A DNA stretch of 64,000 nucleotides from IMG/VR virus record IMGVR_UViG_3300021399_000004, positions 1 through 64,000 of that record. One strand, given 5' to 3'. The notes beneath the pieces were generated by a model. The model was not told where the DNA came from. It worked only from the letters and a program-made list of their open reading frames with translations, and did not search any database. Of this stretch, positions 1-64,000 are shown one piece after another. Origin of the DNA: a virus. How positions within the stretch are numbered: position 1 is the first letter of the stretch; every line of letters begins with the position of its first letter. A program made the translations under genes and the position numbers.

Positions 1-31
1 TGATTAGCTACTGAATATATATTAATTGGCA

Positions 32-835
32 TTACTTACCACTAGAGCCGAAGCCGCCATCATTCCTTTCTGTTTCATCTAAAGTATCTACAGGAACGGG
101 TGCAAAACGATAACTAGGCATTACCATAAGTTGCGCGATGCGGTCTCCAGCATTAATAGTGTAGTCAGAATCAGAAATGTTGTCATATAGGATGCCTAGT
201 TCACCACGATAATCGGAGTCTATAATTCCAGCGCTATTGCTTAGTCGTAGCCCTGTCTTTGCTCCAATACTAGAACGAGGGAAAATCAGTCCAACCCATC
301 CTTCTGGTAGCGCAATATACACTCCAGAACCAATTTTATTGCTGATAGAATGAGCAGGTAATGTGATTGTTTCGCGGGCGTACAAATCTGCGGCCGCGTC
401 TGTATCATGCGCGTAAGTAGGCATATGAGCGCCTTCGTCTAACTTAATTGGAAGTTTGATATCATAACTATGATATTGCTCTAATGCCTTATCAAATACT
501 TCAAAAATTAAATCAAAAACTTTGTCAAGAATCTTCTTCTTATTTTCTGAAGGATTTAATTCCTCTACTAAGCTCTCAACAGCTTGCTTTGAAACCGCAA
601 TATTTTCACGCGCCCGGCCGCGAGAATAATTTAAATTATTAAATGATTTAATTAATTCCTGCGTTGCCTCTTCGCGCATTTCTTCTGCAAAACTATTTTC
701 TATAATAGTATTTACAACCTTTACTGTATTATCATTTAATTGATCCTCTGGAGTAGACATAATTTCATTAATTAAATCATATAATGGCTTTAGTGCGGTA
801 TCTTGATCTAACTTAATCTCACTCATCTTAATCAC
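32..835 (-). CDS. dut: dUTP diphosphatase (trimeric dUTPase) with ~130-aa N-terminal extension
   Basis: 267-aa ORF with no TAG. The C-terminal half carries dUTPase motifs AADLYA, FPRSS, GIIDSDYRGE, GDRIAQL and GGFGSSG. Confidence 0.9.
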   Translation of the reverse strand: MIKMSEIKLDQDTALKPLYDLINEIMSTPEDQLNDNTVKVVNTIIENSFAEEMREEATQELIKSFNNLNYSRGRARENIAVSKQAVESLVEELNPSENKKKILDKVFDLIFEVFDKALEQYHSYDIKLPIKLDEGAHMPTYAHDTDAAADLYARETITLPAHSISNKIGSGVYIALPEGWVGLIFPRSSIGAKTGLRLSNSAGIIDSDYRGELGILYDNISDSDYTINAGDRIAQLMVMPSYRFAPVPVDTLDETERNDGGFGSSGK

Positions 836-838
836 CTC

Positions 839-1054
839 TTAATCGCAAAAGCTCTGCTCTACACTAACAACAGCCCAGGAATCAATAATTTCACCCTTAG
901 ACTTCTTCGTTTTTAAAACATATCCAGACTTTGTTAATGTATAATTACCATTGATTTGATTATCCTTATAATCCTGAATTAGAGCGATTGCTTCTTCCTC
1001 ATCATTAACACGATAAACATTAGTTGTTTTCAGTAGTTCCTTCATAATTTTCAT
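839..1054 (-). CDS. hypothetical protein
   Basis: 71-aa track ORF, co-oriented and tightly packed. No recognisable motif. Confidence 0.45.
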   Translation of the reverse strand: MKIMKELLKTTNVYRVNDEEEAIALIQDYKDNQINGNYTLTKSGYVLKTKKSKGEIIDSWAVVSVEQSFCD

Positions 1055-1358
1055 TCTCCTTTATTTCATTTAATTTTCTTAAACGTTGAATTAAGTCAAT
1101 ATAGTTTATTTTCTTAGCTGTCTCTGTTATTACTTCTGCTTCATTTTTTAAGTTTTTATTTTTTTGCTTCTTTGCAAGTGCGCGTCTTTGCTTTCTATTT
1201 AACTTGAAATTATTTTTCTAAGAAACATCTTCTATAATAAAATTTTCAATATTCTTAATAATTTCATCATTTGTTGCCGCGCCTATTAACTAATCTGCTT
1301 CTTCATAGCTAATTTGCTAGATTTCTGCAAATCGTGAAATGATATTATTTTGCTCCAT
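1020..1358 (-). CDS. hypothetical protein (3 in-frame TAG)
   Basis: ATG at 1358 to TAA at 1020 is open only if TAG is sense. Length is divisible by 3. Lys-rich, with no motif. Confidence 0.3.
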
Positions 1359-1360
1359 AT

Positions 1361-2359
1361 TTAGCCGCCGCCTCCACTATTTCTATTATATCCATACTCT
1401 TGTGTTTTAAAGAAATCAATATAATATTTTTCTAACTCATTTAATTTATCTTTTTCACAATAAGTTATTATTTCTATTGTCCAATTCCAAATGCCGCTCT
1501 TTAACATTTCATGGTGAACTTTCTAATCAGCAATCGTAGTTATTCCTACGGCACTTTTATAATGGTCTGCGATTCGTTTCTTTACATTAGTGCTCTTTCC
1601 AATATATGCTTTTCCAGTATTTATATTTGTTAATTTATAAATTCCTGGTTCATCTTTTGCACCAATTCTTTTAAAAGTCTCATCAATATAAGGCTTTATA
1701 TATTCAGACCATACTAACTTACTTATAATATCAGGATGAGCGACTTTCTATGATACAGTTGTTAGTAAAAAATCTATATCTTCACGGTATTCTTCAGGAG
1801 TCTATACTGTATAAAAGAGTTTTGCTTGCTAATCTTTTTCATACTACTGCAATGGCGCAAGTAAACTTTGAAACTTTTGTTCTTGATATTCTACCTATTC
1901 TTTAATTTCATCAGCCTTATTTGTCATTTCTGACATGAAATCATCAAAAGCCGCTTCTAAATTTTTCTAATCATGTTCACACGATTCTTTAAACTTTAAT
2001 AATTCATTAGCATAAATAGCTTTTTTTGATTCAATCTCATCTTCCAATATTTCTAGACGTTTATTTTTTTCTTGTTCTAAGTCTTTAGTTAAATTTAATT
2101 GCTAAGTAAGCCATTCATTCTGAGCAACACTAATTTGTTCTTTTAAATTATTTAGTTCATTAGTTTTATTTACTATACTATCATTAAGACTACCACATTC
2201 CCATTTTATTTTATCTAATGCCCGTTGGTTAGTAGTAATTTCATTTTGAATGGTAGTAATTTGCTCAGTGTCAAGAGTTGTTTTCTTCTTTAACTAAAAA
2301 ACTAATATAATAATTATAAGAATTAAAATTCCTATGACAATATACATATACATCACCAT
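1361..2359 (-). CDS. GIY-YIG nuclease-domain protein with N-terminal TM helix and coiled coil (9 in-frame TAG)
   Basis: Hand translation gives MVMYMYIVIGILILIIIILVF..., then a long coiled coil, then GIYKLTNINTGKAYIGKSTNVKKRIADHY. The only interruptions are TAG. The track shows no ORF here. Confidence 0.6.
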
Positions 2360-2392
2360 CATTTCTTTTCTTATAATTATTATATCAGATTT

Positions 2393-2875
2393 TTATTTAG
2401 AAGTCAAGTACTCAGCATATTGATTATCTGAAGCTAAATAAACTCCTAATACTTCATCATAATGCGGCTGCTGGTTCATTATATAGCGGCCATACTTAAT
2501 TATAATATTTTTATATTCTTGAATAAAATCTAGACATTCAATTTCATCTTTATTATAGCCAGTATAAATAACTATTACGTCATTGCAGTCCATACCAGCG
2601 CGAATAAAATCAATAAAATTGAGAAGAGTTGACTCTGAATCGAATGGCTCTAATCCTTGCAAACAAAAACCTTTTGTTAGCGGATTGGCTTTATACATGC
2701 TCCAAATAGTATGCTCACTGATGTCAATATCGGGCTCGGCCGCCAGTCTGCTATTCTAGCAGACTTGACAACCATTAAGTTTATCACACTTAAAATCACA
2801 AGTAGGAAATTCTAACGTCATTACTGGCTCTTTATAATTAGTAAAATCACAATCAATTATTCCTTTAAGTTTCAT
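2393..2875 (-). CDS. nrdG: anaerobic ribonucleotide reductase activating protein (1 in-frame TAG at 2756-2758)
   Basis: The track ORF 2393..2698 extends through one TAG to an ATG at 2875 that overlaps the nrdD stop. The N-terminus has the Cys cluster CDFKCDKLNGCQVC-TAG-N, typical of radical-SAM activases. It sits directly downstream of nrdD. Confidence 0.7.
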
Positions 2876-4787
2876 TTAAATGCTCCCATTGTCTCATTTT
2901 GAATTCAGCCTTGCGCTCTTTACTCCAAGTTTTAATTGGCGTATAGAATCCTACGATTCGCGTATATTCAGTTACTACATCGCCACCACAAACTGGGCAC
3001 TTGGTTCCATAAAAAGCATGATTATGCTCACAAGCCTGAATCTTAGTATTAAATGCGAAATAAGTAAGCCCTTGGTCAGCAATATAATTTACAGCATCCC
3101 AAGCCTTCTCAAAACTATCAAATGGAGCATCAATATTTAAGTGCGCGATTGAACCACCATTACAATAGCTATCAAATAGAGAAGCGATGCGGATGCGCTC
3201 AGCCATTGTCGTCTTAATTCCAAGAGGAATGAACTGGTTGCCGTATAATGGTAAGTCTTTTACTACTGTTTCAGGGAATAAAAACTCATCAGCTAGTTGC
3301 ATTTTTGCCGCGGCGGATTCACCCGGAATTTGTTCAAGATTAATTTTATAATTTTTATCCGCGGCGAAACTATCTTTTACAGCATGTATTGCTTCAAAAA
3401 TGCGTTTGCCAAACTTGTCTGCGGCTTCGGTATAATATATGTTACCTAACTCATCAGTTTTGATATAGTTGAATGTTTTCATGGTTTCATATACACCGAT
3501 AACGCCAACAGTATTATATAGATGGTCGAAATCAACAATCCCCTTGGTAAAGTTTGGAAGCAATCCTTTTTCTACATTACGAACAATAATATTGCGTACA
3601 CAATCAAGCGCCTTGCAATCAAGCTCAACCAAATCTTTTAAGGCAGCAAGATACGCTTCTTCATCACCTGGATGTTCAAGCGCTAGCCGCGCAAGGTTGA
3701 TTGTAGAGACTTTAACAGAGCCTACTTTTAGGGCAGTACCACCAATACTATTAAAATAACCTAAGTCTTCAATATTACTCTTTAAGCGGCAACAATTGCT
3801 AAGTGAGTTGACACTATCGTCAATAAAAAGATTACTATCACTCCATATACGATTATGTTCAATACCCCAGCGTGCGAAGGCTTCATCAGCAAATTCACCA
3901 TTTTTACGTAGCAAACTAATTGTGAGCACGGGGAAAGTAAACATGTTATGTTGACGAATTTCTGCAATAGTTTCCATAAATACTTTTTGGAAATCTTGAA
4001 TCTCCTTTAAGTCATCTATCATAAATGATCCATCTGGGAATTGACTTCCAGCAAATAGTGCTTCAAGATAAGCCATATCAAATACAGAGCAATTAGTAAA
4101 TGCACTCTGCATACCATCTCTTACATATGGCTGATTAACAGCATACACAAACCTTTGAATTTGCTGTTTAGCATAATATTCAGGAGACTTTGTAGCATAC
4201 CCATCTTCACAGTCTTTCTTCCAGAAATAATACATATACGGAATAAGATTGGGCAATCCAACAGCGCCAGAACTACGGTTTGCCGCAAAGCTAATAAATT
4301 CTTTTACGAAATCTACAAAAGTGGATAAATGCTTTGGAGGCTCGGCATTGAAATTATTTAGAAAGAATAAACCTTTTTCCGCGACGTCTTTCAAATCATA
4401 AGCAAAGCAATAATGAATATATGTTGAAGTATCAGCGTCGTGCATATATAGAGCTTTGGTCCATTCTTTTTCAAGCCATTCATTTGCGGTTTGGAACCCA
4501 TAGCGTTTATTCATTTCATAATAAATCTTATTAAAAGCCAATAGCTTACGGTGCGGCTTAGGCATCTCATTCATTAAGGTCCGCATATCTTTATTGCCAA
4601 CATTTGAATTGCCATCAACAGAAACATCAGCAACTGTATCTTTATCAATAAAGTTATCAATAAAATCAGTATATGATAGCTGCTTATCACCAAAACCATT
4701 TAGATAAGCCATTTCTTCTCCATACTTTTCGCTCATCCGATTATAAGCAGTTTGAAAATTCTTATTTAACCTAACTTTAATATCCAT
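2865..4787 (-). CDS. nrdD: anaerobic ribonucleoside-triphosphate reductase (class III)
   Basis: 640 aa with no TAG. The C-terminus has a Zn site (CPVCGG) and a glycyl-radical-type motif (TRIVGFYTP). Confidence 0.9.
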   Translation of the reverse strand: MDIKVRLNKNFQTAYNRMSEKYGEEMAYLNGFGDKQLSYTDFIDNFIDKDTVADVSVDGNSNVGNKDMRTLMNEMPKPHRKLLAFNKIYYEMNKRYGFQTANEWLEKEWTKALYMHDADTSTYIHYCFAYDLKDVAEKGLFFLNNFNAEPPKHLSTFVDFVKEFISFAANRSSGAVGLPNLIPYMYYFWKKDCEDGYATKSPEYYAKQQIQRFVYAVNQPYVRDGMQSAFTNCSVFDMAYLEALFAGSQFPDGSFMIDDLKEIQDFQKVFMETIAEIRQHNMFTFPVLTISLLRKNGEFADEAFARWGIEHNRIWSDSNLFIDDSVNSLSNCCRLKSNIEDLGYFNSIGGTALKVGSVKVSTINLARLALEHPGDEEAYLAALKDLVELDCKALDCVRNIIVRNVEKGLLPNFTKGIVDFDHLYNTVGVIGVYETMKTFNYIKTDELGNIYYTEAADKFGKRIFEAIHAVKDSFAADKNYKINLEQIPGESAAAKMQLADEFLFPETVVKDLPLYGNQFIPLGIKTTMAERIRIASLFDSYCNGGSIAHLNIDAPFDSFEKAWDAVNYIADQGLTYFAFNTKIQACEHNHAFYGTKCPVCGGDVVTEYTRIVGFYTPIKTWSKERKAEFKMRQWEHLNET

Positions 4788-4801
4788 ACTTATCCCTCCG
4801 G

Positions 4802-5005
4802 CTATGTTTTAATCCATTCATTCATTTCAGTCGGAGAAGTAAAAATCGTGCCATCTTCTAATTGCATCACTGGAAGACGTTGGATATTCTTTTCAATTAG
4901 CGGCTGAATATCATGTAATTCATTAAACTTAATATTCTTTTTATTAAGCTTCATTTTAATCATCTTACAAATTCCACAAGTTGGACTGGTATATAAGGTT
5001 ATCAT
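4802..5005 (-). CDS. glutaredoxin-like protein (NrdH-like)
   Basis: 67 aa with N-terminal YTSPTCGICK (CxxC) on a thioredoxin-fold-sized protein. Adjacent to nrdDG. Confidence 0.7.
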   Translation of the reverse strand: MITLYTSPTCGICKMIKMKLNKKNIKFNELHDIQPLIEKNIQRLPVMQLEDGTIFTSPTEMNEWIKT

Positions 5006-5011
5006 TGACTA

Positions 5012-5227
5012 TCACTCCATAGTTTTCCCACAATAGGGACATTTATTATCTGCAATTGTAAAATTTAATTTAGCATCAAAATGTGGACAATTAAATTGCA
5101 ATTCTTTAAGTTCATTGCCCAATTTAGTAATGATACTTTTCTTTTCCATAGTTGCGGCCGCAAGACGCATTTCTTTCATAATTTCTTCTCGTTTAGCTAA
5201 TGCTTCTTCACCTGTCATATTCGCCAC
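5012..5227 (-). CDS. hypothetical zinc-ribbon protein
   Basis: 71 aa with C-terminal CPHF...CPYCG. Confidence 0.45.
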   Translation of the reverse strand: MANMTGEEALAKREEIMKEMRLAAATMEKKSIITKLGNELKELQFNCPHFDAKLNFTIADNKCPYCGKTME

Positions 5228-6294
5228 ACCCCTCTTTCACTAATACTGGTATAGGTTTGATCAAATAAATCTTTTGCATTAGGATAGAATTTTAATATTA
5301 AATCCCGCTCCTTATGTGCTTCAGATTTTTCTTTTTTACTTTTAAAAACAATTCTCTCATTAATGCTCTTCTTTTCTTTTCCATCATATGACCAATTGAC
5401 AATACGTTGTGATAAATTTGCAATTGGATCTGAAAAGCCAATCTTTGGTTTTATATAATAAATTTTAATATTGATGCCTTGACTCCAAAAAGAATATAGT
5501 AAATTTAATTTATAAATCAAATCTTTATAATACTAAAAATTGCTAGAAAATGAACCACCTAGCCCGATTGCTACATTAGATGTTTTCATTACATCTGCTA
5601 AAAATAAATGTTTATAATTTTTTAGCATATAATGAGTTTCTTCTAAAGGAATATCTAAGTCTAGAATATAATTATTTGTCCTAGACATTTTTTCATAAGA
5701 ACGAATTTTAAAATACTATGATAAAGTCGTGCATATAATAGGATGAATACATGTGATCGAAGATGGCCCGCGGGCGACAATCTCAGAAAAAATTTCTTCC
5801 CACCCATCACAAAATATATTTTTATCGTAAATATAAATCTTTTTGCGCCTATTCATTGGTGGAATTGGGAGTTTTTCTTTCCCTGCCATCATTCTATAAT
5901 ATGAATTATCTAAAAATTGAGAGATGATTGAGGTCTTTATTCCATCATTATACTTATCTTTTAGAAAAGATTTATAAATATCTGTGCGAGGTAAGGTAAA
6001 ATCTATAATTGAATCTTCAAATGGGACATACTCTCCATTTGTAAAATTAGTACCACCATATTCAATATTACTTATGCGCTAAAAAGCTGGCGGGATGCTT
6101 ACGTCTATATTATCTTCACTAAAGAAGAATATTTTATCATAAGAATCTAATTCCTATTCTTCTAGATCAACTAAACGACAAAACTAATTTTTCTCAGTTT
6201 TATAATATGCCGCCAACTTCATAATCTCTAAATTAGGTGGGGCGAGGTGAACGGAATTAGAAACCTAAAGATTATAATCAACTAAGCCGATCAT
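5215..6294 (-). CDS. hypothetical protein (6 in-frame TAG)
   Basis: Codon-by-codon translation upstream of track ORF 5215..5520 stays open to the ATG at 6294 if TAG is sense. No TAA or TGA occurs in frame. Confidence 0.45.
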
Positions 6295-6295
6295 A

Positions 6296-9200
6296 TTAAT
6301 CCACCTCCGCCCGGTCGTATTGGAATATTAACTGCCCATCTTGATTGATCCCAACAATCTTTGAAATTATTGGATAAATACTATCCTTTTTTTTCTTGGG
6401 TATAAAGTCACTACCGCGACGTATACCTTGTATCATAAGTAGCGAACCTCTTGTGAACCAACTACGCTCAACAACGTGTTTACAACCATCTGCACCCTTC
6501 TGAGATAACTGTTTATCAAACATGGCATATTGATTCTTATATACTTTAACATTAACTACGCCAGTCGGTGTTAATAATGTTACAGTATTCTTCATTTTAT
6601 TTTTATCAATGACCGTGCCAATGATTCGCCTTAACTTATATATTCTAATTTCATTGCCATCCTTGCTAGTAAAAGTATAGTCTACTTCTGGTTCTTCTGG
6701 TAGTTTAAAAAAATCATCATATAAATATTGAGAATCTGCTAATTCATGCGGATGACTATAAAATGAAACAGATTCCATCTCCCAATGTGAGATGTTTCCT
6801 GCCGCATATTTATTAAACATTTCATCATATAATGCTTTGTTTAATTTATTCAGTACTTCTTTATTTCCCTTTAAGTACATACGCATTGGATCCATACCAT
6901 GCTGGTACAAATTATCCCATACTGCCGCGGAAATACTTGTACCATTTGAGATATAATCAGCACTAAAGTTATTCGCAATAAAATTAACAGCCGCATCATT
7001 TAATTGATAATTTTCAACTTTCTTTTGCTGCTTTAAAAACTTATTAAATAAGAATAACTTTTTACAAAAAATAAGTTCTTCTGGAATTAAATCATAATTA
7101 ATTAACATTTGCATATTTTGCAAGGTTAATCTCTGCTTTTTATCAGCAATCATATCAATATATTTTGCCATAATTTCTTCACGAGGTAAACCTACTAATT
7201 CATCAAATGCCCCACATTTAATTAAATTAGACATCTGAATTTTATTTAATTTAACTCTCTCTAAGAAATCATTCATAGAAGTAAATGGACGTTTATCCAT
7301 AATATCTTTTATAATTGAGATGGATAACCTTGTTATGCCGCGAAGTCCATATAAGATTTCATTCTTTGAAACAACAGGCGTAAAAGTATAAGAAGAGCCA
7401 TTAATATTAGGCGGCGAAACTTTAATTCCATAAGTACTGAAACGGCCAATCGCTGATGCAACCTTACCATAATCCATACTCTTGGTTTTTTCTTTTTTCT
7501 TATCTTCTTTTTCGCCTTCAGTTACTTCATTCTCTTCTTCCCATTCTTCTTGTTCTTCTTCGTCTGGATCTTCATCAGGCTCTGCTTCAACCACTAAAGA
7601 AGCTTCACCATCTTCGTCATATTCAACAGTTTGAATACCACCACTATCTACAATAAGATTTGCGGTATTCCAGAATATAATTGGGAAAAAGCGTGCAAGA
7701 TTCATTTCTTGTAATGCAACCATTGAATACGAATACGTGTGTGCTGCATTAAATCCATATCCACGGCTCAATGCAATTTCAATATTCCATACATAATTAC
7801 AGAACTTTTCACTCAATCCTTTTTCTTTTACATTATCAAAGAATTGTTTCGTTAATGCATCATATTCTTTAGGATTTTTCTTTGCTATGGATTTTCTCAA
7901 TTTATCTGCAAACTGTAAATCCCAACCACCGCATTCAGGCAATTGTACTAACTGCATAAACTGCTCTTGTGTAATTGACATACCATCTGAGATATCCAAT
8001 TCACGATGCATAATCTTACGCTCTTCATCTGTAAGACCCATCTGAATCATTTCTTTGTCCCAATCTTGCGGCCGCTCCCTAAATCGTGCATACTTATCCA
8101 ATGGACTTTCTGCTCCTTTTTCGGTTGCCATTAGACGAATAACTGAATTAAGAACCGCAAGTTCATCAACACTACGCGGATGTGTTAATGAGATACCGCG
8201 CACGCCGCTCTGTTGTTCCATCTGAAACAAAGATACAATCTCATGGTTTTGAACCATATCCCACATTTTTTCGTCATCACGATTTATCTTATAAACACCG
8301 AGTGCATTTTCATATGTTTCTCTTAAAGTTGGATATTGTTTAATATAGCCTTGCTCGACTAACAAATCCAAACATGTATGAATCTTATCGGCTGCCTCAA
8401 CGCTTAACAAGTCCATCTTAATCATTGAAACATCTTCAAGATCATGCAACTCAAACTGAGTAATAATTGTACCATCGGGCGCGCGCATTAACGCACTTGA
8501 TTCTGTAAAATCCTCATCTGTGAATACAACACCGCCCGCATGGATACCCTGACCACAAATCAAACCTTCAATTCTTTGAGCGACTTCCCAAAGCCCAGGA
8601 TGCTTATTAACTTCATTTATAAAAGTCTGATTTGGCGAGATTCCATTTTCTTCATCGCCATAATAAGTTTGCTTTAATGTATAAACCTGACCACGCTCTG
8701 CTTGAATAAGATTAGAAATATAAGATGCTTCATCATTATCTATACCTAAGCCGCGGCAAGCAGTTTGAATAGCTGACTTTGACTTTTCTGTCTTAAAAGT
8801 AGCAACGTTTGATACTCGGTTTTCTCCATATACCTTTCTCAGATGCTCCAAAGTCTGTGCTCTACGGACGCCCTCAATATCAACATCAATATCAAGTACA
8901 GAAACACGCGCTGGATTAAGAAAACGCCAAGGATATGTCTTAGTTTTTTCTCTTAAACAATTTATTTGAATAATATCAAGCGCATAAAGTAATACGAATC
9001 CCATACCAGACCCACGCGCGGGCAATACAATCGTTCCTGCATTCCAACATTCATCTATAATCTTTTGTAGATTTAAGAAATATGCCGACCATTGCGCTTT
9101 ATTTACTTCTGAAGAAACCCAAGTCATTTCCAAACATTCATTTAATGCTTTATACGCTTCTTCATTCTGAAGATCTTCATGCTTTTTAATACCATCTATT

Positions 9201-10255
9201 ATTGCAAAAAATAACTCATTATCTGAATAATGCGTGGAATGTAAAAACTTTTCCAGCGCAGGCATTAATGAAATATAATAATCTATTTCCTCTTGTGTTC
9301 TTGCATGAAAATCTCTCCACGGTAAACTCGGAATTTTTAATGGTTTCAATACACTAAAATCTTCACACTTATCTTTAATTTCCCTAATTGCATCATATGC
9401 AGTCTCAATCTCTTCATCAGATAAATACGGAAAGAAACTACGAATCTCATCATCATTCATCATATACGTTGTCGCATAGAATGAACGAACTTCTCTATCA
9501 CCATCTTGCGAATTAAGAAATGCTTCATGAATTTTAGCTTCTTCCGGCCGTCCATAATGGCTATCGGTTGTTATAATATATTTAATTCCAAGTTCTTTTG
9601 AAATCTTTAATAATTGCTTATTAACAAATACTTGTTCTTTTCCATTTGAAGGTTGCATCTCCAAATAGAAATTACCTTTACCAAATATATCTTCAATATA
9701 TAAACACCAACGCTTTGCGGTTTCATAAAATTCTTCATCACCAGTATCCATATATTGAAGTAAGAATCTATCTAACTGAGAACCTAAACATGCGCTACTT
9801 GCAATCAAATGCCCTTGATCTGGCTTTACAATATCTTTTAAATCTTGATAATAAGTTGGACGTCTACGCTGGCGCCGGCTCATATATGAACGTTGCCATG
9901 CTCTTGTAGATAACTGACAAATCTGTTTATATCCAATCTTATCTTTTGCAAGAAGAATAAAGTGAAAATATCTATCTTTTGTCTTATCGAAGTTTTTCGC
10001 TGTTAAACCATTGCGAGTAAGATATATCTCATTGCCACGAATTAACTTAAAATCTGGATGTACTTCTTTAATCTTCTTATAATACTTTTCTGCCTTAATA
10101 TAACTTGATATAGTTTCATGGTCAGTGATTGCAACACATTCATGTCCTAATTCAATTGCTAAATCAATTAGACCTTCAACACGATTAATGCAGTCGCGTA
10201 AGGTTTCATTACTATACATCGTGTGATTATGCATGCTACCTGGATACTTTGACAT
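6296..10255 (-). CDS. dnaE: DNA polymerase III alpha subunit-type replicative polymerase
   Basis: 1319 aa with no TAG. N-terminal PHP domain (HNHTMYS, AITDHE) and a GIHAGGVVF motif. An acidic insertion is present. Confidence 0.9.
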   Translation of the reverse strand: MSKYPGSMHNHTMYSNETLRDCINRVEGLIDLAIELGHECVAITDHETISSYIKAEKYYKKIKEVHPDFKLIRGNEIYLTRNGLTAKNFDKTKDRYFHFILLAKDKIGYKQICQLSTRAWQRSYMSRRQRRRPTYYQDLKDIVKPDQGHLIASSACLGSQLDRFLLQYMDTGDEEFYETAKRWCLYIEDIFGKGNFYLEMQPSNGKEQVFVNKQLLKISKELGIKYIITTDSHYGRPEEAKIHEAFLNSQDGDREVRSFYATTYMMNDDEIRSFFPYLSDEEIETAYDAIREIKDKCEDFSVLKPLKIPSLPWRDFHARTQEEIDYYISLMPALEKFLHSTHYSDNELFFAIIDGIKKHEDLQNEEAYKALNECLEMTWVSSEVNKAQWSAYFLNLQKIIDECWNAGTIVLPARGSGMGFVLLYALDIIQINCLREKTKTYPWRFLNPARVSVLDIDVDIEGVRRAQTLEHLRKVYGENRVSNVATFKTEKSKSAIQTACRGLGIDNDEASYISNLIQAERGQVYTLKQTYYGDEENGISPNQTFINEVNKHPGLWEVAQRIEGLICGQGIHAGGVVFTDEDFTESSALMRAPDGTIITQFELHDLEDVSMIKMDLLSVEAADKIHTCLDLLVEQGYIKQYPTLRETYENALGVYKINRDDEKMWDMVQNHEIVSLFQMEQQSGVRGISLTHPRSVDELAVLNSVIRLMATEKGAESPLDKYARFRERPQDWDKEMIQMGLTDEERKIMHRELDISDGMSITQEQFMQLVQLPECGGWDLQFADKLRKSIAKKNPKEYDALTKQFFDNVKEKGLSEKFCNYVWNIEIALSRGYGFNAAHTYSYSMVALQEMNLARFFPIIFWNTANLIVDSGGIQTVEYDEDGEASLVVEAEPDEDPDEEEQEEWEEENEVTEGEKEDKKKEKTKSMDYGKVASAIGRFSTYGIKVSPPNINGSSYTFTPVVSKNEILYGLRGITRLSISIIKDIMDKRPFTSMNDFLERVKLNKIQMSNLIKCGAFDELVGLPREEIMAKYIDMIADKKQRLTLQNMQMLINYDLIPEELIFCKKLFLFNKFLKQQKKVENYQLNDAAVNFIANNFSADYISNGTSISAAVWDNLYQHGMDPMRMYLKGNKEVLNKLNKALYDEMFNKYAAGNISHWEMESVSFYSHPHELADSQYLYDDFFKLPEEPEVDYTFTSKDGNEIRIYKLRRIIGTVIDKNKMKNTVTLLTPTGVVNVKVYKNQYAMFDKQLSQKGADGCKHVVERSWFTRGSLLMIQGIRRGSDFIPKKKKDSIYPIISKIVGINQDGQLIFQYDRAEVD

Positions 10256-10280
10256 TTACTCACTTCCTTTATCTATATCT

Positions 10281-10309
10281 ATTATATCATAAAATTCAAT
10301 ATTTGTCAA
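10281..10309 (-). promoter_or_regulatory. sigma70-type promoter TTGACA-N17-TATAAT (upstream of dnaE)
   Basis: attata at 10281-10286 and tgtcaa at 10304-10309 on the plus strand, with a 17-nt spacer. Confidence 0.7.
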
Positions 10310-12069
10310 AAATCATATTTGCTATCATTATTTTCAAAGCAATAATCATCAATAAAGCATTGAATGGTCGTGCGGCCGCCCCATGTATTTAGATTAGGCC
10401 GCGTATAGATTGTCAACGTTTTATTTTGATTATTGATAATTTCTTGAATAAAATCAGCATCCTTAAAATGAACATAGTCTATTCCATTAAAAGAAATTTT
10501 TATACTATCCTTATTGGCGCCCATCAACATATAATTTTTAATTGAAATATTCTTAATAATTAATCGAATCTCATCTACCCCGTTCCCAAAAAATTCCGGA
10601 TGCCCGCCAAGAGTAGCAATTAATAACTGAATACTATTTCTTGCATCCAATACATAATCTACATTGTAACAATTTTCAAATGCATCCGCTGGCAAGTCTT
10701 TATTGACATAATCAATAAATTTTTCAAGGTTCTTTCTTTCAATACCAACACCGTGCGCTCCATCGTGCCCGGCAACATAAGAAAAGAAACCACTAGCTTC
10801 TTCATATGCTTTTAAATTCGGTAACGCAGAAAAATTATTATTGCTTCGTGCAGAACCTTGTAGTAATCCATCGCCATTATCTCTTACCATTAAGCAGGGC
10901 CGATTATATTTATTTACAATGGCCATAGCAACCAAGCCGCCCAATTCTGATGGAATTTTATCTTCTGGCTCAATTTCTGCAATAATAATATTATTGTTTT
11001 GCAAGCCTTCCTTTTGAATTTTAAAATCCATAATTTCGACCGCTCGCTCTTTTAGTTTATCTTGCCTGGCTTTTGCATTTTTACCAATACGTGCAGTCTG
11101 CTCATCAGCTCTTTCGGTATCTCCATCGCGCGCGCCGCGTTTAGTGCTTTGGACAATTCGCTCTGGCTCAATAAAGCAATAAAACATTGTTTCTTTTTCT
11201 TCAATTGTGCCTACCCTTGTAATTGAATTAATTAGAGGAGCAATATAAAAAGCTATATCAATAGGAGTTAAGCCTTCATATGGAGGAGATGCTTTTTCTT
11301 TTAATGAAAAACTTTGGGATTCAATTAATGTCTTAAAACCTTGATTTTTAATATTTTTTAGTCCTAACATAATTAAGCTATTCGTTTCAGAAGTGCGTCT
11401 GTCCATAACATCAGCAATTTCTCCTAATGCAACTAGATCTAAATAATCTTGAGCATAATTACTTTCTAATAATTCGTCTAAAATTTCACAAAACTTATAT
11501 ACGACACCGGCGCCACATAAACTTTTATTTTGATACTATGGAGACAATTGATTATTAACGACAATGGCATTGTGAGAAATAACTGGTTGCCGTTCTTCAT
11601 CATACTCTTGCTCATGGTGGTCTAAACAAATACAATCAATACCTGCATCCGCAAGGCGTTTATGCTCTTCTACATCATAACTACTTGAATCAGGCGCGAG
11701 AACTAGATGATAAGTCTATGTTAGGATCCAATCAATTTTATCATCCATGCCATGCTGCTTATGCTCATGAACTGTGAAATCTAAATTAGCAGACGGGAAA
11801 TGCCTTTTAATGTATAACCATAAAATAGCGCTTGAAGTAAAGCCATCGCAATCTGCATCGACAATAAACAATATATGACTATTTTTATTTAAGTGTTCAA
11901 GTAATTTATTCGCAGCTAATTCGATATTATTTAGTAGATGTGGATCTAACTCCTAGTCGAGTGAAGGATAGTAAAAATCTTCTACATCTTCGACGCCTCT
12001 ACTCCATAAAATATCTCGTAGCGCTTCTGAGGGATCTTGAGAATATGTATTTCTTAATTTATATTTCAT
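10306..12069 (-). CDS. RecJ-like DHH/DHHA1 phosphoesterase (3 in-frame TAG)
   Basis: Track ORF 10306..11406 extends through TAGs to the ATG at 12069. The N-terminal part shows DHH-family motifs (ILFIVDADCDGFTSS, CLDHH, GAGVVYKF). Confidence 0.7.
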
Positions 12070-12072
12070 ATA

Positions 12073-13200
12073 TCACACAACCTTTACTCTTGTTTTGTAT
12101 AAATGATAAAAATTTTCTTTTCCCCTGTCCAAAGGGGAATCTTTTTCTTTTAAAACATTGTCATAATCCCAAATATATGAAAAAGAAGCCTGGCTTTTAT
12201 ATTTATCGCATTGTTTTAAAATGATTTGTTTAAAATGACGGGCTTCTTTGCTATTCCAATTTTCATACTCTTTATCAAAACCAATAATAATTTCATTTAC
12301 TCCTAAAATATTAGTTAATAAATTAATCTAATATTTATTAAAAGAAAGACCACAGCAGGCAACAGCAATGCTATTTTCACTTTCATAAATATCATCTAAC
12401 ATTACTGATTTTTCTGCTTCTACAATTAATGCAGTTCGACGTCTCTTAATACCATCTTTATGCCAATTAATTCCATATAAATTAAAATGCACCGCATGTG
12501 AATATAAAGTATCTGCAATTTTAATTGGGCCATACTTCATTTTAGTAGCTTCAATTTCTTGCGGATCAATAGTTCTTGCGCGAATACCAATTAATCTATT
12601 ATCAATGTCAAAATGGGGAATAACAATTTTATTTTGACTTATACTAAAGCAAATTTTAAACTTGTCCATTGTAGATTCGTTTATGCCGTCTTTCAACCAT
12701 AATGGATGATAATAATGAGTGAAATAAGATAAGATATTTTGATCATACTCAGGAAGTTTGGGGATATTTGCATCAAATATGTATTTATCATAGTTAATGC
12801 TATTTTGTTTTTTTAAGGAAGTATAATTAACAATATCATGCGTTAAACAACGCCTGATATAGATTAGTGCTTCTTCATAGGTTACTGGCGCGTAATTCAA
12901 TGCCATTACTTTTTGATATAATTGAAAAATTGACATATTTTCATTACATTCAGTATAGCAATGAAATAATTTATAATTTTGATACCAATACAATTTCATA
13001 CTTGCTTCATCAGTCAATAAATTATGACAAATGGTGGGGCAGATAATATAGCCACGCTCTGTATTAATCTCTATTCGATTAACTCCAAGAGTTTTTAAAA
13101 AATTAACAACATCTTCTAGAGTTAATGAATCAATTATATCTTTTGCTGTTAAACCTATATAATCTAATTCCGGGTCTTGGTATCTTAAAGTTTCAATCAT
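12073..13200 (-). CDS. DNA primase (zinc-binding plus TOPRIM; 1 in-frame TAG at 12328-12330)
   Basis: Track ORF ends at a TAG, and the reading continues 85 codons to the TGA at 12073. TOPRIM-like LIVEAEKSVM and IIIGFDKE. Overlaps the helicase stop by ATGA. Confidence 0.75.
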
Positions 13201-14792
13201 TTATTACTCACATCTTTCATCCAATTTTGAATTGGCCATTCTATTTCGCTTGAAAACAAATCTATCGGATAATCTAATGGTTGATTATCCGCATTTGTAA
13301 TAAATAAGTCTCTGCGCTCACCAGTACCTAAATGAAGATAAATCCAAATTCTAACGTTTTTAAATTGCCCGCGTCTCATTTTATAAATATCAATAACATG
13401 AGTTGGAGGATACTCTAAAATTTGTGATGGCACAGTTCCTGCTCTCGCGGCAGCCCTTAGCTTTGGCACGACCGAATTCCACATTTTTTCATTCACTTTT
13501 GTCATTACATAACCAACATCGCACTTATCACTCACGGCTTTTGAACCCCTTATGCTCATTTCATTTTTAAATTCCCCATCATCACCCATTGCTGTTGCGT
13601 TTACTTGTGTTGCAGAAAAAATAAAAAGATTAAAATCTTTTGCGAGCTGTTTTAATTGATTTGCAAACATCATAAGAATTGTGTGCTCACCCAAACTATT
13701 TTTCGCAAATTCATTAATTAAGCTAGCTGTTGAATGTATATAGTCAAAGATTACATACTTTACTTTATATAATGTTGCATATTTTTTAATTGCGGCCTCT
13801 ACATTAACTAAGTTGGGCTCACTAATTTCTTCTATAAAAAAATACCCGCTATATTTATTCATAATTGTAGCTGCATATTTTACTCTACTTAGTTCTCCAA
13901 GATCATATTTACCTGTTAAAATATGACTCTCATCAACTCCTGATAGATATGCAAGCATTATTGTTTGTAATTCTTCTTTATCCATCTCTGTAACGATAAA
14001 TAAAACTTTTCTTGGCTGCGCTATCTCGCCTGTTTCTTTATCAACAATTTCACAAAAACAATTTTTTTCAAATGACCATCTTTCAGGATAAGCCAATCTA
14101 CAAGCATCAAAAACTGAAGTTCTGGTTTTTCCTGCGGCCGTACTAGCACTTTTTAAATAAAAGCATCCTGATCTAGCGCCCCTGCAAGCCGTACTAAAAA
14201 TTTTTCCTTCTAGAGTTGGCCCGATATTTGGAGTTGTTTGTAATTCTTCAATTAGTTCAAATACTCCTTGCGCGGGATCACCTTGCGCGCGCCCATGATT
14301 TAAAAAATCATTTCTGATAACATTGTACTTAGTCTCAACATTATTTAGAATGTCCTCTAATGACGCCGAATCAAAATTTAATTGTGCTTGAGTTTCTTTT
14401 GCTGGATCATCATCTTCTAGATAATAATCACTAATATCATATTTCTCTTTCTTTAATCGCCGCAGTAAAGCATACTTTTTTAATCTGTTATAGTATAATT
14501 TAAAATTATTAACTTCAGCATATTCATATGCTTCTTTTAAAAATTCTAATCCATTATTTTGCTGATAAATAATAGCGCTATTTGTATACTTTTCTACCTC
14601 TTGATCTACCTCAATAGGGGTTAATTTTTGTGCGCCTGCTTCCCATAATTTTTTAATAATTATAAAACAAATGCGAGCAACTTTTAATTCAAAATCTGTA
14701 GAGTTAATATCTGGATATTCTAAAAAAAGAAGCGGATTTAACATTAAACTACCTATTATCTGGCGATAAGAGACAACATCAGATAAAACCAT
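13197..14792 (-). CDS. dnaB: DnaB-type replicative helicase
   Basis: 531 aa with no TAG. Walker A SASTAAGKTR, a RecA-like C-terminal domain and a DnaB-like N-terminal domain. Confidence 0.9.
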   Translation of the reverse strand: MVLSDVVSYRQIIGSLMLNPLLFLEYPDINSTDFELKVARICFIIIKKLWEAGAQKLTPIEVDQEVEKYTNSAIIYQQNNGLEFLKEAYEYAEVNNFKLYYNRLKKYALLRRLKKEKYDISDYYLEDDDPAKETQAQLNFDSASLEDILNNVETKYNVIRNDFLNHGRAQGDPAQGVFELIEELQTTPNIGPTLEGKIFSTACRGARSGCFYLKSASTAAGKTRTSVFDACRLAYPERWSFEKNCFCEIVDKETGEIAQPRKVLFIVTEMDKEELQTIMLAYLSGVDESHILTGKYDLGELSRVKYAATIMNKYSGYFFIEEISEPNLVNVEAAIKKYATLYKVKYVIFDYIHSTASLINEFAKNSLGEHTILMMFANQLKQLAKDFNLFIFSATQVNATAMGDDGEFKNEMSIRGSKAVSDKCDVGYVMTKVNEKMWNSVVPKLRAAARAGTVPSQILEYPPTHVIDIYKMRRGQFKNVRIWIYLHLGTGERRDLFITNADNQPLDYPIDLFSSEIEWPIQNWMKDVSNK

Positions 14793-14806
14793 TTTAATCC
14801 CCTTCT

Positions 14807-15298
14807 TTAATCATCATCCAAAAAATCATCTGGATTTAATTCAGTTTTTTCTTCATCTATATTTTCTTTAATTTTTACATAACGTTCTACATATTGTGTA
14901 CCTGTAACAGCCGTTACAAGTTTATTTTCATTATATTCTTGTTGCTTTTTATACTTCAATGCTTTTTCTACAGTAAGAGGAGTTACTAATACTAAACTTT
15001 CTGATAATATCTTCTTATGTTCAACTTTATAAATATACTCTAAACAAGTGATAATGACATCATCAGTATATCCATATTTCTCTTGGAGTCTTTTCCTTTG
15101 CGTCCAAATAATCGGGCCAGGATTCTTGATACCAAAAATACTGCAAACAGTATCAGAGAATTTTTCACGATCAAGTTTTTCCTGTAAACATTTTGGGCAA
15201 TACCAATTAGTAGTTTTCCCAGATGGGCTGCTATGCTCCACTAATTCATTTTTTCTAAAATCTTGTTTGCAACCAAAACATTTTCTTGTTATTCTCAT
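14807..15298 (-). CDS. hypothetical zinc-finger protein
   Basis: 163 aa with CFGC...CPKC near the N-terminus. Confidence 0.45.
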   Translation of the reverse strand: MRITRKCFGCKQDFRKNELVEHSSPSGKTTNWYCPKCLQEKLDREKFSDTVCSIFGIKNPGPIIWTQRKRLQEKYGYTDDVIITCLEYIYKVEHKKILSESLVLVTPLTVEKALKYKKQQEYNENKLVTAVTGTQYVERYVKIKENIDEEKTELNPDDFLDDD

Positions 15299-15319
15299 CT
15301 AATCACCCTCCTATTATTT

Positions 15320-15348
15320 ATTATAGCATAAAGTATTAAAAAAGTCAA
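15320..15348 (-). promoter_or_regulatory. promoter TTGACT-N17-TATAAT
   Basis: attata at 15320-15325, agtcaa at 15343-15348, 17-nt spacer. Follows a terminator. Confidence 0.7.
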
Positions 15349-15349
15349 A

Positions 15350-15375
15350 TAAAATAGGCACCATTACGGTGCCTA
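15350..15375 (-). terminator. intrinsic terminator hairpin
   Basis: AGGCACC-5 nt-GGUGCCU at 15356-15374, flanked by A/T runs on both sides. Just after the stop at 15380. Confidence 0.65.
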
Positions 15376-15379
15376 TTTT

Positions 15380-15655
15380 TTAAATGTTCTTCATTTCATC
15401 AATAAACAATTCAATCAAATCGACTTGCGATGGAACAGCTGTACTTAACTTAAAATCTTCTGTGCCAAAAACTCTCTTAACTATATCACGCATTATATTC
15501 AATCGCTGATCTTTCTCTTCGTCTGTAGTCGCACCATTAAGATACCCCACCCAAATATTCTTTGCTTCTTCCATAACTTCGCTAAATGGGCGAGCTTTTA
15601 CCTGAGCGAATACAGTATGCTCTGTAACCTCTGCACCGTCCTTTTTAACGGCCAT
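15380..15655 (-). CDS. hypothetical protein
   Basis: 91-aa track ORF followed by a terminator hairpin. Confidence 0.45.
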   Translation of the reverse strand: MAVKKDGAEVTEHTVFAQVKARPFSEVMEEAKNIWVGYLNGATTDEEKDQRLNIMRDIVKRVFGTEDFKLSTAVPSQVDLIELFIDEMKNI

Positions 15656-15688
15656 GTCAATAGCATCACCTATTGCATCGACTAACTC

Positions 15689-16375
15689 CTAATAACCAAA
15701 TTTAATCTTAGGAGCTAAATATTGATAACGAGAACCAGCAAAAATAGTTGGGGTAGAACGAGTATATAAATATCGTTCAGATGTACCATCAGGATTTACT
15801 TGCACTTGCAAGTATCCAATAATATCTACAATTGAATTTATAATTGTGTATGCGTTAGAAGGTAAATCAGGGCATACTGCGGTAATTGTATCACCCTGTT
15901 CATCTTTCATTTCAGTTGGCTTCTCTTTACTGTGAGCTATAAATAGAATACCAAAACCTAACAAGGTTATTTCACGCCAAAATTCAGAAAATTCAGTCTT
16001 TAGCATATTCCAACCCTGTCCCCAAGCTACATCTCTTATTGTATCTACGCTTTCTCTCTGGCATATGTATTTTTCGCAGAGTTGCCAAGCAATTGACGCT
16101 GTATCAACAACAATGCTATCATACATTTCTTTTGCTTGAGGTTTTCTTAACTGGGTTAAAACTTTCTTCGCATCTGTCCAACGTAGAATGGGAACAGAAC
16201 GAATGCCTGCCAAAGCATTTGTACCTTGCTCAAAGTTCAAAAATAGTGAACGAGGAAGCTAACTACCGAAAGTTGACTTCCCGGTTTTTGGCTAACCATA
16301 AATCAGCAAAAATTTTCCCTTCAAATCTTTTGAAATTTTGCTAGGCTCTAATGTAAATATATCTATATCAGCCAT
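15689..16375 (-). CDS. AAA-type (Sak4-like) recombination/replication ATPase (2 in-frame TAG)
   Basis: Extending track ORF 15689..16240 to the ATG at 16375 restores a Walker A (LLIYG-TAG-PKTGKST). Walker B-like IVVDT is present. Confidence 0.6.
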
Positions 16376-16406
16376 TCATCTCACCTCCGATAAAGTGCAA
16401 CTGGGA

Positions 16407-17300
16407 TTACTCCCAGTTGTACTTATTGGCAGCAGGCTTCTCTGCCGGAGAAGCCTTATGAGAAGCATCAACCCTCAGTTGTTCAATCTTTGCCTTTCTT
16501 ACATTAAAAGCCTTCTTAATATCCATAGAATCATAGGCAAACTCTTCTTCCTTGCCGAAATCGTCGCCCTTAGTGATAATTAGCTCACGCACTGTCCGAG
16601 TAGTAACCTCAGGAATATCCTCACCCCAAGAACTCTGCTTACCAGATTCCTTTACTTCGGACGCAGTTACCCTTACTCTACCCTTAACAGTGATAGTATC
16701 ATTTACTTCCCAATTCTTCTCAATATATTCTACATTATCCGGGTCTTCAACGATAAACTCAAGAACATCTAGATTGCCACCATATTGCACAATACCACCC
16801 TTAATTACAAGACGACCGGTTGGATCACCATCACGATCCTCTTCAGGATGCATATCCATAATATATAGGTCAATCACAAATGTTGCAACATCATTGGTGC
16901 CGCCCTTGTTAATAAAAGATGTGTTAATCTGCCAACTATTAATAATCTGTCCAGTAGTTCTGGAAAGGAAATTATTTTCACGAATCGAAGCGCCATTAAT
17001 ACGCACAGTGTCCGCCTCATCAATACCAACTACTTGCGCAGACTTCATTTCCTTTAGAGCCTGAATCTGATCGTAACCAGGATTCAACTTATTCGCCAGC
17101 GTATACTTCGCGGCAAACATGCTAACAGGAATCTCACTGGTTTCCTCGCGTCCACCATAAGTCTGGGTTACTCGCACTGTAAGATTGGCACTCTCATAAA
17201 TACGTCCATCATTCAATGTACCGCTACGGAAGGTTACGTCTAGAAGCTTTCCAACAATATTAATCTTATTCATTGCTTGCATCATAATATCTTTGCTCAT
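16407..17300 (-). CDS. hypothetical protein, possible ssDNA-binding protein
   Basis: 297 aa with no TAG, in the replication module and driven by its own consensus promoter. The functional guess rests on context only. Confidence 0.3.
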   Translation of the reverse strand: MSKDIMMQAMNKINIVGKLLDVTFRSGTLNDGRIYESANLTVRVTQTYGGREETSEIPVSMFAAKYTLANKLNPGYDQIQALKEMKSAQVVGIDEADTVRINGASIRENNFLSRTTGQIINSWQINTSFINKGGTNDVATFVIDLYIMDMHPEEDRDGDPTGRLVIKGGIVQYGGNLDVLEFIVEDPDNVEYIEKNWEVNDTITVKGRVRVTASEVKESGKQSSWGEDIPEVTTRTVRELIITKGDDFGKEEEFAYDSMDIKKAFNVRKAKIEQLRVDASHKASPAEKPAANKYNWE

Positions 17301-17335
17301 ATTTATCTTTTCTCCTTTTTTATCTTTCTTTATTT

Positions 17336-17364
17336 ATTATATCTTATTTTTTATTAAAAGTCAA
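17336..17364 (-). promoter_or_regulatory. promoter TTGACT-N17-TATAAT
   Basis: attata at 17336-17341, agtcaa at 17359-17364. Follows terminator 17375-17399. Confidence 0.7.
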
Positions 17365-17374
17365 TTTATAAAAT

Positions 17375-17399
17375 GGGCAGTTCCATTTTGGAACTGCCC
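17375..17399 (-). terminator. intrinsic terminator hairpin
   Basis: 10-bp stem GGGCAGUUCC/GGAACUGCCC followed by AUUUUAUAAAUU on the minus strand. Confidence 0.65.
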
Positions 17400-17453
17400 C
17401 AATATACGCTTGCACGTATATAGAAACTGTTCCCACACTGGTGGGTCAGATAA

Positions 17454-17813
17454 TTACTCGGCTTCCTTCGCGGTCTTAGCAGCAGCGCGCTCGGCAGCTC
17501 TACGAGCCTTTTCCTCTTCCTTAGCAGCCTGCTTTGCGGCTTCCTCAGCAACGGGGTCATAAGTTAGACCAGCCTCAGTTAGAGTATGATATAGTACGTT
17601 ATGAGTGCGGGCCTTACGAGTCTCAGTTGCGGGAGAATCTTCTACAACCTCGGTACGAGTGGTAACAGCGTATCCCTTCTTTACTAGAGCATTCATGCTA
17701 CCTACTACAGAAGCTAGAGAAATGCCTAGCTCCTCAGCAAGCTCCTACTTGGAATAATCCTTACCATAGTTGTTCTTTAGAAAGTTTAGTACTAGCATAG
17801 AATTCTGTGTCAT
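17454..17813 (-). CDS. winged-helix DNA-binding protein with Ala/Lys/Glu-rich tail (1 in-frame TAG)
   Basis: Track ORF 17454..17696 extends through one TAG to the ATG at 17813. The HTH-like segment is ELAEELGISLASVVGSMNALVKKGY. Confidence 0.5.
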
Positions 17814-17933
17814 AATAATCAATCTCCTTTTGTTTTAAAAAATTTTATTATTTATATTAAAGCGGTAAGGAATATCCTTCTCACTTTATATACTTCTTTG
17901 TAAGATTTCTTTTTCTCTCTTTCTTACAGATAT

Positions 17934-17962
17934 ATTATACAACTTTTTTTGTTGAAAGTCAA
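17934..17962 (-). promoter_or_regulatory. promoter TTGACT-N17-TATAAT
   Basis: attata at 17934-17939, agtcaa at 17957-17962. Confidence 0.7.
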
Positions 17963-18270
17963 TTATTTGGTTCTTCCAAATATCTAACTTTTTTATTATG
18001 TTCTCGCGCATAGTTAATTTCTGAGCGAGTGCTTTCGCCAATATATCCGTTCACATTAATCACAAAAATTTCATCACTCATGTCAATTTTTGCTTTATGA
18101 ATTTCATCTAACATTATTTTCTGTTCTTGTGTTGGTTCTTTATCACTATGTCCAAATACACCAACACTAATTACAATATTCCCTTCTAGAGTCAAGCGGG
18201 ATTGCTACCGTAAAAATTCATCTTTAAATCGCGTGCTCCCGCAAAGAGTTATAACAGGATATTTACTCAT
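17959..18270 (-). CDS. hypothetical conserved phage protein (1 in-frame TAG)
   Basis: Extension to the ATG at 18270 gives MSKYPVITLCGSTRFKDEF..., a Rossmann-like N-terminus. Confidence 0.4.
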
Positions 18271-18649
18271 CTAAAAAGCACTCCTTCACGACGTTCTTTA
18301 GAGAAGTCTCATCGGCTCCTTCATTAATAACTCTATCTAATTTAGGAATCAGCATCATTTTATAACTGTCAACTACCTTTTGCTGAATATTAATACGGTC
18401 TTGCATATTTGAAGAAACAATCATTGCTCCCGCAAGAATCTTTAAATAATCTTCCTTCTTTAAAGAGTCAATGTTAAAATTTTCATCTGCAAGGCGGTCT
18501 GTCAATGAATTATAATCATCCCGCATTGTCTATGCAGTTTCATAGCCATGTTCATCGTTATTTTTCTTATCAACATCCATTACCTGCTCGGCAAGAATAG
18601 ATGTCATATTACAAATTTCTTTAAATAAAGAAATATACTAATTATTCAT
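18263..18649 (-). CDS. hypothetical protein (2 in-frame TAG)
   Basis: Track ORF 18263..18526 extends to an ATG at 18649 that overlaps the upstream stop. Confidence 0.4.
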
Positions 18650-20723
18650 ATTTTACTCCTCTTACCGCTCTACCGGTAATTTGATATTTATCATCGCCAA
18701 TCCAACGGGCTTCTTGTACATATTCATCCGCCGCTAATTTAATTGCTTTTACGCCCTTCGTTACTCGGCCAGTACATCCAATTGTTGAAATTGGATAGCA
18801 ATTATAATAGTTATTATTACTAAGAATGAAAACTTTATCATCCTCATCACTACTAGGCAGAACCATAATTAATTCGTCATCTTTATCTAACTTAATTATT
18901 GGAGTACCTTTTCGCGCGCGGACTGCAAATTCAGAGATTTCACTCCTTTTAATGTAGCCATTCTTGGTTACGCATGTAACTGTCTGGAAAGCATTAAATG
19001 TACGACTATCAATTAGTAAGAGCGGCTTCTCTGAACCGATGGGGAAAATATCTGTTAATTTAATATCTTTATCATACTTAATTTTATTAAGCATTTCAGT
19101 ATACATTTTCCCGCTGGAAGTAAATAAAAGTAAAGAATCAAGATTTACTGTAAAAATTTCAGTTTGCGCTTTTCCTCGCTTACCTCGATTTACATCTTTC
19201 TTCACAACTTTAATAGAACTTCCATTTTGAAGGACAATTACATCTTCTTCCTTTATTTCTTCTGGCTCTTCTTCGTCTCCAAGAATATTCTCAACTTTGG
19301 TTCTCCGAGCGTCACCAAATTTCTCGGATACTTCTTTTAATACTTTAATTAATTCCTCATCCAATGCAGTTGGGGTATTTAATAAGTAGCGAAGCCACTC
19401 GATTTTTCTACTAAGTTCCGCCGCCTCTTCTTCTAATTTTACAATATCAAGTTTTGTTAAACTTGATAACTTCATTGCAAGAATAGCTTTAGCTTGTTCT
19501 TCATTAAAATCATAGATAGAAATTAATTTTTCTTGTGCTTCTGATGGGCTATTAGAACTCCTAATAAGAGCAACAATTTCGTCTATAATAGAATAAGCTT
19601 TAATTAAGCCATCAACAACATTTTTTCTAGCGCAAGCCTTGTCTAAGTCAAATTGAATCATATTGCGCTTACACTGGCGAATATGCTCAATATAGGCATC
19701 ACAAGCTTCGCGCCATCCAAATACTTTTGGAAAACGTCCTTTATCAAGAAGAATCATATTGATTGAATAATGATTCTCAAGCGAAGTGTCATGATAAAGT
19801 TTAGCGATCATTTTATCGGGATTCTGCCCTTTAGAAAGATAGATACGAATATCTGCTTCTTTCTTTGTATGGTCGATAACTTTATCTATTCCATATTCTG
19901 GATTATCATTTACTAAAGCAGCAAGCTGATCTATTACCGTATTTGTAAATACACCATAAGGAAGTTCGGTGGCTTGAAGCATATTCTCTTTAGGAACAAA
20001 CTTAATATTCGCGCGCAAACGAATGGATTTACCTTTTCCTACTCTCAGGCTTTCTTTAACTTCTGAGGCATTAGTAATAGTGCTACCCGTAGCAAAATCC
20101 GGAGCACAATATATTTCATCATATGTTACAGAAGGATTCTGAATAATTTTAATAAGCGCATTATTAACTTCCCGAAGATTAAACTGAGGCACGGAGGTAG
20201 CCATTGCAACTGCGATACCTTGGCATCCATTTACAATATTCCAATACCCAATTGAAGGGAAAACAGATGGAATTTGTTCAGTGCTGTCATAATTATCATA
20301 CCATTCTGTAACCGCATTCTTTTTCAGGCCATCAAACATAAAATCTGCGACTTCGCCCGCCCTCATCTCAACATAACGAGCGGCCGCATGGCTATCAGGA
20401 GATGAAGGGTTCCCATAGCTTCCCTGAACATCTTCAAGAGGGTATCTTGCAGACCAAGGTCTAGCTACTCGGATAAGAGTATCATACATTGCCACATCGC
20501 CATGTACATATGATTGAGACATCGCGGCGGCAACGCTCTTCTGGGCTTTTTGGAACTTATCTTTATGAGTGAGCTTATTAGTGAACTGTGCATATAGACC
20601 CTGCCGCAGACCAATTTTAAGCATATCCCTAACATCTGGCAGTGACCGCTCTTGAGCTATAGAAGCTCCATACTTTAGAAATGCATCCTCAATGGTGCGT
20701 TGAAAGTCTACGTTTTTGATCAT
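18642..20723 (-). CDS. type II DNA topoisomerase, A (breakage-reunion) subunit
   Basis: 693 aa with no TAG. GyrA/ParC-like N-terminus with HAAARYVEMR (active-site Tyr region). Confidence 0.85.
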   Translation of the reverse strand: MIKNVDFQRTIEDAFLKYGASIAQERSLPDVRDMLKIGLRQGLYAQFTNKLTHKDKFQKAQKSVAAAMSQSYVHGDVAMYDTLIRVARPWSARYPLEDVQGSYGNPSSPDSHAAARYVEMRAGEVADFMFDGLKKNAVTEWYDNYDSTEQIPSVFPSIGYWNIVNGCQGIAVAMATSVPQFNLREVNNALIKIIQNPSVTYDEIYCAPDFATGSTITNASEVKESLRVGKGKSIRLRANIKFVPKENMLQATELPYGVFTNTVIDQLAALVNDNPEYGIDKVIDHTKKEADIRIYLSKGQNPDKMIAKLYHDTSLENHYSINMILLDKGRFPKVFGWREACDAYIEHIRQCKRNMIQFDLDKACARKNVVDGLIKAYSIIDEIVALIRSSNSPSEAQEKLISIYDFNEEQAKAILAMKLSSLTKLDIVKLEEEAAELSRKIEWLRYLLNTPTALDEELIKVLKEVSEKFGDARRTKVENILGDEEEPEEIKEEDVIVLQNGSSIKVVKKDVNRGKRGKAQTEIFTVNLDSLLLFTSSGKMYTEMLNKIKYDKDIKLTDIFPIGSEKPLLLIDSRTFNAFQTVTCVTKNGYIKRSEISEFAVRARKGTPIIKLDKDDELIMVLPSSDEDDKVFILSNNNYYNCYPISTIGCTGRVTKGVKAIKLAADEYVQEARWIGDDKYQITGRAVRGVKYE

Positions 20724-20747
20724 CCTCTCACTCCTTTCTTTTTATTT

Positions 20748-20776
20748 ATTATAGCATAAATTTTAAAGATTGTCAA
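20748..20776 (-). promoter_or_regulatory. promoter TTGACA-N17-TATAAT (upstream of the topoisomerase A subunit)
   Basis: attata at 20748-20753, tgtcaa at 20771-20776. Confidence 0.7.
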
Positions 20777-20785
20777 TTATTACTT

Positions 20786-22648
20786 TTAATTATTCAAAAT
20801 ATTAAAATCAACATTCTCAAACAAAAAGTCACGGCGTCCCTCAACTTCCGTACCCATTAGCATTTGTAATGACTCGGCCGCGGCCTCGGCATCATTTATA
20901 GTAAGAATATCCAAACGCCGATTTGTTTGGTGTAGCATAGATTCTTCTACATCATCTGCCACCATCTCACCCAACCCTTTGTAGCGTGATTGTTCCCATC
21001 CAGATCGAGTCTTTCTCAACTCAACAAGCTCATCTTCATCATAAGCATAAACATGTTGATTTCCTTTGCTTAGACGATATAATGGCGCACGGAGCCAGCC
21101 AAGCCGTCCTTCTTCAATAAACTTAGGCATTAGAACATAGAAGAGTGTGGTGATAAGACACATGATGTTGTAGCCATCAACGTCAGCATCAACCGCAATT
21201 GCGACTTTTCCATAATTAAGTTTCTTACTGTTATAACGATCTTGGATACCGCATCCAAGTGCCATTATAATATCAGATACTTCCTGATTTTCAAGGCACT
21301 CATCAAGTGGATGTTTCATTAAGTTTTTAACTTTACCACGCACTGCATACAGTGCTTCTGTTTTTACATCGCGCGCGGGCATTAGGCCGCCCAATGCAGA
21401 ATTGCCTTCGCAAATAATAAGCATTGAATCTTGCCCATGCTTTTCACAATCTTTAAATTTATCAGAAGAAGTAACCTTGCGCTTGCGCTGTTCAGTTTCT
21501 TTCTTTTCTGCATTAAGGATTGCTTCTCGTGCACGAGTCGCAGCAATTTCGGCCTTCTCAATCTTAGTAAGCATTTCTACAATTGCGCTAAATTCATTGG
21601 AGTGCCGAGCCGCCATATCTTTAAGCGCATTGGAGAATGCGGTTGAAGCTAAAGTTCGTAATGAAGCATTATTGATTTTAGATTTGGTTTGATTTGCAAA
21701 AGAAGGGTTTTCTACCTTACAATTAATTACGTAGAATAGGTTCTTGCGAATATATTCGCCATCAAAGGAAGCATTCGCAAGTGTATTAAATGTCTTAGTT
21801 ATTGCACTTCTTGCACCAGTAATTGGGCTACCGCCCTCTGGACATCTGAGGCCATTTACAAATACATATGCAGTTTCGTGCTTGGTGCCCCATTGAAAAG
21901 CAATTTCCAAACTATCTGTTCCGTCAGTTGCTGAACCAGTAATAATACTTTTTTGTAATGGCTTTTGTACATTTTTCTTTACGAAATCTATAATACCATT
22001 TTTCGCGCAATAAGTTTTTACATCATTTTCATTTGAAACTATAAACTCAATACCTGGATAAAGGTATGAAATATCTTGAATATCCTGGCAAATTCGATTG
22101 AAGTCATAACCAATCGGGCCATTTGAAAATACTTCGGGGTCAGGAATAAAATCTATTCTAGTACCATTAGGATTATTACATGGCTCTTCAATATAATCCT
22201 TTAAGATTCCTTTTTCAAATATTGCCGCGGCCCGTTTACCATCTCGGAAACTTTGAACAGTAAAGCTTTTAGATGAAAGACATACACAAGAACCACCGAT
22301 TCCATTTAAACCCGAGGCATTTTTATAGGCATCATGCGAAAACTTACCGCCAGTATGGCTTTTAGTAAATATAGATACTAGAACATTTTCGCCATTTTCA
22401 CGAATACCAAAAGGTACTCCACGACCATAATCGCGCACTGTCACTGAATTAGTACGCTCATCTAACATTATACGGATTTGTTTTCCATATCCCGCAAGCG
22501 CTTCATCAGTACTGTTATTGATAATCTCTTTAAGCGCCTGATATGTTCCTTCAATATCATCGCTGCCGAGATACATCTGAATGCGCGTGCGAACTCCTTC
22601 TCTGAAAGACAGGCTTTGTATCGAATTTACATCATAAGTTTCTGCCAT
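20786..22648 (-). CDS. type II DNA topoisomerase, B (ATPase/TOPRIM) subunit
   Basis: 620 aa with no TAG. GHKL ATPase N-terminus (EIINNSTDEA, GRGVPF) and TOPRIM (ICEGNSALGG, DADVDG). Confidence 0.9.
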   Translation of the reverse strand: MAETYDVNSIQSLSFREGVRTRIQMYLGSDDIEGTYQALKEIINNSTDEALAGYGKQIRIMLDERTNSVTVRDYGRGVPFGIRENGENVLVSIFTKSHTGGKFSHDAYKNASGLNGIGGSCVCLSSKSFTVQSFRDGKRAAAIFEKGILKDYIEEPCNNPNGTRIDFIPDPEVFSNGPIGYDFNRICQDIQDISYLYPGIEFIVSNENDVKTYCAKNGIIDFVKKNVQKPLQKSIITGSATDGTDSLEIAFQWGTKHETAYVFVNGLRCPEGGSPITGARSAITKTFNTLANASFDGEYIRKNLFYVINCKVENPSFANQTKSKINNASLRTLASTAFSNALKDMAARHSNEFSAIVEMLTKIEKAEIAATRAREAILNAEKKETEQRKRKVTSSDKFKDCEKHGQDSMLIICEGNSALGGLMPARDVKTEALYAVRGKVKNLMKHPLDECLENQEVSDIIMALGCGIQDRYNSKKLNYGKVAIAVDADVDGYNIMCLITTLFYVLMPKFIEEGRLGWLRAPLYRLSKGNQHVYAYDEDELVELRKTRSGWEQSRYKGLGEMVADDVEESMLHQTNRRLDILTINDAEAAAESLQMLMGTEVEGRRDFLFENVDFNILNN

Positions 22649-22660
22649 TCTCTCACGTCC

Positions 22661-22972
22661 TTAGCTTATCAATTCTATAGTTAAATCTTCATTCATAAAA
22701 CATGATCTAGTAGTAATTTTATCTACTTTCATATTATATTCCCATCCTGATAAATGATGGTAGAATTGCGTATCATTATATAAATCATAATCAAATATTC
22801 TACAAATATTTTTATCAGGATAAAGTATAGTGATAGTACCCCAACTTTTAAGTATAATTTGTAGCTGTTGTAAAGCTTGATCTAAGTTTAGTGATTTATC
22901 TATCTGATATTCACCAGTACTAAATCCCATATCGCAAGTTTGAGGAGTAACTTCATGATATTTTAGCATCAT
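22661..22972 (-). CDS. hypothetical protein
   Basis: 103-aa track ORF behind a consensus promoter. Confidence 0.45.
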   Translation of the reverse strand: MMLKYHEVTPQTCDMGFSTGEYQIDKSLNLDQALQQLQIILKSWGTITILYPDKNICRIFDYDLYNDTQFYHHLSGWEYNMKVDKITTRSCFMNEDLTIELIS

Positions 22973-22996
22973 ATTTCTCCTTCCTATTTATAATTT

Positions 22997-23025
22997 ATTA
23001 TAACATAAAATTTAATAAAAGTCAA
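22997..23025 (-). promoter_or_regulatory. promoter TTGACT-N17-TATAAT
   Basis: attata at 22997-23002, agtcaa at 23020-23025. Confidence 0.7.
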
Positions 23026-24095
23026 TTTCTTTTTAATCGGATTGCTAAAATGATTAAAATGAAACTTATAACAAGTAAATATAGGTAAGGATGAACTCTT
23101 AGAACAACGCCAGTTGGAGAAATTTCATCTAAATTATTAACATATGTAACCGTAGATACTTCATTATCAATTAATGGAATTATATTTATAGCACTATAAT
23201 CAGATACATTAAGAATGGCTGTTGTCCGCATTTCATTATTTTTTAAAGTAATAAAATTATTTTCGCAACTAATAGAGACTACATAATCATCTGTAGTATC
23301 ATTTGTCTCTGTATATTGTACTGTTGATAAAGGAGAGAGGCCATATACATAATATTTTTCATTATGCTTTAATGTAGTTGTAATTGTTGTATCATTAATA
23401 GGTGTTTTATTCGTAGTAATATAGTAAAATAAATCATTATTATTTAAAACAATTGCAAATGGAAATTCATGGTTTCTATCTCCCATTGATCCTGTAACCT
23501 GCTTTTCTAAAACTATGTTAAATGTATAATAATTATCTGGCTCAAAGGCGTCCATTTTTATAGTCTCTCCGGTGGTCGAGGCGCTATTTGTAGTTATTAA
23601 TGTATAGCCATATGTCTCTAAGGCATTATCCACGTAGCGAATATAAATATCTAAATAATATTCTGATTTATAGTCAGGAGAACGGGTAATACCTGCGGCC
23701 GCAAGAGCTGTTGTTTCTGTAATATCTGTTATTTTATATCTATAAATGCCAGGCTTAGGAAATTTTGACTCATCAATATTAATTTCCAAAGTGCCAGTAA
23801 CTCCAGTGGAGGTACTTGCGGCGGCAGATGTAAAAGTAATAGTACCATTATTCCCCAAAGTTACTCCATTCTGAATGCCTGAGCTAATCTATCTTATATA
23901 AGTGCCATCAGATACATTTGAATTTAAAATTATTTCTGCTGGCTCAATTGTAAATGAATAAGTAATATTTGGAGAATATACCTATGTTAATTCATCATTA
24001 TAAAGATTAATTGTTTTTGGAATAGAAATTGTGGATGCACTAGCTATGCTAATGCATCCAATTAAAAGTAATAAGTATAAAATTATTTTTTTCAT
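23022..24095 (-). CDS. secreted pilin-like surface protein with LPXTG-like C-terminal sorting signal (2 in-frame TAG)
   Basis: Extension to the ATG at 24095 adds the signal peptide MKKIILYLLLLIGCISIASA. Contains a PGIYRYKITD motif. The C-terminus is EISPTG, a hydrophobic stretch and RLKRN. Confidence 0.5.
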
Positions 24096-24307
24096 AAGCA
24101 ATCACCATTATAATTATTACAAAAGTCTTCAATGCGCTGAATAAGCTCTTCGTCCTCTTGATAGAAAATATCCTCGCGCCCAAAAATGTTCATAAGAAGC
24201 TGCCCAAAACGCCAATCAGGTAAAGTCTGCCATGCATTTTGTAGTCTCGCGCAAAAATCATTAATCCTCCGTGGATCTCTCATCCTCTTTATCCTCCCAT
24301 AGTTCAT
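24092..24307 (-). CDS. hypothetical protein
   Basis: 71-aa track ORF. Confidence 0.4.
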   Translation of the reverse strand: MNYGRIKRMRDPRRINDFCARLQNAWQTLPDWRFGQLLMNIFGREDIFYQEDEELIQRIEDFCNNYNGDCL

Positions 24308-24899
24308 TTACGACATCGTATACTGCTTGATGTAGATAATAAGTCCTGATCATACAGTCAATATATTGAGGAGTAATTTCATTAATACGAACTAAATCAT
24401 ATTCTTCCATGACAGAAAAGAATGTATCTAGATTATCAATTATATAACGTTTACATTCTTCATTGCTCCCGTAATACATTCCTCCATTTCCTGTCACGCA
24501 ATCTTCTGCCCACAACATATCAACAAGATTATCTTCCGCGCGCCATCTATCTCCATCACCTAATTCATACAAATCAATGTTATTATCTTGAATATATTCC
24601 ATAATATCTGCTTTCATTGCAGTCAAATAATCATATTTTTCTGGCTCTGCGGGAGAAAAACTCTTAAATGTCAGTCCATACTTATTTAGTAGAATATTCT
24701 TAATAAAATGATTTTCATCATAAATCATGACAGGTGAACCTAAATAATAGTTCCCGCTTTCTAAATCTTTGTAATCAATAATATTTAATAGCGGATACTG
24801 ATACTGTTCTGCTAAAATATGTAATTTTTCCTTATTTTCAGTAAGAATAATGGAGCCGGATTTTGCGGCCGCATCAAAAAATTCTTTAATATTATCCAT
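24261..24899 (-). CDS. hypothetical protein
   Basis: 212-aa track ORF with no TAG. Confidence 0.5.
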   Translation of the reverse strand: MDNIKEFFDAAAKSGSIILTENKEKLHILAEQYQYPLLNIIDYKDLESGNYYLGSPVMIYDENHFIKNILLNKYGLTFKSFSPAEPEKYDYLTAMKADIMEYIQDNNIDLYELGDGDRWRAEDNLVDMLWAEDCVTGNGGMYYGSNEECKRYIIDNLDTFFSVMEEYDLVRINEITPQYIDCMIRTYYLHQAVYDVVNELWEDKEDERSTED

Positions 24900-24908
24900 A
24901 GGCCCTCC

Positions 24909-25253
24909 TTAATAATAAACAATTACTCTATAATCACAATTTATAGTTTCATCTGTAGCAGGGAAAGAATATGTTGCATTAGTGGCATTTGGAATATTCA
25001 CAAATCCATTTCCATCTCTCTTATCATATTGCCATTGATATGTAACAGAAATTTCTTCAAAGCCACTTAGTTCCGCATAAAGAGTAATTTGCTCATTTAC
25101 ATACATTGTCGTGCGCGCGTCAGAACGAATTTTTACTTCCTTAGGAATTTCTAACTGAGTATTAATTGTGATCGATGGAGATGCTAGTTCATCTGCGAAA
25201 GAAAGCAATGGGATACATAATAGGAGAATCAAAGCAATAATTTTCTTTTTCAT
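24909..25253 (-). CDS. secreted hypothetical protein
   Basis: 114 aa with the signal peptide MKKKIIALILLLCIPLLSFA. Confidence 0.5.
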   Translation of the reverse strand: MKKKIIALILLLCIPLLSFADELASPSITINTQLEIPKEVKIRSDARTTMYVNEQITLYAELSGFEEISVTYQWQYDKRDGNGFVNIPNATNATYSFPATDETINCDYRVIVYY

Positions 25254-25299
25254 AGAATACCTCCTTCGCGGCAGTTTACATATCTGCGCCGCTTTTAAT

Positions 25300-25668
25300 T
25301 TATTTTATAGTCAAATTGCAAAGTGAATTAGATTCTGAGGGTTGAACTGCACGTAAGTCTAATTTACAATTTAATTGTGTAGATGAAGTAAAGCATGCAA
25401 TTGGTGTATGACCCAGACCGCCATAAACATCACATGAGTCATTCGTCAATTCAAGAGATTCTAATTCTGGCACGGCAAGCATACTTAAATATATTTCTTT
25501 GCCGTCTGCGCCTCTAATATAATTTGGTAAGCGGAAGATGAAGTTTGCTGCTTCGCCGCTTGCAAGATCAATATCTGTTAGATTAATATTTTTAGTACCA
25601 CAAAATGGACATTTAGGGTCTGCAATGTTAAGCGGGCCGCCACAATTTTTACAATTTGTTTTACTCAT
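25300..25668 (-). CDS. hypothetical zinc-ribbon protein
   Basis: 122 aa with N-terminal CKNCGG...CPFCG. Confidence 0.5.
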   Translation of the reverse strand: MSKTNCKNCGGPLNIADPKCPFCGTKNINLTDIDLASGEAANFIFRLPNYIRGADGKEIYLSMLAVPELESLELTNDSCDVYGGLGHTPIACFTSSTQLNCKLDLRAVQPSESNSLCNLTIK

Positions 25669-25766
25669 TTTATACTCCTTCGCGGCGGTTTGCGCGATAG
25701 CGCAAACGTGCGCCGCATTCTTATATTTTATTATGTTAATAATTCTTATATTTTATTATATTATGG

Positions 25767-25906
25767 GTGTCTTCACGACACACTTCATATGTGTCTTCAC
25801 GACATACCAGTAGGATTTGAAGACACACCTCAGATGTGTTTTCACGACACACCTGTGTCCTCAGGCCATACCTTTATAAAACGTGTAAGTGTGTCCTGAA
25901 AACATA
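25767..25906. repeat. five direct 17-bp repeats GUGUYYUSA..CAYAC (iteron/operator array)
   Basis: GTGTCTTCACGACACAC at 25767, GTGTCTTCACGACATAC at 25791, GTGTTTTCACGACACAC at 25836, GTGTCCTCAGGCCATAC at 25855, GTGTCCTGAAAACATAC at 25890. A partial inverted copy lies at 25818-25828. Confidence 0.8.
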
Positions 25907-25908
25907 CA

Positions 25909-26244
25909 TTATTCCATAATTCTTTTATAAATAATTTTTATATACTTATATTGTTCATATTCAATGAACCCGCGTTCAATCAAAGCGTCTCTTGCTGCAT
26001 TATATCGTTTGTGATCGAAACCGCAAACTTTTAAAATCGTTGCCTCAGCAGGATGAAAGTCTCCATTTTGCTGCTGAAAAATTAAATATAATAATAGAGT
26101 TTTCTGCGCACCACATTTATTATCTATTTTCTGGTTGATCTTTTCGAACATCTCTGGTGAAATTTGATAAAATAAATCCTTTCCATTATATATAGATTTA
26201 TCTACATCACTTAATAAAGCTAATGCTTTCTTTTCTGCTGCCAT
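25909..26244 (-). CDS. winged-helix DNA-binding protein (candidate iteron/operator binder)
   Basis: 111-aa track ORF. The wHTH guess rests on size and on its position next to the 17-bp repeat array. Confidence 0.35.
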   Translation of the reverse strand: MAAEKKALALLSDVDKSIYNGKDLFYQISPEMFEKINQKIDNKCGAQKTLLLYLIFQQQNGDFHPAEATILKVCGFDHKRYNAARDALIERGFIEYEQYKYIKIIYKRIME

Positions 26245-26264
26245 AACCTGACTACCTCCTGAAT

Positions 26265-26447
26265 TTACCGTTTAGCCATCTCTACCGCAGTAGGGATTGC
26301 CGCGTGTAATGCTGGAGTATCTTCAAACCAGTATACATCATATTGCGGTTTTTTAATATTAGGTGAAACTTTTATAATCTTAAAACCTAACTCTCTTAGT
26401 GCTGCGGCAACTCGTGGCATATAAATAATATAAAGTTTATCTGTCAT
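26265..26447 (-). CDS. hypothetical protein
   Basis: 60-aa track ORF. Confidence 0.4.
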   Translation of the reverse strand: MTDKLYIIYMPRVAAALRELGFKIIKVSPNIKKPQYDVYWFEDTPALHAAIPTAVEMAKR

Positions 26448-26649
26448 TTCGCATAACCTCTTCCATTTTATCTAATAATTTAACAGATGGGTTGCGTAGC
26501 CCACGAAAAACGCGGCTAAGATGTTCTTGTGTACATCCTATCTTTTCCGCTGCTTCTGTTTGCGTCCATTGCTTTTTATAAATAAAAGCTTCATATCTAT
26601 TTATAATATCTTGTGTCAATTTATTCACCTGCCTCTGAGACATATTCAT
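26437..26649 (-). CDS. XRE-family helix-turn-helix regulator
   Basis: 70 aa with the HTH segment WTQTEAAEKIGCTQEHLSRVFRG. Confidence 0.65.
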   Translation of the reverse strand: MNMSQRQVNKLTQDIINRYEAFIYKKQWTQTEAAEKIGCTQEHLSRVFRGLRNPSVKLLDKMEEVMRNDR

Positions 26650-26662
26650 AGATATAAGAAAT

Positions 26663-26690
26663 AATACCTATCCTTCATAGAATAGGTATT
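26663..26690 (-). terminator. terminator-like hairpin
   Basis: 9-bp stem AAUACCUAU/AUAGGUAUU followed by AUUUCUUAU. Confidence 0.5.
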
Positions 26691-26707
26691 ATAATTACTT
26701 CAAATCT

Positions 26708-27211
26708 TTACTTAAAATTTCTTGCATCACTACAAAATTCTTTTACTGCATCATAAGTAGTTAAAATTCTACCTTCATCATACGCTTGTGGGTCAAAGAA
26801 GTGAGCGGCTTGTTCTACTCTATTTTCATAGAGCGGGCGCTCTTCTTTAGAAAAATTTTCTTTCATCCACTCGTCATTAATAGTAAATACCGTGTCTGCG
26901 TCTTCAAACGTTTGCCAGCCAAAATCTTTACTATAACTCGCGCAAACACCACTGTCTTCTGTTTCTTTAAAAATATAACCACTTACCGACTTATAAATAA
27001 AGACCCAGCATTCAAAGCAATCATCTTCATTATTGTACCGAATAAAAGGATATGCGCCAAAGCCCCAATCTAAAGGAGCATTTGGCCACATATCAATATT
27101 TTGTACTTCATAATAGTCGTGCGCATTAAATTTTTGTTCCAAATCATAGAAGCCCGCAACAGTAGTTCCAGTAGGGAATTGCTCTTGAAGTTCTTTTAAT
27201 GTCATTACCAA
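26708..27211 (-). CDS. hypothetical protein
   Basis: 167-aa track ORF. Confidence 0.5.
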   Translation of the reverse strand: MVMTLKELQEQFPTGTTVAGFYDLEQKFNAHDYYEVQNIDMWPNAPLDWGFGAYPFIRYNNEDDCFECWVFIYKSVSGYIFKETEDSGVCASYSKDFGWQTFEDADTVFTINDEWMKENFSKEERPLYENRVEQAAHFFDPQAYDEGRILTTYDAVKEFCSDARNFK

Positions 27212-27705
27212 TCGCCCTCAAAATACAGATTTAGTCCTGCCGCCATAATCCTATCAAAATCTCTATATAATTCACAAAGACGAGGAAGGCCGTTGAACTT
27301 TTCAAAGTAATCCTCATGAAAAGCATAATACTCAATCATTTCTTTTAAATCCTTTTTATGGATCTGTACATACTGACCATTCTCATATCCTTTAAGGAAA
27401 GAAAGATTTTCAATTAATCCCCAAAATTTTCTGGCGTACCATACTTGACAAGGGCGCATAATACTGGCGAAATCATCATCGCAAATGTCCTGAATATCTT
27501 CCCATTCACAATAATCAAAGTCGTCTAGACCTTTAGTAGATTTTGCAATAAAGATACGGCAATCAAGTCCCATACTTTCCTCCATTTTTTCTATAATAGG
27601 CATTTTTTTGCGGAGTATTTTAGCTGCCTCACTTTCATAAGTTCCCCAAATACACATAGTCTTACTTTCCTTTTTCTGAGTAAATTTCAATAAGTATCTT
27701 TTCAA
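27205..27705 (-). CDS. hypothetical protein
   Basis: 166-aa track ORF. Confidence 0.5.
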   Translation of the reverse strand: MKRYLLKFTQKKESKTMCIWGTYESEAAKILRKKMPIIEKMEESMGLDCRIFIAKSTKGLDDFDYCEWEDIQDICDDDFASIMRPCQVWYARKFWGLIENLSFLKGYENGQYVQIHKKDLKEMIEYYAFHEDYFEKFNGLPRLCELYRDFDRIMAAGLNLYFEGDW

Positions 27706-27816
27706 AATTATCTACGTAGTCTTTCATTTCTTTTGCATCTGGGAATAAAGTTTTTTCAATATTATATAAGCGTTGCAGTGGACTCATCATTTTATCCCCT
27801 TTCTATTTTCTATATA

Positions 27817-27845
27817 AATTATACTAGAAATTTTATAAAAAGTCA
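27817..27845 (-). promoter_or_regulatory. promoter TTGACT-N17-TATAAT
   Basis: attata at 27817-27822, agtcaa at 27840-27845. Follows a terminator. Confidence 0.7.
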
Positions 27846-27849
27846 AATA

Positions 27850-27873
27850 AGAGGAGTTGAATTTTCAACTCCT
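27850..27873 (-). terminator. intrinsic terminator hairpin
   Basis: 10-bp stem GAGGAGUUGA/UCAACUCCUC followed by UUAUUU. Just after the stop at 27878. Confidence 0.6.
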
Positions 27874-27877
27874 CGAA

Positions 27878-28096
27878 TTATCTCTCATCTGAAAATTTAA
27901 AATCATCTGAAATTCTTTGTAAATACTTTGGAGGATTTTCTAATTCATTTGAAAAACGAAAAATCCAACAATCTGCGATTGAAAAAGGTTCACTTTTTAT
28001 CCATTTATAACCTCTATCTGCTAAATCTTGTTGAGGATGTTTATGAATATTATAATCTAAATCTGCTCCAATCATATCGTATCTATAATTAAACAT
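27878..28096 (-). CDS. hypothetical protein
   Basis: 72-aa track ORF followed by a terminator hairpin. Confidence 0.45.
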   Translation of the reverse strand: MFNYRYDMIGADLDYNIHKHPQQDLADRGYKWIKSEPFSIADCWIFRFSNELENPPKYLQRISDDFKFSDER

Positions 28097-28141
28097 TTAT
28101 TTGCTCCTTTTAAGGGATTTTGTAAAAAATCAAATAGTATT

Positions 28142-28390
28142 TTATTCTAATAGAGAATTTAACTCTTCTGCAAAAGTTGACTTCTTTCTTTCAAGAGGAG
28201 GAGTAGTTCTAAAATACGTATTATAAATATAACTTCTTGCTGTCGTAAAAACTGCAGCTGCATTTTTTGCTGGATGGTTTTGCATATACTATTTCATTTT
28301 TTCTTTTTCATCTATTGAAAGATTTTTAATGAAAGCCTCAAGATAATCACGATTAAGATCATTAATAGATTTTATTTCTTTATTTTCCAT
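28142..28390 (-). CDS. hypothetical protein (1 in-frame TAG)
   Basis: ATG at 28390 to TAA at 28142 is open if TAG is sense. Length is divisible by 3. Confidence 0.35.
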
Positions 28391-29060
28391 TTAAACACCC
28401 CTCCTCCTTTTGTTTACGTGTAAAGAAATAGAAAAATGGTGTATCCAATAGAGCTAAAATGAATTTAATACAATATTGTCCAATTATAAGACCAATTAAT
28501 TCATTTCCTGACATTTTTAAACCGATACCAAAACCGATACCAATAAAAATTATAGTATCAATAATTTGACTAGTCATAGTACTGCCATTGTTCCATAACC
28601 ATCTCCATTTATTATAATTTTGAGTACCCCATTTTTTATTCGCCCAATCTTTAATTTTATGAAAAATAAATACATCCCATGTCTATGAAGCGCCGTATGC
28701 GATTAGGCTTCCTAATGTAAACCAGCCCAAATTATTTAATGAAGTATATGTATCGCTACCTACGAACCACGCTTTAAAAATAATTGGAGTTAAATAAATT
28801 AAAATTGTGCACATACACTATGCAATAAAACCGTATAAAACAGCTAAGTTTGCCTATTTTTTCCCCCAAATTTGACTAATAATATCAGTTGATAAGAAAG
28901 TAATTGCATATGCCAATACTGCTGCAGGAGCAAGTAACTAAATATTACCGAGATAAAAATTAGTAAGAATCATACCATTACTACTTATAATATTTGCCGT
29001 TAATAATGAAGTAACAAATATTACAATTAATATTTGTAAATTATATTCTGTTTTTTTCAT
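28380..29060 (-). CDS. VUT/YhhQ-family queuosine-precursor (7-deazaguanine) transporter (4 in-frame TAG)
   Basis: Readthrough translation gives a polytopic membrane protein with family motifs YAITFLSTDIISQIWG and AYGAS-TAG-TWDVFIF (compare E. coli YhhQ GQILDVHVF). Its start overlaps the stop of the upstream transglycosylase-like gene by ATGA. Confidence 0.65.
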
Positions 29061-30205
29061 AAAATATTTGCCTCCTTGCTGTTATGTGCTATATAAATAC
29101 GAGAAAACTCACACCATACTTTTAAATCATTTAAAATATTAACATTACTATCATAAGAAACTGTTCCTGATTTAACAATAATCTAATTATTCTCCAATAA
29201 GCAATGCTTACAGCGACGTGCATGATTCCAGCTGGTGGTATCTATTGTATCACATGGCATAATAAAATTATTTAATAAATCTAATAGCGCGAAACCCAAT
29301 CCGTGCACTTTAGTGCCATATGAATGTGCTTCGTCACATAACTCTGTAATTAATTGTACAGCTTCAGAAGGTAGTATTTCTCGGGAAGCTATACCACCGA
29401 TTGCAATCATATCATAATTTTTACACATATTTGTCCATTCTTCTCTTCCACGAGTTTTATGCCAAACTGGAATAGGCACAATTCCAGTCTACTAATATAG
29501 GTATTCTCGTATTCGTTTAACAGCTTCTAAACCAATCATATGATCTAGATCTAATTCAAAAAAATGCTATATTTTAAAATGTTTAATAAAATTAATATAT
29601 CTTTCAACATATTCTAATAAATTAATATCTTTTTTAGGATTATTCATATATGAAAATGCACCACTGTCAAGAAAAAATTCTATATGGTTTGTATGAATCC
29701 ATTGAAAATAATCTTCAGTTAATTTAGTAAAACTTTTTGGAAAATCTAATAAACTATCTAACATATATAAAGGAGTAATTGGTTGCTCTATAGCAAAACT
29801 TTTATTATGAGATAGGCCACCAATAAAAATTTTTGTAGGTGGATATTTAGCAGATGAAATTAAAGATGCTCTGCTATTCTTATCTAACTTCGGGATACTT
29901 TCATTTTTAGGTATTTCATATGTAGATAATATTTTTTCTTTTTCGTGTGGTAATAATATATCTTCTATCACAGTATTTTCAACAGCTGATAACTAGTCTT
30001 GTTCTTTTTGTTGTAATGTATTTGGAGCTGCCATCTAAGGAAAAGACAATAAATAATTAATTAAACGATCATAGCAAGATTGACAAATATCCTAATTAAC
30101 AAATATAATTTCATTATTATTTTTTTTTGGCATTTTAATAATTCGATCATTATTAGTTTCTTGCTAGCAAAAATCACAATAATGAATTTCTAATTGCTTA
30201 ATCAT
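29057..30205 (-). CDS. DpdA/TGT-like guanine transglycosylase with N-terminal zinc ribbon (8 in-frame TAG, including a tandem TAG-TAG at 29489-29494)
   Basis: Track fragments 29183..29479 and 29567..29971 are joined in one frame by TAGs. TGT-superfamily-like motifs: FFLDSGAFSY, MIAIGGIA, VHGLGF and CDTIDTTSW. Confidence 0.55.
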
Positions 30206-30218
30206 GCTTTTAACCTCA

Positions 30219-31481
30219 TTAATTATTATATTTTTTTTCTTGTAAAATAAGATTTAATATGATACCAATAATCATAGCTAGTGCTGTTGTCCCAATACTG
30301 ACAATTCCAAAGTCACAAACAGCGCCAGAAACACCTAATGTTAGCACTGTTGCTATAATAATAATATTCTTATTATCCTCAAGATCCACTTGATTCTTAA
30401 TGGTGCGAATACCGCTTAGAGTAATATATCCGTAGAGGATGGTCGCGCATCCGCCTAAAATAAATGAAGGCATAGAGACTAGGATAGCCTGAAGCGGCCC
30501 GAAAATAGAAGCAATTCCCATAATAACTGCGGCAAGAGTAATTACATACTTAGAACAAACCTTGCTAAAGCCGGTCGTTCCTACGCTTTCGCCATAGGAA
30601 GTATTGGGAATATTGGATAGAAAAATTCCTGCCGCGGAGGCAAGCCCGTCACCAATTAGAGTGGAGCCTAAACCAGGTGTATGTGTAAGATCTGTATTGA
30701 TAACAGCACTCAAAGCCTTGTGGTCTGAAATATGTTCTGCGATACAAACAAAGCTAAGAGGTACAAAGAGTAGCAAAATCTGCGGCAGCAAGCCCCAATT
30801 AAAGTTAGCAAAATCATAATGTAAGAATGCGAAATCAGGAATCTAAATAATATGCATATCATTAAATGCTGCAAAATTCACTAGTGGAACGCCGAAAACT
30901 GTTAGGATACAAGAAATGCCATATACAATAAGCATAGATACTAGGAAAGGTAAGTTCCGTATAAATCCTTTACCATAGTGTGAAATACATGCGGCAATAA
31001 CCATAGTAAGAACACCCATACCAAAACCAAGTAGGCTGTACTGACCATTTACTTGGAAATAAGTTGGTAAGTATGTAGCCAAATTCAAACCAATAACTGC
31101 TACAACTGGGCCTATGACCGCCGCAGGCAGAAGTTTATCAAGCCAAGTAGTGCCGCTGCGTTTAATAAGCAAGCCAACGCCGCAATAAATTAGTGCAATA
31201 ATAATACCACCAATTGCAACTGCTGGATAGCCACCAAGCCCTATTCCGCCAATTACTGCGGCCACGAACGCACCAGATGAACTGATAAACATAGGGCTCT
31301 ATCCTTTTGTACAGAGCTGATAAATTAATGTTCCGACACAAGCTCCTAACATTGCTGGAGCGATAGGAACATTACAAATCTATGGAATTAAAACTGTGGC
31401 TACAAAGCAAGCCATGACTTGCTATAGAGCGCATGTAATTAGTCGCTTAAGCGGCATTTTGTCATTTATATTATATAACAT
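30219..31481 (-). CDS. NCS2-family nucleobase (uracil/xanthine-type) permease (4 in-frame TAG)
   Basis: Track fragments 30219..30791 and 30843..31292 plus an N-terminal extension form a 420-aa polytopic protein that aligns along UraA. Matching segments: AL-TAG-QVMACFVATVLIP, SSSGAF, IAEHISDHKA and NTSYGESVGTTGFSKV. Confidence 0.75.
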
Positions 31482-31493
31482 ACACAAAACTCC

Positions 31494-32000
31494 TTATAGT
31501 TCATCTTCAATGTCTATTTTATTAAAATTTAAATCATCTAAATTAGGGTTATATATAATTATATATTGCGACGGCCCGTCAAATAAACTGCCTTTTATAA
31601 TAAGATTCTCATCTAACCATTGAAAACTGGTTGGACAGAAGCCATCGCCCCATTCATATGCTTCATCATCTGGATATACATAATCTTTAAATTGATTTTT
31701 AGTTATATTATAAATAGATATACATTGATATGAACCTGATGTAATAATAAATTTTTGGTTATTCTGTTCCACGTAAACTGGCTGTGGAATCAAAGAATAA
31801 TTTCTATTATATGTAAATAAAATTTGTTTATTAATTTTATCATAAATAGAAACTTGAAACTTGTCCCAATACTTCATTATATTATGATATGGCGCCTTAT
31901 AGCGAGTAGCCATTAATACATAATCATTTGTATTTATGATTGGGATTTCTTCTGTTTTATATTTTTGATAATAATTTTCAATTTGAGTCGGGTGATTCAT
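31494..32000 (-). CDS. hypothetical protein
   Basis: 168-aa track ORF. Confidence 0.5.
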   Translation of the reverse strand: MNHPTQIENYYQKYKTEEIPIINTNDYVLMATRYKAPYHNIMKYWDKFQVSIYDKINKQILFTYNRNYSLIPQPVYVEQNNQKFIITSGSYQCISIYNITKNQFKDYVYPDDEAYEWGDGFCPTSFQWLDENLIIKGSLFDGPSQYIIIYNPNLDDLNFNKIDIEDEL

Positions 32001-32126
32001 TTTAATTACTCCTTTAAATTACCCTTCTTCATTACCATACAAATCTTTTAATATTGGTATAATTTCATCGAATGAATTATGTAGCATATGATCTTCCGTT
32101 GCGTATAAAACCATCCCATATAACAT

Positions 32127-32669
32127 CTAATTAATGCTAAAACTGCGGCGCCAATCCTTTTCATTTAAATGGTTAGTGCGAATATCAAAGTAATGGGCAA
32201 AATTTTTCTTTTCTGCTTGCGTCTGTACTAAGCTCAGAACTTCTCGGAAAATAGAATTTGCAATTATGTCTGCTTTTTCTTCTGGGCTAATTGACTTATC
32301 ATTTAATCTTTCTTTTTCTTTCTTGCTTGTTTCTTCTATTAAAGTTAAAATTTTATCTGCCATATACTTCCATCCATACAGCACTCCCATCTCGCACATA
32401 GTGCCAATGGCGCTCTGCTCTGGACATAACACAGTATAATCACTATTCCAAAGCCGTTCAATATCTGCTTCGCAGATTTTTTCTGCAAGGTGATTATTCT
32501 CTTCTTCTGTCATATTAGATTTATCATTAATGGACTTATTTTGTACTGGGCTGTATACTTCTCCAGGGATACATGCTTCTTTAAATTTATCATATTCTTC
32601 TTGGCGCGCGAGGTTAGATCCATGTGTCATAATATCGCCGCCGAGGTATCCTAATGGCTGTTTAGACAT
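32127..32669 (-). CDS. nucleoside 2-deoxyribosyltransferase-like protein
   Basis: 180 aa. N-terminal YLGGDIMTHGS and mid-protein GTMCEMGVLYG loosely resemble the NDT fold signature. This is a weak call. Confidence 0.35.
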   Translation of the reverse strand: MSKQPLGYLGGDIMTHGSNLARQEEYDKFKEACIPGEVYSPVQNKSINDKSNMTEEENNHLAEKICEADIERLWNSDYTVLCPEQSAIGTMCEMGVLYGWKYMADKILTLIEETSKKEKERLNDKSISPEEKADIIANSIFREVLSLVQTQAEKKNFAHYFDIRTNHLNEKDWRRSFSIN

Positions 32670-32984
32670 TTATTTTCCTCCAAATTTGTTTTGTTCATAA
32701 TAATGCCAAGCATCATCATCCCATAATTTTTTAATATTTAAATTTTTATCGCAAAAATTTTGAATAATATTATTAATGATTGTATACATATCAGATGCTC
32801 TCATACGCCAATTTTCTTTAGTAAATTCGCCACCATTGGCCTTCAAAGCATTTATATAATACTCTTCACTCCAAATTAATTTATCAGCCATATAAGTCAT
32901 TCCTTCAACTATTCCTTGCTCATATTTCCCGCATGCTGTCTCTGGATTGTTATATAGCCGTTCAAATATATCAAAGTGACTCAT
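32670..32984 (-). CDS. hypothetical protein
   Basis: 104-aa track ORF. Confidence 0.45.
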   Translation of the reverse strand: MSHFDIFERLYNNPETACGKYEQGIVEGMTYMADKLIWSEEYYINALKANGGEFTKENWRMRASDMYTIINNIIQNFCDKNLNIKKLWDDDAWHYYEQNKFGGK

Positions 32985-33147
32985 TCTTATTCTCCTTATG
33001 CGTCAAGTCCCAAAGAATATCATACATTTCTTGCTTAAAGCCTTCTGGTTGCTGCTCAACTGGCAGCATCCACCAAGCCAAACCTGCATCCGGATGACGA
33101 TTAAAATACTCATCAATCATTTCATCATAAATTGTACGCTTAGGCAT
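32971..33147 (-). CDS. hypothetical protein (start trimmed)
   Basis: Track ORF 32971..33264 overlaps the methylase by about 100 nt. The internal ATG at 33147 has a strong AAGGAG SD just after the methylase stop. Confidence 0.4.
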   Translation of the reverse strand: MPKRTIYDEMIDEYFNRHPDAGLAWWMLPVEQQPEGFKQEMYDILWDLTHKENKNESL

Positions 33148-33160
33148 ATAATCACTCCTT

Positions 33161-33694
33161 TTAACACCAATTGATTCCTTCAACTTCATTGCCCCATACG
33201 TCCCAGCCTTCATGGTAACTTCGCGCGAAAAGCTCAATTCTTGGGGCATAACTAACTCGTTCAATCATTTGCCGCATAGTTTCTGGCTTTGTGCTATGGT
33301 CTCTTTTTTCTTCAAAAAATCCGGTTACTCCTTGACAGCGCTTACCATTTTCATCTACCTTATAAGGAAGAACTTTTTTAGTGCGAGCAAATAAACAATG
33401 CTCGGTTAATCCTCTATAATATTGACCTAAGCCTTGCTTTTCTTTCATCCACGTAATCATAGTAACATACTGGAAACCCCACGCTTTAATTACTTGGAGT
33501 GCATCGGGCAAAAAATTATTTGTTGTCCATAAATATAAATGGCATCCTTCTTCTGGATTATAAAGTGTTTGGACAGGTAAAGCACAAATATCTTTGGTTG
33601 TCATTAATGGATAATGCGCATCGGCGCCACGTTTAATTTGGCCGCCACCTTTTTCCATCCAAGGTGGATCTGCGTAAATTGTTTTATAAAACAT
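33161..33694 (-). CDS. MT-A70-family N6-adenine DNA methyltransferase
   Basis: 177 aa with the N-terminal IYADPPW catalytic motif. Confidence 0.8.
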   Translation of the reverse strand: MFYKTIYADPPWMEKGGGQIKRGADAHYPLMTTKDICALPVQTLYNPEEGCHLYLWTTNNFLPDALQVIKAWGFQYVTMITWMKEKQGLGQYYRGLTEHCLFARTKKVLPYKVDENGKRCQGVTGFFEEKRDHSTKPETMRQMIERVSYAPRIELFARSYHEGWDVWGNEVEGINWC

Positions 33695-33705
33695 TTTAAT
33701 CTCCT

Positions 33706-34008
33706 TTAATCTAGCGTAGATAGATAATAATGAATTGCTTCTTTGTCATCCTTCTCTTCGAGATAATTTAAGACTCTTTCGTCATACTTATAATATAATT
33801 CACTATAAAGACTCGCCAGATTATCCTCATGCTGCTCATACCAATACCAGCATTTGTGATTTAAAACCATAATTAGCTCAGTAAGATATGCAATATTATC
33901 TCTCCATGCATAAAATGCGCGGAAGGCAGTATCATTAATTGCATCAAGCCCAAACTTTTCTGCGATAGAAAAATCATCCCAAAAAGTTGTAATGTATTTA
34001 TAATCCAT
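33706..34008 (-). CDS. hypothetical protein
   Basis: 100-aa track ORF behind a consensus promoter. Confidence 0.45.
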   Translation of the reverse strand: MDYKYITTFWDDFSIAEKFGLDAINDTAFRAFYAWRDNIAYLTELIMVLNHKCWYWYEQHEDNLASLYSELYYKYDERVLNYLEEKDDKEAIHYYLSTLD

Positions 34009-34031
34009 ACTTTTGCTCCTTTTTTTCTTTT

Positions 34032-34060
34032 ATTATATCATGAGTTTAGAAAAAAGTCAA
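34032..34060 (-). promoter_or_regulatory. promoter TTGACT-N17-TATAAT
   Basis: attata at 34032-34037, agtcaa at 34055-34060. Confidence 0.7.
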
Positions 34061-34120
34061 ATAAATAAAAATACTTTTGACACATAGATATTATATCAAC
34101 GAGAGCACCCTATTGAATAT

Positions 34121-35107
34121 TTAATCACCTTTTTGATATATATAAATTAACTCAGAATTATCATTTTCGTCACCATTTCTTTTAGTGCGATTGCGTTGCG
34201 TTAATAATTCTGTCCCAATAAAATGAAATCCATTATTTTCAATAATTTCTTTTGTATCCGTTGCTATGCTATATTCTTTTAAATTTTTTATATTAATAGC
34301 AAAATATCCATGCGTAATTAAATATTTATATATATTTTTAATTGTCGGACTCATATATGAAGTTAGCCACTCATTATAAGTCATTCCATCTTTATATGAT
34401 TGATTACCAATTTTATAATTTTCTAAGTTAAAATACGGAGGGGAGCTAAAAGCTAGTCCCATTTTATTTTCCCATTCTGGAATAAACTCTTCACTACCAT
34501 GAGCTCGTATATCTACTTCTGATTTATTATTAATAATAGTTTTCCAATCATTTGTTAATTCATTTAATTTATTAACTAATAAATAATTTGGTTCTGTACC
34601 ATAATAATTAATATTTTTTCGAAGCGCACTCATTAAGCGCACTCCCCAACCACAACTAAAGTCATAATAATTATTATTTATATTATATTTTGATAATATA
34701 TTATTAGAGGCTTTGATGGGAAACTGAGTTGGAAATTGAGCATAAGATTTACCACCAAGTCTAAGTGCAGTCTCAATATTAATGATTAACGGATTTTCTG
34801 GTGGATAAAAGCTTGTATTGCTTAAAACTTTAGATTTAAATATACCTAATAATTCTTTTGACTCCAATACTTCAGCTAATGACCATCGAGCCTCTGAGGA
34901 CTAAACCTAAGCCATTAATTCTTTAAAATAATACTAATTAATTTTATTACATCTTACACCAGTACCTGCAATCTTTTTCATCTATTCATATACTTCTTTT
35001 AATGCGGGCTTTGCATAACATTCTGCCTATATCTATTGACGTTCCTCTTCAGAAATTGGCATAGTATGTTTTGTTTCAATAGTTTTACCTTTATATGATA
35101 CTTTCAT
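34121..35107 (-). CDS. DNA methyltransferase (SPPY type, N4-C or N6-A; 5 in-frame TAG)
   Basis: The track ORF starts at a TTG that is internal. Readthrough of 5 TAGs reaches the ATG at 35107. Catalytic motif is LAFSSPPYFN, with the SAM-site-like FSCGWG. Confidence 0.7.
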
Positions 35108-35135
35108 ATTATACCCCCATTTTTATTTCTATTTT

Positions 35136-35164
35136 ATTATAACATAAAAATCTAAAAAAGTCAA
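35136..35164 (-). promoter_or_regulatory. promoter TTGACT-N17-TATAAT
   Basis: attata at 35136-35141, agtcaa at 35159-35164. Follows terminator 35166-35196. Confidence 0.7.
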
Positions 35165-35165
35165 A

Positions 35166-35196
35166 TAAAAAAAGAGGGACGCCATCGGCGTCCCCC
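35166..35196 (-). terminator. intrinsic terminator
   Basis: GGGACGCC-GAUG-GGCGUCCC followed by UCUUUUUUUAUUU. Lies 4 nt after the PhoH-like stop. Confidence 0.8.
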
Positions 35197-35199
35197 GAG

Positions 35200-36441
35200 T
35201 TAAATTGGAGGCCTCATTAAATCACACATTTGTGCAACGCTTCCTCGCTCAGATTTTAATAATTTAACCGCTCCAAATAATGGCTGTCCAGAAAGGTGCT
35301 GCAACATAGATTTTATACCGTTATTTTTTTCAAAACGGTGATTATCAATCTAAGCAACGTCTCCGCAAAAAATTAATTCACTACTTTCTTCAATACGACT
35401 CATTAACAATGTTACTAATTTATCATTCATATTTTCACATTCATCACAAATTACTATTGTGTTTTTAATGGATCTTCCACGAATGTGTGACAGAGGGAAG
35501 ATTTCAATAATTCCATCAAGAATTAATTGATTAAGCATGTCTTGCCCACCTAAATGATCTGCGATAGGCCCTCCCCAGATAGACATTTTATCTGTTATAT
35601 TACCTGGTAGATAACCTATATCATTTGTATCGGCAACAATAATATTATTACGCACAAATAATAATTTTGCGAAGCGTCCTTTATAAACCTATTCAAGAGC
35701 ATATGTTAAAGCCATTAGAGTTTTTCCGCCGCCCCAAGCGGAAGTTAATAATTTTACTTTGACATCTTGATTTTGTAATAAATCAAAAGCCATTTTCTAT
35801 TCAATATTCCTAGGACGTAAAACCTCATCAAGATAAGGATTTTTTATTTCTTTATATCTTAAATTACGATATTCTTTCCCGTTCCAGACCAATATGTCTT
35901 TTAAATTGTTATCAACAAAAATTTCTGCAAATTCATTTACCTTGCAATTTAAAATATTCATTTTTTTATCACTGTATAACATATTTAGTTGATCTTCAGT
36001 GGGATAATGTTTACTCCAGCCGCAATATTCTTCTTTTTCCTATTCTTCCTAATCTCCGAAGAAGTCTGCTGTAATATGAGACATTTGTGTTGCGAAAAGA
36101 TATTGTGCGCCATCACTGGTTATAAAATGTACTGATTCACAACTATTGCGGCCGAGCCATTCTGCTTCTGCCAATATTAAATGATCATTAGTTTCAGTAA
36201 GGAAATCATATTTTTCAATAATCTTTTTTAAGGCTTTCTATGAAACATGCTGATACATTATATCTTGTTTATTAATAATTTCCCGCACTGCTACACGCGC
36301 CTAATATTTAATTTGTTCATTTTTATTAGACTGCTTAATGTTCTCTAATTCAGTAAGAACTAAGGGGCTTACATAAACAGTACCATATTTATGCAAGCCC
36401 CCATTTAGTATAGCAGAAGTATCTAAAAAATGGATCACCAT
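35200..36441 (-). CDS. PIN-domain plus PhoH-like ATPase (YlaK/PhoH2 type; 7 in-frame TAG)
   Basis: Track fragments 35350..35655 and 35797..35982 lie in one frame from the ATG at 36441 to the TAA at 35200. N-terminal PIN-like FLDTSAIL...LTELENIK, Walker A SAWGGGKT, DECEN, and GDVA-TAG-IDNH matching the family GDxxQID motif. Confidence 0.75.
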
Positions 36442-37067
36442 TATTCATCACTTCCAATAATTTTATCAATTAGATTATATTCCTTCATTTCTTCAGCGGT
36501 CAAAAACCATTGATGACGTGTCTTTGAATCAAATTGCTCTGCGGTGATATTAGTATTGTCTAAAATAAATTGACGAATCCTTTCATCAACATGCTCATTA
36601 AAAGCCATAATATCAGAGGCAGTCTTTGATTCGCTAGCAGTTAATGCTACATATCCATCATGGATTAAACCGTAAGTGCTTGGATAGCAATAACGAGTAA
36701 CGTTATCGTTATGCCCGCCGGCCGCCAAAAGAACCGTGGCCATTGAAGCTGCGTAGCCGGCAACAATTATATTCAGCGGCTTCCGATATTGGCTAATGTA
36801 ATTCGCCAAATAGAAGCTATCAGAAACTGAACCACCAGGAGAATTTAAGATTAGTGTAACTGGCTGTGAATCACTATCCTCTTCAAAATCCTTAAGAGGT
36901 AGATACACCGCCTCAAAAATGTCCTCTTCAATTTCCTTATTAAAGATTACAGTTCTCTTATCAAAGAGCTGATGAAAATACTGATATGTTGCAGGGTCTA
37001 CAACGGGACCGCTTAAGAAGGAAAAAATTTCAGGTAATTCTAACATTTTGCCTCCTCGTTGCTTCAA
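36441..37067 (-). CDS. clpP: ClpP-family serine protease
   Basis: 208 aa with no TAG. Contains LNSPGGSV, GYAASMATVLLAAG and GLIHDG. Confidence 0.8.
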   Translation of the reverse strand: MKQRGGKMLELPEIFSFLSGPVVDPATYQYFHQLFDKRTVIFNKEIEEDIFEAVYLPLKDFEEDSDSQPVTLILNSPGGSVSDSFYLANYISQYRKPLNIIVAGYAASMATVLLAAGGHNDNVTRYCYPSTYGLIHDGYVALTASESKTASDIMAFNEHVDERIRQFILDNTNITAEQFDSKTRHQWFLTAEEMKEYNLIDKIIGSDE

Positions 37068-37076
37068 GGAAGCAAC

Positions 37077-38270
37077 TTAATTATTCTTTAGAATTTTATT
37101 TAAAGTACAATCTTCTGGATCAATATCTTCCAATCGAATACTATGCAAATATGGATGTCTAACGCTAATTTCAGTTTTTGCATCACTTAACATCATGCCA
37201 CCAATAGTTACTGGACACATATAATATTTTTCAAAATTATCCCGAAGCTCTGTTTTAAAATCATCTGTTAGTCCAGCAACTTTACATAGCTCAATAATTT
37301 CATGGTTATCATTATAAACGCCGACATAAATTGCGCCTGGCAGGTTATAAAAATAACCCTTACTAACTGGGATTACATTCTTCCCTACTTGGTAGTCTCC
37401 AAAGTAATCTCCAAAAAGTTTTTCACCAGTGCGCATATCCTCCCAGAATTGCCAAGTGCCAGGCTCTTTGCCAGTATAAGCCTTTGCGGCAGGCTCAGTA
37501 CGAAGGATAAAACAATCAATTAAATTTTCTAGTTCGCGTTTAACCTTTAAAGTTTTATGCGCAGTACGCTTATCAGGCTCAGGTTTTCCTTGCTCATTAT
37601 AACATACTACGCCTTCGCCGCCACTTGCAAAAATATCAGAGAGATAGTTGTAAAAATTATTGTCCATCTTATGGTACGGCGCACAACTTACAAGAGGATG
37701 GTTAATTCTTTCAACCGCTCGCTTTACATATTCTTGACGTTCAATCCATGGAGTTTGCATTAAATCTTCACCGTCATAGTACCAAACATCGAAAATATAC
37801 CATCTGAGTTTCTGACCTCTAAATTCATTATTCTCAATGTCACGCTTATCTTTAGCAGTGAATTTTACTTTAGATTGAATTTTATGGTAATATTCATCAT
37901 CTTGAATACTTAGCGATTTTTCAGCTCCTGCGCGCAAAATCGAACCAATGTTGCGGTCAATCGCGCCTTCAAGCCAAATCTCTCCCATAATGCGGGTGGG
38001 CTTATCAAAAGCCTTTGCTACGGCATCAAAGAAAAATAATTTATCTTCTAATCGCCCGTATTCTCCAGTAACTTTAGATACACCACGGCTGATTAATCGT
38101 TTATCGCCATCAAAATCACAAATGAAAGCAGAATAATTACCATCAATTTTCCTTTGAAAAGAATAATTACCACTAATAATCATCTTTTCAATTTCACTCT
38201 TTTGTCTTTCTTTTGAGTATGAAGCTGGGAAAGACCAATATTTTTCAGGAGATAACTCTCTTAGTAACAT
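37077..38270 (-). CDS. ATP-dependent DNA ligase
   Basis: 397 aa with no TAG. Nucleotidyltransferase motif I QRKIDGNY and motif GGEGVVC. Confidence 0.8.
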   Translation of the reverse strand: MLLRELSPEKYWSFPASYSKERQKSEIEKMIISGNYSFQRKIDGNYSAFICDFDGDKRLISRGVSKVTGEYGRLEDKLFFFDAVAKAFDKPTRIMGEIWLEGAIDRNIGSILRAGAEKSLSIQDDEYYHKIQSKVKFTAKDKRDIENNEFRGQKLRWYIFDVWYYDGEDLMQTPWIERQEYVKRAVERINHPLVSCAPYHKMDNNFYNYLSDIFASGGEGVVCYNEQGKPEPDKRTAHKTLKVKRELENLIDCFILRTEPAAKAYTGKEPGTWQFWEDMRTGEKLFGDYFGDYQVGKNVIPVSKGYFYNLPGAIYVGVYNDNHEIIELCKVAGLTDDFKTELRDNFEKYYMCPVTIGGMMLSDAKTEISVRHPYLHSIRLEDIDPEDCTLNKILKNN

Positions 38271-38833
38271 TCACCAAGGCCCTCCATTTCCTTAATTAAG
38301 TTGGCCGCCTTCTCTTCTAATTCCAGCAAGCCCTTATCATTTTTAATTTTATAATTAAAATATTTATAATTATCCAAAGACGTCTCGCTTGGATGAGTTG
38401 CTTGTTCTGAATTTAAGGCAGGGTTTAGCCAAGGATAACCATTTTCATAACGGTCAATCCTTATACTTATTGCGCCAGGGTTACGAAAACATACTCCTGT
38501 AATTTCATTTTCAAATCTCGCATCAGGGATTAATACATAATCAAATTCTTTGCATTCTCCCATAACAGCGATAAACCTACTAATTATGTCTACCCAATAA
38601 TTTTTATCATGCGCGCGCACTTGGTCTGTGCCAAGCTTTTGCAGAAGCGAGCGCCCGCTAATATCTTTAACTCCATTCCAATTGAAATAATCTCTTGCAA
38701 TCCACTTTACTGGGTCGGCGAAATGCGTGATGAGTACTTTTTTACCCATCTGCTCCAGTAGAATTTTCAGCATATTCGCAAAAGTATCTTTACCAGAGCC
38801 ACTTTTACCGCTGATCAGAATTACTTGCATCAT
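38261..38833 (-). CDS. deoxynucleoside monophosphate kinase-like P-loop protein
   Basis: 190 aa with the P-loop ISGKSGSGKDTFA. Confidence 0.55.
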   Translation of the reverse strand: MMQVILISGKSGSGKDTFANMLKILLEQMGKKVLITHFADPVKWIARDYFNWNGVKDISGRSLLQKLGTDQVRAHDKNYWVDIISRFIAVMGECKEFDYVLIPDARFENEITGVCFRNPGAISIRIDRYENGYPWLNPALNSEQATHPSETSLDNYKYFNYKIKNDKGLLELEEKAANLIKEMEGLGECY

Positions 38834-39026
38834 TCGCTAGAGCCTCCATTTTTGTCCTAAAAGCAAATTCATAAAATTCACTTTCTTCTTCAGTAGGAGC
38901 GTTCGCAATAATTTTACTTAGAAAAAAACTTGCTGACTCTACATCCATAGTCAAAGCAATATCAAAAGCTATATCTGCGACTTCTCTTGCTGTATCTGAT
39001 ATATTAGGAAATAATTCAATTGCCAT
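38805..39026 (-). CDS. hypothetical protein
   Basis: 73-aa track ORF. Confidence 0.4.
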   Translation of the reverse strand: MAIELFPNISDTAREVADIAFDIALTMDVESASFFLSKIIANAPTEEESEFYEFAFRTKMEALANDASNSDQR

Positions 39027-39336
39027 TTTTTTGACTCTCCTAAATTAAATCATTTATAATTTTAAAGAAAGCTTCAACCTCTTCTCTAGTTTGTAATTCA
39101 ATTTTACGCTTACGAGGAGGGGCTTTACGTTCATCGTCATCTGGCATAGTGATTACATAATATTTCATATCGCCAGTATTTATATCTTCTGTCTGCGCGC
39201 AAAGTAATGCGCCAGTTTTTATACTAATATATTTTAAAGTATTAAGTTTATCATCGGAATCTTTTTCTGTTAAATAGATGCCTGATTTAAACTAATCTTT
39301 AAAACCAACAAACTCATCACGAGTTACTTCATACAT
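39016..39336 (-). CDS. hypothetical protein (2 in-frame TAG)
   Basis: ATG at 39336 to TGA at 39016 is open if TAG is sense. If the TAG at 39040 terminates instead, the protein is 8 aa shorter. Confidence 0.3.
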
Positions 39337-39337
39337 T

Positions 39338-39853
39338 TCATCCATTGCCAGTACCTCGCCATTTAAATTTTAGTTCTTGGGAAGCATCCTGAGCGAGCGT
39401 ATCACAACGATTATTCCAATAGTTATCAGCATGGCCTTTTACTTTGCAAAAGTGATACCAATAATTATCAAAATAAGGAATGATTTCCATCCATAGGTCT
39501 TGATTGGCAACAGGTTGCTTTTTTGCATTTTCCCATCCATTTAGCTGCCAATTAATGTACCAATCTTGTTGATAGCAATTAATAGCATAGGCAGAATCAC
39601 TATAGATAATAACTTGTTCGTTCTGTCTACGATTTTCTTTTGCATACTCAAGAGCCTTAAGAATAGCCATCAATTCCATACGTTGGTTGGTGGTATCGTA
39701 CTCTCCGCCAGAAGCGTTATAAATCATGTTATCACCGCGAACTACGACAAAAGCCCAGCCACCAAACTTAGCTCCTGCGCCCGCAGTTTTAAGTGAACCG
39801 TCGGTGTAAATTTCTAAAGGGATAACATGAGTACGACTTCTACGCTCACTCAT
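39338..39853 (-). CDS. rnhA: ribonuclease HI
   Basis: 171 aa with no TAG. RNase H motifs YTDGS, TNQRMELMAILKALEYA, IYSDSAY and GHADNYWNNRCDTLA. Confidence 0.85.
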   Translation of the reverse strand: MSERRSRTHVIPLEIYTDGSLKTAGAGAKFGGWAFVVVRGDNMIYNASGGEYDTTNQRMELMAILKALEYAKENRRQNEQVIIYSDSAYAINCYQQDWYINWQLNGWENAKKQPVANQDLWMEIIPYFDNYWYHFCKVKGHADNYWNNRCDTLAQDASQELKFKWRGTGNG

Positions 39854-39881
39854 AAGATACTTCCTCCTTATCTTTTATTTA

Positions 39882-39910
39882 ATTATAATCCATTTTTTTA
39901 AAAAAGTCAA
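39882..39910 (-). promoter_or_regulatory. promoter TTGACT-N17-TATAAT (upstream of RNase H)
   Basis: attata at 39882-39887, agtcaa at 39905-39910. Confidence 0.7.
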
Positions 39911-39914
39911 ATAC

Positions 39915-40154
39915 TTATAGAGAATTTTCGTCATCTACTGGGGCCTGCTCTTCCTCAACTTTTACCTCAGGTAAGCCTGCGACAGAAGTTAGGATAGATA
40001 GTACGGCCGCTGTTGCGGATACAGATAGGACGGAAACCCAGTTGACTTCTAGAATACCAATTAGATCACCACTTAACATGCCTACTGCGGTTTGAGCAAA
40101 AGTTTTTAGCGCGCGAATGCCTGCGGCTGCGGCCCATTTCTTAAAGTTCGTCAT
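39915..40154 (-). CDS. holin-like membrane protein
   Basis: 79 aa. N-terminal AGIRALKTFAQTAVGML, two hydrophobic segments and an acidic tail resemble small Gram-positive phage holins. Confidence 0.55.
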   Translation of the reverse strand: MTNFKKWAAAAGIRALKTFAQTAVGMLSGDLIGILEVNWVSVLSVSATAAVLSILTSVAGLPEVKVEEEQAPVDDENSL

Positions 40155-40172
40155 AGTAATTACCTCCTTCTA

Positions 40173-40604
40173 TTATAGGAAATCATTTTTCTCTAAGCGT
40201 TCTGCGTATAGCTTAGATATGTATTCATATTCAGCATTAAATACACCGTTTGAATCATGGGTACGGTCAAGTAGGGAATGGTACTTATCATTTAATGCTA
40301 TAATATGATGATACTCGTCTTTGGTGTGTTTTCTGCCATTGCGGCAACTGTTTGCAAAATCTAATACTTCCCATCGAATGCGATCTTTTTCATTTTCTTC
40401 GGTTTGTTTGATAATATCGTTGACACTAGATTTAAGAATGCGAATTTCTTTTTCTAAGTCTTGATTAATTATTTTACCAAACCACCTAACGAAGGAAGTG
40501 ATTGGGTTCCATTTTATCGGCGTTATTTGGATAAAAATGGAACCGATAATGAATAACTGGATTATATTTTGAGAAATCCAAGTTATTATTTGTTCTGGTG
40601 TCAT
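40173..40604 (-). CDS. hypothetical membrane-anchored protein
   Basis: 143 aa with an N-terminal TM segment. Confidence 0.45.
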   Translation of the reverse strand: MTPEQIITWISQNIIQLFIIGSIFIQITPIKWNPITSFVRWFGKIINQDLEKEIRILKSSVNDIIKQTEENEKDRIRWEVLDFANSCRNGRKHTKDEYHHIIALNDKYHSLLDRTHDSNGVFNAEYEYISKLYAERLEKNDFL

Positions 40605-40618
40605 TTAGCCTTACCTCC

Positions 40619-43261
40619 TTATGATGGTAGTTCATTTACTGCTCCAACAAGTTTATCAATAAAATCTAGGAAACCAGCAGCAAAGGTTATATTAATAGAT
40701 ACTTCACTGCTGGCTTTTCTCCCAATGAAATTCCAATCAGATGGCGTCGCAAAGGTTTGTACTCCATCATTTCCCGCCCAACTTCTTGGAGTATGATTTT
40801 CAATGGTAGCTTGAATTCTTTGATCAGTAGGAATACCTTCAGTTTTGTGAATCATCTGATCTATATATTCTTTAGTCTAAAAAATTAAATATGACTATGG
40901 GACTAATACACCATTTAATTCATATAGATGTAAAAATTTTGGATCTCCAGCTTCTTCTACCTTAGATAATATTCTTTTAACCTCTGCCCCGCTGTCATTG
41001 AATAGTAGGACACTAGCTATCGCGGAAAAAATATTTTCCAAGTGCGACCGTTCTTTCTCAGCAACCAATCCAGGAGCCGCATTGCAAACCATGGTTGTTA
41101 ATATTTTTACATCAGGTAATGTTATTCCTCCAGCTTTTGCCATGAATGCGATATTTTCTAATTGTCGATTAATAGTACTGCCGAGTGTTCCGCCATGAAA
41201 ACCCATATCTTTAGAAAAATATGCATGATAATTTTTAACTGTTTCACTGATTTGAATATAATTCTTTAAGGTACTTATAGCTTTTTGATCGTCTTTGATT
41301 GAAATAATAGCTTTTTGATCTTCCTTATAAAAATAAATATTAGAAAAAGTTAATGACCCTAGATTCCATGCTTTGTCTATTTCACGCTCTACGACGGTTT
41401 GAAGGCGGTCTAATGCTCCCTCTGTTTGTTTTAGATCTGCCTCTGCGAGCATTGAATTTACTCTAACACCAGCCTCATCTCGAATGGCTCTAGCTTGTTT
41501 GAGTATTGTCCGAGAGCTTCTACGCAATTTTGGGTCTTTTTGATTAGCTTTGCTAGCAGTCATAGTCTAAATTCTAATAATTTCTGGCAAAGAATGGCTC
41601 ATTGCTTTTTCTAATTCTTCAGCTGCCTTATTTGGTGTTCCAATAAATTCTCCAATCACTATATCGGATTTTGTAGAAGTACCACTAGATAAACCAGTTA
41701 AATTATCAATACAACATTTTTTTAAGTCTCTCTAAGGTAGCATTTCAATTAAGCTAGAAGCAGCAGATGATTCAGCAATAGCAGATGGGCGAAAATGAAA
41801 TTTGGCTTGATGTTGCGTGGATACTAAAATATCTTTAATATGTTGAATAATTTTTTCTCCATCTAATCGCCTGTTGGCTGTTTTACTGTCTGAGAAAATC
41901 GTAGTAATAATATCTAATACTTTACTACGTGCATTTTTTTCTGCATCTTGGATAATTTTGTCTAGCTTTTCTTTTTGTTTTTCGCTTAAATTTTGATAAT
42001 TATTTTTAATCCACTATTCACAAGCTAAAAAAACTTCTGAAGCTATTCGTGTTAATCCTCGGATAGTTGTTCTGGCCTCTGTATTCCCTACGCTAAGGTT
42101 TTGAGGCAGGTCTTCAATTTTATATAGCTACATTAATCGTTCAACTTCACGATCATTTTCGTCAGCTTGCAGCTAATAAAAACGGGTTAATTGTCTATTA
42201 AAATTAGATGTTTCAGACGTCGCAAATACATCTCTAGTTAATTCTACATCCGTTGCATGATTATTTGTCTCTACTCGTGCATCTATTGTATGCCGCAAAG
42301 CACTAATAAACTGTTCTATTATCTAATTAACCTCTGATTCATCTAACGCGGCATTAGAAGATAAATATGGATTTTTAGCATAAGCGAAGATTGCTGAACG
42401 ATTAATTCTCATAAAATTTTCTAATAAAAAGGGTAACATCGTCATGTCAATATCTATATCTTTTGGCCGGCCTTTTAATAAAAGTTCTTTAATTGTATTA
42501 TTAAAACTTCTATCAGTCATAATTTTATCATAGCATAACTGCAATGCTTTTGCACAATGAGCAGCTAACGTTTCTGTTGCTTCTTGTATTGCTTGTAAAT
42601 CTTTTTTTTCTTTGTCAGACGTTGTTTTTCTTAGTAACTTAGATTCAATAAAGCCTTCCCAAGCCTAGTCTTGTTTATCATTATTCATTTCTCTCATGTT
42701 CTTGCTGCGACTACGCTATAAGGTAGCCCTATTATGGTGTTCAGCCCATTTATTGGCATAGATAGATATGCTACGTTGACTTAAGTTCTCAAATTCCTCT
42801 CTCTATTTTTGTATAATACGTAAGCGTTTTTGCTCTACGTCTAATAAAAATTTTAAATCATTAGTACTCTATGAATTGAGCTAATTAATCAATGCTATAA
42901 AAGGAAAAAAATTTTTGTTATGATATGCTTCATCAAGCGCTGATTCTAATTTAGTTTTAGTTTGACTGCCAAAATTATTATTATTTGAAATTTGTGTTGA
43001 AAAAAATAAATTTTCACTGTTAAGTGATCGCTTATACATGCGATTTAAAAAATTAAGAATTTCTTGATATACAGCGGTTAAATCTTTCCTTCTGCCCTTG
43101 TCACTAGTATGATAAGCAAGTCCAGCTTTTGCTTCTGTCCATAAATCCTAACCATATGTTTGTAATGAAGAAAAATATAAATATCTTTTACCTGGCTGAA
43201 ACTGAGATAACGGATAGCCAACACCATAGTATTCATTGCCAGGATGTCCTTCTATTGCCAT
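40619..43261 (-). CDS. large hypothetical protein (~880 aa, about 14 in-frame TAG)
   Basis: Track fragments 40619..40855, 40895..41563 and 42323..42544 share one frame. The hand-checked junctions contain only TAG. ATG at 43261 follows a terminator. Confidence 0.55.
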
Positions 43262-43278
43262 CCCCTCACCCCCTAAAA

Positions 43279-43316
43279 TAAAAAAATACGCCCCTCAGGG
43301 CAAAACCTGAGGGGCC
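43279..43316 (-). terminator. intrinsic terminator
   Basis: GCCCCUCAGG-6 nt-CCUGAGGGGC followed by GUAUUUUUUUAUUUU. Confidence 0.8.
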
Positions 43317-43415
43317 TTATACTTCATCTAACCTATTCGCGCTAATAAGCGCTGTCAAAAATATCCCAAAAATTGCTCCAAGCGCAAAGATCACTAAACA
43401 TCCCCAAATACTCAT
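43317..43415 (-). CDS. small membrane protein
   Basis: 32-aa ORF MSIWGCLVIFALGAIFGIFLTALISANRLDEV with a single TM. Coupled by ATGA to the upstream ORF. Confidence 0.3.
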   Translation of the reverse strand: MSIWGCLVIFALGAIFGIFLTALISANRLDEV

Positions 43416-43552
43416 GCCGCATCATCTTCCTTTTGGAGCCGCCTAATCTGACGTTCAATTTTATTTACAATATTATAATTATATGGTCCTCGCGCCAGTA
43501 GTACCCTCTGCCTAGCACGAAGAATTTCAATCTTGGTTTCATTACTCATCAT
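43412..43552 (-). CDS. small basic hypothetical protein
   Basis: 46-aa ORF overlapping both neighbours. Confidence 0.25.
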   Translation of the reverse strand: MMSNETKIEILRARQRVLLARGPYNYNIVNKIERQIRRLQKEDDAA

Positions 43553-43637
43553 ACGGAAAATTTCCTCCATTATTTTTAAAATATAGAAAGACTAATGTAA
43601 TGAAAATTATGTATAATAGACCGATAATTATATCCAT
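43542..43637 (-). CDS. small membrane protein
   Basis: 31-aa ORF MDIIIGLLYIIFITLVFLYF... with a single TM. Confidence 0.25.
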   Translation of the reverse strand: MDIIIGLLYIIFITLVFLYFKNNGGNFPYDE

Positions 43638-43693
43638 ACCCCTCACCTTTATGTACCAAAAGAATTATTTATCTATGTTAAAATTAGCGCTGA

Positions 43694-44932
43694 TTAACTA
43701 TGATATTTCATCAAATATTCGGGTGAGACGCATTTAAATGATTTTACGCCATCGAGAGAACGGCATACGATGCCTTCCTTTAATTCTCCATTAATAACCG
43801 AAGGCTGGCTATTTACATACTCTCGAAGTTCTTCTACTGAATCAGGTAGAATATATGCTTCATTAAGAATTGGCACACATGGAACATTATATTTTTCTTC
43901 AAGAAGTTTCTTCATCTCACAACTGTTCCAGCGCCCTTTATCGGAAGTAATAAGGTTAAAAGCCATAAAATCATGACCTTTTAGCCCATAAGTATTGCGC
44001 TGGACTCCTTCTCCATAAGTTTCTCCCTGGATTGTAACCCATTTTGCAGAAGGAGTTTCTTTAAGGAACTGAGATAATACTTCAAACATATGGTATTTTT
44101 CAGCCATTTCTAAATAAATATTAGAGTCATAATAGCATTGTTTTTTATTTTCATTACCAAAACATACATTACGAGAGCAGACATAAAATTCTTTCTTATT
44201 AAATCTGCCACGTCTCATCGTGAAAGTAGTTGATGAACCATCACACTTCTCTGTTACAATCCAAGGACTTTTATCTTTGAGTGTCCAAATTTGGTTTTCA
44301 ATTCTTTCTTCGTCAGTCTTTTTTACCCACGCAGGCCAATTATTCTTCTTATCGCCTTTTCTCCCGAAAAGTAAAAACATTATCTTGCGGCCGCACTTAT
44401 ATTTCATAAGCCAACGCACAATTGGCTTCTTGAAAATCTTAGGATGCCGTTGCGCCATTTTCTTGTATTTATCTATAGATGGCGCTTTGCGCTGATTATC
44501 CTCTTCATCTGCATAAGTTACACCAAGCTGCTTAGTCAGGAAACGAGATTCGTTTTCTACATTATGGCTATGTCCTTCATTATCTATGATATAAGGAGTA
44601 TTATATCCTTCAATATTGAGCGCGGGCGCAACATGCCATCCAAAATCTTCTGCGCTCATTAGTAAGCCTTGCGACACAACTTTGCACATTTTAAGGGTCT
44701 TAATTTTATAATTGCGCTTTTCAAGGAAAGCAAAGCACTCTTTATTTGAAGGCACCTTAGAGTCAATCTCAAAGTAAATACCAGGGTCGCCTGGTTTAAA
44801 TTGATCCTTCTTAACTATAACGGCCCAACCGCCAACATGCGCCAATTCTACTCGATCATATCCTGTAATAGAGCTGATCGTATCAACAGTAACTATATAA
44901 CAAAGCTCTCTTTCGCCCGCGGAATTAAGCAT
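43694..44932 (-). CDS. ATP-dependent RNA ligase (DRB0094-like family)
   Basis: 412 aa with no TAG. Nucleotidyltransferase motif I VTEKCDGSS. The N-terminal domain GYDRVELAHVGGWAVIVKKDQFKPGD is typical of this RNA ligase family. Confidence 0.7.
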   Translation of the reverse strand: MLNSAGERELCYIVTVDTISSITGYDRVELAHVGGWAVIVKKDQFKPGDPGIYFEIDSKVPSNKECFAFLEKRNYKIKTLKMCKVVSQGLLMSAEDFGWHVAPALNIEGYNTPYIIDNEGHSHNVENESRFLTKQLGVTYADEEDNQRKAPSIDKYKKMAQRHPKIFKKPIVRWLMKYKCGRKIMFLLFGRKGDKKNNWPAWVKKTDEERIENQIWTLKDKSPWIVTEKCDGSSTTFTMRRGRFNKKEFYVCSRNVCFGNENKKQCYYDSNIYLEMAEKYHMFEVLSQFLKETPSAKWVTIQGETYGEGVQRNTYGLKGHDFMAFNLITSDKGRWNSCEMKKLLEEKYNVPCVPILNEAYILPDSVEELREYVNSQPSVINGELKEGIVCRSLDGVKSFKCVSPEYLMKYHS

Positions 44933-45164
44933 TTTTGTTTAACCTCCAATGAAAGAACTCATCATGACTACCAATGTCATAATGAATTTCTCCGTCACTT
45001 TCCCATGTACGAATGTAATGGGATTTAAAGTTTTTACCATCTCTACGCTTCTTATTACACTCATCTACAAACTTATTAATTTCTCTATATACCTGCTCTT
45101 GATTATCGCAATTTGCGATAACCTTACGCTCACCATAATGATTTTCAAAATAAAGCTCGCCCAT
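44925..45164 (-). CDS. hypothetical protein
   Basis: 79-aa track ORF. Confidence 0.45.
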   Translation of the reverse strand: MGELYFENHYGERKVIANCDNQEQVYREINKFVDECNKKRRDGKNFKSHYIRTWESDGEIHYDIGSHDEFFHWRLNKNA

Positions 45165-45165
45165 A

Positions 45166-46008
45166 TTACTTAATCTCCTTACAATAATATACGACAGTTT
45201 GCTTTACGCCTTCATATTCTCGATGCTCTTTAACTTTCATTCTCAAATTGTATACCTTATCTACTTCGAGGCTTTTTGATGAAGTAGACCAAACATAAAC
45301 ATTACCTTCATTATCTTCCATCACATGAAAATTAGAAGCTCCATAATAACCATCATTACGAATATTTTTCTTAATAGTGACTTCTTTTTCAAGCCAGTTA
45401 CCTACTTCGCCCTGATAATCACTAGTGCTTTCACCATACAATTTAGTATGGACATACCGCCGCACTTCATCGTTATCCCGCATAGTAAGTCCTTCAGGGT
45501 CATTATTATCCTTAACTTCATCCCACTGAAGAACAACCTTCTCTATTTCATCAGGAAGGTTCACAATCTCCATCCTGCTCGGGCAGAACCATCCAAAGAA
45601 AGTATTATATCGTGCACGGCAGGGCGAAGTCTCATGAGCCCAATCATCAAGGACTTTGCTGTCTCCACGGAAGATAGTAATGAATCCGGCTTCTCCAAAA
45701 CCGAAAGCATTTTTTGCCGCAAACTTAATTCTACGCTGCTCTACCTTAGCCTCTTTTGCGGCCTGACGCTTTTCTGCCGCTTTATCCATGGCAGCACGCT
45801 GGGCATCGGTATACCACCGCACTTCCATGTACTCATAGCCGCGGCCGCCACAACGGTAACAAGTAGTGTCGCCCTGCGCGTTCATTGAATAGTGTCCTGA
45901 ACCGCCGCACCGCTTGCAAGCTCCTTTTACTCGAACCCACATCTTCTTTTCGCGCTCAAAGGGTTCACCACAAATTTCCATGTTTTCATAGCTACGGGCA
46001 ACTGCCAT
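45166..46008 (-). CDS. hypothetical protein with DnaJ-type CxxCxGxG zinc finger
   Basis: 280 aa with CKRCGGSGHY and CYRCGGRGY. Confidence 0.5.
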   Translation of the reverse strand: MAVARSYENMEICGEPFEREKKMWVRVKGACKRCGGSGHYSMNAQGDTTCYRCGGRGYEYMEVRWYTDAQRAAMDKAAEKRQAAKEAKVEQRRIKFAAKNAFGFGEAGFITIFRGDSKVLDDWAHETSPCRARYNTFFGWFCPSRMEIVNLPDEIEKVVLQWDEVKDNNDPEGLTMRDNDEVRRYVHTKLYGESTSDYQGEVGNWLEKEVTIKKNIRNDGYYGASNFHVMEDNEGNVYVWSTSSKSLEVDKVYNLRMKVKEHREYEGVKQTVVYYCKEIK

Positions 46009-46042
46009 ACTTGTTACCTTCCTTTCTCAACCTTACATATAT

Positions 46043-46071
46043 ATTATAGCAAAAAATTAAAAAAAAGACAA
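46043..46071 (-). promoter_or_regulatory. promoter with weak -35 (TTGTCT-N17-TATAAT)
   Basis: attata at 46043-46048, agacaa at 46066-46071. The -35 overlaps the terminator stem. Confidence 0.45.
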
Positions 46072-46086
46072 GTTTTTCACTTGTCT
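46059..46086 (-). terminator. intrinsic terminator
   Basis: AGACAAGU-5 nt-ACUUGUCU followed by a run of U. Confidence 0.7.
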
Positions 46087-46097
46087 AAATTATTTAT

Positions 46098-46514
46098 TTA
46101 AACATACCAAACAATATACTGAAATGGCTGCTTCTTAATCCAATTCTTCGTAAAGGTCGAAACAGGATAATAACGATATTCACTATCAGAAACGTATGCA
46201 AGACCATCGTTCTTAGTTAGCTCTTCATCTTCCATCTTTTGTAGAAAATCATCTACAGTATAAAGAACTCCATTGGAAGGATCACGCTCCCAATCCTTTA
46301 GTTCTACACTATCAAAATATAGATGTTCATATGGGATTTGAGGCTCAAGAATCCCATCTACATTCATAATACTAAAAAATAGTCCTTCTGGCGTAAGCTT
46401 TACACCATTAGGGAGTAGCTCTCCAACGCGCCAACCACTATTATGCTTATATAGTACACGACGGCCAGCAAAAATCTTAGTTTCCATTTTTTCTCCTTTA
46501 TGCTCTAAATTCAT
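46098..46514 (-). CDS. hypothetical protein
   Basis: 138-aa track ORF followed by a terminator. Confidence 0.45.
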   Translation of the reverse strand: MNLEHKGEKMETKIFAGRRVLYKHNSGWRVGELLPNGVKLTPEGLFFSIMNVDGILEPQIPYEHLYFDSVELKDWERDPSNGVLYTVDDFLQKMEDEELTKNDGLAYVSDSEYRYYPVSTFTKNWIKKQPFQYIVWYV

Positions 46515-46749
46515 CTAGCCAATTAGGCATCATATCTTCTGGTTCAGTTACATTAATAAAATAAGTGTCGTCAGGATGATCTGCGGAAAAATACAAAACT
46601 CCAAATAATGAACGAGCATTTACTCGATGAGTTCCATCTTCAGATTCTAACATATATTTCGTTGATGTCCCATCACTATTAAGTAGCCTTACAAATTTTT
46701 CTGCGTCTGCCCCAGTTATAATACGAATTTTAGTTCTAAAATATCCCAT
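46498..46749 (-). CDS. hypothetical protein
   Basis: 83-aa track ORF. Confidence 0.45.
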   Translation of the reverse strand: MGYFRTKIRIITGADAEKFVRLLNSDGTSTKYMLESEDGTHRVNARSLFGVLYFSADHPDDTYFINVTEPEDMMPNWLDEFRA

Positions 46750-46955
46750 TATCCCTTCTCCACTGTTTCTCGAACTGCATCATCAGTAAGCGGTGATTCA
46801 AGTTCATACAGATAAATACTAAGAATATTATCTGCACCATAATACTTAATTAGTTCATCACAGGCGGCGGCGTAAGATGTTGCGCCAAGAATTCCCTTGT
46901 CACTGTTATCCTTATGTTCGACAGTATCAAAATATTCTACCTTGAAACGAAACAT
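46749..46955 (-). CDS. hypothetical protein
   Basis: 68-aa track ORF immediately downstream of tRNA-Gly. Confidence 0.45.
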   Translation of the reverse strand: MFRFKVEYFDTVEHKDNSDKGILGATSYAAACDELIKYYGADNILSIYLYELESPLTDDAVRETVEKG

Positions 46956-46983
46956 AATTTTGTTTTCTCCTTTTTAATTATTA

Positions 46984-47055
46984 AGCGCGATAACGGACTC
47001 GAACCGTCACGGAAACCTTGGAAGGGTTTAATGACTACCATTACATCAATCGCGC
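46984..47055 (-). tRNA. tRNA-Gly(UCC)
   Basis: Acceptor GCGCGAU/AUCGCGC, anticodon stem AAACC/GGUUU with loop CUUCCAA, T arm GACGG-UUCGAGU-CCGUU. Confidence 0.85.
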
Positions 47056-47245
47056 ATAGTATGCCTTATCTAACATACCTGTTGGCGCATACTACCGCAG
47101 CCGAAGCGTTCGTCGTTCACGAGACACTGGTTAGATTTTGAAGTATTAAGTAAGAAGTTCATCTATACTCACTTCTCCCTATCCAGCCGCCGGACTTCAA
47201 CCGACCCGTCACATCCTGTCAATTCAGGCTTTACTCGGCTTGAAG
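47056..47245 (-). ncRNA. structured spacer RNA between tRNA-Asn and tRNA-Gly (unknown)
   Basis: 190 nt with no credible ORF and GC-richer than coding DNA. Several hairpins (AGUAUGC/GCAUACU, GAAGU/ACUUC, a GCUUCGGC tetraloop) and a long-range CUGGAUAG/CUAACCAG helix. Confidence 0.3.
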
Positions 47246-47319
47246 CGCTCCCTGTAGGACTTGAACCTACGACCCATTGCTTAACAGGCAATTGCTGCTA
47301 CCGACTGAGCTAAAGGAGC
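47246..47319 (-). tRNA. tRNA-Asn(GUU)
   Basis: Acceptor GCUCCUU/AGGGAGC, anticodon stem AUUGC/GCAAU with loop CUGUUAA, T arm GUAGG-UUCAAGU-CCUAC, discriminator G. Confidence 0.8.
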
Positions 47320-47338
47320 ATTTCTTTTTTACAATATT

Positions 47339-47367
47339 ATTATACATAAAATTTTATAAAAAGTCAA
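47339..47367 (-). promoter_or_regulatory. promoter TTGACT-N17-TATAAT driving tRNA-Asn, spacer RNA and tRNA-Gly
   Basis: attata at 47339-47344, agtcaa at 47362-47367. Confidence 0.7.
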
Positions 47368-47705
47368 AACATACGCTCATTAATTTTTGTATAATTTTCT
47401 ATTGGAGCTTCAATACAATCATTGCAAAAAGGGTAAATCCAATTACGGCTTAACCACATTGCAGGTTTACCACATACAATACATGTATTAGCAGATTGAT
47501 CCTCATACTTATCTTCTATATCACGAATTGCATCTATTTTACAAGTACTAAAAACATCCATACGGCCCCATTTCTCTTTCATATATGTAACCGTATAAGT
47601 TGGATCAAGCTCTTCACATTCTTTAATCATTTGTCTAGCAAGTTGGTGCCATCCTTCTGGTAAATTATCTAGAAAATAATAATTATCCATATATCCCGCC
47701 ATCAC
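47364..47705 (-). CDS. hypothetical Cys-rich protein
   Basis: 113-aa track ORF inside the RNA island. Confidence 0.45.
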   Translation of the reverse strand: MMAGYMDNYYFLDNLPEGWHQLARQMIKECEELDPTYTVTYMKEKWGRMDVFSTCKIDAIRDIEDKYEDQSANTCIVCGKPAMWLSRNWIYPFCNDCIEAPIENYTKINERMF

Positions 47706-47731
47706 TTCAAATTCGCATTGTCCTTTTTAAA

Positions 47732-47870
47732 TCAAAGCGGATGAGGATTTGCACCTCACATATCAGAGCATTTCGGGCCGTTCGCTTCGCACATTTCTAA
47801 GGCTATACTCACGTTATAGCTATGCCGCCTCTGACTCCCCTTTAAGCGTCTACCTATTCCGCCACCACTT
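47732..47870 (-). ncRNA. Leu-type tRNA-like RNA A lacking an anticodon arm
   Basis: 7-bp acceptor AAAGUGG/CCGCUUU, Leu-type D arm UGGCGGAAUAGGUAGACGC and T arm GUGAGG-UGCAAAU-CCUCAU. These enclose an 83-nt domain closed by UCAGAG/CUCUGA that has no 7-nt U33 loop. Confidence 0.45.
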
Positions 47871-47983
47871 TAAGTCCGTTTTTAATTAGCAGACCAAGCC
47901 TTCTCCCAACAGTCTGCCATGAGCCACACCGTCCGTTATTTACAGCCACGCACTACGGCTTTGACAAGGTGGCTCGCCCCTTA

Positions 47984-48096
47984 ATTATGCGGGTGAGGAT
48001 TTGCACCTCACATGAGCCGCCATAATCCCCGTATGCCAACGGTTCGTCAACAGCTCTTTTGTTGGCTTCCAGCGTCTACCTATTCCGCCACCGCAT
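47984..48096 (-). ncRNA. Leu-type tRNA-like RNA B lacking an anticodon arm
   Basis: Same D arm and T arm as RNA A. Acceptor AAUGCGG/CCGCAUA has an A1xA72 mismatch. The central 57-nt domain is unrelated to that of RNA A and has no canonical anticodon hairpin. Confidence 0.45.
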
Positions 48097-48164
48097 TATG
48101 TAGTAACCCCGTGTTTATTCTTTTGAGCTTTCTGCATACTACTCTGACCAGCTCAATATTTGTG

Positions 48165-48313
48165 GTGTGCTATTACGCCAAATCTCATATTTCTATTATC
48201 TATCGGTACTTCATACTCGTAGGTCATTATAACAAATGTAGCCTACAATACATTTTGCGCCAATAGAGAAATTAAGAACTCCTTAGCTGAATGGCTGCCT
48301 CTAAGCCAACAGT
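48165..48313 (-). ncRNA. repeated structured RNA element X, copy 1
   Basis: Shares the blocks ACUGUNGGCUUAGARGCAGCCAU.CAGCUAAGGAG, GCAAAAUGUAUU and AUUUGGCGUAAUAGCACA with copy 2. Indels break every reading frame. Confidence 0.4.
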
Positions 48314-48402
48314 CCACAATAAATAAGTGGCTGAGGAGACTCTTGTGCGCTCATTTAATCATTTACATTAATCTGTCTAATGAACCACTTTAATTTATAG
48401 AA

Positions 48403-48942
48403 TTACGGCCATTCCCCAAGCGGCATACCAAGGCCAGCGCGCTCAACATTAGTATTAAAAAACACGCCATCAGTTGCAGGACCAGTCAAAAGCTCATCAG
48501 CAATAGTCTCATATAGAGTGCTAATTACACCATGGCAGTCATTTAGATTATCAGCCGCGAATTGCACTACGCAATTATTGAAAACAACATAAGTAGTACC
48601 AATCCACTGATACCCCTCTTCCGCAGGGCAAACAGAATACGCATAAGCAGGATTTCCCTTAAAAGCAGCATCAAATAGTTCAACCTTGCTCTTAAAAGCA
48701 CGGTTACTTGGTACACCATCTACTGCTACCTTTAGGGTAACATTACCAAAAGAAATTTCATCTGGTAGAATTTGCATTAGCGCGGCCACCTTGTCGCCGT
48801 TATTGCAAGCAAATACAATCGAAGGAGTGGAACCACCAAAATCACAGTTACATGCAATCTGAGGATCGCCATCAAATAGTGCTTCAAACTTACGAATTAC
48901 AATAGTCCAAGGAGGAAGAATCTTTAGCCTTGCATTACTCAT
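48403..48942 (-). CDS. hypothetical protein
   Basis: 179-aa track ORF inside the RNA island. Confidence 0.5.
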   Translation of the reverse strand: MSNARLKILPPWTIVIRKFEALFDGDPQIACNCDFGGSTPSIVFACNNGDKVAALMQILPDEISFGNVTLKVAVDGVPSNRAFKSKVELFDAAFKGNPAYAYSVCPAEEGYQWIGTTYVVFNNCVVQFAADNLNDCHGVISTLYETIADELLTGPATDGVFFNTNVERAGLGMPLGEWP

Positions 48943-48983
48943 ATTTTTAACCTCTCTATTCTCAATATACCCTTTCGGGTTAA

Positions 48984-49055
48984 TACCCCATATATGAGTT
49001 GAACATATATAACGTGCTTAGAAGGCACGGGCTCTCTCCGTTGAGCTAATGAGGC
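48984..49055 (-). tRNA. tRNA-Arg(UCU)
   Basis: Anticodon stem CGUGC/GCACG with loop CUUCUAA, D arm GCUC..GAGC, T arm AUAUG-UUCAACU-CAUAU. Confidence 0.8.
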
Positions 49056-49058
49056 ATA

Positions 49059-49131
49059 TGCCCGTGGTGGGAGTTGGACCCTACTTAACTCAGATTAAAA
49101 GTCTGATGCCTGGCCGTTAGGCTACACGAGC
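49059..49131 (-). tRNA. tRNA-Lys(UUU)
   Basis: Acceptor GCUCGUG/CACGGGC, anticodon stem UCAGA/UCUGA with loop CUUUUAA. The T arm is non-canonical (bulged stem, loop UCCAACU). Confidence 0.7.
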
Positions 49132-49137
49132 TTATGA

Positions 49138-49208
49138 CTGGGGTAGCAGGATTCGAACCTACGATGTTGGAGTCAAAGTCCAGAGCCTTACCACTTGGCG
49201 ATACCCCA
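49138..49208 (-). tRNA. tRNA-Gln(UUG)
   Basis: The 5' end UGGGGUAUCGCCAAG.GGUAAGGC resembles E. coli tRNA-Gln. Anticodon loop CUUUGAC, T arm GUAGG-UUCGAAU-CCUGC, discriminator G. Confidence 0.85.
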
Positions 49209-49223
49209 ATAACTTGACCGAAG

Positions 49224-49454
49224 TCAAGTATGATTAGAAACGTCAGATGCGTTAATAGTTATTTTATCGGCAGTAGTAGTAGTAACAACTGGATATGCTG
49301 TCGCCCACCACTCGCCAAGCCATCCTGAGCAATGTGAACAAAATGTCATAAAAGGAGAATTACTTCTGCCGCATTTAGGACAAATCCAACCAGTTGGTTC
49401 TTTTACATCAGGCTTTGGCCGCCAATTAGCACAATTTTCGCAAGTCTTTTCCAT
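49224..49454 (-). CDS. hypothetical zinc-ribbon protein
   Basis: 76 aa with CENC...CPKCG...CSHC. Confidence 0.45.
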   Translation of the reverse strand: MEKTCENCANWRPKPDVKEPTGWICPKCGRSNSPFMTFCSHCSGWLGEWWATAYPVVTTTTADKITINASDVSNHT

Positions 49455-49551
49455 AATATCACCTTTAAAATAAAATGGTGTGGCTTCACGTCACCACAAC
49501 GACATATGGGTTCTTGCGCGGGCTAACCTCTTTTGTTCTAAAAGCCACTAG

Positions 49552-49626
49552 TACCCTCGGTGGGAGTTGAACCCACAGAAAACCACATTTTGAGTGTGGC
49601 GCATATGCCAATTCTGCTACGAGGGC
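49552..49626 (-). tRNA. tRNA with anticodon CAA (Leu codon UUG) but class-I architecture
   Basis: Anticodon stem CCACA/UGUGG with loop CUCAAAA, T arm GUGGG-UUCAACU-CCCAC, only a 6-nt variable region, discriminator A. Confidence 0.6.
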
Positions 49627-49634
49627 ATAAATAG

Positions 49635-50036
49635 TGCGGGTAGCCGGACTTGAACCGGCACGCCTTACGGCAACAGATTTTCTTACTACTCCATATTACT
49701 ATGGCCGCTTTCGCGTTGTAGTCTGGACTATGTTTTCACCTTATCTTACGACTTAGGTGGCTGGTATATAGTCTCTACACATTTATAATAATAGCTTCCC
49801 GCCGCCAGTTCTTCGACTCTTATCGGCGTTTCTGTCGGGCGCGACCCGCATCCCTGTTTTGCATCTTATTCAGGTTTCTCCTGAACCGACCTTCATCGGT
49901 GCTATTATTAATTTAGCTCGGCGTTATCCCATAAGGATTTTCACCGAATTAGCCAGCATTCACTCAGAAAGTTTCCTATTCTGGTGCTCTTTGTTTTACA
50001 AAAGTCTGTGGTGTCTGCCTATTCCACCATACCCGC
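49635..50036 (-). tRNA. tRNA-Leu(UAA) interrupted by a group I intron (exons 50002-50036 and 49635-49681)
   Basis: 5' exon GCGGGUAUGGUGGAAUAGGCAGACACCACAGACUU and 3' exon AAAAUCUGU...GCCGGUUCAAGUCCGGCUACCCGCA join to give anticodon loop CUUAAAA. Class-II variable arm and discriminator A. Confidence 0.85.
49682..50001 (-). ncRNA. group I intron (tRNA-Leu UAA type, about 320 nt, no ORF)
   Basis: Inserted after U34. P1 can form CUU^UU/AAGAG with a U-G pair at the splice site. The intron ends in G. The core strings GUGUAGAGACUA, CCACCUAAG and AUAGUCC match the conserved J6/7-P7-P3 region remembered from Azoarcus and Anabaena tRNA introns. Confidence 0.85.
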
Positions 50037-50195
50037 AAATTACACGGTGACGCTCACAATTTACCGTAATTTCCCTTATAAGGCCCTGAGGTGGACCCTG
50101 GCGTCTTGTTCTGGCCGTCATCAAGCTCTTCGGCCTGCTTACGACGACTCCACGATGAAGAAAAAACTACCACTCAATCGCTTCCTTTCTTATAC

Positions 50196-50224
50196 ATTAT
50201 ATCAAAATTCTTCTTCATTGTCAA
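50196..50224 (-). promoter_or_regulatory. promoter TTGACA-N17-TATAAT driving a ~140-nt leader and intron-containing tRNA-Leu
   Basis: attata at 50196-50201, tgtcaa at 50219-50224. Confidence 0.7.
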
Positions 50225-50351
50225 GATTATCCATGAATAAATTTTCATAATAATCTTCAATTTTAATACCTTGCAAAGTTGAAGGAATTCCTTCAATTAA
50301 CGGATCAATTTCTGGTAGTTCGTCAAAATTTACATAGTATTCATCTCGCAT
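50202..50351 (-). CDS. small acidic hypothetical protein (start trimmed)
   Basis: Track ORF 50202..50387 begins inside tRNA-Ile. The second ATG at 50351 lies 5 nt after the tRNA, whose 3' GGGGAGGA can act as the SD. Confidence 0.35.
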   Translation of the reverse strand: MRDEYYVNFDELPEIDPLIEGIPSTLQGIKIEDYYENLFMDNLDNEEEF

Positions 50352-50355
50352 ACAA

Positions 50356-50428
50356 TCCTCCCCCTTGGAATTGAACCAAGGACACACGACTTATAAGGAC
50401 GCTGCTCTCACCGCTGAGCTAGAGGAGG
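50356..50428 (-). tRNA. tRNA-Ile(UAU)
   Basis: Acceptor CCUCCUC/GGGGAGG, D arm GCUC..GAGC, anticodon loop CUUAUAA on a stem with one mismatch, T arm CUUGG-UUCAAUU-CCAAG. Confidence 0.65.
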
Positions 50429-50429
50429 A

Positions 50430-50615
50430 TTAATCCTCCACATTTAAACTTTTGCTAATAGTATCTTCATGATACCCCAGTGCGAGTGAAAAGTACCGAA
50501 ACTTATCTACTAATTCCGAATATGTTAGACCTTCATCTCCTGTAGAAAACTTGTAATGAATTTCATCACCGTCACTGTTCGTATAAACAAATTCGTACTG
50601 TTCTTTGAAATCCAC
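50430..50615 (-). CDS. hypothetical protein
   Basis: 61-aa track ORF behind a consensus promoter. Confidence 0.4.
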   Translation of the reverse strand: MDFKEQYEFVYTNSDGDEIHYKFSTGDEGLTYSELVDKFRYFSLALGYHEDTISKSLNVED

Positions 50616-50639
50616 TCTTATCCCCTCGCTATCATATAT

Positions 50640-50668
50640 ATTATATCAAAATTTTTATTGCAAGTCAA
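50640..50668 (-). promoter_or_regulatory. promoter TTGACT-N17-TATAAT
   Basis: attata at 50640-50645, agtcaa at 50663-50668. Confidence 0.7.
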
Positions 50669-51117
50669 CTTCTTTGCCATTCAAAAATTTCATAATTATG
50701 TTCTTGAAACCATCTATGGATTATTGTTCTTTCACTACATTTCTTTTCTGGTTTTTCGTAAACCATTAAAGCAAAATCTACACTATCTAACCCCTCTCCA
50801 GCAGCAATTTTATCCGACATATCTTGTAATTTATCAATAAAAGCATGAAAATTAATTTTACATAATTGCTTATAATATACTCTTAGAAATTGACAATCTT
50901 CTGGATGAGGAGGCTCACAGCATCCATTACATAAGTGATTACATGCTGGGCCAGGAATAAGTGGCGGAATATTCAAACCAATAATAACTCCACGGGCATC
51001 TTTCCCCTACGTTTCAGGCGTCCCAAAATACTTTGGCGGCCAGACCGCAGTTGATAATGGTACTAAATTTTTAGGGAAAAAGCGCACCTAATAGAAATAG
51101 GATGTATAAATCTTCAT
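50665..51117 (-). CDS. hypothetical protein (2 in-frame TAG)
   Basis: Track ORF 50665..50976 extends through two TAGs to the ATG at 51117 (MKIYTSYFY-TAG-VRFF...). Coupled by ATGA to the upstream ORF. Confidence 0.45.
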
Positions 51118-51323
51118 TCCACTAAATCAACCTTCCATCCAAAATAGTTATTATATACAATTGTATTAGCTGTTCCACAGACAGGACAAGTTATATAATC
51201 TTCTTCTTGATTATATTGCATGCTTGTCTATACGTCGTCTTTAGTAAATTCTAGAATAGACCCGCAACGCTTACAAGACATTCGTCCAACGCTAGGACGA
51301 TAGGCGCGTTCAATAACTCTCAT
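51114..51323 (-). CDS. hypothetical zinc-ribbon protein (1 in-frame TAG)
   Basis: 69-aa ORF with CKRCGS...CPVCG, open only if TAG is sense. Confidence 0.4.
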
Positions 51324-51341
51324 TTATATCTCTCCTTTTAA

Positions 51342-51428
51342 CGACACTAGCACGGCTCGAACGTGCATACCCTGTTACAAGTAACCGCAGATTAGCAATC
51401 TGGTGCGTTACCATTCCGCCATAGTGTC
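51342..51428 (-). tRNA. tRNA-Ser(GCU)
   Basis: Acceptor GACACUA/UAGUGUC, anticodon loop UUGCUAA, long variable arm with GUUAC/GUAAC stem, T arm GCACG-UUCGAGC-CGUGC, discriminator G. Confidence 0.8.
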
Positions 51429-51436
51429 ATTTTAGA

Positions 51437-51576
51437 TGTGCTATTACGCCAAATTTCTTATCTATTGCCCACCGCACATCATACTTATAGGACATATAAT
51501 TGTAAGCCTATAATACATTTTGCACGAATGGAGAAAAGAAAACTCCTTAGCTGATGGCTGCTTCTAAGCCTACAGT
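51437..51576 (-). ncRNA. repeated structured RNA element X, copy 2
   Basis: Homologous to 48165-48313. Lies between the degenerate Ser-like tRNA and tRNA-Ser(GCU). Confidence 0.4.
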
Positions 51577-51587
51577 TCTAAAATAAG

Positions 51588-51672
51588 CGACAGTACCAAG
51601 ACTCGAACTTGGGCACCCGTTAAGATGGCTACGGATTAGCAATCAGGTGCGTTACCATTCCGCCATAGTGTC
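51588..51672 (-). tRNA. degenerate tRNA-Ser(GCU)-like paralog
   Basis: The first ~40 nt are identical to tRNA-Ser 51342-51428 except for one base. The 3' half is different: the anticodon stem keeps only 3 pairs, the acceptor has a C-C mismatch, and the T arm CCAAG-UUCGAGU-CUUGG is intact. Confidence 0.4.
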
Positions 51673-51678
51673 AAAAAA

Positions 51679-51753
51679 ATCGAAGATGTGCGATTTGAAC
51701 GCCAACTAGTCGTCCCAAGCGACTCGTGTTACCAGATTACACTACATCCTCGA
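51679..51753 (-). tRNA. tRNA-Pro(UGG)
   Basis: Anticodon stem AGUCG/CGACU with loop CUUGGGA, acceptor UCGAGGA/UCUUCGA. The T stem is weak (3 pairs). Confidence 0.6.
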
Positions 51754-51768
51754 TATTTTTAAAATAAA

Positions 51769-51853
51769 CAGCCCGCTTGGGAGTCGAACCCAATCTGTCG
51801 CTTCAGAGGCTGTGGTTTTAGAGACCACCCGTGCAGCCGCACACCTACGGGCT
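51769..51853 (-). tRNA. suppressor tRNA, anticodon CUA (reads UAG), class-II architecture
   Basis: Acceptor AGCCCGU/GCGGGCU, anticodon stem GUGGU/ACCAC with loop CUCUAAA, an 18-nt variable region containing a UCUG/CAGA stem, T arm UUGGG-UUCGACU-CCCAA, discriminator G. D region is GCGGCUGCACGG. Confidence 0.8.
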
Positions 51854-51886
51854 ATATAAGTGAGGTTTCCCTCACTTTCTATAATA

Positions 51887-51915
51887 ATTATACCAAAATT
51901 TTAATTAAATGTCAA
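51887..51915 (-). promoter_or_regulatory. promoter TTGACA-N17-TATAAT directly upstream of suppressor tRNA(CUA)
   Basis: attata at 51887-51892, tgtcaa at 51910-51915. The leader hairpin AGUGAGGGAAACCUCACU (51858-51877) precedes the tRNA. Confidence 0.7.
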
Positions 51916-52354
51916 ATGTATCACTTGCTAAAACAATCATATAATAACTATTTGGTTCAACATACTCAGTATTTACTAGAATACTTCCATCTTCATTTAA
52001 AGTACCATTACATACCTCAATAGTAATTAAATCCATAGAACAAAATACAAACTTAATAATTTGATCTTCCTTATATTCGCAAGGGAAACTCCAAGTCATT
52101 GTTGGATAAATATCATCTACTTCAACTGTTATGATTTCATAAATACCGTAATAGTCATCTTCAAATAGCTTATTAAAATCAACGACTTCACTTACAGTAT
52201 TATAAATATCTTCCCATTCTTCATCCAACTCAACTACATGAAAAGGCAAATCAGGCTAACACCAATATAAATCTTCAAGAGAAGGACTATCCGCCGCAAA
52301 ACAAGTCGTTATAATCATCATTAATAGCAACCAAATACTTAAAAATCTCTTCAT
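51905..52354 (-). CDS. secreted hypothetical protein (1 in-frame TAG)
   Basis: Track ORF 51905..52249 extends through one TAG to the ATG at 52354, adding the signal peptide MKRFLSIWLLLMMIITTCFA. Confidence 0.45.
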
Positions 52355-52383
52355 AATTATCATCTTCCTTTTTATTTTTTAAA

Positions 52384-52456
52384 AGCCGCCCATGAGACTT
52401 GAACTCATAACCTATTGCTTACAAGGCAATTGCTCTGCCGATTGAGCTAGAGCGGC
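52384..52456 (-). tRNA. tRNA-Thr(UGU)
   Basis: Acceptor GCCGCUC/GGGCGGC, D arm GCUC..GAGC, anticodon stem AUUGC/GCAAU with loop CUUGUAA, T arm AUGAG-UUCAAGU-CUCAU. Confidence 0.9.
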
Positions 52457-53066
52457 GAAAGAGGATACTCTACTTAACAATTATAGTGACCTTCGTCATA
52501 CTTGCAGCATTCTTCAATTATATTCAACCACTACAGAATTAAAGGCTGAGCCATGAGTAGCGACCTCATAACTTCTTTAATCCGCTTTCGCCTAGTGTAG
52601 GAGGGGTTGTTTACCCTCAAGTTTCAGCCAAACCATTCAGCAAATACGATAAAAAAGCTTACCCCGCTTTTGTTTATCATGCTAAATTTCTGTCTTGGCC
52701 TACTCCAACTTTAAACCTTTCTTATATGCCATTTCTGGCTTTCATCGACAGTAACCGCTTGTTGGTCTTTCCTGAGTTTGTACTGGCTACCACCCCAATA
52801 CCTTATCAGGATTCGGCATTATCTATTCAATACTGCTGTCTATTATGCGGCCGAAAGGAATAATGTTTTTAATTGCGAATACTCAAGCGCCTATCCTTAA
52901 TCTTTGGAGTTTCTCCTTTATCGCTAATCATTGCTGATTTCGCGGCTAGATAATAAAAGTATCCTTCTATCATTGCTAGCGATTGTCCGGATAGCCCAAG
53001 CTACGTGGTTAGCGTATCTGCACTTGGTTCTAAAATTGCTAAGTAGAATATCCTCCCTCTCAGTAT
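52457..53066 (-). ncRNA. large structured RNA 1 (~610 nt; ROOL-like candidate by size and context only)
   Basis: Starts just downstream of consensus promoter 53073-53101 and ends at tRNA-Thr. No ORF on the transcribed strand. Visibly GC-richer. The ends pair over 19 bp (53037-53055 with 52472-52490), and the two differences between the arms are both G-U compatible. Confidence 0.55.
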
Positions 53067-53072
53067 AATACT

Positions 53073-53101
53073 ATTATACCAAATTTTTCTTTAAAAGTCA
53101 A
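53073..53101 (-). promoter_or_regulatory. promoter TTGACT-N17-TATAAT driving large RNA 1 and tRNA-Thr
   Basis: attata at 53073-53078, agtcaa at 53096-53101. Confidence 0.7.
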
Positions 53102-53113
53102 ATATTTGACTAG

Positions 53114-53186
53114 TGGACTGACGGGGAATCGAACCCCGACTCTCTGCTTGCAAGGCAGAAGTGCTAACCATTATCACTACCAGCCC
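53114..53186 (-). tRNA. tRNA-Ala(UGC)
   Basis: G3-U70 wobble in the acceptor, anticodon stem UCUGC/GCAGA with loop CUUGCAA, T arm GGGG-UUCGAUU-CCCC. Confidence 0.9.
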
Positions 53187-53386
53187 ATATTCACTTACTT
53201 TCGTTGTCTTTTTATTATAGTGTGCTGCTAAATGACTAAGCCACATATCTTTTAACTCCACTAAAGCACATTTGGTTTAGCATTTCCTTACTTGGTCTAC
53301 AGTTAAAAGCCGGTGGTAGTTTAGTGAGAATCCATCCTTACCGCACACTAGGCCTATTTTATTACACGCAGAGCGCCCATGCGTAC
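53187..53386 (-). ncRNA. structured RNA between the split tRNA and tRNA-Ala (unknown)
   Basis: Nested long-range helices UAGUGUGC/GCACACUA (53343-53350 with 53218-53225) and CUUUUAACU/AGUUAAAAG (53301-53309 with 53249-53257). No ORF. Confidence 0.4.
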
Positions 53387-53530
53387 TGGCGCTCCCCATA
53401 GGATTTGAACCTATAACCCTGCGGTTAGGGCAGAGGCGAGAATTGAACTCGCAACGTGGGCGTCCCTCACACGATTACCAAATCGTCTCTCTGCTACAGC
53501 CGCATGCTCTACCGATTGAGCTAGAGGAGC
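53387..53530 (-). tRNA. class-I tRNA (Asn GUU if joined at canonical positions) with a 68-nt insert in the anticodon loop; CCA encoded
   Basis: Perfect acceptor GCUCCUC/GGGGAGC, D arm GCUC-AAUCGGUA-GAGC, T arm AUAGG-UUCAAAU-CCUAU and anticodon stem UGCGG/CCGCA. The stem strands are 75 nt apart instead of 7. Confidence 0.6.
53428..53495 (-). ncRNA. tRNA-shaped insert within the anticodon loop of the 53387-53530 tRNA
   Basis: Acceptor-like AGCAGAG/CUCUGCC, D-like hairpin ACGAU-UUGGUA-AUCGU, short hairpin GUGAGGGACGCCCAC, canonical T arm GCGAG-UUCAAUU-CUCGC, then one discriminator-like C. Confidence 0.5.
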
Positions 53531-53569
53531 ATAGAATGGGGATTTTATTTTTCCCTCATTCACAATATA

Positions 53570-53598
53570 ATTATACATTATTTTTTACTTTAAGTCAG
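53570..53598 (-). promoter_or_regulatory. promoter CTGACT-N17-TATAAT driving the split tRNA
   Basis: attata at 53570-53575, agtcag at 53593-53598. The leader hairpin GAAUGAGGGAAAAAUAAAAUCCCCAUUC lies at 53534-53561. Confidence 0.6.
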
Positions 53599-53602
53599 AT
53601 TT

Positions 53603-55315
53603 TTAATAGTAGAAATAATATTGTTCTGGCAAATTTTTATTGTCATTTAATTCTCGTACAAAGCGTTTAATATTTGGTCTTGGAATGTATTGCGATAACT
53701 TTTTAATTCGTCTACTAAAGAATATTGATTGCTAATTTTCATTCTCTCGGCTATTTTCATCTGCATATTTCTTATAGCTTTGTAGATAAAATCGTCTTAT
53801 ATCTTTCCAATATTGCTCTAAAAATTCAGGATGGTTTTTAACACAACGAAGAAAGTAATTATACAAATCAATTAAGAAAATATTCATTTTTTCTATTATA
53901 ATACTAGTGTCTACTTTTGCTTTTTCGCATAAGTTAATACAGTAAATACCATTATCTACAATGCCTGGCAAAGCTGTATATAAAAAATTTTTATTATCCT
54001 TATATGTTAATGAATTTTTATTTACTACAGTTTTATATATTGGCAAATCATAATGCCGAATATGATATGTCTATTCTACTCTATTGTAGTCATCAATAAT
54101 AGCATAGCAAGTCAAATTTATACCACAGTCTTCTGCCGCAAAAGAACCAACACCTTGATTATATGGTAAAATATTATAAACTTCTAAGAACTCTCTACGA
54201 TATACTTTACCGGGTGTAGATGGTTCATATGCACTTTGTACTATATTATCTGCGCCGTTAATCCAACTCCATTCATAAATGTCCATAACTCTATTATTGT
54301 CTAATTCATCTTTTACAGCTAGTAAACAATATTTAGATAAAATAATATCGCCGCAATCTACAAAAGTTAAATATGTACCGTGTGTATTTTGCATGCCGAT
54401 GCGTCTGGCATTGCCGGGCCCCTAATTCTTTTCTAATTTAATCAACTATATTAATGGAAACTATTTAATTATATTAGTATAATCAACTGATGAAGCGTCA
54501 TCAATTACTACAATATGTAACCACTCATATTCTGGATAATAAACAGATTTTAAAGTACGTATTAATCCTTTTTCATCATTATAACTAGGTATAATAATAT
54601 CTAAATCTATCTTATCCGATTGATTATATATTATTTTATTATTAGGGATAGACATATATTTATTAAAAATAGGATATTTCTACCATTCATGGTTCCCTGC
54701 AAAATGATTTATTTTTCTACTTTTTGCTTTCTAAAAATCAGTAGAATCATTCATATTATAGTCAGGTGGTAAATTTAAAATATAACCTTGACATAATTTA
54801 TTTAAAGCATTTTGCTCTGGAAAAATTTCATAATGATTATTAATATAATTAATTAGTTCATCATCTTTTTTATCATCTCGTAATTTTTTTAGATTCATTA
54901 ACATAACGCCGCAGTTAATATCTAAAAACATTTCAGTACAATTAGAAGGCTAAGACGAAGCGGCAATGTAATAATCACTAATATCTATATCCCATAATTC
55001 TGAAATATTTTCATTTACAATTGTATCAACATCTAATGACAAAACTTTATCTAAGTCCGGGAATATTTTTCCTAAAGCAACTCGTATTAAGGCCATATAA
55101 GTAAATTCACTTTTAAAATTAGGCCCATGCTTATCAAAATAAGTCTAATTACTTACATTTAATGTTTTTGTTTTTGGCGGTAATTCATATGGAAATACGT
55201 CATCTTCAATTAGAAAATAAATCTATTCAACATTTGAATGAATAAGTAATGATTTTGCTGCACCAATCATATATTTGTAAAGGTTTCTGGTGCCTGTATA
55301 TACCGCTGTCCTCAT
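53603..55315 (-). CDS. fused family-8 / family-2 glycosyltransferase (about 10 in-frame TAG)
   Basis: Four track fragments (53732..54046, 54071..54394, 54461..54655, 54731..54931) plus the N-terminus share one frame, and every junction is TAG. GT8 motifs LSLDVDTIV and NCGVMLMNLKKLR. GT2 motifs IIIPSYNDE, VVIDDASS and GPGNARRIG. If the TAG at 53732 terminates, the end is 53732. Confidence 0.55.
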
Positions 55316-56010
55316 AATATTTCCTCCCATTTCAAATTGATATAATATCGTACAATGGGTTCTACAAAGAAATAATCACGAATACCAGCATAATGATAAA
55401 TTTTTCTTTTATTAGGATTATAATTCATAAATAATGGATGAGAATTATATTCTGTTGGTAATTCTAGAATATGATTCTTATATACCTTATTAAGAGTATC
55501 CTATTCGGCGTACTCTTCTCTATAATGATTTAATCTAAAAATCATTTTTTCATCCATTTTATCTTCACGAATTTTTTTTAAATTACATAATAATACTCCG
55601 CCGTTTACATATAATCCATTTTTATTAAATTCTGGTGTATCTCTTACGCCAGCAATATAATAATTTGATATATCAATATCCCAAAGTTCATCTATATTTT
55701 CAGTAACAATTGTATCAATATCTAAAGATAGAATCTTATCTAACTCTGGGAATATTTTAGAATAGACAGAGCGGATAAGAACCATATAGCCACCCCATCC
55801 ATCATACCAATTCATGCAAGTTTCTTTCTTAAACCATTGCTAATTACTGATATTAATACACTATACTTTATCTGGTAGTTCATAAGGGAAAATATCATCT
55901 TCAATTAATAAAAATATCTAATCAATATGAGAGTTCATTAGTAATGATTTTATAGCAGGTATCATTTTATAATACACATTTCGTGTTCCACTATATGCCG
56001 CTACTTTCAT
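55312..56010 (-). CDS. family-8 glycosyltransferase (4 in-frame TAG)
   Basis: ATG at 56010 to TGA at 55312. Contains LSLDIDTIV (DxD) and NGGVLLCNLKKIRE. Confidence 0.6.
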
Positions 56011-56044
56011 ATTACACTTCCTTAAATAAAATTAAAGTTTATAA

Positions 56045-56117
56045 TACCCGATGTGAGATTTGAACTCAACATTTCAGGCTTGAAAGGCCTGCGTGCTTAC
56101 CTTTACACAAATCGGGC
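56045..56117 (-). tRNA. tRNA-Glu(UUC)
   Basis: Anticodon stem CAGGC/GCCUG with loop CUUUCAA, acceptor GCCCGAU/AUCGGGU. The T arm has one bulged U. Confidence 0.8.
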
Positions 56118-56950
56118 ATATAGCGGTTTGATAACTCAGCCGCAACTGAGTAGGCTACACTGTGTGACGGATGCGGCTCGGCCTCTACGGATACCGTCGT
56201 AACGTTATCCTACCGCTTTACCAGTTTACCCCTTGTACTTTGGGCTGGCGAGGACATTCAAGCCTGATGTTTCCTCCCATTCCGTTTTTCACCTATAGAG
56301 TATCTGGCTACTCTATAAGAAGTCGCTACGCTTCTTGCCCCAATCACTCACTGACTGGCGTCATAGCCTTTTTAATGTCTAGACCATGTAACGACAACTA
56401 GCGATGAGAACCATTTATTCTCATTTTCTGGAACACTAGGTACTTTATTTTACTCCTCTTTTGTATAGCGCCGAGTAAGTTCGGTATAAGTACGCAACCC
56501 TTCACTTTGCGCTTTCTTGGCTGTTCTTCAAACTCCATTTAACCCATTCTTCTCATATGCTGAAATTAATCATATTAGCTACTTATGATCCGACTCAAAT
56601 CCTTCTTCAGCATAACAGCATTTGGGCACCATTACTCTGCCTGCCTACCAGAGTCGCAGCAGTTTGGCCCTGCTTGCCGACACCGCATATTTATATACCG
56701 CGAACGATGTGCGGTTTGGCATGTACCATTTAACTATTTATTAATCGCTCTGAAATACGTACCAAAGGAGCGATGGCTTTTCCCTATCCCTTAAGGCACG
56801 GCCGCGCTTTTAAATAATGCCGCCCTATATCTCTTCAGGTCTGGTCTTTGCCAATCCCCACTTCCCATTTCCGAAGTGTAGCGCACCATGTTAGTTTGGC
56901 TCAACACGGATAGCCGCAGCGTAGATTAATGTCCCTACTGTCTTGGACAA
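56118..56950 (-). ncRNA. large structured RNA 2 (~830 nt; GOLLD-like candidate by size and context only)
   Basis: Fills the whole interval between tRNA-Asp and tRNA-Glu in one promoter-driven unit (promoter 57096-57124). No ORF on the transcribed strand. GC-richer, with many hairpins, for example the 9-bp UAUAGAGUA/UACUCUAUA at 56294-56317. Confidence 0.55.
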
Positions 56951-57026
56951 TGGCGACTTCGGCGGGAATTGAACCCGCGATTTCCAGTGTGACAGACTGG
57001 CGCGATAACCACTACGCTACGAAGTC
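56951..57026 (-). tRNA. tRNA-Asp(GUC), CCA encoded
   Basis: Acceptor GACUUCG/CGAAGUC, anticodon stem CCAGU/ACUGG with loop CUGUCAC, T arm GCGGG-UUCAAUU-CCCGC, then GCCA. Confidence 0.9.
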
Positions 57027-57095
57027 ATAAAGGCGGTTTAAACTATTTTTAGTCTCATTACCGCCAAGTTTAAGGACTCTCAACCTTACATATAT

Positions 57096-57124
57096 ATTAT
57101 ACTAAATTTTTTAATTAATGTCAA
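57096..57124 (-). promoter_or_regulatory. promoter TTGACA-N17-TATAAT driving tRNA-Asp, large RNA 2 and tRNA-Glu
   Basis: attata at 57096-57101, tgtcaa at 57119-57124. The leader contains a GGCGGU...ACCGCC hairpin. Confidence 0.7.
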
Positions 57125-57277
57125 TTAATCATCATAACACTCGGTTTCAATACCAAGTTCCTCACAGAAGTCAGATTCAATTTCATACCAAGTCTCATGC
57201 ATGGCATAGTCATACGCATAATTAGTGTATTCTTCAGAATGGGCCTCACATACGAAATCATCCAGATAGTTAATCAT
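57125..57277 (-). CDS. small acidic hypothetical protein
   Basis: 50-aa ORF with a GAAGGAGG SD behind consensus promoter 57304-57332. Confidence 0.35.
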   Translation of the reverse strand: MINYLDDFVCEAHSEEYTNYAYDYAMHETWYEIESDFCEELGIETECYDD

Positions 57278-57303
57278 ACTACCTTACCTCCTTCTGTATC
57301 TAT

Positions 57304-57332
57304 ATTATACTTAAATTTTTAATAAAAGTCAA
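57304..57332 (-). promoter_or_regulatory. promoter TTGACT-N17-TATAAT
   Basis: attata at 57304-57309, agtcaa at 57327-57332. Confidence 0.7.
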
Positions 57333-57434
57333 GAAAAAATCATCTAAATTTTTACTCTTTGAACTTTCTCTTTAAAAATAGGTTGTGAGGCTATCGTTAA
57401 ATTCAAGTAAAAATTTCAAAATTTAGATGAAATT

Positions 57435-57463
57435 GTTACCTTTATTCGCGTAATAAAGGTAAC
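57435..57463 (-). terminator. terminator-like 12-bp hairpin ending the RNA downstream of tRNA-Met
   Basis: GUUACCUUUAUU-5 nt-AAUAAAGGUAAC followed by AAUUUCAUCUAAAUUUU. Confidence 0.5.
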
Positions 57464-57783
57464 GGCTAAGAATTTAACATAGTCTTAGCAAACTACGTGT
57501 TTATATCGAAAACAAACCGAGCAGTTATCGTACTGGGTTCTCAACGGCCACGAGTTCGTCGGGTTGGTTCCACCCCGCCGACATACATTTACGAAGATGC
57601 AGGATTACGGCATGATGTTGCTCCGGAACAAACTTATATGGTCATGCGCTCATAGCTACTTATATAAGGAAAAGTAGCCTAAACCGCTATCTTTTCTCCG
57701 CGGTAAGTTAAGATAGCAAAACTTTCCGTAACGACTGTTGCGCACTTAAGTTTCTCCATTATAGATGGAGGCTTCTCGCGCAG
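57464..57783 (-). ncRNA. ~320-nt structured RNA downstream of initiator-like tRNA-Met (unknown)
   Basis: No ORF and GC-richer. Bounded by the tRNA at its 5' side and a 12-bp terminator hairpin at its 3' side. Internal helices include GUCGG...CCGAC. Confidence 0.4.
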
Positions 57784-57855
57784 TTGCGGGAAGAAGAATC
57801 GAACTTCTATCTCCGGGATATGAACCCAGTCATTTTACCTTTACACTATCCCGCG
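57784..57855 (-). tRNA. initiator-like tRNA-Met(CAU)
   Basis: 5' CGCGGGA with a C1xA72 mismatch, anticodon stem ending in GGG/CCC, loop UUCAUAU, 3' end CCCGCAA as in bacterial tRNA-fMet. The D stem is weak. Confidence 0.7.
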
Positions 57856-57897
57856 ATATTGGGTTGATTACGGCTCAACCCATAAGCCGCAATCACC

Positions 57898-58245
57898 TTA
57901 TAGTAGATTTAGTAACTTCGGAAAATCAAAAATATCGAAAAGACTAGGGACTTCCTTAATATCATTGGTAGAAAAATGATAGGTCTTATACTTGGAAATA
58001 AAATCTTCCAATTCCTTCCGATACGCATTTTGTGCTTCAACCATTGCCTTGCGCGCGGCATCAACACGCTCTGCGGCGGCCTTGCGCTCGGAAGCGGCCT
58101 TTTCCTTCTCTGCCTTGACGCGGGCCTCTTCTCTTTCCTTCAATACCTTTTGACGATTAGCCTCTTCCTGTGCCTTAAATTCGGCTTCGAGACATTCCTT
58201 TTCAGTATTGTATACCTTATTAAGTTTTTCGCTGTAGTATTTCAT
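57898..58245 (-). CDS. hypothetical coiled-coil protein
   Basis: 115-aa track ORF, Lys/Glu/Ala-rich. It is the first gene of the minus-strand block behind promoter 58323-58351. Confidence 0.5.
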   Translation of the reverse strand: MKYYSEKLNKVYNTEKECLEAEFKAQEEANRQKVLKEREEARVKAEKEKAASERKAAAERVDAARKAMVEAQNAYRKELEDFISKYKTYHFSTNDIKEVPSLFDIFDFPKLLNLL

Positions 58246-58322
58246 ATTAATCTACTCCTTCGCAGTTCCTTACCTGCTTTCTTTATTTCAAGGGAGGTTC
58301 CTTACCCTCTCTTGATAAATAT

Positions 58323-58351
58323 ATTATAGCATAGTAATTTAAAAAAGTCAA
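58323..58351 (-). promoter_or_regulatory. promoter TTGACT-N17-TATAAT, first of the minus-strand block
   Basis: attata at 58323-58328, agtcaa at 58346-58351. Lies in the divergent intergenic region. Confidence 0.7.
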
Positions 58352-58513
58352 ATGTTTAAGGGAAAGAATTTTACAATGAATGGAAGAGATTTTTATATAT
58401 ATTTATTTTGTATCTAAATACCTATTTATTAGGATTATACGTTGAGGTAAAAGGCGTATTTATCCTACTTTCTAGAAAGATGGATTTATTTTTGAGAAAA
58501 AGGAGGTAATGAT

Positions 58514-61500
58514 ATGGCTGATAATCAATTTGAAACTAGGAATTCCAGATGGAAGGAAAATGATGTTATCAACGAAGAGGACCTTAACCGAATTGAAGAT
58601 AATTTGGATTATTTGAAAGAAAAGATTGATACATTTAATAATGTCGGCGCCGGGAGTCTTAGTGAGATACTTAATAGTAAAGCTGATGTTAGCGATCTGT
58701 AGACTTTATAGGGTAGCGTTAATACTCTAAGTTCACAATTAAGCGGAAAAGCTAATGTTAGTGATTTAAATGGTAAAGCAAGTTAGTCAGCTGTTGATAA
58801 TCTTACTACTTTGATTAATAGTAAGGCTAATGCTTCTGATGTTAGCTCACTCAATAGTTAGGTTGGCGGACTTGCCACTACTGTTGCAAGTCATGCTAGT
58901 GCAGTAAGTGAAGTGAATAGTGCGCATAGGAATGGAGTAACTAATGATACATTAAGTCAGCGTTTTAGCGCGATTGAAAGTGACATTACAGCGATTGAAA
59001 ATACCATTGGTAGCTCGTCTAGCGGCTCATTAGCCAATCGAGTAACCGCCGTTGAAGGTGCTATTGGTAATGGATATGATAGTGAACATACAGTAGCTGC
59101 CGCAATTTCTGGCATTAATAGTGCTTTGAGTAATAAAGCGGATACCAGTGCTGTTAATGAGGCGTTAGCTGGTAAAGCTTCTAGTAGTGATGTAGAGACT
59201 CTTGATACTCGTTTAGACGCGATTGATGGAGGTAGTGCTTTAACTGGTAGCACTTTGGTTGCGAGGGTTGGCGCGGTTGAATCTAGTCTTACTGGCGCCG
59301 GTGGTATTGATGCACGACTTGATGCTATTGATGGTGGAAGCGCATTAGATACAACAAATGGTACTTTGGCCGCGAGAGTTACGACTGTTGAAGGTATTGC
59401 GAGCACTGCGTTATAGGCTTCTGATATTGCAACATTAAATAGCGATGTAGCGGCATTAAAAAATAAGGATACGATTGTAATGACAGTTGCTGCGTTTGAG
59501 GCTCTTGATGCAACTAGCACAAACACAAATAAAGATGCCGATTATATTGTGGGTCCATATACTGAGGAAGATGACGCTTATAAATATTATCGTATAATCG
59601 GAACAACAAAAACATTAATTAGCGGTGGTGGTAGTGGCACCAATAACGCTGAAATCGTAACTTCTTGGCCGCCATCTGATCCGGATGAAGATACAGATTA
59701 TTATCGTTTTGACTCAGCCTTAAGCTCATATCGCCATTATCGTTATATTAATGGCAATCTTTATCTTATAGGTGGCGATTTATATACAAAAGCAGAAGTA
59801 GATAATAAAATTGCTACAGCACAAGCAGCCCTTGAAGGTGAAAATAAACGCTATTATGCTACTTACAAGACAGAAACTATTGAAATAAATGGTGAAACTC
59901 AATAGCAAGAAAATATGTTTACTTTATATGAAGTTAATGCTGATGATACTGAACATACTAACCCACAAATAGTTAGTCGTTTTTAGATTCAAGGTGGTGG
60001 TGGCAGTAGTATCCCGGCATCTAATCTTACTATTACTCCAATTACTACTTCTCCAGTAGTGGCCTTAGCTTCAGATAAATTATTAATTACTATTCGTTAT
60101 TCATCCACTGATGAAAGTACCGGTTCTGAATATGACGGTACATATACGTGGCGCATTGGCGGGCAAGTTGTAGAATCTAATACGATTTACAATGGTGAAC
60201 GCACCTTTGATTTGACTCAATATTGCTCTATTGGTCAAGCTAGAAATGCTGTATTGTCCATTACTGACGTTACTGGTACAGTTGTAACTCGGGCTTGGAC
60301 TGTCCAACGTATTAATGTAACTATGACTTCAGATTTCAATGATTCATATATTTACGATACTGGTACTAGTGTACAATTTAGATACAATGTTCAGGGACAA
60401 GTAAGTAAAGAAGTCCATTTTATATTTGACGGTACAGAACTTAGTACTACAACAATAACTGACGCCGGTGATAAAATTTATACATTACCAGCGCAAACAA
60501 CTTCTGGAGCGTATTTATTAGAAACTTATTTGATAGCTACTGTTGGAAATAAAACTTTAACAGTACCAGAAAAGCATATATTTAAAGATATTTTATATAA
60601 ATCTTCTACATCAACGGCTCCAATTATTGGCTGCGCTTATCGTGGAGTTACACAAGAAGTTAAACAATTTACTGTTTTGAATATACCATATACAGTATAT
60701 GATCCATTAAATAAATATCCTACTATTACATTAAAAGTAGGTAATACAGTAGTTTCTGAATTCGTCGCTGGTGAAACTATTACTCCTTGGGCCTATCGAG
60801 CGGCAGAATTAGGAGAACAGACATTGACTATTTCTTGCCGCAATACTAGCGTTACAATTAAAGTAAAGGTGACTGAACTTCCAGAAGGCATTCGCCCTAT
60901 TACAGATAACTTAGTTTTTGATTTTAATCCCGCTGGTAAGTCGAATTAGAATTCAGTTGATAAAAATTGGGCGCAAAATAATATTACATTGACTACTTCA
61001 AATACATTCGACTGGAATAATGGTGGATATTAGATTGACGCTGATGGTAATTCTTATTTCTGCGTTAAGGCTGGCGACACAGCTACAATCAATTATAACT
61101 TGTTTGGCCGCGATGATATTAAAGCTCAAGGTGCAAACTTTAAATGTATATTTAAAGTAACAAATGTACGCGATGTAAATTCGACTTTCTTATCTTGCTT
61201 AGCTACTAATAATAGCACACAAATCGGTCTAGAAATGAAAGCCCATGAAACTAACATATATACTTCCGGTGGCACCTTAACACAGCCTTATAGTGAAGAT
61301 GATATTATTGAATTTGAATATAATATTAATGCCCTTACTGGTGGAACATCATATATTATGGTATACGAAGATGGCGTAGGCGCTCGTCCATTGATTTATG
61401 ATGATACTTATATTTTACATTAGAATGGGGAAAATGTTTCTCCAATTACTATTGGTTCTAAAGATTGTGATATTCATATTTATCGTATGAAGGCTTATGC

Positions 61501-64000
61501 AGCAGGATTAACAGATCGTAATATTTTACAAAATTTCTATGCTGATGCTTTAACTCCTGAAGAAATGATAAAGCGTTATGATCGCAATCAAATTTATGAT
61601 GCTAATGGTAATCTTGACCCAGAAGTACTTGCTGAAGCTTGCCCAGATTTAAAAGTGCTTCTAATATCAGCACCATATTTTACTAATGATAAATCTAATT
61701 ATGTTAAAAATACTACAATTCGTTGTATTCACACTGGAGGTCGTTTAAGAGATAACTGGACTATCCGCAATGCTTATCACGTAGGACAAGGAACTAGTTC
61801 TAACCGCTATGGAGCAGCCGGCCGTAATATTGATTTAATTTTCGGTTTTGATGGGATTAATTCTCCAGTTAGCAAAATTAAGACGGCTGATGTATAGGAT
61901 TATGTATCTACCGTCGAGTTTATTGATGGCACAACTCTAACTGGAGCTAATGCAAAAATTAATTTAAGTGAAACTTCAGTAGAAAATAACTGGTTTAATG
62001 TCAAAGTAAATATAGCTTCTTCTGAGAATGCTAATAATGCTTTACTGCAAAAGCGTTATAATAGATATTTACCATACTAGACTCCGGCTTAGAAGCGCGA
62101 TCCTCGTATTAAAAATACAATGGAATTTTTCAACTGCGTTATCTTTGTGTAGGAGACAGATACAACTTAGGACGCCAATGGAGTGTATACAGCGCACCGT
62201 GAGTTCCCAAATGATACTAATTATCATTTCTATGGTATTGGTAATATCGGTGACTCTAAAAAGACTGATAATACTCGTGTTAATGATCCGACAGATTTAA
62301 AAGAATTTGTGGTTGAGATCTCTGACAACAACTTACCTAATGCAATGTTCCAGACTGGTGTTTATTGGACGGATGATAAGCATACTGCTACAACTTATAC
62401 TCCACCTATAACTAATGAAATGTAGATGATGAAGTATCCTATTACAACCGCTGAGTGGGAGAATGAAAATAACTTAGCTAGAAAGAGCCTAAGTTTAGAA
62501 GGATACGTTAGTGGCACCAAAGAAGATGATGATGGTAATATCGTGGATGTTATTACTAATTGGGATTCTTCATTCGAGTTTAGATATGATATGGGCACTA
62601 AAGATGGTGAAAGCATAGATAGCGCGACTATTAAGGCACAACAAAAGGAATCTAAATTAAAGTGGAATGAGATGTATAAATGGTTTATTACTTGCCCAGA
62701 TGAAAATTTCGCTAATGAGCTAAGTAACTGGTTTATTGTTGATTCTCCATTATACTGGTATGTATTTACTGAACGTTATACTATGATTGATAACCGCGCG
62801 AAAAACTCATTCTGGCATTATGGTAAAACTTATATTACAGAAGCAGAAGCTGAAGAAATGGGCGATGATGCGGTTAATTACACTATTGATAATGCGGCCG
62901 CCGCGATCAATGATGGCTATCGTTTCGATTTATGGGACTATGATAATGATACCGCTTTGGGCATTGATAATTCTGGTATTTTAAATATTACATATGGTAA
63001 AGAAGATATTGATCTAATTGAAGGCTCTGAAGCGACACTATTTAATGCTGGACGGAGTGTCTTCTGGCGTCGTATTCGCAACCTAATGAATACTCAATTA
63101 ACTAATATGTATTCATCTCGTATTGTTCCGGAGGCTTGGAGTGCCGCATCATTAATACAAGAATTTGATACTTGGCAAGAGCAGTTCCCAGAAGAACTGT
63201 GGCGTTTAGATATTGAAAGAAAATACTTACGTCCATACTTAACTGGCAGTTATGTACCGGCCACAAAAACATATGCCATTAATGATTCATTCTTGCGAGA
63301 TATGGCTAACGGTCGCAAACGTTATCAACGCCGTCAATTTGAGCGCGATATGGAAATTTATTTAGGAACCAAATATTTACAAGCAGCCGTATTAGAAGAT
63401 ACTATTGACATTCGTTTAGGTTAGGCTAGTACTAGCTCCGCGGCAGTTGTGCCACCAAATTATACTATTAAGATTACTCCATATTCTGATATGTATATTA
63501 GAGTAATGTTTGGTAACAGCACTCCAACATCTATTCGTGCGAAAGCTGGAATCATGTATACTATTCCTTCACAAGTTAATATTAATGATCCTAACACTTT
63601 ATAGATTGTTATTTATGGTGCTTCTCGTATTCAGGCATTAAATGATTTGTCTGCTTGTTATATTAGAGATAATAACTTCTCTAAAGCAGAAAAATTACGT
63701 ACTCTAGTAATTGGTAATCCAACTGAGGGATATTCTAATACTAATCTTACTGATCTTACTTTAGGTAAAAATAGATTACTTGAAACATTAGATATTCGTA
63801 ATTGCCCGAATTTAACAACTAGCTTAAATTTAAATAACTGCGTCAATCTATTAAAATTATACGCGCAAAACACTTCTATATTAGGTGTCGCTTTTGCTCC
63901 TAGTGGTAGACTTATCGAAGCTCATTTACCTGGCACTTTAAATACATTATCATTACGTAATTTATACAGTTTAACGACTTTAGATGTAGCAAATTATGAT
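58514..64000 (+). CDS. giant tail-fibre/host-recognition protein, 3'-partial (at least 1828 codons, 18 in-frame TAG in the window)
   Basis: AAGGAGG SD before the ATG at 58514. All eight plus-strand track ORFs from 58514 to 63424 share one frame, and every junction I read is TAG, never TAA or TGA. It has a fibre-like Ser/Ala/Asn-rich coiled N-terminus, a segment [14 protein letters not shown], and leucine-rich repeats at the window end. Confidence 0.7.

Follow-up and report, generated by a model that had tools for sequence, protein, structure and literature searches.

A DpdA-YhhQ pair and a separable NDT-like/NCS2 permease pair in a predicted transcription unit of a phage that reads TAG as glutamine

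Introduction

Several described systems bear a likeness to the phage locus reported here. The transglycosylase DpdA1 of phage 9g and the Queuovirinae is encoded in a dpdA, queC, queD, queE, folE layout, and in E. coli the 9g DpdA on its own is enough to place dPreQ0 in plasmid DNA (PMC6884629). A histidine at the position of its His196 is missing from DpdA2 (Hutinet 2019, PMC6884629). Phages that carry DpdA without biosynthesis genes (group 3) have been proposed to depend on preQ0 from the host or on uptake, and some phages encode the transporter YhhQ, for which no correlation with any phage group was reported (Hutinet 2019, PMC6884629). Fusobacterium phage phiFN37 (OR492271), a phage of ∼85 kb with an integrase, is annotated with genes for a ParB-like protein, a queuine tRNA-ribosyltransferase, a hypothetical protein and a queuosine precursor transporter. 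DpdA-only phages and phage YhhQ have thus been known since 2019 and the pair is annotated in phiFN37, and the locus described here is a variant of a known system. Bacterial Dpd systems (DpdA/DpdB/DpdC; 7ui4) share the fold and proposed DNA base-exchange chemistry of its transglycosylase.

Two further comparisons concern a neighboring permease and the genetic code. The uracil transporter UraA binds uracil through Glu241 and Glu290, with His245 serving proton coupling (PMC5539350). The phAss-1 or 'Phassvirus' phages are human-gut phages of ∼136 kb that read TAG as glutamine, encode a suppressor and many other tRNAs, and have Clostridia as predicted hosts (PMC10607447). Here, a 64-kb stretch of phage DNA (the window, part of a genome of probably 120-190 kb) was analyzed around three genes that a preliminary description had read as a single cassette for membrane transport and base exchange.

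Results

Gene layout and predicted transcription unit

The genes for an NCS2 permease, a DpdA-like protein and a YhhQ-like transporter were found to have the coordinates and TAG counts (4, 8 and 4) first given for them, with all three on the minus strand (Table 1). The DpdA stop likewise overlaps the YhhQ start as ATGA, and the same 4-nt overlap occurs in the relative L001. The permease had been placed after the DpdA-YhhQ pair, but the order of transcription is NCS2, DpdA, YhhQ, and the methyltransferase and NDT-like genes that had been called downstream are upstream in this direction. The position 32127 assigned earlier to the NDT-like gene marks a TAG at which the ORF is cut short under the standard code, and the span of the gene is corrected in Table 1. 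A Shine-Dalgarno sequence lies 5' of every start codon among the three genes, that of YhhQ being AAGGAGG.

Table 1 Features of the locus and of the suppressor tRNA, with positions counted from the first nucleotide of the window
Feature	Position	Strand	Length	TAG codons	Details
82-aa ORF	28142..28390	-	82 aa		overlaps YhhQ stop; conserved position in lineage
YhhQ/Vut_1	28380..29060	-	226 aa	4	Pfam Vut_1 3.1e-40
DpdA-like	29057..30205	-	382 aa	8 (read as Gln)	PHROG 887 6.8e-34
NCS2 permease	30219..31481	-	420 aa	4	Pfam Xan_ur_permease 1.1e-52
168-aa ORF between NDT-like gene and NCS2	31494..32000	-	168 aa
NDT-superfamily (PF05014-like) gene	32019..32669	-	216 aa	1	PHROG 1817 7.8e-37
MT-A70 family DNA (adenine) methyltransferase	33161..33694	-			Pfam MT-A70 3.3e-25; PHROG 359 4.7e-58
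Probable amino-methyltransferase	34121..35107	-	328 aa	6	PHROG 498 'DNA methyltransferase' 4.8e-7
Predicted unit start	35136..35196	-			terminator-like hairpin 35196-35174; promoter-like site 35164-35136
Predicted unit end	27818..27874	-			terminator-like hairpin 27874-27851, then promoter-like site 27846-27818
Suppressor tRNA, anticodon CUA	51768..51854	-			ARAGORN

These genes probably form one minus-strand transcription unit that runs for ∼7.3 kb, between ∼35.1 and ∼27.9 kb, within the part of the phage genome devoted to replication and nucleotide metabolism. Terminators and promoter-like sites appear to bracket the unit at both ends: the hairpin at its start, 3' of PhoH, has a 10-bp stem with 8 GC pairs and a T-run, and the adjoining promoter-like site reads TTGACT, a 17-nt spacer and TATAAT, with TG, these terminator and promoter calls being consensus matches only in a window whose total promoter count is not above chance. 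The predicted first gene is that of the amino-methyltransferase, whose translation contains SPPY and FSCGWG motifs and has no match in Pfam. The 168-aa ORF matched nothing in Pfam or PHROG, and tblastn gave no match to it in related loci.

The possibility that either methyltransferase is the preQ1 methylase DpdM was considered and rejected, as DpdM is a DUF3109 protein with a CxxxCxxCC motif and neither fits. Elsewhere in the window, an ORF at 50665-51117 contains CNHLCNGCC but has no DUF3109 match, and the resemblance was treated as coincidence.

TAG recoding, lineage and host

The phage reads TAG as glutamine (genetic code 15). When TAG codons of the window were compared with relatives, CAA or CAG stood at the position in 23 of the 54 non-TAG cases, with GAA next (8), and the TAG positions of NCS2 are glutamine in 113-119 of 120 relatives. 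The three reading frames terminate at TAA or TGA only, and a frame of 382 codons would lack both TAA and TGA by chance with a probability of ∼2e-10. A standard-code reading, which breaks all three genes into fragments, was rejected. A CUA suppressor tRNA is needed for full-length proteins from these genes, and one is encoded in the window. The proposal that expression is gated by suppression holds insofar as full-length products need read-through, but the gating of NCS2 is not conserved, as the genes of relatives are without TAG (three were checked). TAG use among the genes of the window is bimodal.

The host is probably a member of the gut Clostridia. When a genome collection was scanned for cellular relatives of the permease, only two phage-like fragments were recovered, both binned into Clostridia MAGs, and neither a cellular donor nor a firm host emerged from the scan. 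No deposited phage matched the region by megablast. The phage resembles phAss-1 in its large size, its gut setting and its use of a suppressor tRNA to read TAG as glutamine, but no nucleotide similarity was found, the phAss-1 record has no DpdA or NCS2 match, and neither gene is mentioned in the phAss-1 paper (PMC10607447). A close relationship was rejected because a single small ORF is common to the two, at 35% identity.

The DpdA-like protein

The DpdA-like protein has an N-terminal extension with four cysteines that resembles a zinc ribbon (residues ∼9-51), joined by a linker to a TGT-like barrel core (∼125-370). Direct searches were largely negative: Pfam TGT (PF01702) gave no match at E ≤ 0.01, a sequence search of the PDB returned nothing usable, the NCBIfam model for bacterial DpdA (NF041059) scored 18.6 bits against a cut-off of 200, and none of the 120 homologs listed carried a precomputed Pfam domain. 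Comparison of profiles was more telling. With hhalign, the family profile aligned to phage 9g DpdA at 98.8% probability (E = 6.6e-17, 209 aligned columns), albeit at only ∼20% identity, and the motifs LDSGAFS, PxPxxH, GG, KVHG[LF]G and DS[ST]SW were brought into register. Invariant residues comprise D180, S181, D219, D221, H249, G270, H301-G304 and D322; among them, D180, S181, D322 and H301 do not vary across 55 family members, and D180, D322 and H301 of the window protein align with D72, D215 and H196 of 9g. The catalytic and substrate positions compared were the Asp of DSG(G/A)F, the second Asp of DS(T/S)SW (near the 'FD' of TGT) and His196 of DpdA1; the DSGG motif at D89 of E. coli TGT has the same pattern.

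An AF2 model (pLDDT 83) was made of P0001, a 56%-identical proxy for the window protein. Its top Foldseek matches in the PDB were the TGT 7a3x (1.6e-4), DpdA 7ui4 (2.2e-4) and ArcTGT 1j2b, with modest scores (E ∼1e-4, TM ∼0.45), and in BFVD they were phage 'queuine tRNA-ribosyltransferases' with E-values down to 3e-15. The protein is thus assigned, from its profile and the modeled fold of its proxy, to the DpdA1-type transglycosylases of the TGT superfamily. Placement of 29057-30205 in this superfamily had been made the test of the preliminary description; the Pfam check failed, yet the profile-profile and fold evidence support it.

The likeness to 9g-type systems extends beyond the motifs, His196 included, to a location in the replication module, and most members of the window's DpdA clade have the 9g-type gene layout. 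The window differs in having a translationally coupled YhhQ in place of preQ0 synthesis genes, in the extra Cys4 extension (∼125 aa) and in TAG codons that need suppression. The best match to a named phage is the DpdA of phiFN37 (34% identity), which has the same DpdA-YhhQ pairing but a ParB-like gene upstream and one ORF between the two genes, and no TAG recoding, NDT/NCS2 module or N-terminal extension. Unlike the bacterial Dpd proteins, the window DpdA falls outside the bacterial equivalog model, and among the Pfam families found in the window none suggested a DpdB/DpdC-like partner.

The YhhQ transporter and the 82-aa ORF

The earlier YhhQ/VUT assignment was upheld. Pfam Vut_1 covered the full model at 138.4 bits (gathering score 27.2) and TIGR00697, the NCBIfam queuosine-precursor transporter model, scored 107 bits against a cut-off of 50.95; the narrower E. 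coli-type PRK11212 reached 31.5 bits against 252, and identity to E. coli YhhQ is 23%. The protein is therefore assigned by its sequence to the queuosine-precursor (7-deazaguanine base) transporter family. The 82-aa ORF has no PHROG match but recurs at the same position in related loci, with tblastn identities of 68% (L001), 51% (L004) and 49% (L003). Its overlap with the end of the YhhQ gene and its conserved place after that gene in the lineage make it a possible third component of the DpdA-YhhQ module.

Importer and de novo preQ0 genes alternate beside dpdA

Searches of the ∼55 window ORFs with 100 aa or more found no QueC, QueD, QueE, FolE or QueF. The absence of queC, queD, queE and folE described earlier is thereby confirmed, for the window only, since the window is part of a genome. 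The wider distribution was more informative. Among 80 viral loci from IMG/VR with a DpdA of this type, 52 pair dpdA with de novo preQ0 genes and lack YhhQ, and 18 have YhhQ adjoining dpdA without FolE, QueD or QueE, so that one or the other lies next to dpdA in 70 of 80; in another seven, YhhQ and Que genes are both missing from the neighborhood. The two never occur together (0/80; Fisher p = 4e-11), and dereplication at 90% identity left 20, 20 and 0 (p = 5e-7), these statistics being without phylogenetic correction. YhhQ-linked DpdAs fall into at least five separate runs on an unbootstrapped NJ tree. This mutual exclusion supports import replacing synthesis, and it strengthens the earlier suggestion that the phage salvages its base. 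While Hutinet 2019 (PMC6884629) reported no correlation for YhhQ, in the DpdA clade of the window it adjoins dpdA and strictly alternates with de novo genes.

Some relatives carry both QueC and YhhQ, which suggests that a base other than preQ0 may be imported in some cases. A search for preQ1 and other riboswitches at 27-37 kb (E ≤ 1) was negative, as was a search for preQ1 riboswitches in 11 YhhQ-linked loci at gathering scores.

The NCS2 permease and its NDT-like partner

The permease carries the GESVGTTGFSK signature described earlier, at residues 297-307, and matches Xan_ur_permease with 179.5 bits (gathering score 27) over model positions 3-384 of 389. The NCBIfam uracil permease model NF007995 scored 241 bits against a cut-off of 477, and TIGR00801 204.5 bits against 291.8. 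The best PDB match is E. coli UraA, with 34% identity over the full length. E249, G297 and E298 correspond to UraA Glu241, Gly289 and Glu290 and are conserved. The position of His245, in TM8, is occupied by Asp253, with His254 adjacent, the UraA 'EN' in TM10 reads 'ES', and the position of Phe73 is Gly; these non-UraA binding-site residues are invariant in 120 of 120 members of the phage clade. The protein is best described, on sequence grounds, as a putative UraA-like nucleobase:proton symporter, differing from UraA in being phage-encoded, in its NDT-like partner, in the binding-site changes and in scoring below the NCBIfam uracil-permease cut-off. Because the changes of His245 to Asp and of 'EN' to 'ES' are found in all 120, uracil as the substrate is not assured. 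Nucleobase permeases had been called unusual in phages, which is true of deposited phages, but members of this clade are plentiful in metagenomes, where more than 120 clusters were counted at 69-94% identity.

The NDT-like clade has 72-90% identity. Outside PHROGs the NDT-like assignment is weak: Pfam PF05014 scored 26.5 bits, below its gathering score of 28.8, no PDB sequence match was found, and a low-confidence AF2 model (pLDDT 65.5) gave NDTs, BcmB and DNPH1 as top Foldseek matches, none of them significant (E ≥ 0.1). An NDT-like gene is encoded upstream of NCS2 in L001, L003, L004 and L090-L094, and the two constitute a highly conserved lineage-core pair. DpdA, YhhQ and the 82-aa ORF form a separate accessory module.

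Discussion

The locus is best read as two adjacent, separable modules in one probable transcription unit, one for salvage-fed DNA modification and one for NDT-NCS2 nucleobase salvage, to which a probability of roughly 0.62 is given. YhhQ, in the host membrane, would bring in from outside the cell a 7-deazaguanine base, preQ0 and preQ1 being the likeliest, and DpdA would swap guanines in replicated phage DNA for it, so that the modified DNA would be protected from host restriction. The importer would fill the place that FolE, QueD, QueE and QueC hold beside dpdA in most related phages. The NDT-like protein and NCS2 would most likely import a pyrimidine-type nucleobase and pass it to a salvage of deoxynucleosides or nucleotides that supplies phage DNA synthesis, a module with no functional tie to DpdA.

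The arrangement of the genes bears directly on whether they were rightly called one cassette, in which both permeases would supply the base used by DpdA and NCS2 would import a deazapurine or other unusual base. In the window and L001 the modules stand as [NDT-x-NCS2][DpdA-YhhQ], with the three genes contiguous, co-directional and tightly spaced, and the two clade-wide departures from the UraA binding site make a non-uracil substrate possible. In L003 and L004, however, the order is [DpdA-(QueC)-YhhQ]-x-[NDT-x-NCS2], the modules being separated and permuted; L090-L093 have NDT and NCS2 with no DpdA or YhhQ within 10 kb; and NCS2 occurs in none of 80 other DpdA loci. The permease also scored 178 bits to UraA in a phmmer search of the PDB against 23 bits to the purine permease UapA, and both uracil-binding glutamates are kept. 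The three-gene cassette therefore fails as a unit, its permease being linked to the NDT-like gene, and a shared supply to DpdA is considered very unlikely. Just as doubtful, if more far-reaching, is the idea that the NCS2 clade, with its invariant departures from the UraA site, and its obligate NDT-like partner could form a second, undescribed route for importing a non-canonical base. NCS2 would then import a modified pyrimidine or deazapurine, the NDT-like enzyme would attach it to deoxyribose, a phage dNMP kinase would phosphorylate the product and replication would incorporate it; if so, the DNA of DpdA-YhhQ phages would be modified by two independent import-dependent routes.

Two other explanations leave the DpdA-YhhQ pair intact but change what it does. 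DpdA and YhhQ could act on tRNA, restoring or boosting queuosine-type modification of G34 in tRNAs of the host or phage and so tuning translation during infection, a reading in keeping with a fold common to tRNA-guanine transglycosylases, with the phage's own tRNA-Asn(GUU) and tRNA-Asp(GUC), which belong to classes modified by TGT, and with the suggestion that Q may be boosted by phages that encode the pathway without a DpdA (Hutinet 2019, PMC6884629). It is judged unlikely: against the 98.8% probability of the match to the DNA-modifying 9g DpdA, E. coli TGT alone gave 2.5%, the core is ∼250 aa compared with 375 aa for E. coli TGT, hhalign aligned nothing C-terminal to the TGT barrel, the preQ0-gene arrangement of 52 of the 80 relatives is that of phages with known modified DNA, and the same unit encodes two DNA methyltransferases. 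The source of the base could also differ, with the preQ0 for DpdA coming from the host, or from synthesis genes that the phage carries beyond the window, and YhhQ serving as an unrelated auxiliary or a supplement. Only part of the genome was seen, 76 DpdA-only phages may rely on host preQ0 (Hutinet 2019, PMC6884629), and the seven loci with neither YhhQ nor Que genes nearby fit such a supply. It is nevertheless improbable given that YhhQ and the de novo genes exclude one another perfectly at the same position beside dpdA, and that the ATGA coupling of DpdA and YhhQ is kept in L001.

If salvage-fed modification by DpdA and YhhQ is correct, protection from restriction in this phage rests on a metabolite scavenged from the gut and not on phage or host synthesis, and the fitness of the phage would depend on the queuosine precursors pooled in the surrounding community. 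The alternation of importer and biosynthesis genes beside the same enzyme provides a clean comparative argument for the role of phage YhhQ, a question left open by Hutinet 2019 (PMC6884629). The conserved pair of NDT-like gene and permease, for its part, marks an abundant, undescribed lineage of gut phages and is a candidate nucleobase-salvage auxiliary function.

Gene structure and transcription unit

Under the standard stop codons, the minus strand of 28380-31481 splits into many short ORFs, while reading only TAA and TGA as stops yields three clean genes, each with a Shine-Dalgarno sequence upstream of its start codon. All three match the preliminary description exactly in coordinates and TAG counts (4, 8 and 4), and the chance of a TAA/TGA-free frame of 382 codons is low (p ~2e-10). 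The genes are transcribed in the order NCS2, DpdA, YhhQ, and the DpdA stop overlaps the YhhQ start as ATGA; an overlap of 4 nt is likewise present in the related contig L001. The permease therefore comes first, rather than after the YhhQ/DpdA pair, and the methyltransferases and NDT-like gene, previously placed downstream, are upstream by transcription direction. Two hairpins and their promoter-like sites are proposed, from consensus matches only, to bound a ~7.3-kb unit with the order MTase, ORF, MT-A70, ORF, NDT-like, ORF, NCS2, DpdA, YhhQ and two small ORFs. The PIN-PhoH fusion immediately upstream of this modification and salvage unit is part of a conserved block (RNase H, dNMP kinase, ligase, ClpP, PhoH) and is kept at that place in all lineage loci examined (window, L001, L003, L004 and L090-L094).

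Features of the window discussed in the text
Feature	Coordinates	Strand	Details
GIY-YIG protein	1361-2362	-	9 TAG
Terminator-like hairpin	27874-27851	-	strong; then 11/12 promoter-like site
82-aa ORF	28142-28390	-	overlaps YhhQ stop
YhhQ-like	28380-29060	-	226 aa, 4 TAG
DpdA-like	29057-30205	-	382 aa, 8 TAG
NCS2 permease	30219-31481	-	420 aa, 4 TAG
NDT-like	32019-32669	-	
MT-A70 methyltransferase	33161-33694	-	
Methyltransferase	34121-35107	-	
Terminator-like hairpin	35196-35174	-	strong; then 11/12 promoter-like site
PIN-PhoH fusion	35200-36441	-	7 TAG
CxxxCxxCC ORF	50665-51117	-	150 aa
tRNA, anticodon CUA	51768-51854	-	87 nt; within 16-tRNA cluster
GT8-GT2 fusion	53603-55330	-	TAG at 48% of Gln positions
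GT8 glycosyltransferase	55312-56010	-	TAG at 80% of Gln positions

By its gene content, the window is the module for replication and nucleotide metabolism in a large phage genome: it encodes a dUTPase, anaerobic NrdD with its activase, a dNMP kinase, a RecJ-like protein, a DnaB-like helicase, gyrase A and B, ClpP, DNA ligase, RNase H, RNA ligase and a polymerase that shares 36% identity with SPbeta YorL. The GIY-YIG protein adjoining nrdD/nrdG, whose N-terminal part is a long coiled coil, is a possible homing endonuclease. Deposited phages gave no nucleotide match; related contigs span 90-190 kb. There are weak hints of a host among Clostridia. A scan of 185,579 species genomes found members of the permease clade only on two short contigs, both in Clostridia MAGs (L095, Candidatus Scatovivens sp.; L096, Clostridia bacterium), which are regarded as phage fragments because L095 also has other homologs of the window's phage genes.

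TAG read as glutamine

The window's sole CUA suppressor tRNA has a long variable arm, a trait of class II tRNAs (Ser, Leu, Tyr), and is adjoined by two tRNA-Ser(GCU) genes. At window TAG positions, CAA/CAG is the commonest codon in three related contigs (23 of 54 non-TAG cases; GAA is second with 8), and 113-119 of 120 clade members have Gln at the permease's four TAG positions. Because these residues come from relatives, the assignment is supported non-circularly, and the comparison indicates that TAG is read as Gln despite the class II-like shape of the tRNA. TAG use is bimodal: 31 window genes have none, among them the 1319-aa polymerase (TAG at none of its 59 Gln positions; p = 2e-5), while in NCS2, DpdA, YhhQ and the next ORF it takes 33-50% of Gln positions (17/41, p = 2e-4). 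Given their in-frame TAGs, the three genes require suppression for full-length products, as had been claimed; for NCS2 this dependence is not conserved, the genes of three relatives containing no TAG. The window's richest genes in TAG are the two glycosyltransferases inside the tRNA cluster.

The encoded proteins

The DpdA-like protein has no Pfam match, no PDB match by sequence search and only 18.6 bits against the NCBIfam bacterial DpdA model. It matches PHROG 887 (queuine tRNA-ribosyltransferase) at 6.8e-34, and a family profile built from a 55-sequence alignment matches the DpdA of Enterobacteria phage 9g with 98.8% probability (E = 6.6e-17, profile-profile alignment). The motifs LDSGAFS, PxPxxH, GG, KVHG[LF]G and DS[ST]SW pair one-to-one with 9g DpdA, and the invariant H301 occupies the position of 9g His196, a histidine whose equivalent is missing from DpdA2 (PMC6884629). 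An AF2 model of a 56%-identical proxy (pLDDT 83) has TGT, the DNA preQ0 insertase DpdA (7ui4) and ArcTGT as its best PDB matches, and phage queuine tRNA-ribosyltransferases as BFVD matches. Because PHROG, profile, motif and fold evidence agree, the proposed placement of 29057-30205 in the TGT/DpdA superfamily holds despite the Pfam blank. Residues ~9-51 form a zinc-ribbon-like CxxC...CxxC N-terminal extension (PHROG 2999), modelled at low confidence and confined to a subclade of 345-382 aa, family members of ~250 aa being without it; this Cys4 domain may serve in DNA binding or specificity. On its own, 9g DpdA suffices for dPreQ0 in plasmid DNA in E. coli (PMC6884629).

The YhhQ-like protein matches Pfam Vut_1 (3e-40) and the TIGR00697 "queuosine precursor transporter" model (107 bits; cut-off 51). 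The permease matches Xan_ur_permease (1e-52), with UraA as its best PDB match (178 bits, versus 23 for UapA; 34% identity to E. coli UraA), and keeps Glu241 and Glu290, which are essential for uracil binding in UraA (PMC5539350). In 120 of 120 clade members, Asp replaces UraA His245, with a His one residue off, and "ES" stands in place of "EN". Assignment of the NDT-like protein is moderately supported: it matches PHROG 1817 (8e-37), scores slightly under the Pfam gathering score, and its low-confidence structure model gave non-significant NDT fold matches. The NDT superfamily spans transferases and N-glycosidases.

Two modules

The window and L001 share the layout [NDT-x-NCS2][DpdA-YhhQ], while the relatives L003 and L004 have [DpdA-(QueC)-YhhQ]-x-[NDT-x-NCS2]. 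In L090/L091 and L092/L093, the same syntenic block carries NDT and NCS2, with DpdA/YhhQ absent within 10 kb; all the other 80 DpdA loci lack NCS2 and this NDT-like gene. Lineage identity is 69-94% for NCS2 and 72-90% for the NDT-like protein, versus 38-56% for DpdA. The 82-aa ORF, which has no Pfam or PHROG family, lies 3' of YhhQ in every DpdA-bearing lineage member examined (L001, L003, L004 and the fragment L002; identity 49-68% in the first three) and may be a third component. From these layouts, the relatives lacking a nearby DpdA and the conservation gap, it follows that NCS2 pairs with the NDT-like gene as the lineage's core salvage pair, leaving DpdA, YhhQ and the 82-aa ORF as a separate accessory module; the three-gene cassette of the preliminary description breaks apart. 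L003 also carries, at 16377-19497, a second, distinct NCS2 permease (446 aa) immediately followed by an adenine deaminase (Amidohydro_1 and Adenine_deam_C), which looks like an extra purine-salvage module.

YhhQ alternates with preQ0 synthesis genes

A search with the family profile yielded 80 viral loci, whose neighbors were classed by local tblastn. In 52, dpdA has two or more of FolE, QueD and QueE beside it (50 with QueC too), and none of these has YhhQ; YhhQ occurs in 18 (11 alone, 7 with QueC), none of which has FolE, QueD or QueE; three have QueC only and seven have neither YhhQ nor Que genes. Without phylogenetic correction, the exclusion gives Fisher p = 4e-11, and p = 5e-7 after dereplication at 90% DpdA identity (49 clusters: 20 de novo, 20 YhhQ, 0 both). 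In a rough, unbootstrapped NJ tree, YhhQ-linked DpdAs fall in at least five separate runs among de novo-linked ones, which suggests repeated replacement. This mutual exclusion supports a reading in which the importer would substitute for the preQ0 pathway at the same position, and favors the salvage idea raised earlier.

Loci with DpdA, QueC and YhhQ without FolE, QueD and QueE (L003, 11075-11977; L040, L049, L050, L054, L060, L063 and L076) suggest that the imported compound is an intermediate preceding preQ0, for instance CDG, or that the QueC-like enzyme has another role. The L003 QueC has a C-terminal extension of ~90 aa, HAD-phosphatase-like by eye. Separately, CNHLCNGCC in the window ORF 50665-51117 fits the CxxxCxxCC motif that characterizes DpdM, the preQ1 methylase; the ORF has no DUF3109 or other Pfam match, and the motif is treated as coincidence. 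The ORF's sole named homolog, in phage phAss-1, is a hypothetical protein with 35% identity.

DpdA-only phages were described, and precursor uptake proposed, in 2019, when phage YhhQ homologs were noted "without correlation" to any phage group (PMC6884629). A DpdA-YhhQ pair is already present in the annotation of Fusobacterium phage phiFN37. The literature searched did not yield the strict alternation, the DpdA-YhhQ translational coupling, the TAG-recoded setting, the Cys4 extension, or the conserved NDT-like and NCS2 pair.

Proposed mechanism

In the most likely mechanism, a 7-deazaguanine base (preQ0 or preQ1) enters through YhhQ, and DpdA exchanges guanine in replicated phage DNA for it. 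The strongest case for YhhQ feeding DpdA comes from the alternation; no riboswitch pointing to the ligand was found in 27-37 kb of the window or at 11 YhhQ-linked loci. Among its ~55 ORFs the window lacks QueC, QueD, QueE and FolE, as first reported, and also QueF. That preQ0 comes instead from the host, or from phage genes elsewhere in the genome, is improbable. It is similarly doubtful that tRNA is the target, even with tRNA-Asn(GUU) and tRNA-Asp(GUC) encoded by the phage, and a single unit of YhhQ, DpdA and NCS2 is likewise improbable given the permuted modules. The NDT-like protein and NCS2 would most likely act independently, salvaging a pyrimidine-type base that feeds DNA synthesis, and the base exchange in phage DNA would most likely be an anti-restriction measure.

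Follow-up and report, generated by a model that had tools for sequence, protein, structure and literature searches.

The tRNA cluster of phage T4 gives rise to stable "species 1 and 2" RNAs, which are co-transcribed with the tRNAs and separated from them by tRNA-processing enzymes. In cyanobacteria and plastids, tRNA-Leu(UAA) carries a group I intron at U34/A35. tRNA-like processing handles are represented by the tRNA-like domain of tmRNA, mascRNA, the tRNA-miRNA units of gammaherpesviruses and engineered "tRNA scaffolds". Phage tRNA islands are the typical site of the RNAs ROOL and GOLLD (Kretsch 2025, PMC12286853; Weinberg 2017, PMC5737381). In recoded gut phages, theta (HDV-like) ribozymes are found at tRNA 3′ ends, and a DRB0094-type RNA ligase gene is 140-fold enriched in theta-carrying phages (Kienbeck 2024, PMC10879173). 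"Enigmatic" tRNA introns have been described in Lak megaphages and recoded jumbo phages, one of them predicted to "encode a tRNA" (Devoto 2019, PMC6784885; PMC13037316).

The locus described here is an 11-kb island on the minus strand (46984-57855) of a 64,000-nt stretch of viral DNA, referred to as the window. tRNAs, tRNA-like genes and other structured RNAs follow one another head to tail, often 0-25 nt apart, and a few small protein genes sit between the RNA blocks. We propose, with a probability of roughly 70%, that the island consists of polycistronic RNA operons of a large TAG-recoded, rumen-type phage and that their transcripts are cut at tRNA and tRNA-like elements. An RNA-gene island richer than a plain phage tRNA cluster, as the earlier note had proposed from density and variety, is supported by ROOL, a group I intron and five further elements that covary in related phages (the TL frame, the mini-intron helix, X150, M95 and F3). 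ROOL is the already known part of this content. At least six putative families lie outside Rfam, namely TL, the tRNA-like mini-intron, X150, M95, the tRNA-3′-abutting A1, and the F and E2 modules.

Gene content, genetic code and promoters

ARAGORN identifies 16 uninterrupted tRNA genes and, when introns are allowed, two interrupted ones (Table 1), in agreement with the 18 tRNA or tRNA-like genes counted before; the two TL genes come in addition. Ten anticodons start with U, again as previously counted, and the set is made up mainly of U34 tRNAs that read codons ending in A, with an amber suppressor in addition. The suppressor, with anticodon cta, is labeled "Pyl" by ARAGORN, and its match to tRNA-Sec is weak. 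Besides tRNAs, an Rfam scan of the island returned ROOL (RF03087) and Intron_gpI; X150, TL, M95, A1 and the F array have no match in Rfam 15.

Table 1. Features of the island and the nearby RNA ligase gene (window positions)
Feature	Position	Strand	Basis or remark
tRNA-Met(CAT)	57783..57855	-	ARAGORN; Rfam tRNA 46 bits
G1, 348-nt GC-rich ORF-free segment, terminator-like hairpin at end (57435-57463)	57435..57782	-	terminator scan
tRNA-Asp(GTC)	56951..57026	-	ARAGORN, Rfam; first gene after promoter with -10 end 57096
F, 832-nt array of conserved RNA modules	56119..56950	-	related-phage matches
F3	56631-56716	-	pseudoknot and two hairpins
F4	56553-56630	-	hairpin
F5	56396-56552	-	aligned in 13 sequences, 1-4-nt indels
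F8, tRNA-Glu leader	56119-56170	-	
tRNA-Glu(TTC)	56044..56118	-	ARAGORN, Rfam
Two glycosyltransferase genes	53603..56010	-	ORF calling with TAG as sense; coding, not RNA
tRNA-Asn(GTT) with 68-nt tRNA-like mini-intron (53428-53495) in anticodon loop	53387..53530	-	ARAGORN, introns allowed; sequence read directly
E2, conserved structured core upstream of tRNA-Ala	53214..53350	-	6 aligned homologs
tRNA-Ala(TGC)	53113..53186	-	ARAGORN, Rfam
ROOL RNA, full length	52468..53051	-	RF03087; own promoter, -10 end 53073
tRNA-Thr(TGT)	52384..52456	-	ARAGORN, Rfam
Amber suppressor tRNA(CTA)	51768..51854	-	long variable arm, G73; first gene after promoter with -10 end 51887
tRNA-Pro(TGG), tRNA-Ser(GCT)	51587..51753	-	ARAGORN, Rfam
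X150 copy 1, ~150-nt structured RNA between two tRNA-Ser genes	51432..51581	-	alignment
tRNA-Ser(GCT), second copy	51341..51429	-	ARAGORN, Rfam
tRNA-Ile(TAT)	50355..50429	-	ARAGORN, Rfam
C, 155-nt leader, promoter (-10 end 50196) to tRNA-Leu(UAA)	50037..50191	-	2 homologs
tRNA-Leu(TAA) with 320-nt group I intron (49682-50001) between U34/A35	49635..50036	-	Rfam Intron_gpI; ARAGORN
tRNA-Leu(CAA), 76-aa zinc-ribbon ORF (49224-49454), tRNA-Gln(TTG), tRNA-Lys(TTT), tRNA-Arg(TCT), in order	48983..49626	-	ARAGORN, Rfam (tRNAs)
X150 copy 2	48161..48318	-	matches same related-locus coordinates as copy 1; in alignment A4
Bmid1, 60-nt conserved linker motif between X150 and TL	48098..48157	-	6 homologs, 73-95% identity
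TL1, tRNA-like RNA	47986..48096	-	pattern search; frame covariation
M95, 96-nt structured motif between both TL genes	47886..47981	-	6 sequences
TL2, second TL RNA, 84-nt centre	47734..47870	-	pattern search; frame covariation
tRNA-Asn(GTT)	47245..47319	-	ARAGORN, Rfam; after promoter with -10 end 47339
A1, 59-nt motif, starts at nucleotide after tRNA 3′ end	47186..47244	-	two hairpins, second covaries
A2 + A3, hairpin-rich conserved module (47128-47185) and tRNA-Gly leader	47056..47185	-	5 aligned homologs, compensatory changes
tRNA-Gly(TCC)	46984..47055	-	ARAGORN, Rfam
RNA ligase gene, Rnl5/DRB0094-type	43694..44932	-	Pfam RNA_ligase and PHA02142 OB domain

The phage, of about 160-190 kb and of rumen type, reads TAG as sense, and in-frame TAG is used in many of its genes. 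The earlier note missed this recoding; its account of an RNA island holds. Because TAG is a sense codon, the "small ORFs" of 53603-56010 are in fact two glycosyltransferase genes, of 232 aa with 4 TAG codons and 575 aa with 10 (14 in-frame TAGs), and the Pfam GT8 and GT2 domains run across these codons. The RNA ligase gene, located 2 kb downstream of the island, matches PHROG 968 "RNA ligase" (E 6e-59) and contains zero TAG codons. Indirectly, its promoters and the phages in which the TL family occurs point to a possible host among the Firmicutes.

All six promoters named earlier match the consensus TTGAC(A/T)-17-TATAAT on the minus strand (-10 ends at 47339, 50196, 51887, 53073, 53570 and 57096), five of them at 11-12 of 12, and three more of the same quality were found (50640, 57304 and 58323). 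This gives nine sigma-70-type promoters in one orientation, eight of which score 11-12 of 12. We propose that each unit would yield a single precursor transcript punctuated by its tRNA and tRNA-like elements. RNase P would cleave at their 5′ sides, RNase Z or exonucleases would act at their 3′ sides, and the intervening RNAs would be freed as separate species, as in the tRNA cluster of phage T4. The tRNAs themselves would aid the decoding of AT-rich, TAG-containing phage genes.

About 3.6 kb of the island lies outside tRNAs and ORFs, also when TAG is counted as a sense codon. It comprises F (832 nt), B (697), ROOL (584), G1 (348), the group I intron (320), the non-exon part of E (268), A (189), C (165) and the first X150 copy (157). 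The GC content of the non-tRNA, ORF-free pieces is 0.40-0.47, compared with 0.27 in neighbouring genes and 0.35 in the window. The previously described ORF-free, GC-richer sequence between the tRNAs is confirmed. The reading of its hairpin-dense segments of 140-830 nt as structured RNA is supported, but they are arrays of smaller units (60-170 nt), which phages exchange by recombination, and not single RNAs. Up to 60 related IMG/VR phages share these modules, and several of the modules show compensatory base changes. The comparison set consists of 60 related IMG/VR loci (L-numbered), and since most alignments are drawn from one phage clade, covarying cells do not equal independent events. From the sequence, we infer that the non-tRNA segments may be stable RNAs.

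It is highly improbable that the ORF-free segments instead code for protein through further undetected recoding or frameshifting. Standard ORF calling is indeed unreliable here because TAG is already recoded, but with TAG as sense the segments hold no more than short ORFs, which do not agree between copies, and the X150 copies, alike in sequence, differ in reading frame. Conserved blocks contain 1-, 2- and 4-nt indels, the segments have no Pfam hits, and base pairs covary. The plus-strand ORFs that overlap the GC-rich segments, previously regarded as artefacts, likewise lack a Pfam match. With compensatory changes and with indels that are not multiples of three in the aligned modules, conservation is RNA-like and not protein-like.

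tRNA-like elements and interrupted tRNA genes

The TL design retains the acceptor, D and T arms of a tRNA around a hypervariable centre, with no anticodon arm. In TL1, an acceptor stem is accompanied by the D arm GCGGAAUAGGUAGACGC and by a T stem of 6 bp capped by a UGCAAAU loop, and the anticodon arm gives way to a variable centre of 58 nt; the Rfam tRNA model does not detect this gene. In the TL frame, 94.9% of the cells are paired and 13 of 16 pairs show both-side changes, a result equalled in 0 of 500 shuffles. TL occurs in at least 120 viral contigs and is present, unannotated, in Bacillus phage phi3T. Its frame is under strong purifying selection, which is equally expected for a processing-dependent parasite.

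The interrupted tRNA-Asn gene has CCA encoded at its end, and its mini-intron is itself a miniature tRNA. Members of this class combine a 7-bp stem and a 5-bp T-like hairpin into a 12-bp minihelix, to which an NCCA or NCAA tail is often attached. Covariation in the 12-bp helix supports the class, and so do alleles that share their exons and differ in whether the intron is there. TL and the mini-introns are presumably not decoders, because they keep exactly those tRNA parts that are seen by processing enzymes and have no usable anticodon.

Both could possibly be selfish mobile elements that spread between phage genomes and into anticodon loops; the phage would tolerate them, without benefit, since they are removed by the host's tRNA machinery. 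We consider this doubtful. Such mobility would fit the intron-plus and intron-minus alleles with 100% identical exons (L012 vs L032, L025 vs L047, L055 vs L046), as well as a free-standing copy of the 67-nt mini-intron element in L034 (3491-3557) that is 100% identical to the one in the island. The TL centres are hypervariable, no partner protein was found for TL, and insertions are seen in TL D loops too. However, these elements have no linked endonuclease or reverse transcriptase, and the selection on the TL frame across its contigs exceeds the need of a neutral passenger. We favor a role as cleavage points in the proposed operons.

The second interrupted gene, tRNA-Leu(UAA), contains an intron that reaches 50.0 bits with Intron_gpI, equal to the gathering score (ARAGORN i(36,320)). 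Its junctions, read directly from the exons, are canonical, with U ending the 5′ exon and G ending the intron. Homologous intron-bearing genes are present in five related loci (L001, L022, L036, L015 and L046), and related phages have compact versions of 173-177 nt in the suppressor tRNA and other versions with swapped peripheral domains.

Conserved modules between the tRNA genes

ROOL covers model positions 1-574 of 574 with 328 bits, against a gathering score of 99.1 (E 1e-75), and was found in 22 related loci. The 18-sequence alignment of X150, whose first copy was without a match in Rfam, contains 48 consensus pairs, and compensatory changes occur at 22 of these. The order X150-Bmid1-TL is identical in L051, L038, L016 and L017, and other inter-tRNA gaps in related loci are wholly occupied by X150 or M95. 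For M95, 8 of 23 pairs show compensatory changes, among six sequences from only two clades. In E2, which also has no Rfam match, a variable hairpin is enclosed by the long-range helix AGUGUGC/GCACACU, which is swapped for ACCGUU/AACGGU in L037. The pieces of F match different related phages with 75-100% identity and conserved order; in F3, 91% of the cells are paired and helix 4 covaries. Segment C has only two homologs (58-60% identity) and a predicted fold with 10 both-side changes, weakly pointing to a conserved structured RNA; the fold z-scores of G1 and C, -1.7 to -1.9, are unremarkable.

A1 occurs in 13 further contigs, always exactly at +1 after the tRNA 3′ end, and the adjoining tRNA can be of any type (Glu, Asn, Gly, Ala, Val, Asp or Tyr). 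It differs from theta ribozymes in that the first base is not G, threading onto the nested double pseudoknot failed, and its two covariation-supported or invariant hairpins come in a different order. The HDV-like Rfam models gave no match to A1.

Alternatively, most of the non-tRNA sequence could work only in cis or be in decay, and so have no role as free RNA; it would then comprise leaders, trailers, terminators and processing signals, together with tRNA or intron remnants shuffled by recombination between related phages. This is unlikely in our view, even though similarity between phages is mosaic, module by module, and A1 and F8 keep a fixed position at tRNA ends. Within segment B, positions 48325-48397 also match a peripheral part of the L036 group I intron. 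G1, ORF-free even with TAG as sense, is unique to the present phage, with a fold z-score of only -1.9; the 60 related loci contain no homolog of it, Rfam gives nothing at E<=10, and a metagenome 20-mer scan was empty. Against decay, the modules are 85-100% identical where neighbouring protein is only 76-93%, and compensatory changes are numerous in X150, TL and the mini-intron. TL moreover persists on its own in many small phages that are unrelated, 71 of 119 TL loci being without a nearby tRNA. Within the proposed operons, modules such as the F8 leader and the A1 trailer may serve as processing signals in cis and not as stable RNAs.

Comparison with known systems

The island's phage shares TAG recoding and a DRB0094-type RNA ligase gene with theta-carrying phages, and A1 resembles theta ribozymes in lying exactly at the 3′ end of tRNAs of any type. 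The intron of tRNA-Leu(UAA) shares its tRNA, its insertion point and a group I match in Rfam with the cyanobacterial and plastid intron, but it resides in a phage genome and its score just reaches the threshold.

Like the tmRNA domain, mascRNA and tRNA-scaffold handles, TL has an acceptor/T-arm stack and a D/T elbow, lacks a decoding arm and carries a variable cargo domain. Unlike them, it has a complete D arm resembling that of tRNA-Leu, a T stem of 6 bp and a G for the universal U55, with the cargo at the variable-arm site; no sequence relation to the tmRNA domain, mascRNA, tRNA-miRNA units or tRNA scaffolds was detected. The mini-intron resembles the enigmatic Lak and jumbo-phage introns as a short non-group-I insert in the anticodon loop, with TAG recoding and alleles with and without intron. 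In contrast to those, it has a defined architecture, covariation support and a free-standing gene, and the phage clade differs (~170 kb, sigma-70-type promoters).

The ROOL/GOLLD islands of phages and prophages likewise place a large ornate RNA among phage tRNA genes, and here ROOL is full-length and high-scoring, has its own promoter and is followed by a tRNA after 11 nt. Unlike in those islands, ROOL accounts for only 584 nt of ~3.6 kb, next to several other conserved RNAs outside Rfam. Segment F has the size and context of GOLLD, yet neither the GOLLD model nor any other in Rfam matches it. As in the T4 cluster, tRNAs and non-tRNA RNAs occupy shared units, for which co-transcription and processing are presumed here. 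The island differs from the T4 cluster in its many more and more diverse RNAs, its multiple promoters, its two kinds of intron and its recoded genetic code.

Composition and coding of the island

All genes of the island (46984-57855) lie on the minus strand, where same-strand promoters are followed by tRNAs, tRNA-like RNAs and other conserved RNAs arranged head to tail, with RNA modules filling the whole of the gaps between tRNAs. ARAGORN identified 16 tRNAs, 15 of which also scored above the Rfam tRNA threshold in a whole-window run. Counting the anticodons with U as first base returned the ten U34 anticodons claimed in the earlier note. Promoters were searched with the consensus TTGAC(A/T)-17-TATAAT, scored out of 12; eight minus-strand matches reached 11-12/12, and the six promoters that the earlier note had named are all among the consensus matches. 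The GC-richer segments (GC 0.40-0.47 versus 0.27 in the glycosyltransferase genes) contain no credible ORF even with TAG as sense, and a Pfam search with the ORFs overlapping them gave no match. Sequence that is neither tRNA nor ORF sums to ~3.6 kb of the 10.9-kb island, so the initial estimate of "roughly 4 kb" of ORF-free sequence stands. The tRNA-Ile with anticodon UAU was found in 34 related loci. Bacteria normally read AUA using a modified CAU tRNA.

Features of the island, its surroundings and related phage genomes
Feature	Position	Strand	Remarks
RNA ligase, 412 aa, DRB0094/Rnl5-type	43694-44932	minus	Pfam RNA_ligase and PHA02142 OB domain; PHROG 968
Promoters, 11-12/12 (-10 ends)	58323, 57304, 57096, 53073, 51887, 50640, 50196, 47339	minus	
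Promoter, 10/12 (-10 end)	53570	minus	
Genes with in-frame TAG, examples	40619-43261, 1361-2362, 53603-56010	minus	last interval: the merging small ORFs
Transporter and permease genes	28380-31487	minus	TAG-recoded
ORF used for retrieval, 179 aa	48403-48942		
tRNA-Leu(UAA)	49635-50036	minus	320-nt insert; found once introns allowed (ARAGORN)
tRNA-Asn(GUU)	53387-53530	minus	68-nt insert; found once introns allowed (ARAGORN)
tRNA-Ile(UAU)	50355-50429	minus	
Suppressor tRNA(CUA)	51768-51854	minus	ARAGORN
ROOL RNA (RF03087)	52468-53051	minus	328 bits, gathering 99.1, E 1e-75
TL1	47986-48096		
TL2	47734-47870		
TL in Bacillus phage phi3T	KY030782.1 ~50190-50330		unannotated; downstream of HU-like gene
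TL in Lactiplantibacillus phage Gut-P1	ON117106.1 ~44705-44805		unannotated; between two tRNA-Arg genes
A1 motif	47186-47244		
M95 motif	47886-47981		
Segment D (X150 copy)	51430-51586		
73-nt stretch upstream of X150 copy 2	48325-48397	minus	
E2	53214-53350		
Segment F	56119-56950		
Module F3	56631-56716		
Segment G1	57435-57782		
cow-rumen-4 RNA match	58261-58316	minus	sub-threshold: 38.5 bits, threshold 48.5, E 0.002; 5' leader of 115-aa ORF 57898-58245, just past promoter with -10 end 58323

Genes for a PolC-like DNA polymerase, topoisomerase II subunits, a DnaB helicase and an RNA ligase, the last lying next to the island, are found in the remainder of the window. Sixty related loci were retrieved from IMG/VR with a 179-aa ORF of the island, at protein identities of 76-93%, and related IMG/VR contigs reach 193 kb. 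No DNA-level match was obtained among 50,697 GenBank phages, either with the island (BLAST near mode) or with segment F (distant mode). The promoter type and the distribution of TL, the tRNA-like RNA described below, are the basis on which the host is inferred.

The phage reads TAG as sense, as seen from in-frame TAG codons in conserved domains together with the suppressor tRNA(CUA), so this tRNA is a working component of the island. With TAG translated, AT-rich "small ORFs" of the island merge to form two genes encoding 232 and 575 aa, whose Pfam GT8 and GT2 domains run across 14 TAG codons. In-frame TAG occurs in many window genes, with up to 14 in an 880-aa ORF; the DNA polymerase, topoisomerase, helicase and RNA ligase genes have none. 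At the TAG positions, the relatives carry Q (73), K (53) or E (46), all three one mutation away from TAG, and the encoded amino acid, judging from these aligned residues, is probably Gln, as in genetic code 15. In this clade, the amber suppressor tRNAs share a long variable arm, G73 and a 1-72 pair that is weak or mismatched; they give no obvious clue to the charged amino acid. 'Pyl-cta' genes are also present in the related loci L005, L010, L019, L032, L034 and L045, and in seven relatives the suppressor tRNA is interrupted between positions 35 and 36 by a compact group I intron of 173-177 nt. Elsewhere in the window, a Vut_1/YhhQ-type transporter and a xanthine/uracil-family permease are encoded by TAG-recoded genes, which is unusual phage cargo; the adjoining 382-aa ORF gave no Pfam match.

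Conserved RNAs between the tRNAs

A full-length ROOL RNA (Rfam match to model positions 1-574 of 574) separates tRNA-Ala from tRNA-Thr in this phage, which also encodes DNA polymerase, topoisomerase and helicase. A promoter precedes the RNA by 22 nt, and tRNA-Thr follows it after 11 nt. Known from phages and prophages, typically close to tRNA islands, ROOL forms an RNA nanocage and has no known function (PMC12286853, PMC5737381).

The insert of tRNA-Leu(UAA) scored 50.0 bits with the group I intron model RF00028, exactly the gathering score of 50; it is missing from the default Rfam gathering run, and its homolog in the related locus L001 scored 50.3 bits. The intron is inserted between U34 and A35, with the junctions ...ACAGACUU / intron ...GUAAG / AAAAUCUGU. 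The last base of the 5' exon is U, that of the intron is G, and the joined exons fold as tRNA-Leu(UAA). Relatives have the same intron with other peripheral domains. A 73-nt stretch of the island, just upstream of copy 2 of the ~150-nt RNA X150, is 82% identical to positions 9209-9279 of L036, a peripheral domain within the group I intron of that locus's tRNA-Leu. Such a match suggests movement of RNA domains between intron and free-standing positions. In L050 (5554-6090) and L054 (1170-1711), tRNA genes are broken by ORF-containing inserts of 442-446 nt; these may represent a third type of tRNA intron, one with an endonuclease.

TL is a tRNA-like RNA that has a variable centre in place of the anticodon arm, and the island holds two copies, TL1 and TL2. 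Their 5' part is near-invariant and tRNA-Leu-like, comprising the acceptor strand, U8, G9 and the D arm GCGGAAUAGGUAGACGC; the 3' part, likewise near-invariant, comprises a 6-bp T stem, the loop UGCAAAU and the acceptor strand. The centres, 58 nt in TL1 and 84 nt in TL2, are unrelated to each other. Across 32 distinct frames taken from related phages, pairing holds in 94.9% of cells, and both-side changes occur in 13 of the 16 pairs; none of 500 shuffles was as good, and slid controls fell to 30-56%. The acceptor, D and T stems are present and covarying in the frame. The centre is hypervariable (43-190 nt), usually a short hairpin, at most a mini hairpin of 4-5 bp, followed by a long irregular helix abutting the T arm. 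Because of this layout, TL looks like a class II tRNA whose anticodon arm is stunted and whose variable arm is giant. A canonical tRNA was rejected: TL is without the 5-bp anticodon stem and 7-nt loop, its T loop does not read U54-U55-C56, and neither TL1 nor TL2 matched the Rfam tRNA model. An intron-bearing tRNA-Leu was also rejected, as what would be its anticodon stem lacks conservation.

The 23-nt T-arm pattern of TL occurs in at least 120 IMG/VR contigs. Among the matches listed, 88 of 119 loci have the TL 5' frame within 450 nt of this pattern, and 71 of 119 have no ordinary tRNA nearby; no protein family is constantly beside TL, the best being present in 12 of these 119 loci. A D-loop insertion is found in other TL loci. 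The 15-mer GAGGTGCAAATCCTC, too short a pattern, gave 120 chance matches in bacterial and archaeal genomes, none with the TL 5' frame. Cultured Firmicutes phages also carry TL, and the copies in two of them, phi3T and Gut-P1, had no match in Rfam. In phi3T, an annotated and possibly spurious ORF, phi3T_57, overlaps the TL copy. We found no published description of TL-type RNAs in the literature searched.

When each segment was compared with the 60 loci by BLAST, it resolved into separate modules, which rules out the long segments as single RNAs. For segment F, one 832-nt RNA was rejected on these independent modules and a minimum-free-energy z-score of -1.7. Its pieces recur in different phages at 75-100% identity, with the order kept and the spacers differing, and a tRNA-Met sometimes intervenes between them in relatives. 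Module F3 forms three hairpins, one of them pseudoknotted (91% of cells paired, one helix covarying), F5 is kept in 13 sequences with indels of 1-4 nt, and F8 is always the leader of the following tRNA. GOLLD was rejected for F, as 1.7 kb searched with lax filters gave no Rfam GOLLD match at E<=10; the GOLLD model also had no match in seven related loci. An exact 26-mer of F was not found in IMG/VR.

Segment D and part of segment B match the same sites in other phages by BLAST and are two copies of one RNA, X150. In an alignment of 18 X150 sequences, compensatory changes occur in 22 of the 48 consensus pairs; such counts of covarying cells, here as elsewhere, overstate the independent events because most alignments are drawn from one phage clade. 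The two X150 copies of the island have their sequence in common and not the reading frame. The 96-nt motif M95 has 23 pairs, eight of them compensatory, in two clades only. In E2, the core upstream of tRNA-Ala, a long-range helix is kept, with different sequence in L037. The 348-nt segment G1 has a weak folding signal and no relatives in the 60 loci, and a metagenome scan with a G1 20-mer was empty; a tmRNA was rejected for G1, as both the ARAGORN tmRNA search and Rfam were negative. Segment C, the leader of tRNA-Leu(UAA), is poorly supported. The F modules, X150, M95, E2, G1 and C had no match in Rfam 15, laxest filters included, and at those filters F plus G, A plus B, and E returned tRNAs only. 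Among the related loci, L001 has a tmRNA (8991-9344, 92.7 bits), and drum RNAs occur in L038 (5097-5208, 70.8 bits) and L022 (6308-6401, 53.9 bits); both are absent from the window.

Mini-introns in tRNA genes

The 68-nt insert of tRNA-Asn has a 6-7-bp closing stem and two small hairpins, with a T-arm-like hairpin, GCGAG-UUCAAUU-CUCGC, beside the 3' strand of the closing stem. ARAGORN reported ~80 interrupted tRNAs in the 60 loci, many with 43-117-nt inserts of this mini-intron kind. In 12 mini-introns aligned without reference to pairing, a 7-bp stem and a 5-bp hairpin stem together give a 12-bp helix, in which 96.5% of cells pair and six pairs have changes on both sides. Twelve base pairs is the length of the tRNA acceptor/T stack. 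The boundaries are fixed by intron-less alleles with 100% identical exons (L012 versus L032, L025 versus L047, L055 versus L046): the insert lies between positions 34 and 35, begins with G and ends with A, its 3' end often being NCCA or NCAA. From synteny and these alleles, the ARAGORN label 'Thr-GGT' was rejected for Asn-GUU and, by the same logic, 'Pro-TGG' and 'Val-CAC' on intron-bearing genes for Gln-UUG and Glu-UUC. In L034 (3491-3557), the window's insert also occurs on its own, with 100% identity over 67 nt. This free-standing copy lies 21 nt upstream of an uninterrupted tRNA-Asn, directly after which comes A1, the motif found at tRNA 3' ends.

'Enigmatic' introns of this sort have been described in Lak megaphages, where one 'may encode a tRNA' (Devoto et al., PMC6784885), and a 2026 survey made the same observation for recoded jumbo phages (PMC13037316). 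It is possible, though in our estimate unlikely, that the mini-introns are a kind of protein-dependent tRNA intron new to the bacterial world, excised by RNase P and RNase Z-type activity and resealed by a phage ligase. The mini-intron would then be a 12-bp acceptor/T-arm minihelix, often NCCA-ended, placed at anticodon positions 34/35 or 35/36. RNase P would cut its 5' edge and an RNase Z-type activity its tRNA-like 3' end, leaving 3'-OH and 5'-phosphate ends on the two tRNA halves, which the DRB0094/Rnl5-type ligase of the phage would reseal. The predicted end chemistry and the presence of the ligase gene agree with this scheme, whereas the variable 3' tails of 1, 2 or 4 nt fit it less neatly. 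Under the same scheme, the free-standing TL RNAs, widespread among Firmicutes phages such as phi3T, would belong to this kind of element and carry a variable cargo domain.

The A1 motif and proposed processing of the island

A1 comprises the first 59 nt past tRNA-Asn and recurs in 13 other contigs, always starting at the nucleotide that follows the tRNA 3' end (past CCA where encoded); the upstream tRNA is Glu, Asn, Gly, Ala, Val, Asp or Tyr. It forms two hairpins, of which the second has two independent compensatory changes and the first is compensatory in L019. A pseudoknot between a loop and the 5' end was rejected, being lost in the divergent copies L019 and L081. An HDV-like or theta ribozyme was also considered, and by-eye threading on the nested double pseudoknot (P1-P2-P3-P1.1, catalytic C in J4/2) failed. 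The covarying GCCGG/CCGGC hairpin clashes with a 7-bp P1, and the first base is U, not G1. No Rfam ribozyme model matched A1. A1 is a candidate processing element or a candidate new ribozyme.

We propose that each promoter-led unit would be transcribed as a polycistronic precursor, which RNase P and 3'-processing enzymes would cut at the tRNA and tRNA-like elements, and that these cuts would release the neighbouring RNAs. The tRNAs and the suppressor would serve translation of the AT-rich, TAG-containing genome. TL and the mini-introns do not appear to be decoders, because they keep the parts recognised by processing enzymes and lack an anticodon; they may carry cargo, act as decoys or be selfish elements dependent on the tRNA machinery.

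Phage tRNA islands are usually viewed as codon-usage helpers. The present island illustrates that one third of such a region can be other conserved RNAs. Coordinates and alignments are now available for candidate new RNA families, namely TL (at least 120 viral contigs), X150, M95 and the motif at tRNA 3' ends, and these candidates are placed beside ROOL. For TL, phi3T offers a tractable Bacillus phage. The 'enigmatic' short phage tRNA introns now have a defined architecture. Whether bacteria and their phages splice tRNAs by an enzyme-based route is a further question that can be tested. If the RNAs are processed together, the island would be a natural system in which to study the roles of ROOL-type RNAs and anticodon-less tRNA mimics in infection.

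In the T4 tRNA cluster, neighbouring RNAs are released by tRNA-processing cuts of the kind proposed here. Theta (HDV-like) ribozymes of recoded gut phages lie at tRNA 3' ends and are co-enriched with DRB0094-type RNA ligases, this ligase type being 140-fold enriched in theta-ribozyme-carrying phages (PMC10879173). A1 shares its position with these theta ribozymes (PMC10879173).

Follow-up and report, generated by a model that had tools for sequence, protein, structure and literature searches.

This analysis indicated that RNA A and RNA B, two minus-strand elements of the window (the whole stretch of 64,000 nucleotides that was analysed, i.e., positions 1 to 64,000 of the IMG/VR virus record IMGVR_UViG_3300021399_000004), are genes for non-decoding RNAs derived from tRNA-Leu. 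Both are members of a large phage-borne RNA family, found mainly in Bacillota phages and prophages, which is apparently unannotated so far and is absent from Rfam 15. In this family, a constant tRNA-like frame surrounds variable modules, which form subfamilies with their own covariation, as does that of RNA A, and which have been exchanged among related phages.

RNA A and RNA B in the tRNA array

RNA A and RNA B are embedded in a phage tRNA array (46984-57855) in which ARAGORN called 16 tRNAs, all on the minus strand. RNA A covers 47733-47871 (139 nt with the discriminator counted, a G at 47733; 5' end at 47871) and RNA B covers 47985-48097 (113 nt; 5' end at 48097, discriminator A at 47985), also on the minus strand, both ranges of the original prediction having been shifted by one base. 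The two elements are supported by exact matches to the D and T arms and by a row of the family alignment A1 in each case, completed by an unconstrained fold of the core for RNA A and by a single-sequence fold for RNA B. In RNA A, the acceptor 5' strand AAAGUGG (47865-47871) is followed by U8-G9 and the tRNA-Leu-type D arm (UGGCGGAAUAGGUAGACGC, 47846-47864), a variable module of 86 nt (47760-47845), a T arm (47741-47759) made of the 6-bp stem GUGAGG/CCUCAU and the loop UGCAAAU, and the acceptor 3' strand CCGCUUU (47734-47740), with which the 5' strand is paired at seven of seven positions, including one U-G. The same succession is found in RNA B, with the acceptor 5' strand AAUGCGG (48091-48097), U8-G9 and a D arm of the same sequence as that of RNA A (48072-48090), a module of 60 nt (48012-48071), a T arm with the 6-bp stem GUGAGG/CCUCAC and the loop UGCAAAU (47993-48011), and the acceptor 3' strand CCGCAUA (47986-47992). 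CCA is encoded in neither of them, and the closing pair of the T stem is G-U in RNA A and G-C in RNA B. The 7-bp acceptors, said to differ in sequence while staying paired, do so fully in RNA A, and this was slightly overstated for RNA B, where six of seven positions pair because position 1-72 is an A-A mismatch.

The Leu-type D arm thought to be common to both RNAs is indeed a 19-nt exact match: the string TGGCGGAATAGGTAGACGC is present in exactly two copies in the window (47846-47864 and 48072-48090), for a chance expectation of 0.01, and a third copy, with three mismatches, is part of a real tRNA-Leu. The identical and unusual T arm with a UGCAAAU loop and a 6-bp stem was likewise recovered, as an 18-nt exact match, GTGAGGTGCAAATCCTCA, with exactly two copies in the window (47742-47759 and 47994-48011) where 0.02 were expected. 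Both RNAs fit the family pattern exactly, namely N7, UG, GCGGAAUAGGUAGACGC, the module, YAU, a 6-bp stem enclosing UGCAAAU, and the complement of N7. The middle domains, described as unrelated, share no similarity, and their announced lengths of 83 and 57 nt agree with the 86 and 60 nt given here if one does not count the conserved YAU that precedes the T stem. Each has its own closing helix, as proposed, of 7 bp in RNA A and of 9 bp in RNA B (GAGCUGUU.../...GGCGGCUC, after a 15-nt linker), ending 2 nt before the T stem.

RNA A, when cut at its corrected ends, folds unconstrained into a cloverleaf core of acceptor, D and T arms. The z-scores of single-sequence folding were +0.75 for RNA A, which is unremarkable, and -2.35 for RNA B; the structural evidence for RNA A therefore comes from comparative data, not from thermodynamics. 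No anticodon-type hairpin (5-bp stem and 7-nt loop with U at loop position 2) was found in either middle, nor any 7-nt loop with U33, as had been stated. The only 7-nt-loop hairpin of the RNA A module, P3, has a 5-nt loop or is deleted in relatives, and in the shortest full-length members of the family (79-81 nt) the D and T arms are separated by only about 26-28 nt. The claim that these RNAs cannot decode is thus upheld.

Neither RNA was recovered by models of known RNAs. ARAGORN with default settings found neither of them, and Rfam 15, with the tRNA, tmRNA and other families whose use had been advised, found neither in their region, at the gathering threshold or at E ≤ 10; at E ≤ 1, it found nothing in the family elements of 20 related loci, RF00005 and RF02553 included. 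The tmRNA search of ARAGORN (-m) gave only spurious, implausible permuted calls. When introns were allowed and the threshold lowered, ARAGORN forced RNA A into a tRNA with a 57-nt intron, with A33 and a shifted acceptor and D-arm register, and gave nothing for RNA B. The group I intron model (RF00028) had no match in 47300-49000; it scored 50 bits in the third Leu-type gene of the array, at 49635-50036, which is a true tRNA-Leu(UAA) interrupted by a group I intron, located 1.8 kb away.

This neighbour and the forced model of RNA A could suggest that the elements are decoding tRNA-Leu genes containing introns, and the position of some elements near integrases could suggest captured host attachment-site RNA genes; tRNA-Leu pseudogenes were also considered. 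Such readings are already contradicted and can hardly be correct. The intron-containing tRNA was rejected on the grounds that the model of RNA A was forced and mis-registered and that none was obtained for RNA B. Moreover, no Rfam intron or tRNA model matched at E ≤ 10, the inserts measure only 60-86 nt, and the shortest full-length members have middles of insufficient length, devoid of an anticodon hairpin. A pseudogene is ruled out by the covariation of the acceptor over 150 stems, described below. A captured host gene at prophage ends was rejected because the element is rare in bacterial genomes and is internal to the genomes of SPP1 and of Grass and EFDG1, two Herelleviridae phages from Bacillus and Enterococcus hosts; in Ln-9, it is near the end of the record.

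Regarding the surroundings of the two genes, a single terminator-like site was found in 46900-49300, inside a tRNA-Arg, and promoter-like matches were no commoner there than in shuffles. From the tRNA-Asn to the ORF at 48403, only one such match was located outside RNA A and RNA B, inside the 47364-47705 ORF. Antisense targets in the window were limited to one 13-mer complement for RNA B, which is about chance by our own estimate, with none for RNA A. A blastn search for GenBank phage relatives of 47600-48250 gave no match, and only short, core-only matches were obtained later.

A widespread frame maintained by covariation

The family comprises at least 237 unique elements of 79-330 nt, in 265 loci from IMG/VR, Bacillota prophages and cultured phages, and 23 of these loci carry two or three elements. 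Two separate scans of IMG/VR, one with the T-arm 18-mer and one with the D arm together with the T loop, each gave at least 120 matches, while a 22-mer, scanned exactly in a collection spanning the genomes of 185,579 species, was found in 30 genome contigs, mostly of Clostridia and Bacilli. Among cultured phages, carriers are SPP1, phi3T, SPbeta-like phages, Grass, EFDG1, B025, Sha1 and Ln-9. None of the cultured-phage records inspected bears an RNA annotation of the element, which the SPP1 re-annotation paper does not mention. A keyword search of the literature did not find a description of the family, the longer sequence motifs had zero matches there, and those of the 7-mer UGCAAAU were unrelated among the matches listed; overlap with a catalogue of 10,006 candidate phage RNAs is possible, as far as the accessible part of that source goes (PMC10690425).

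Covariation clearly supported a core made of the 7-bp acceptor, a 3-bp D stem and the 6-bp T stem. In 117 core sequences, 97.9% of the cells pair, versus 73.4% in shuffles and 37-44% with slid partners, a percentage that is inflated because extraction demanded pairing (five of the seven acceptor pairs at least, and a T stem that matched), though this does not affect how diverse the pair types are. Changes on both sides were observed at 13 of the 16 core pairs. The acceptor pairs covary, with 150 distinct stems, and the 45 combinations of the T stem covary at four of six pairs, the outermost (sixth) included, so that the 13-bp stack formed by a 7-bp acceptor and a 6-bp T stem, proposed for these two RNAs, is backed by covariation family-wide. 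The tRNA-like features thus kept are the 7-bp acceptor, the D arm with G18-G19, U8, A14 and the T arm. The deviations from RF00005 lie in the 6-bp T stem, the G at position 55 and the loop UGCAAAU in place of U54-U55-C56-R57-A58.

At the level of single positions, U8, A14, A15 and G19 are invariant in A1, as is the U that precedes the T stem (U48), and G18 is conserved at 90% or more; 17 of the 19 D-arm positions of RNA A are invariant or at least 90% conserved in this alignment, whose rows were selected for three mismatches at most to that same D arm. The D loop, U48 and the T loop hardly vary in the core alignment, a conservation which, for the T loop and D arm, is partly by construction because the search patterns fixed them (both IMG/VR scans fixed the T loop and one also the D arm); the constancy of the T loop across the family is not independent, since every search and extraction step fixed UGCAAAU. 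D-loop positions 16, 17 and 20, which are variable in ordinary tRNAs, are almost fixed in the core alignment, and about 10% of the members have a second insertion between G18 and G19. Pair 3-70 is U-A, A-U, C-G or G-C; U-G is seen in three of the 117 rows and G-U in none. With 51% of the distinct stems, A is the commonest discriminator, and the other 49% have another base, among them RNA A with G, SPP1 with U, and both phi3T and SPbetaL1 with C. CCA is encoded in two of the 150 stems, and the first base of the trailer is U in 50%.

Such a frame could be a ligand or substrate of LeuRS, which would bind the elbow and perhaps charge the RNA, so that the latter would act as a LeuRS sponge or as a non-ribosomal carrier of Leu. 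The LeuRS of E. coli ignores the anticodon, reads A73 together with tertiary features of the D and T loops, and charges minimal RNAs devoid of anticodon and variable arms. The D arm of the family is essentially that of bacterial tRNA-Leu, its BLAST matches in cyanophage and Stenotrophomonas phages are annotated as tRNA-Leu, and both the invariance of A15 and U48 and the prevalence of A73 point in the same direction. However, almost half of the distinct stems have a discriminator other than A, and G55 and the 13-bp stack change the geometry from elbow to 3' end, and we regard a LeuRS-directed role as improbable. The original prediction also held that the parts of a tRNA recognised by enzymes are kept. 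This is doubtful with regard to synthetases and EF-Tu, as only 51% of the distinct stems have A as discriminator, the sequence of the acceptor can vary freely and the genes do not encode CCA.

Exchangeable modules and accessory loci

Module length was highly variable across the family (18-206 nt). A closing helix of at least 5 bp, ending 2-4 nt before the T stem, was present in 54% of 206 middles versus 22% of shuffles, and its distance to the T stem was exactly 2 nt in three quarters of such middles; the linker ahead of it mostly counts 10-15 nt. Since this helix, after the linker, abuts A-U48, which is the position of the variable arm, an anticodon arm is simply lacking. The idea that unrelated domains replace both the anticodon and the variable arms should thus be amended: the anticodon arm is absent, and the module sits at the variable-arm position.

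The RNA A module is made of a 10-nt linker, P1 (7 bp), P2 (5 bp), the optional P3 hairpin, a conserved 3' strand and UAU. The same module was found in 10 IMG/VR contigs, with compensatory changes in P1 and P2, and within frames that differ in their acceptor and T stems and that do or do not carry the D-loop insertion. In the module of RNA B, an alternative helix, GCCAAC/GUUGGC, would permit a pseudoknot. No relatives of this module were found in the collected family, in IMG/VR or in two JGI metagenome scans, and its internal fold is therefore predicted from thermodynamics alone. Exchange of modules was visible in six pairs of loci that have homologous flanks on both sides and unrelated modules. 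At one site, phi3T and SPbetaL1 have different versions of the element and SPbeta c2 has none. The element is thus accessory, with a patchy, cassette-like distribution.

Linkage to tRNA genes was frequent, with a tRNA within 1 kb at 86 of 148 sites and the nearest tRNA on the same strand in 92 of 93 cases; the spacers to adjoining tRNAs measure 0-7 nt in L013, L068 and EFDG1. A terminator-like hairpin with a U run, identified by eye, follows the stand-alone copies of Sha1, KLEB27-1 and Ln-9. With respect to proteins, an all-against-all comparison of 1,884 flanking ORFs yielded no conserved partner, no ORF cluster being shared by more than 10 of the 67 phage groups, and no Ro-like cluster was apparent among the neighbours, which were annotated in part. 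The clusters of nearest neighbours (HNH, ArpU/RinA-like and terminase, named by eye) each account for less than 10% of the neighbours.

The element nevertheless recurs between ArpU/RinA-like late activators and HNH, terS and terL genes. In SPbeta-like phages, its place is between yonN and the late genes. In SPP1 (NC_004166), where it is found at about 6645-6750, it adjoins the moron ORFs 8-10, with ORF 10 on one side and the capsid module on the other, and is closely followed by a predicted terminator. SPP1 is a lytic phage (PMC6316719). These three positions would suit a punctuation role in cis: attracted by the fold, RNase P and RNase Z would cleave polycistronic transcripts of the phage, such as those of late operons at their start, and the RNA thus released would be functionless. 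Such a pattern, however, fits only about 10% of the neighbours, and both here and at many other loci the element stands among tRNAs, with no mRNA to punctuate. Any tRNA would serve this purpose, moreover, which leaves unexplained the loss of the anticodon arm, the nearly fixed D loop and the exchangeable, structured modules with their covariation, and we see little chance that cis punctuation is the right explanation.

Two published transcripts were considered in relation to the family. An unannotated ncRNA upstream of yonK in SPbeta was reported in the YonO paper (PMC5467207); as SPbeta c2 is without the element at that site, this ncRNA is not a family member and was rejected as evidence of expression. 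The highly transcribed non-coding regions of Listeria phage CKA15 were not connected with the family either, the Listeria matches listed being smaller phages such as B025 (40-67 kb) and not P100-like ones.

Possible roles and closest known systems

Our best explanation, a tentative one to which we give somewhat less than an even chance, is that a non-decoding frame processed like a tRNA and fitted with exchangeable modules constitutes an accessory trans-acting RNA with a putative function in phage-host conflict. From a mechanistic point of view, the RNA would be co-transcribed with the adjacent tRNAs or made as a small unit of its own. It would then be excised by RNase P and RNase Z of the host in the manner of a CCA-less pre-tRNA, receive CCA and fold into a decay-resistant, L-shaped frame. 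The tRNA-rich, same-strand setting, the missing CCA and the U in the trailer fit tRNA-like processing; the additional pair of the T stem might just as well hinder RNase P, RNase Z or the addition of CCA. This extra pair, with the resulting 13-bp stack, may bar the RNA from translation, along with G55 and the missing anticodon arm. The frame would thus supply processing, stability and perhaps one conserved contact with the host at the elbow, while the exchangeable module would supply a phage-specific binding or decoy activity, acting in trans.

Two observations point beyond a mere scaffold. The smallest members, with 18-28 nt between the D and T arms, leave little room for a module, and the frame itself may therefore be active. 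In addition, the near fixation of positions 16, 17 and 20 exceeds the needs of RNase P and RNase Z and therefore suggests a specific reader of the elbow, which the scaffold idea does not name. The frame could then be the effector, as an elbow and acceptor mimic devoid of anticodon that would bind, trap or divert a tRNA-binding factor conserved in Bacillota, the variable modules being tolerated or tuning specificity. Candidate targets are toxins modifying the 3' CCA end (pyrophosphokinases of the toxSAS/CapRel type, MenT/AbiEii nucleotidyltransferases), the TGS domain of Rel or a tRNA-processing enzyme. Such toxins are described as acting on tRNA 3' ends (PMC11559606). The near-invariance of the D loop and U48 while both stems drift would agree with such a sequence-specific reader, as would the members of 79-81 nt, which have almost no module; the accessory, patchy distribution is typical of counter-defence genes, and the family is largely limited to phages and prophages of Bacillota. 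On the other hand, no link to a defence system was found, elaborate covarying modules and their exchange as cassettes are hard to square with an irrelevant module, a stoichiometric decoy must outcompete the whole tRNA pool, and the T loop was fixed by the search patterns. A frame acting by itself thus seems rather unlikely. Among the decoy, sponge and scaffold roles first put forward, a decoy for anticodon nucleases is the least plausible, because there is no anticodon loop to cut.

A bolder reading is a natural RNA display system of phages of Gram-positive bacteria, in which a constant frame derived from tRNA-Leu would present swapped modules as aptamers or decoys against host factors such as defence systems. 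Recombination at the conserved arms would swap the modules, and host tRNA enzymes would mature the frame, translation being barred. We consider this reading unlikely on the whole, although serious; if true, it would be an RNA counterpart of the hypervariable anti-defence proteins. The accessory, cassette-like pattern, as in counter-defence genes, may point more generally to an RNA-based conflict at tRNA-binding proteins. Since some members are carried by genetically tractable phages of B. subtilis, their function is directly testable. If confirmed, the family would be among the more widespread, still-unnamed families of structured RNAs in phages. It offers a natural example of a tRNA frame with interchangeable RNA domains, and it indicates what a tRNA can lose (the anticodon arm) and what it must keep (the D loop, U48 and the T loop) for a role outside translation.

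The family also bears on a long-standing question, the purpose of the non-tRNA RNAs in phage tRNA clusters, such as species 1 and 2 of T4. These RNAs, rnaC and rnaD (139 and 119 nt), belong to the tRNA cluster of the phage, share the strand of its tRNAs and bear no annotation other than 'small, stable RNA'. At its 3' end, rnaC has a T arm of canonical type, CCGGGUUCGAAUCCCGG, and then a strand like the 3' strand of an acceptor, yet the T loop is UUCGAAU, the T stem has 5 bp and not 6, and there is no tRNA-Leu D arm. Neither T4 RNA has sequence similarity to the family, a Leu D arm or a UGCAAAU loop, and the host of T4 is Gram-negative. As non-decoding RNAs of a tRNA cluster, they may be seen as the closest conceptual precedent, by analogy of setting and size alone; to our knowledge, they do not belong to a modular family with exchangeable domains.

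Bacterial tRNA-Leu shares with the family the 7-bp acceptor, U8, the D arm GCGGAAUnGGUAGACGC, the A15-U48 Levitt pair, G18-G19, a helix that occupies the variable-arm position ahead of U48, occurrence in tRNA arrays and a CCA that is not encoded. By contrast, the family has no anticodon arm, a T stem of 6 and not 5 bp, a UGCAAAU loop (G55) instead of UUCRAnU and a discriminator that is not fixed as A, and it falls below detection by RF00005 and ARAGORN. In tmRNA, as in the family, a tRNA-like acceptor and T arm surround a large non-tRNA domain without an anticodon, but tmRNA is set apart by a degenerate D arm, by the Ala identity of its G3-U70 pair, by pseudoknots and by an internal reading frame for the tag. 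Assignment to tmRNA was rejected, given the lack of G-U at pair 3-70, the intact D arm and the lack of any match to the Rfam tmRNA families. In engineered tRNA scaffolds and in the tRNA-miRNA-encoded RNAs of the gammaherpesvirus MHV68, the tRNA frame ensures processing by tRNA enzymes and stabilises or releases a cargo. The analogy is purely functional: these RNAs are engineered or from a eukaryotic virus, and their cargo replaces the anticodon stem or follows the tRNA; we know of no such scaffolds or tRNA-linked cargo RNAs in phages.

Other non-decoding tRNA mimics of bacteria or phages are YrlA and tRNAOther. In YrlA, the ends of the RNA form a Ro-binding stem and the tRNA-like part is internal, a topology inverse to that of the family. 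A Y RNA was rejected for the present elements, whose ends form an acceptor stem and none of which is matched by RF02553, the model of YrlA, an RNA that mimics the D and T arms of tRNA (PMC4201824). The tRNAOther of Bacillus cereus is a pseudo-tRNA that does not work in translation and affects cell physiology (PMC3399842). Neither is described as modular with exchangeable domains in the accessible parts of these two sources (PMC4201824, PMC3399842). The latter is a single chromosomal gene, set beside the family by its description alone. As to the length of the acceptor and T stack, 13 bp are also found in tRNA-Sec. Variants of the 8/4 and 9/3 types (12 bp) are documented as well (PMC5389517). 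All these variants, whether 8/5 or 9/4 (13 bp), 8/4 or 9/3, decode, whereas the family is of the 7/6 type and has no anticodon arm.

RNA A and RNA B within the tRNA array

RNA A (47871..47733) and RNA B (48097..47985) are minus-strand elements flanked by tRNA-Asn and tRNA-Arg, with each boundary now corrected by one base. The 19-nt string UGGCGGAAUAGGUAGACGC, which corresponds to U8, G9 and the D arm of bacterial tRNA-Leu, and the 18-nt T-arm string GUGAGGUGCAAAUCCUCA are identical in the two RNAs and occur twice each in 64 kb, against 0.01-0.02 expected. The middle segments (86 nt in A, 60 nt in B) are unrelated, each being closed by a helix that stops 2 nt short of the T stem, and no hairpin with a 7-nt loop in either RNA has a U at the U33 position. 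Shared arms, unrelated middles and a missing anticodon loop were thus found as first described; the acceptor stems do differ in sequence, with 7/7 pairs in A, but that of B, initially regarded as fully paired, has 6/7, with an A-A mismatch at 1-72. Neither RNA was detected by ARAGORN (default) or by Rfam 15 at the gathering threshold, and the proposed covariance-model check gave no Rfam 15 match to A or B even at E<=10. The observation is real, and larger in extent than first noted (see below).

Both RNAs belong to a phage-type array of 16 tRNAs (ARAGORN; 46984-57855, all minus strand), which also holds, between tRNA-Thr and tRNA-Ala, a full-length ROOL RNA (RF03087, 328 bits; 52468-53051, minus strand). 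A third Leu-type gene, at 49635-50036 (minus strand), is a true tRNA-Leu(UAA), interrupted between U34 and A35 by a group I intron about 320 nt long (exon 1, GCGGGUAUGGUGGAAUAGGCAGACACCACAGACUU; exon 2, AAAAUCUGUUGCCGUAAGGCGUGCCGGUUCAAGUCCGGCUACCCGCA). It was missed by ARAGORN and by the whole-window Rfam scan at the gathering threshold, while a local scan gave RF00028 at 49702-50011 (50.0 bits, E = 7.9e-12). ARAGORN also reported, on the minus strand, an 87-nt tRNA of amber-suppressor type (51768-51854; anticodon CUA, labelled Pyl), not listed by the Rfam tRNA model, and a 76-nt 'tRNA-Leu(CAA)' lacking a long variable arm (49551-49626); both are unusual and could be relevant to stop-codon recoding in this phage. 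Just past the tRNA region, 2.8 kb downstream, a 412-aa ORF (43694-44932, minus strand) combines a domain of RNA ligase type (PF09414, E = 2e-20) with a PHA02142 OB fold and may serve tRNA repair. Within 46900-49300, the single terminator-like site lies in tRNA-Arg, and promoter-like matches were no more frequent than in shuffles. The spacers around A and B, 47872-47984 (113 nt) and 48098-48402 (about 300 nt), contain no minus-strand ORF of at least 40 aa, although plus-strand ORFs (47749-47889 and 48012-48266) overlap both.

A phage-borne family with a constant frame

Scanning IMG/VR with the T-arm 18-mer gave at least 120 matches, nearly all of those listed having the same layout, and a second scan, in which only the D arm and T loop were fixed, again gave at least 120. 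When one genome per GTDB species was searched with a 22-mer, 30 contigs matched, mostly from Lachnospiraceae, Oscillospiraceae, Acutalibacteraceae, Flavonifractor, Ruminococcus, Lactobacillaceae, Psychrobacillus and Alicyclobacillus, and in three cases from Saccharibacteria MAGs. Those three (L135, L137 and L142), which lie outside Bacillota, share with IMG/VR contig L028 an element of 129 nt that varies at a few positions and has an acceptor only 5/7 paired in the register used. Where checked, the genomic setting is a mobile element, with a terminase (two genomes), an integrase (one) or a transposase (one) in the surroundings; two of the genomes checked had no PHROG match nearby. Carriers include the Bacillus phages SPP1, phi3T, SPbetaL1/4/6/7, Grass and relatives, and KLEB27-1, together with Lactobacillus Sha1, Leuconostoc Ln-9, Enterococcus EFDG1 and Listeria B025; the element had no RNA annotation in any of the eight GenBank phage records inspected. 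Among the matches listed, 265 loci yielded 237 unique elements, 79-330 nt long, with two or three copies at 23 of these loci.

The structure of this family is solid. At each position of the 150 distinct acceptor stems, Watson-Crick or G-U pairs make up 81-99%, and all four Watson-Crick types occur; this figure, like the paired fraction given below, is to be read knowing that extraction of elements required partial pairing. The T stem, present in 45 combinations, covaries at four of six pairs; since these include the outermost, it is 6 bp long. In the core alignment of 117 sequences, 97.9% of cells pair, versus 73.4% in shuffles and 37-44% when partners are slid, and in 13 of 16 pairs both partners change. 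Invariance, complete or nearly so, is seen in this alignment at U8 and G9, throughout the D stem and D loop (AAUAGGUAGA), and at the U directly before the T stem, this U being preceded by A in 87%. These positions are the builders of the tRNA elbow (U8-A14, A15-U48, G18, G19-C56, U54-A58), the odd one out being a G at 55. Conservation of the D arm and T loop is partly by construction, because the T loop was fixed in both IMG/VR scans, the D arm was fixed in one, and the core alignment was selected on the D arm.

What is shown is an RNA under selection, carried by phages, structured and unable to decode, in which an exchangeable module is combined with a constant tRNA-Leu-like frame. A pseudogene, an intron-containing tRNA or a captured host gene is a highly improbable reading; tested against tRNA, tmRNA, YrlA and group I-intron tRNA-Leu, the family failed the defining tests of each. 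To our knowledge, the known departures from 7/5 do not include a 7/6 acceptor/T split. Forms of 8/4 and 9/3 have been described (PMC5389517). The closest precedents are species 1 and 2 RNAs of T4, which are stable, lie in a phage tRNA cluster and are annotated without function, but have no homology to this family, species 1 having a normal T arm. No description was found in Rfam 15, nor in full-text literature by longer sequence motifs or keywords; some members may be listed in a large phage RNA candidate catalogue (PMC10690425).

The exchangeable module and possible function

The variable part measures 18 to 206 nt (median 55). An uninterrupted helix of 5 bp or more ending 2-4 nt before the T stem was found in 54% of 206 unique middles, versus 22% of shuffles, and three quarters of such helices end exactly 2 nt before it; 5' of the helix runs an A/G-rich linker, most commonly of 10-15 nt. 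From these positions of closing helix and linker, the module occupies the site of a class II variable arm, the anticodon arm being simply absent. The module of RNA A is present in 10 IMG/VR contigs, on frames differing in acceptor and T stems, with compensatory changes in its helices P1 and P2 and a third hairpin replaced or deleted; that of B025 resembles, by eye, those of gut-phage contigs L005 and L037. Modules of eight loci (L003, L060, L091, L107, L122, L134, L145 and L150) harbor canonical T-arm hairpins (GGUUCGAnUCC), one or two each, followed in some by a string resembling an acceptor 3' strand, which suggests nested fragments of tRNA origin or T-loop tertiary modules. In about 10% of members, G18 and G19 are separated by a second insertion (38-124 nt), usually with a GGUAAA motif. 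In six locus pairs, flanks are homologous on both sides and acceptors (nearly) the same, while modules are unrelated; SPbeta c2 lacks the element at a site where phi3T and SPbetaL1 hold different versions. These swaps and this absence indicate an exchangeable cassette within an accessory element.

We tentatively favor, at somewhat below even probability, a division of labor in which maturation and stability depend on the frame and specificity on the module. The main rival, in which the frame itself would act as decoy or inhibitor of a tRNA-binding host factor, is supported by the near-fixed D loop and by the existence of members having almost no module; we consider it rather unlikely. A LeuRS ligand is a still more doubtful proposal, as the discriminator varies (A 51%, U 29%, C 13%, G 6% across the 150 distinct stems), and we give equally little credence to a cis processing signal. 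Host RNase P and RNase Z would excise the RNA as they do a CCA-less pre-tRNA, and CCA would be added; two of the 150 stems encode it. Exclusion of the product from translation would be due to the 13-bp stack, G55 and the lack of an anticodon arm, and the RNA would act in trans.

Genomic neighborhood

In 92 of 93 cases the element and its nearest tRNA share a strand, sometimes only 0-7 nt apart. Copies that stand alone are often flanked by an ArpU/RinA-type late activator on one side and HNH, terS and terL genes on the other, an arrangement that accounts for only about a tenth of neighbors, and no protein cluster was common to more than 10 of 67 phage groups. In SPP1 (NC_004166), the element comes after moron ORFs 8-10, and about 13 nt beyond it is a hairpin (about 6765-6824) whose stem ACGGAC/GUCCGU encloses a canonical T arm, CGGGUUCAAUUCCCG, before a U run. 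The SPP1 re-annotation paper, which does not mention the element, describes this hairpin as a weak terminator (-5.5 kcal/mol); it resembles a tRNA acceptor/T minihelix. In SPbeta c2 (NC_001884), 1.7 kb from yonK to yonN (59153-60833) carry no annotated gene, and an unannotated ncRNA and the start of a late operon have been reported within this stretch (YonO paper, PMC5467207). The same stretch shares the motif AAUGCCCUUnUAAGC...GCUUAUUAUGCGGUCAA with the region downstream of the Grass element.
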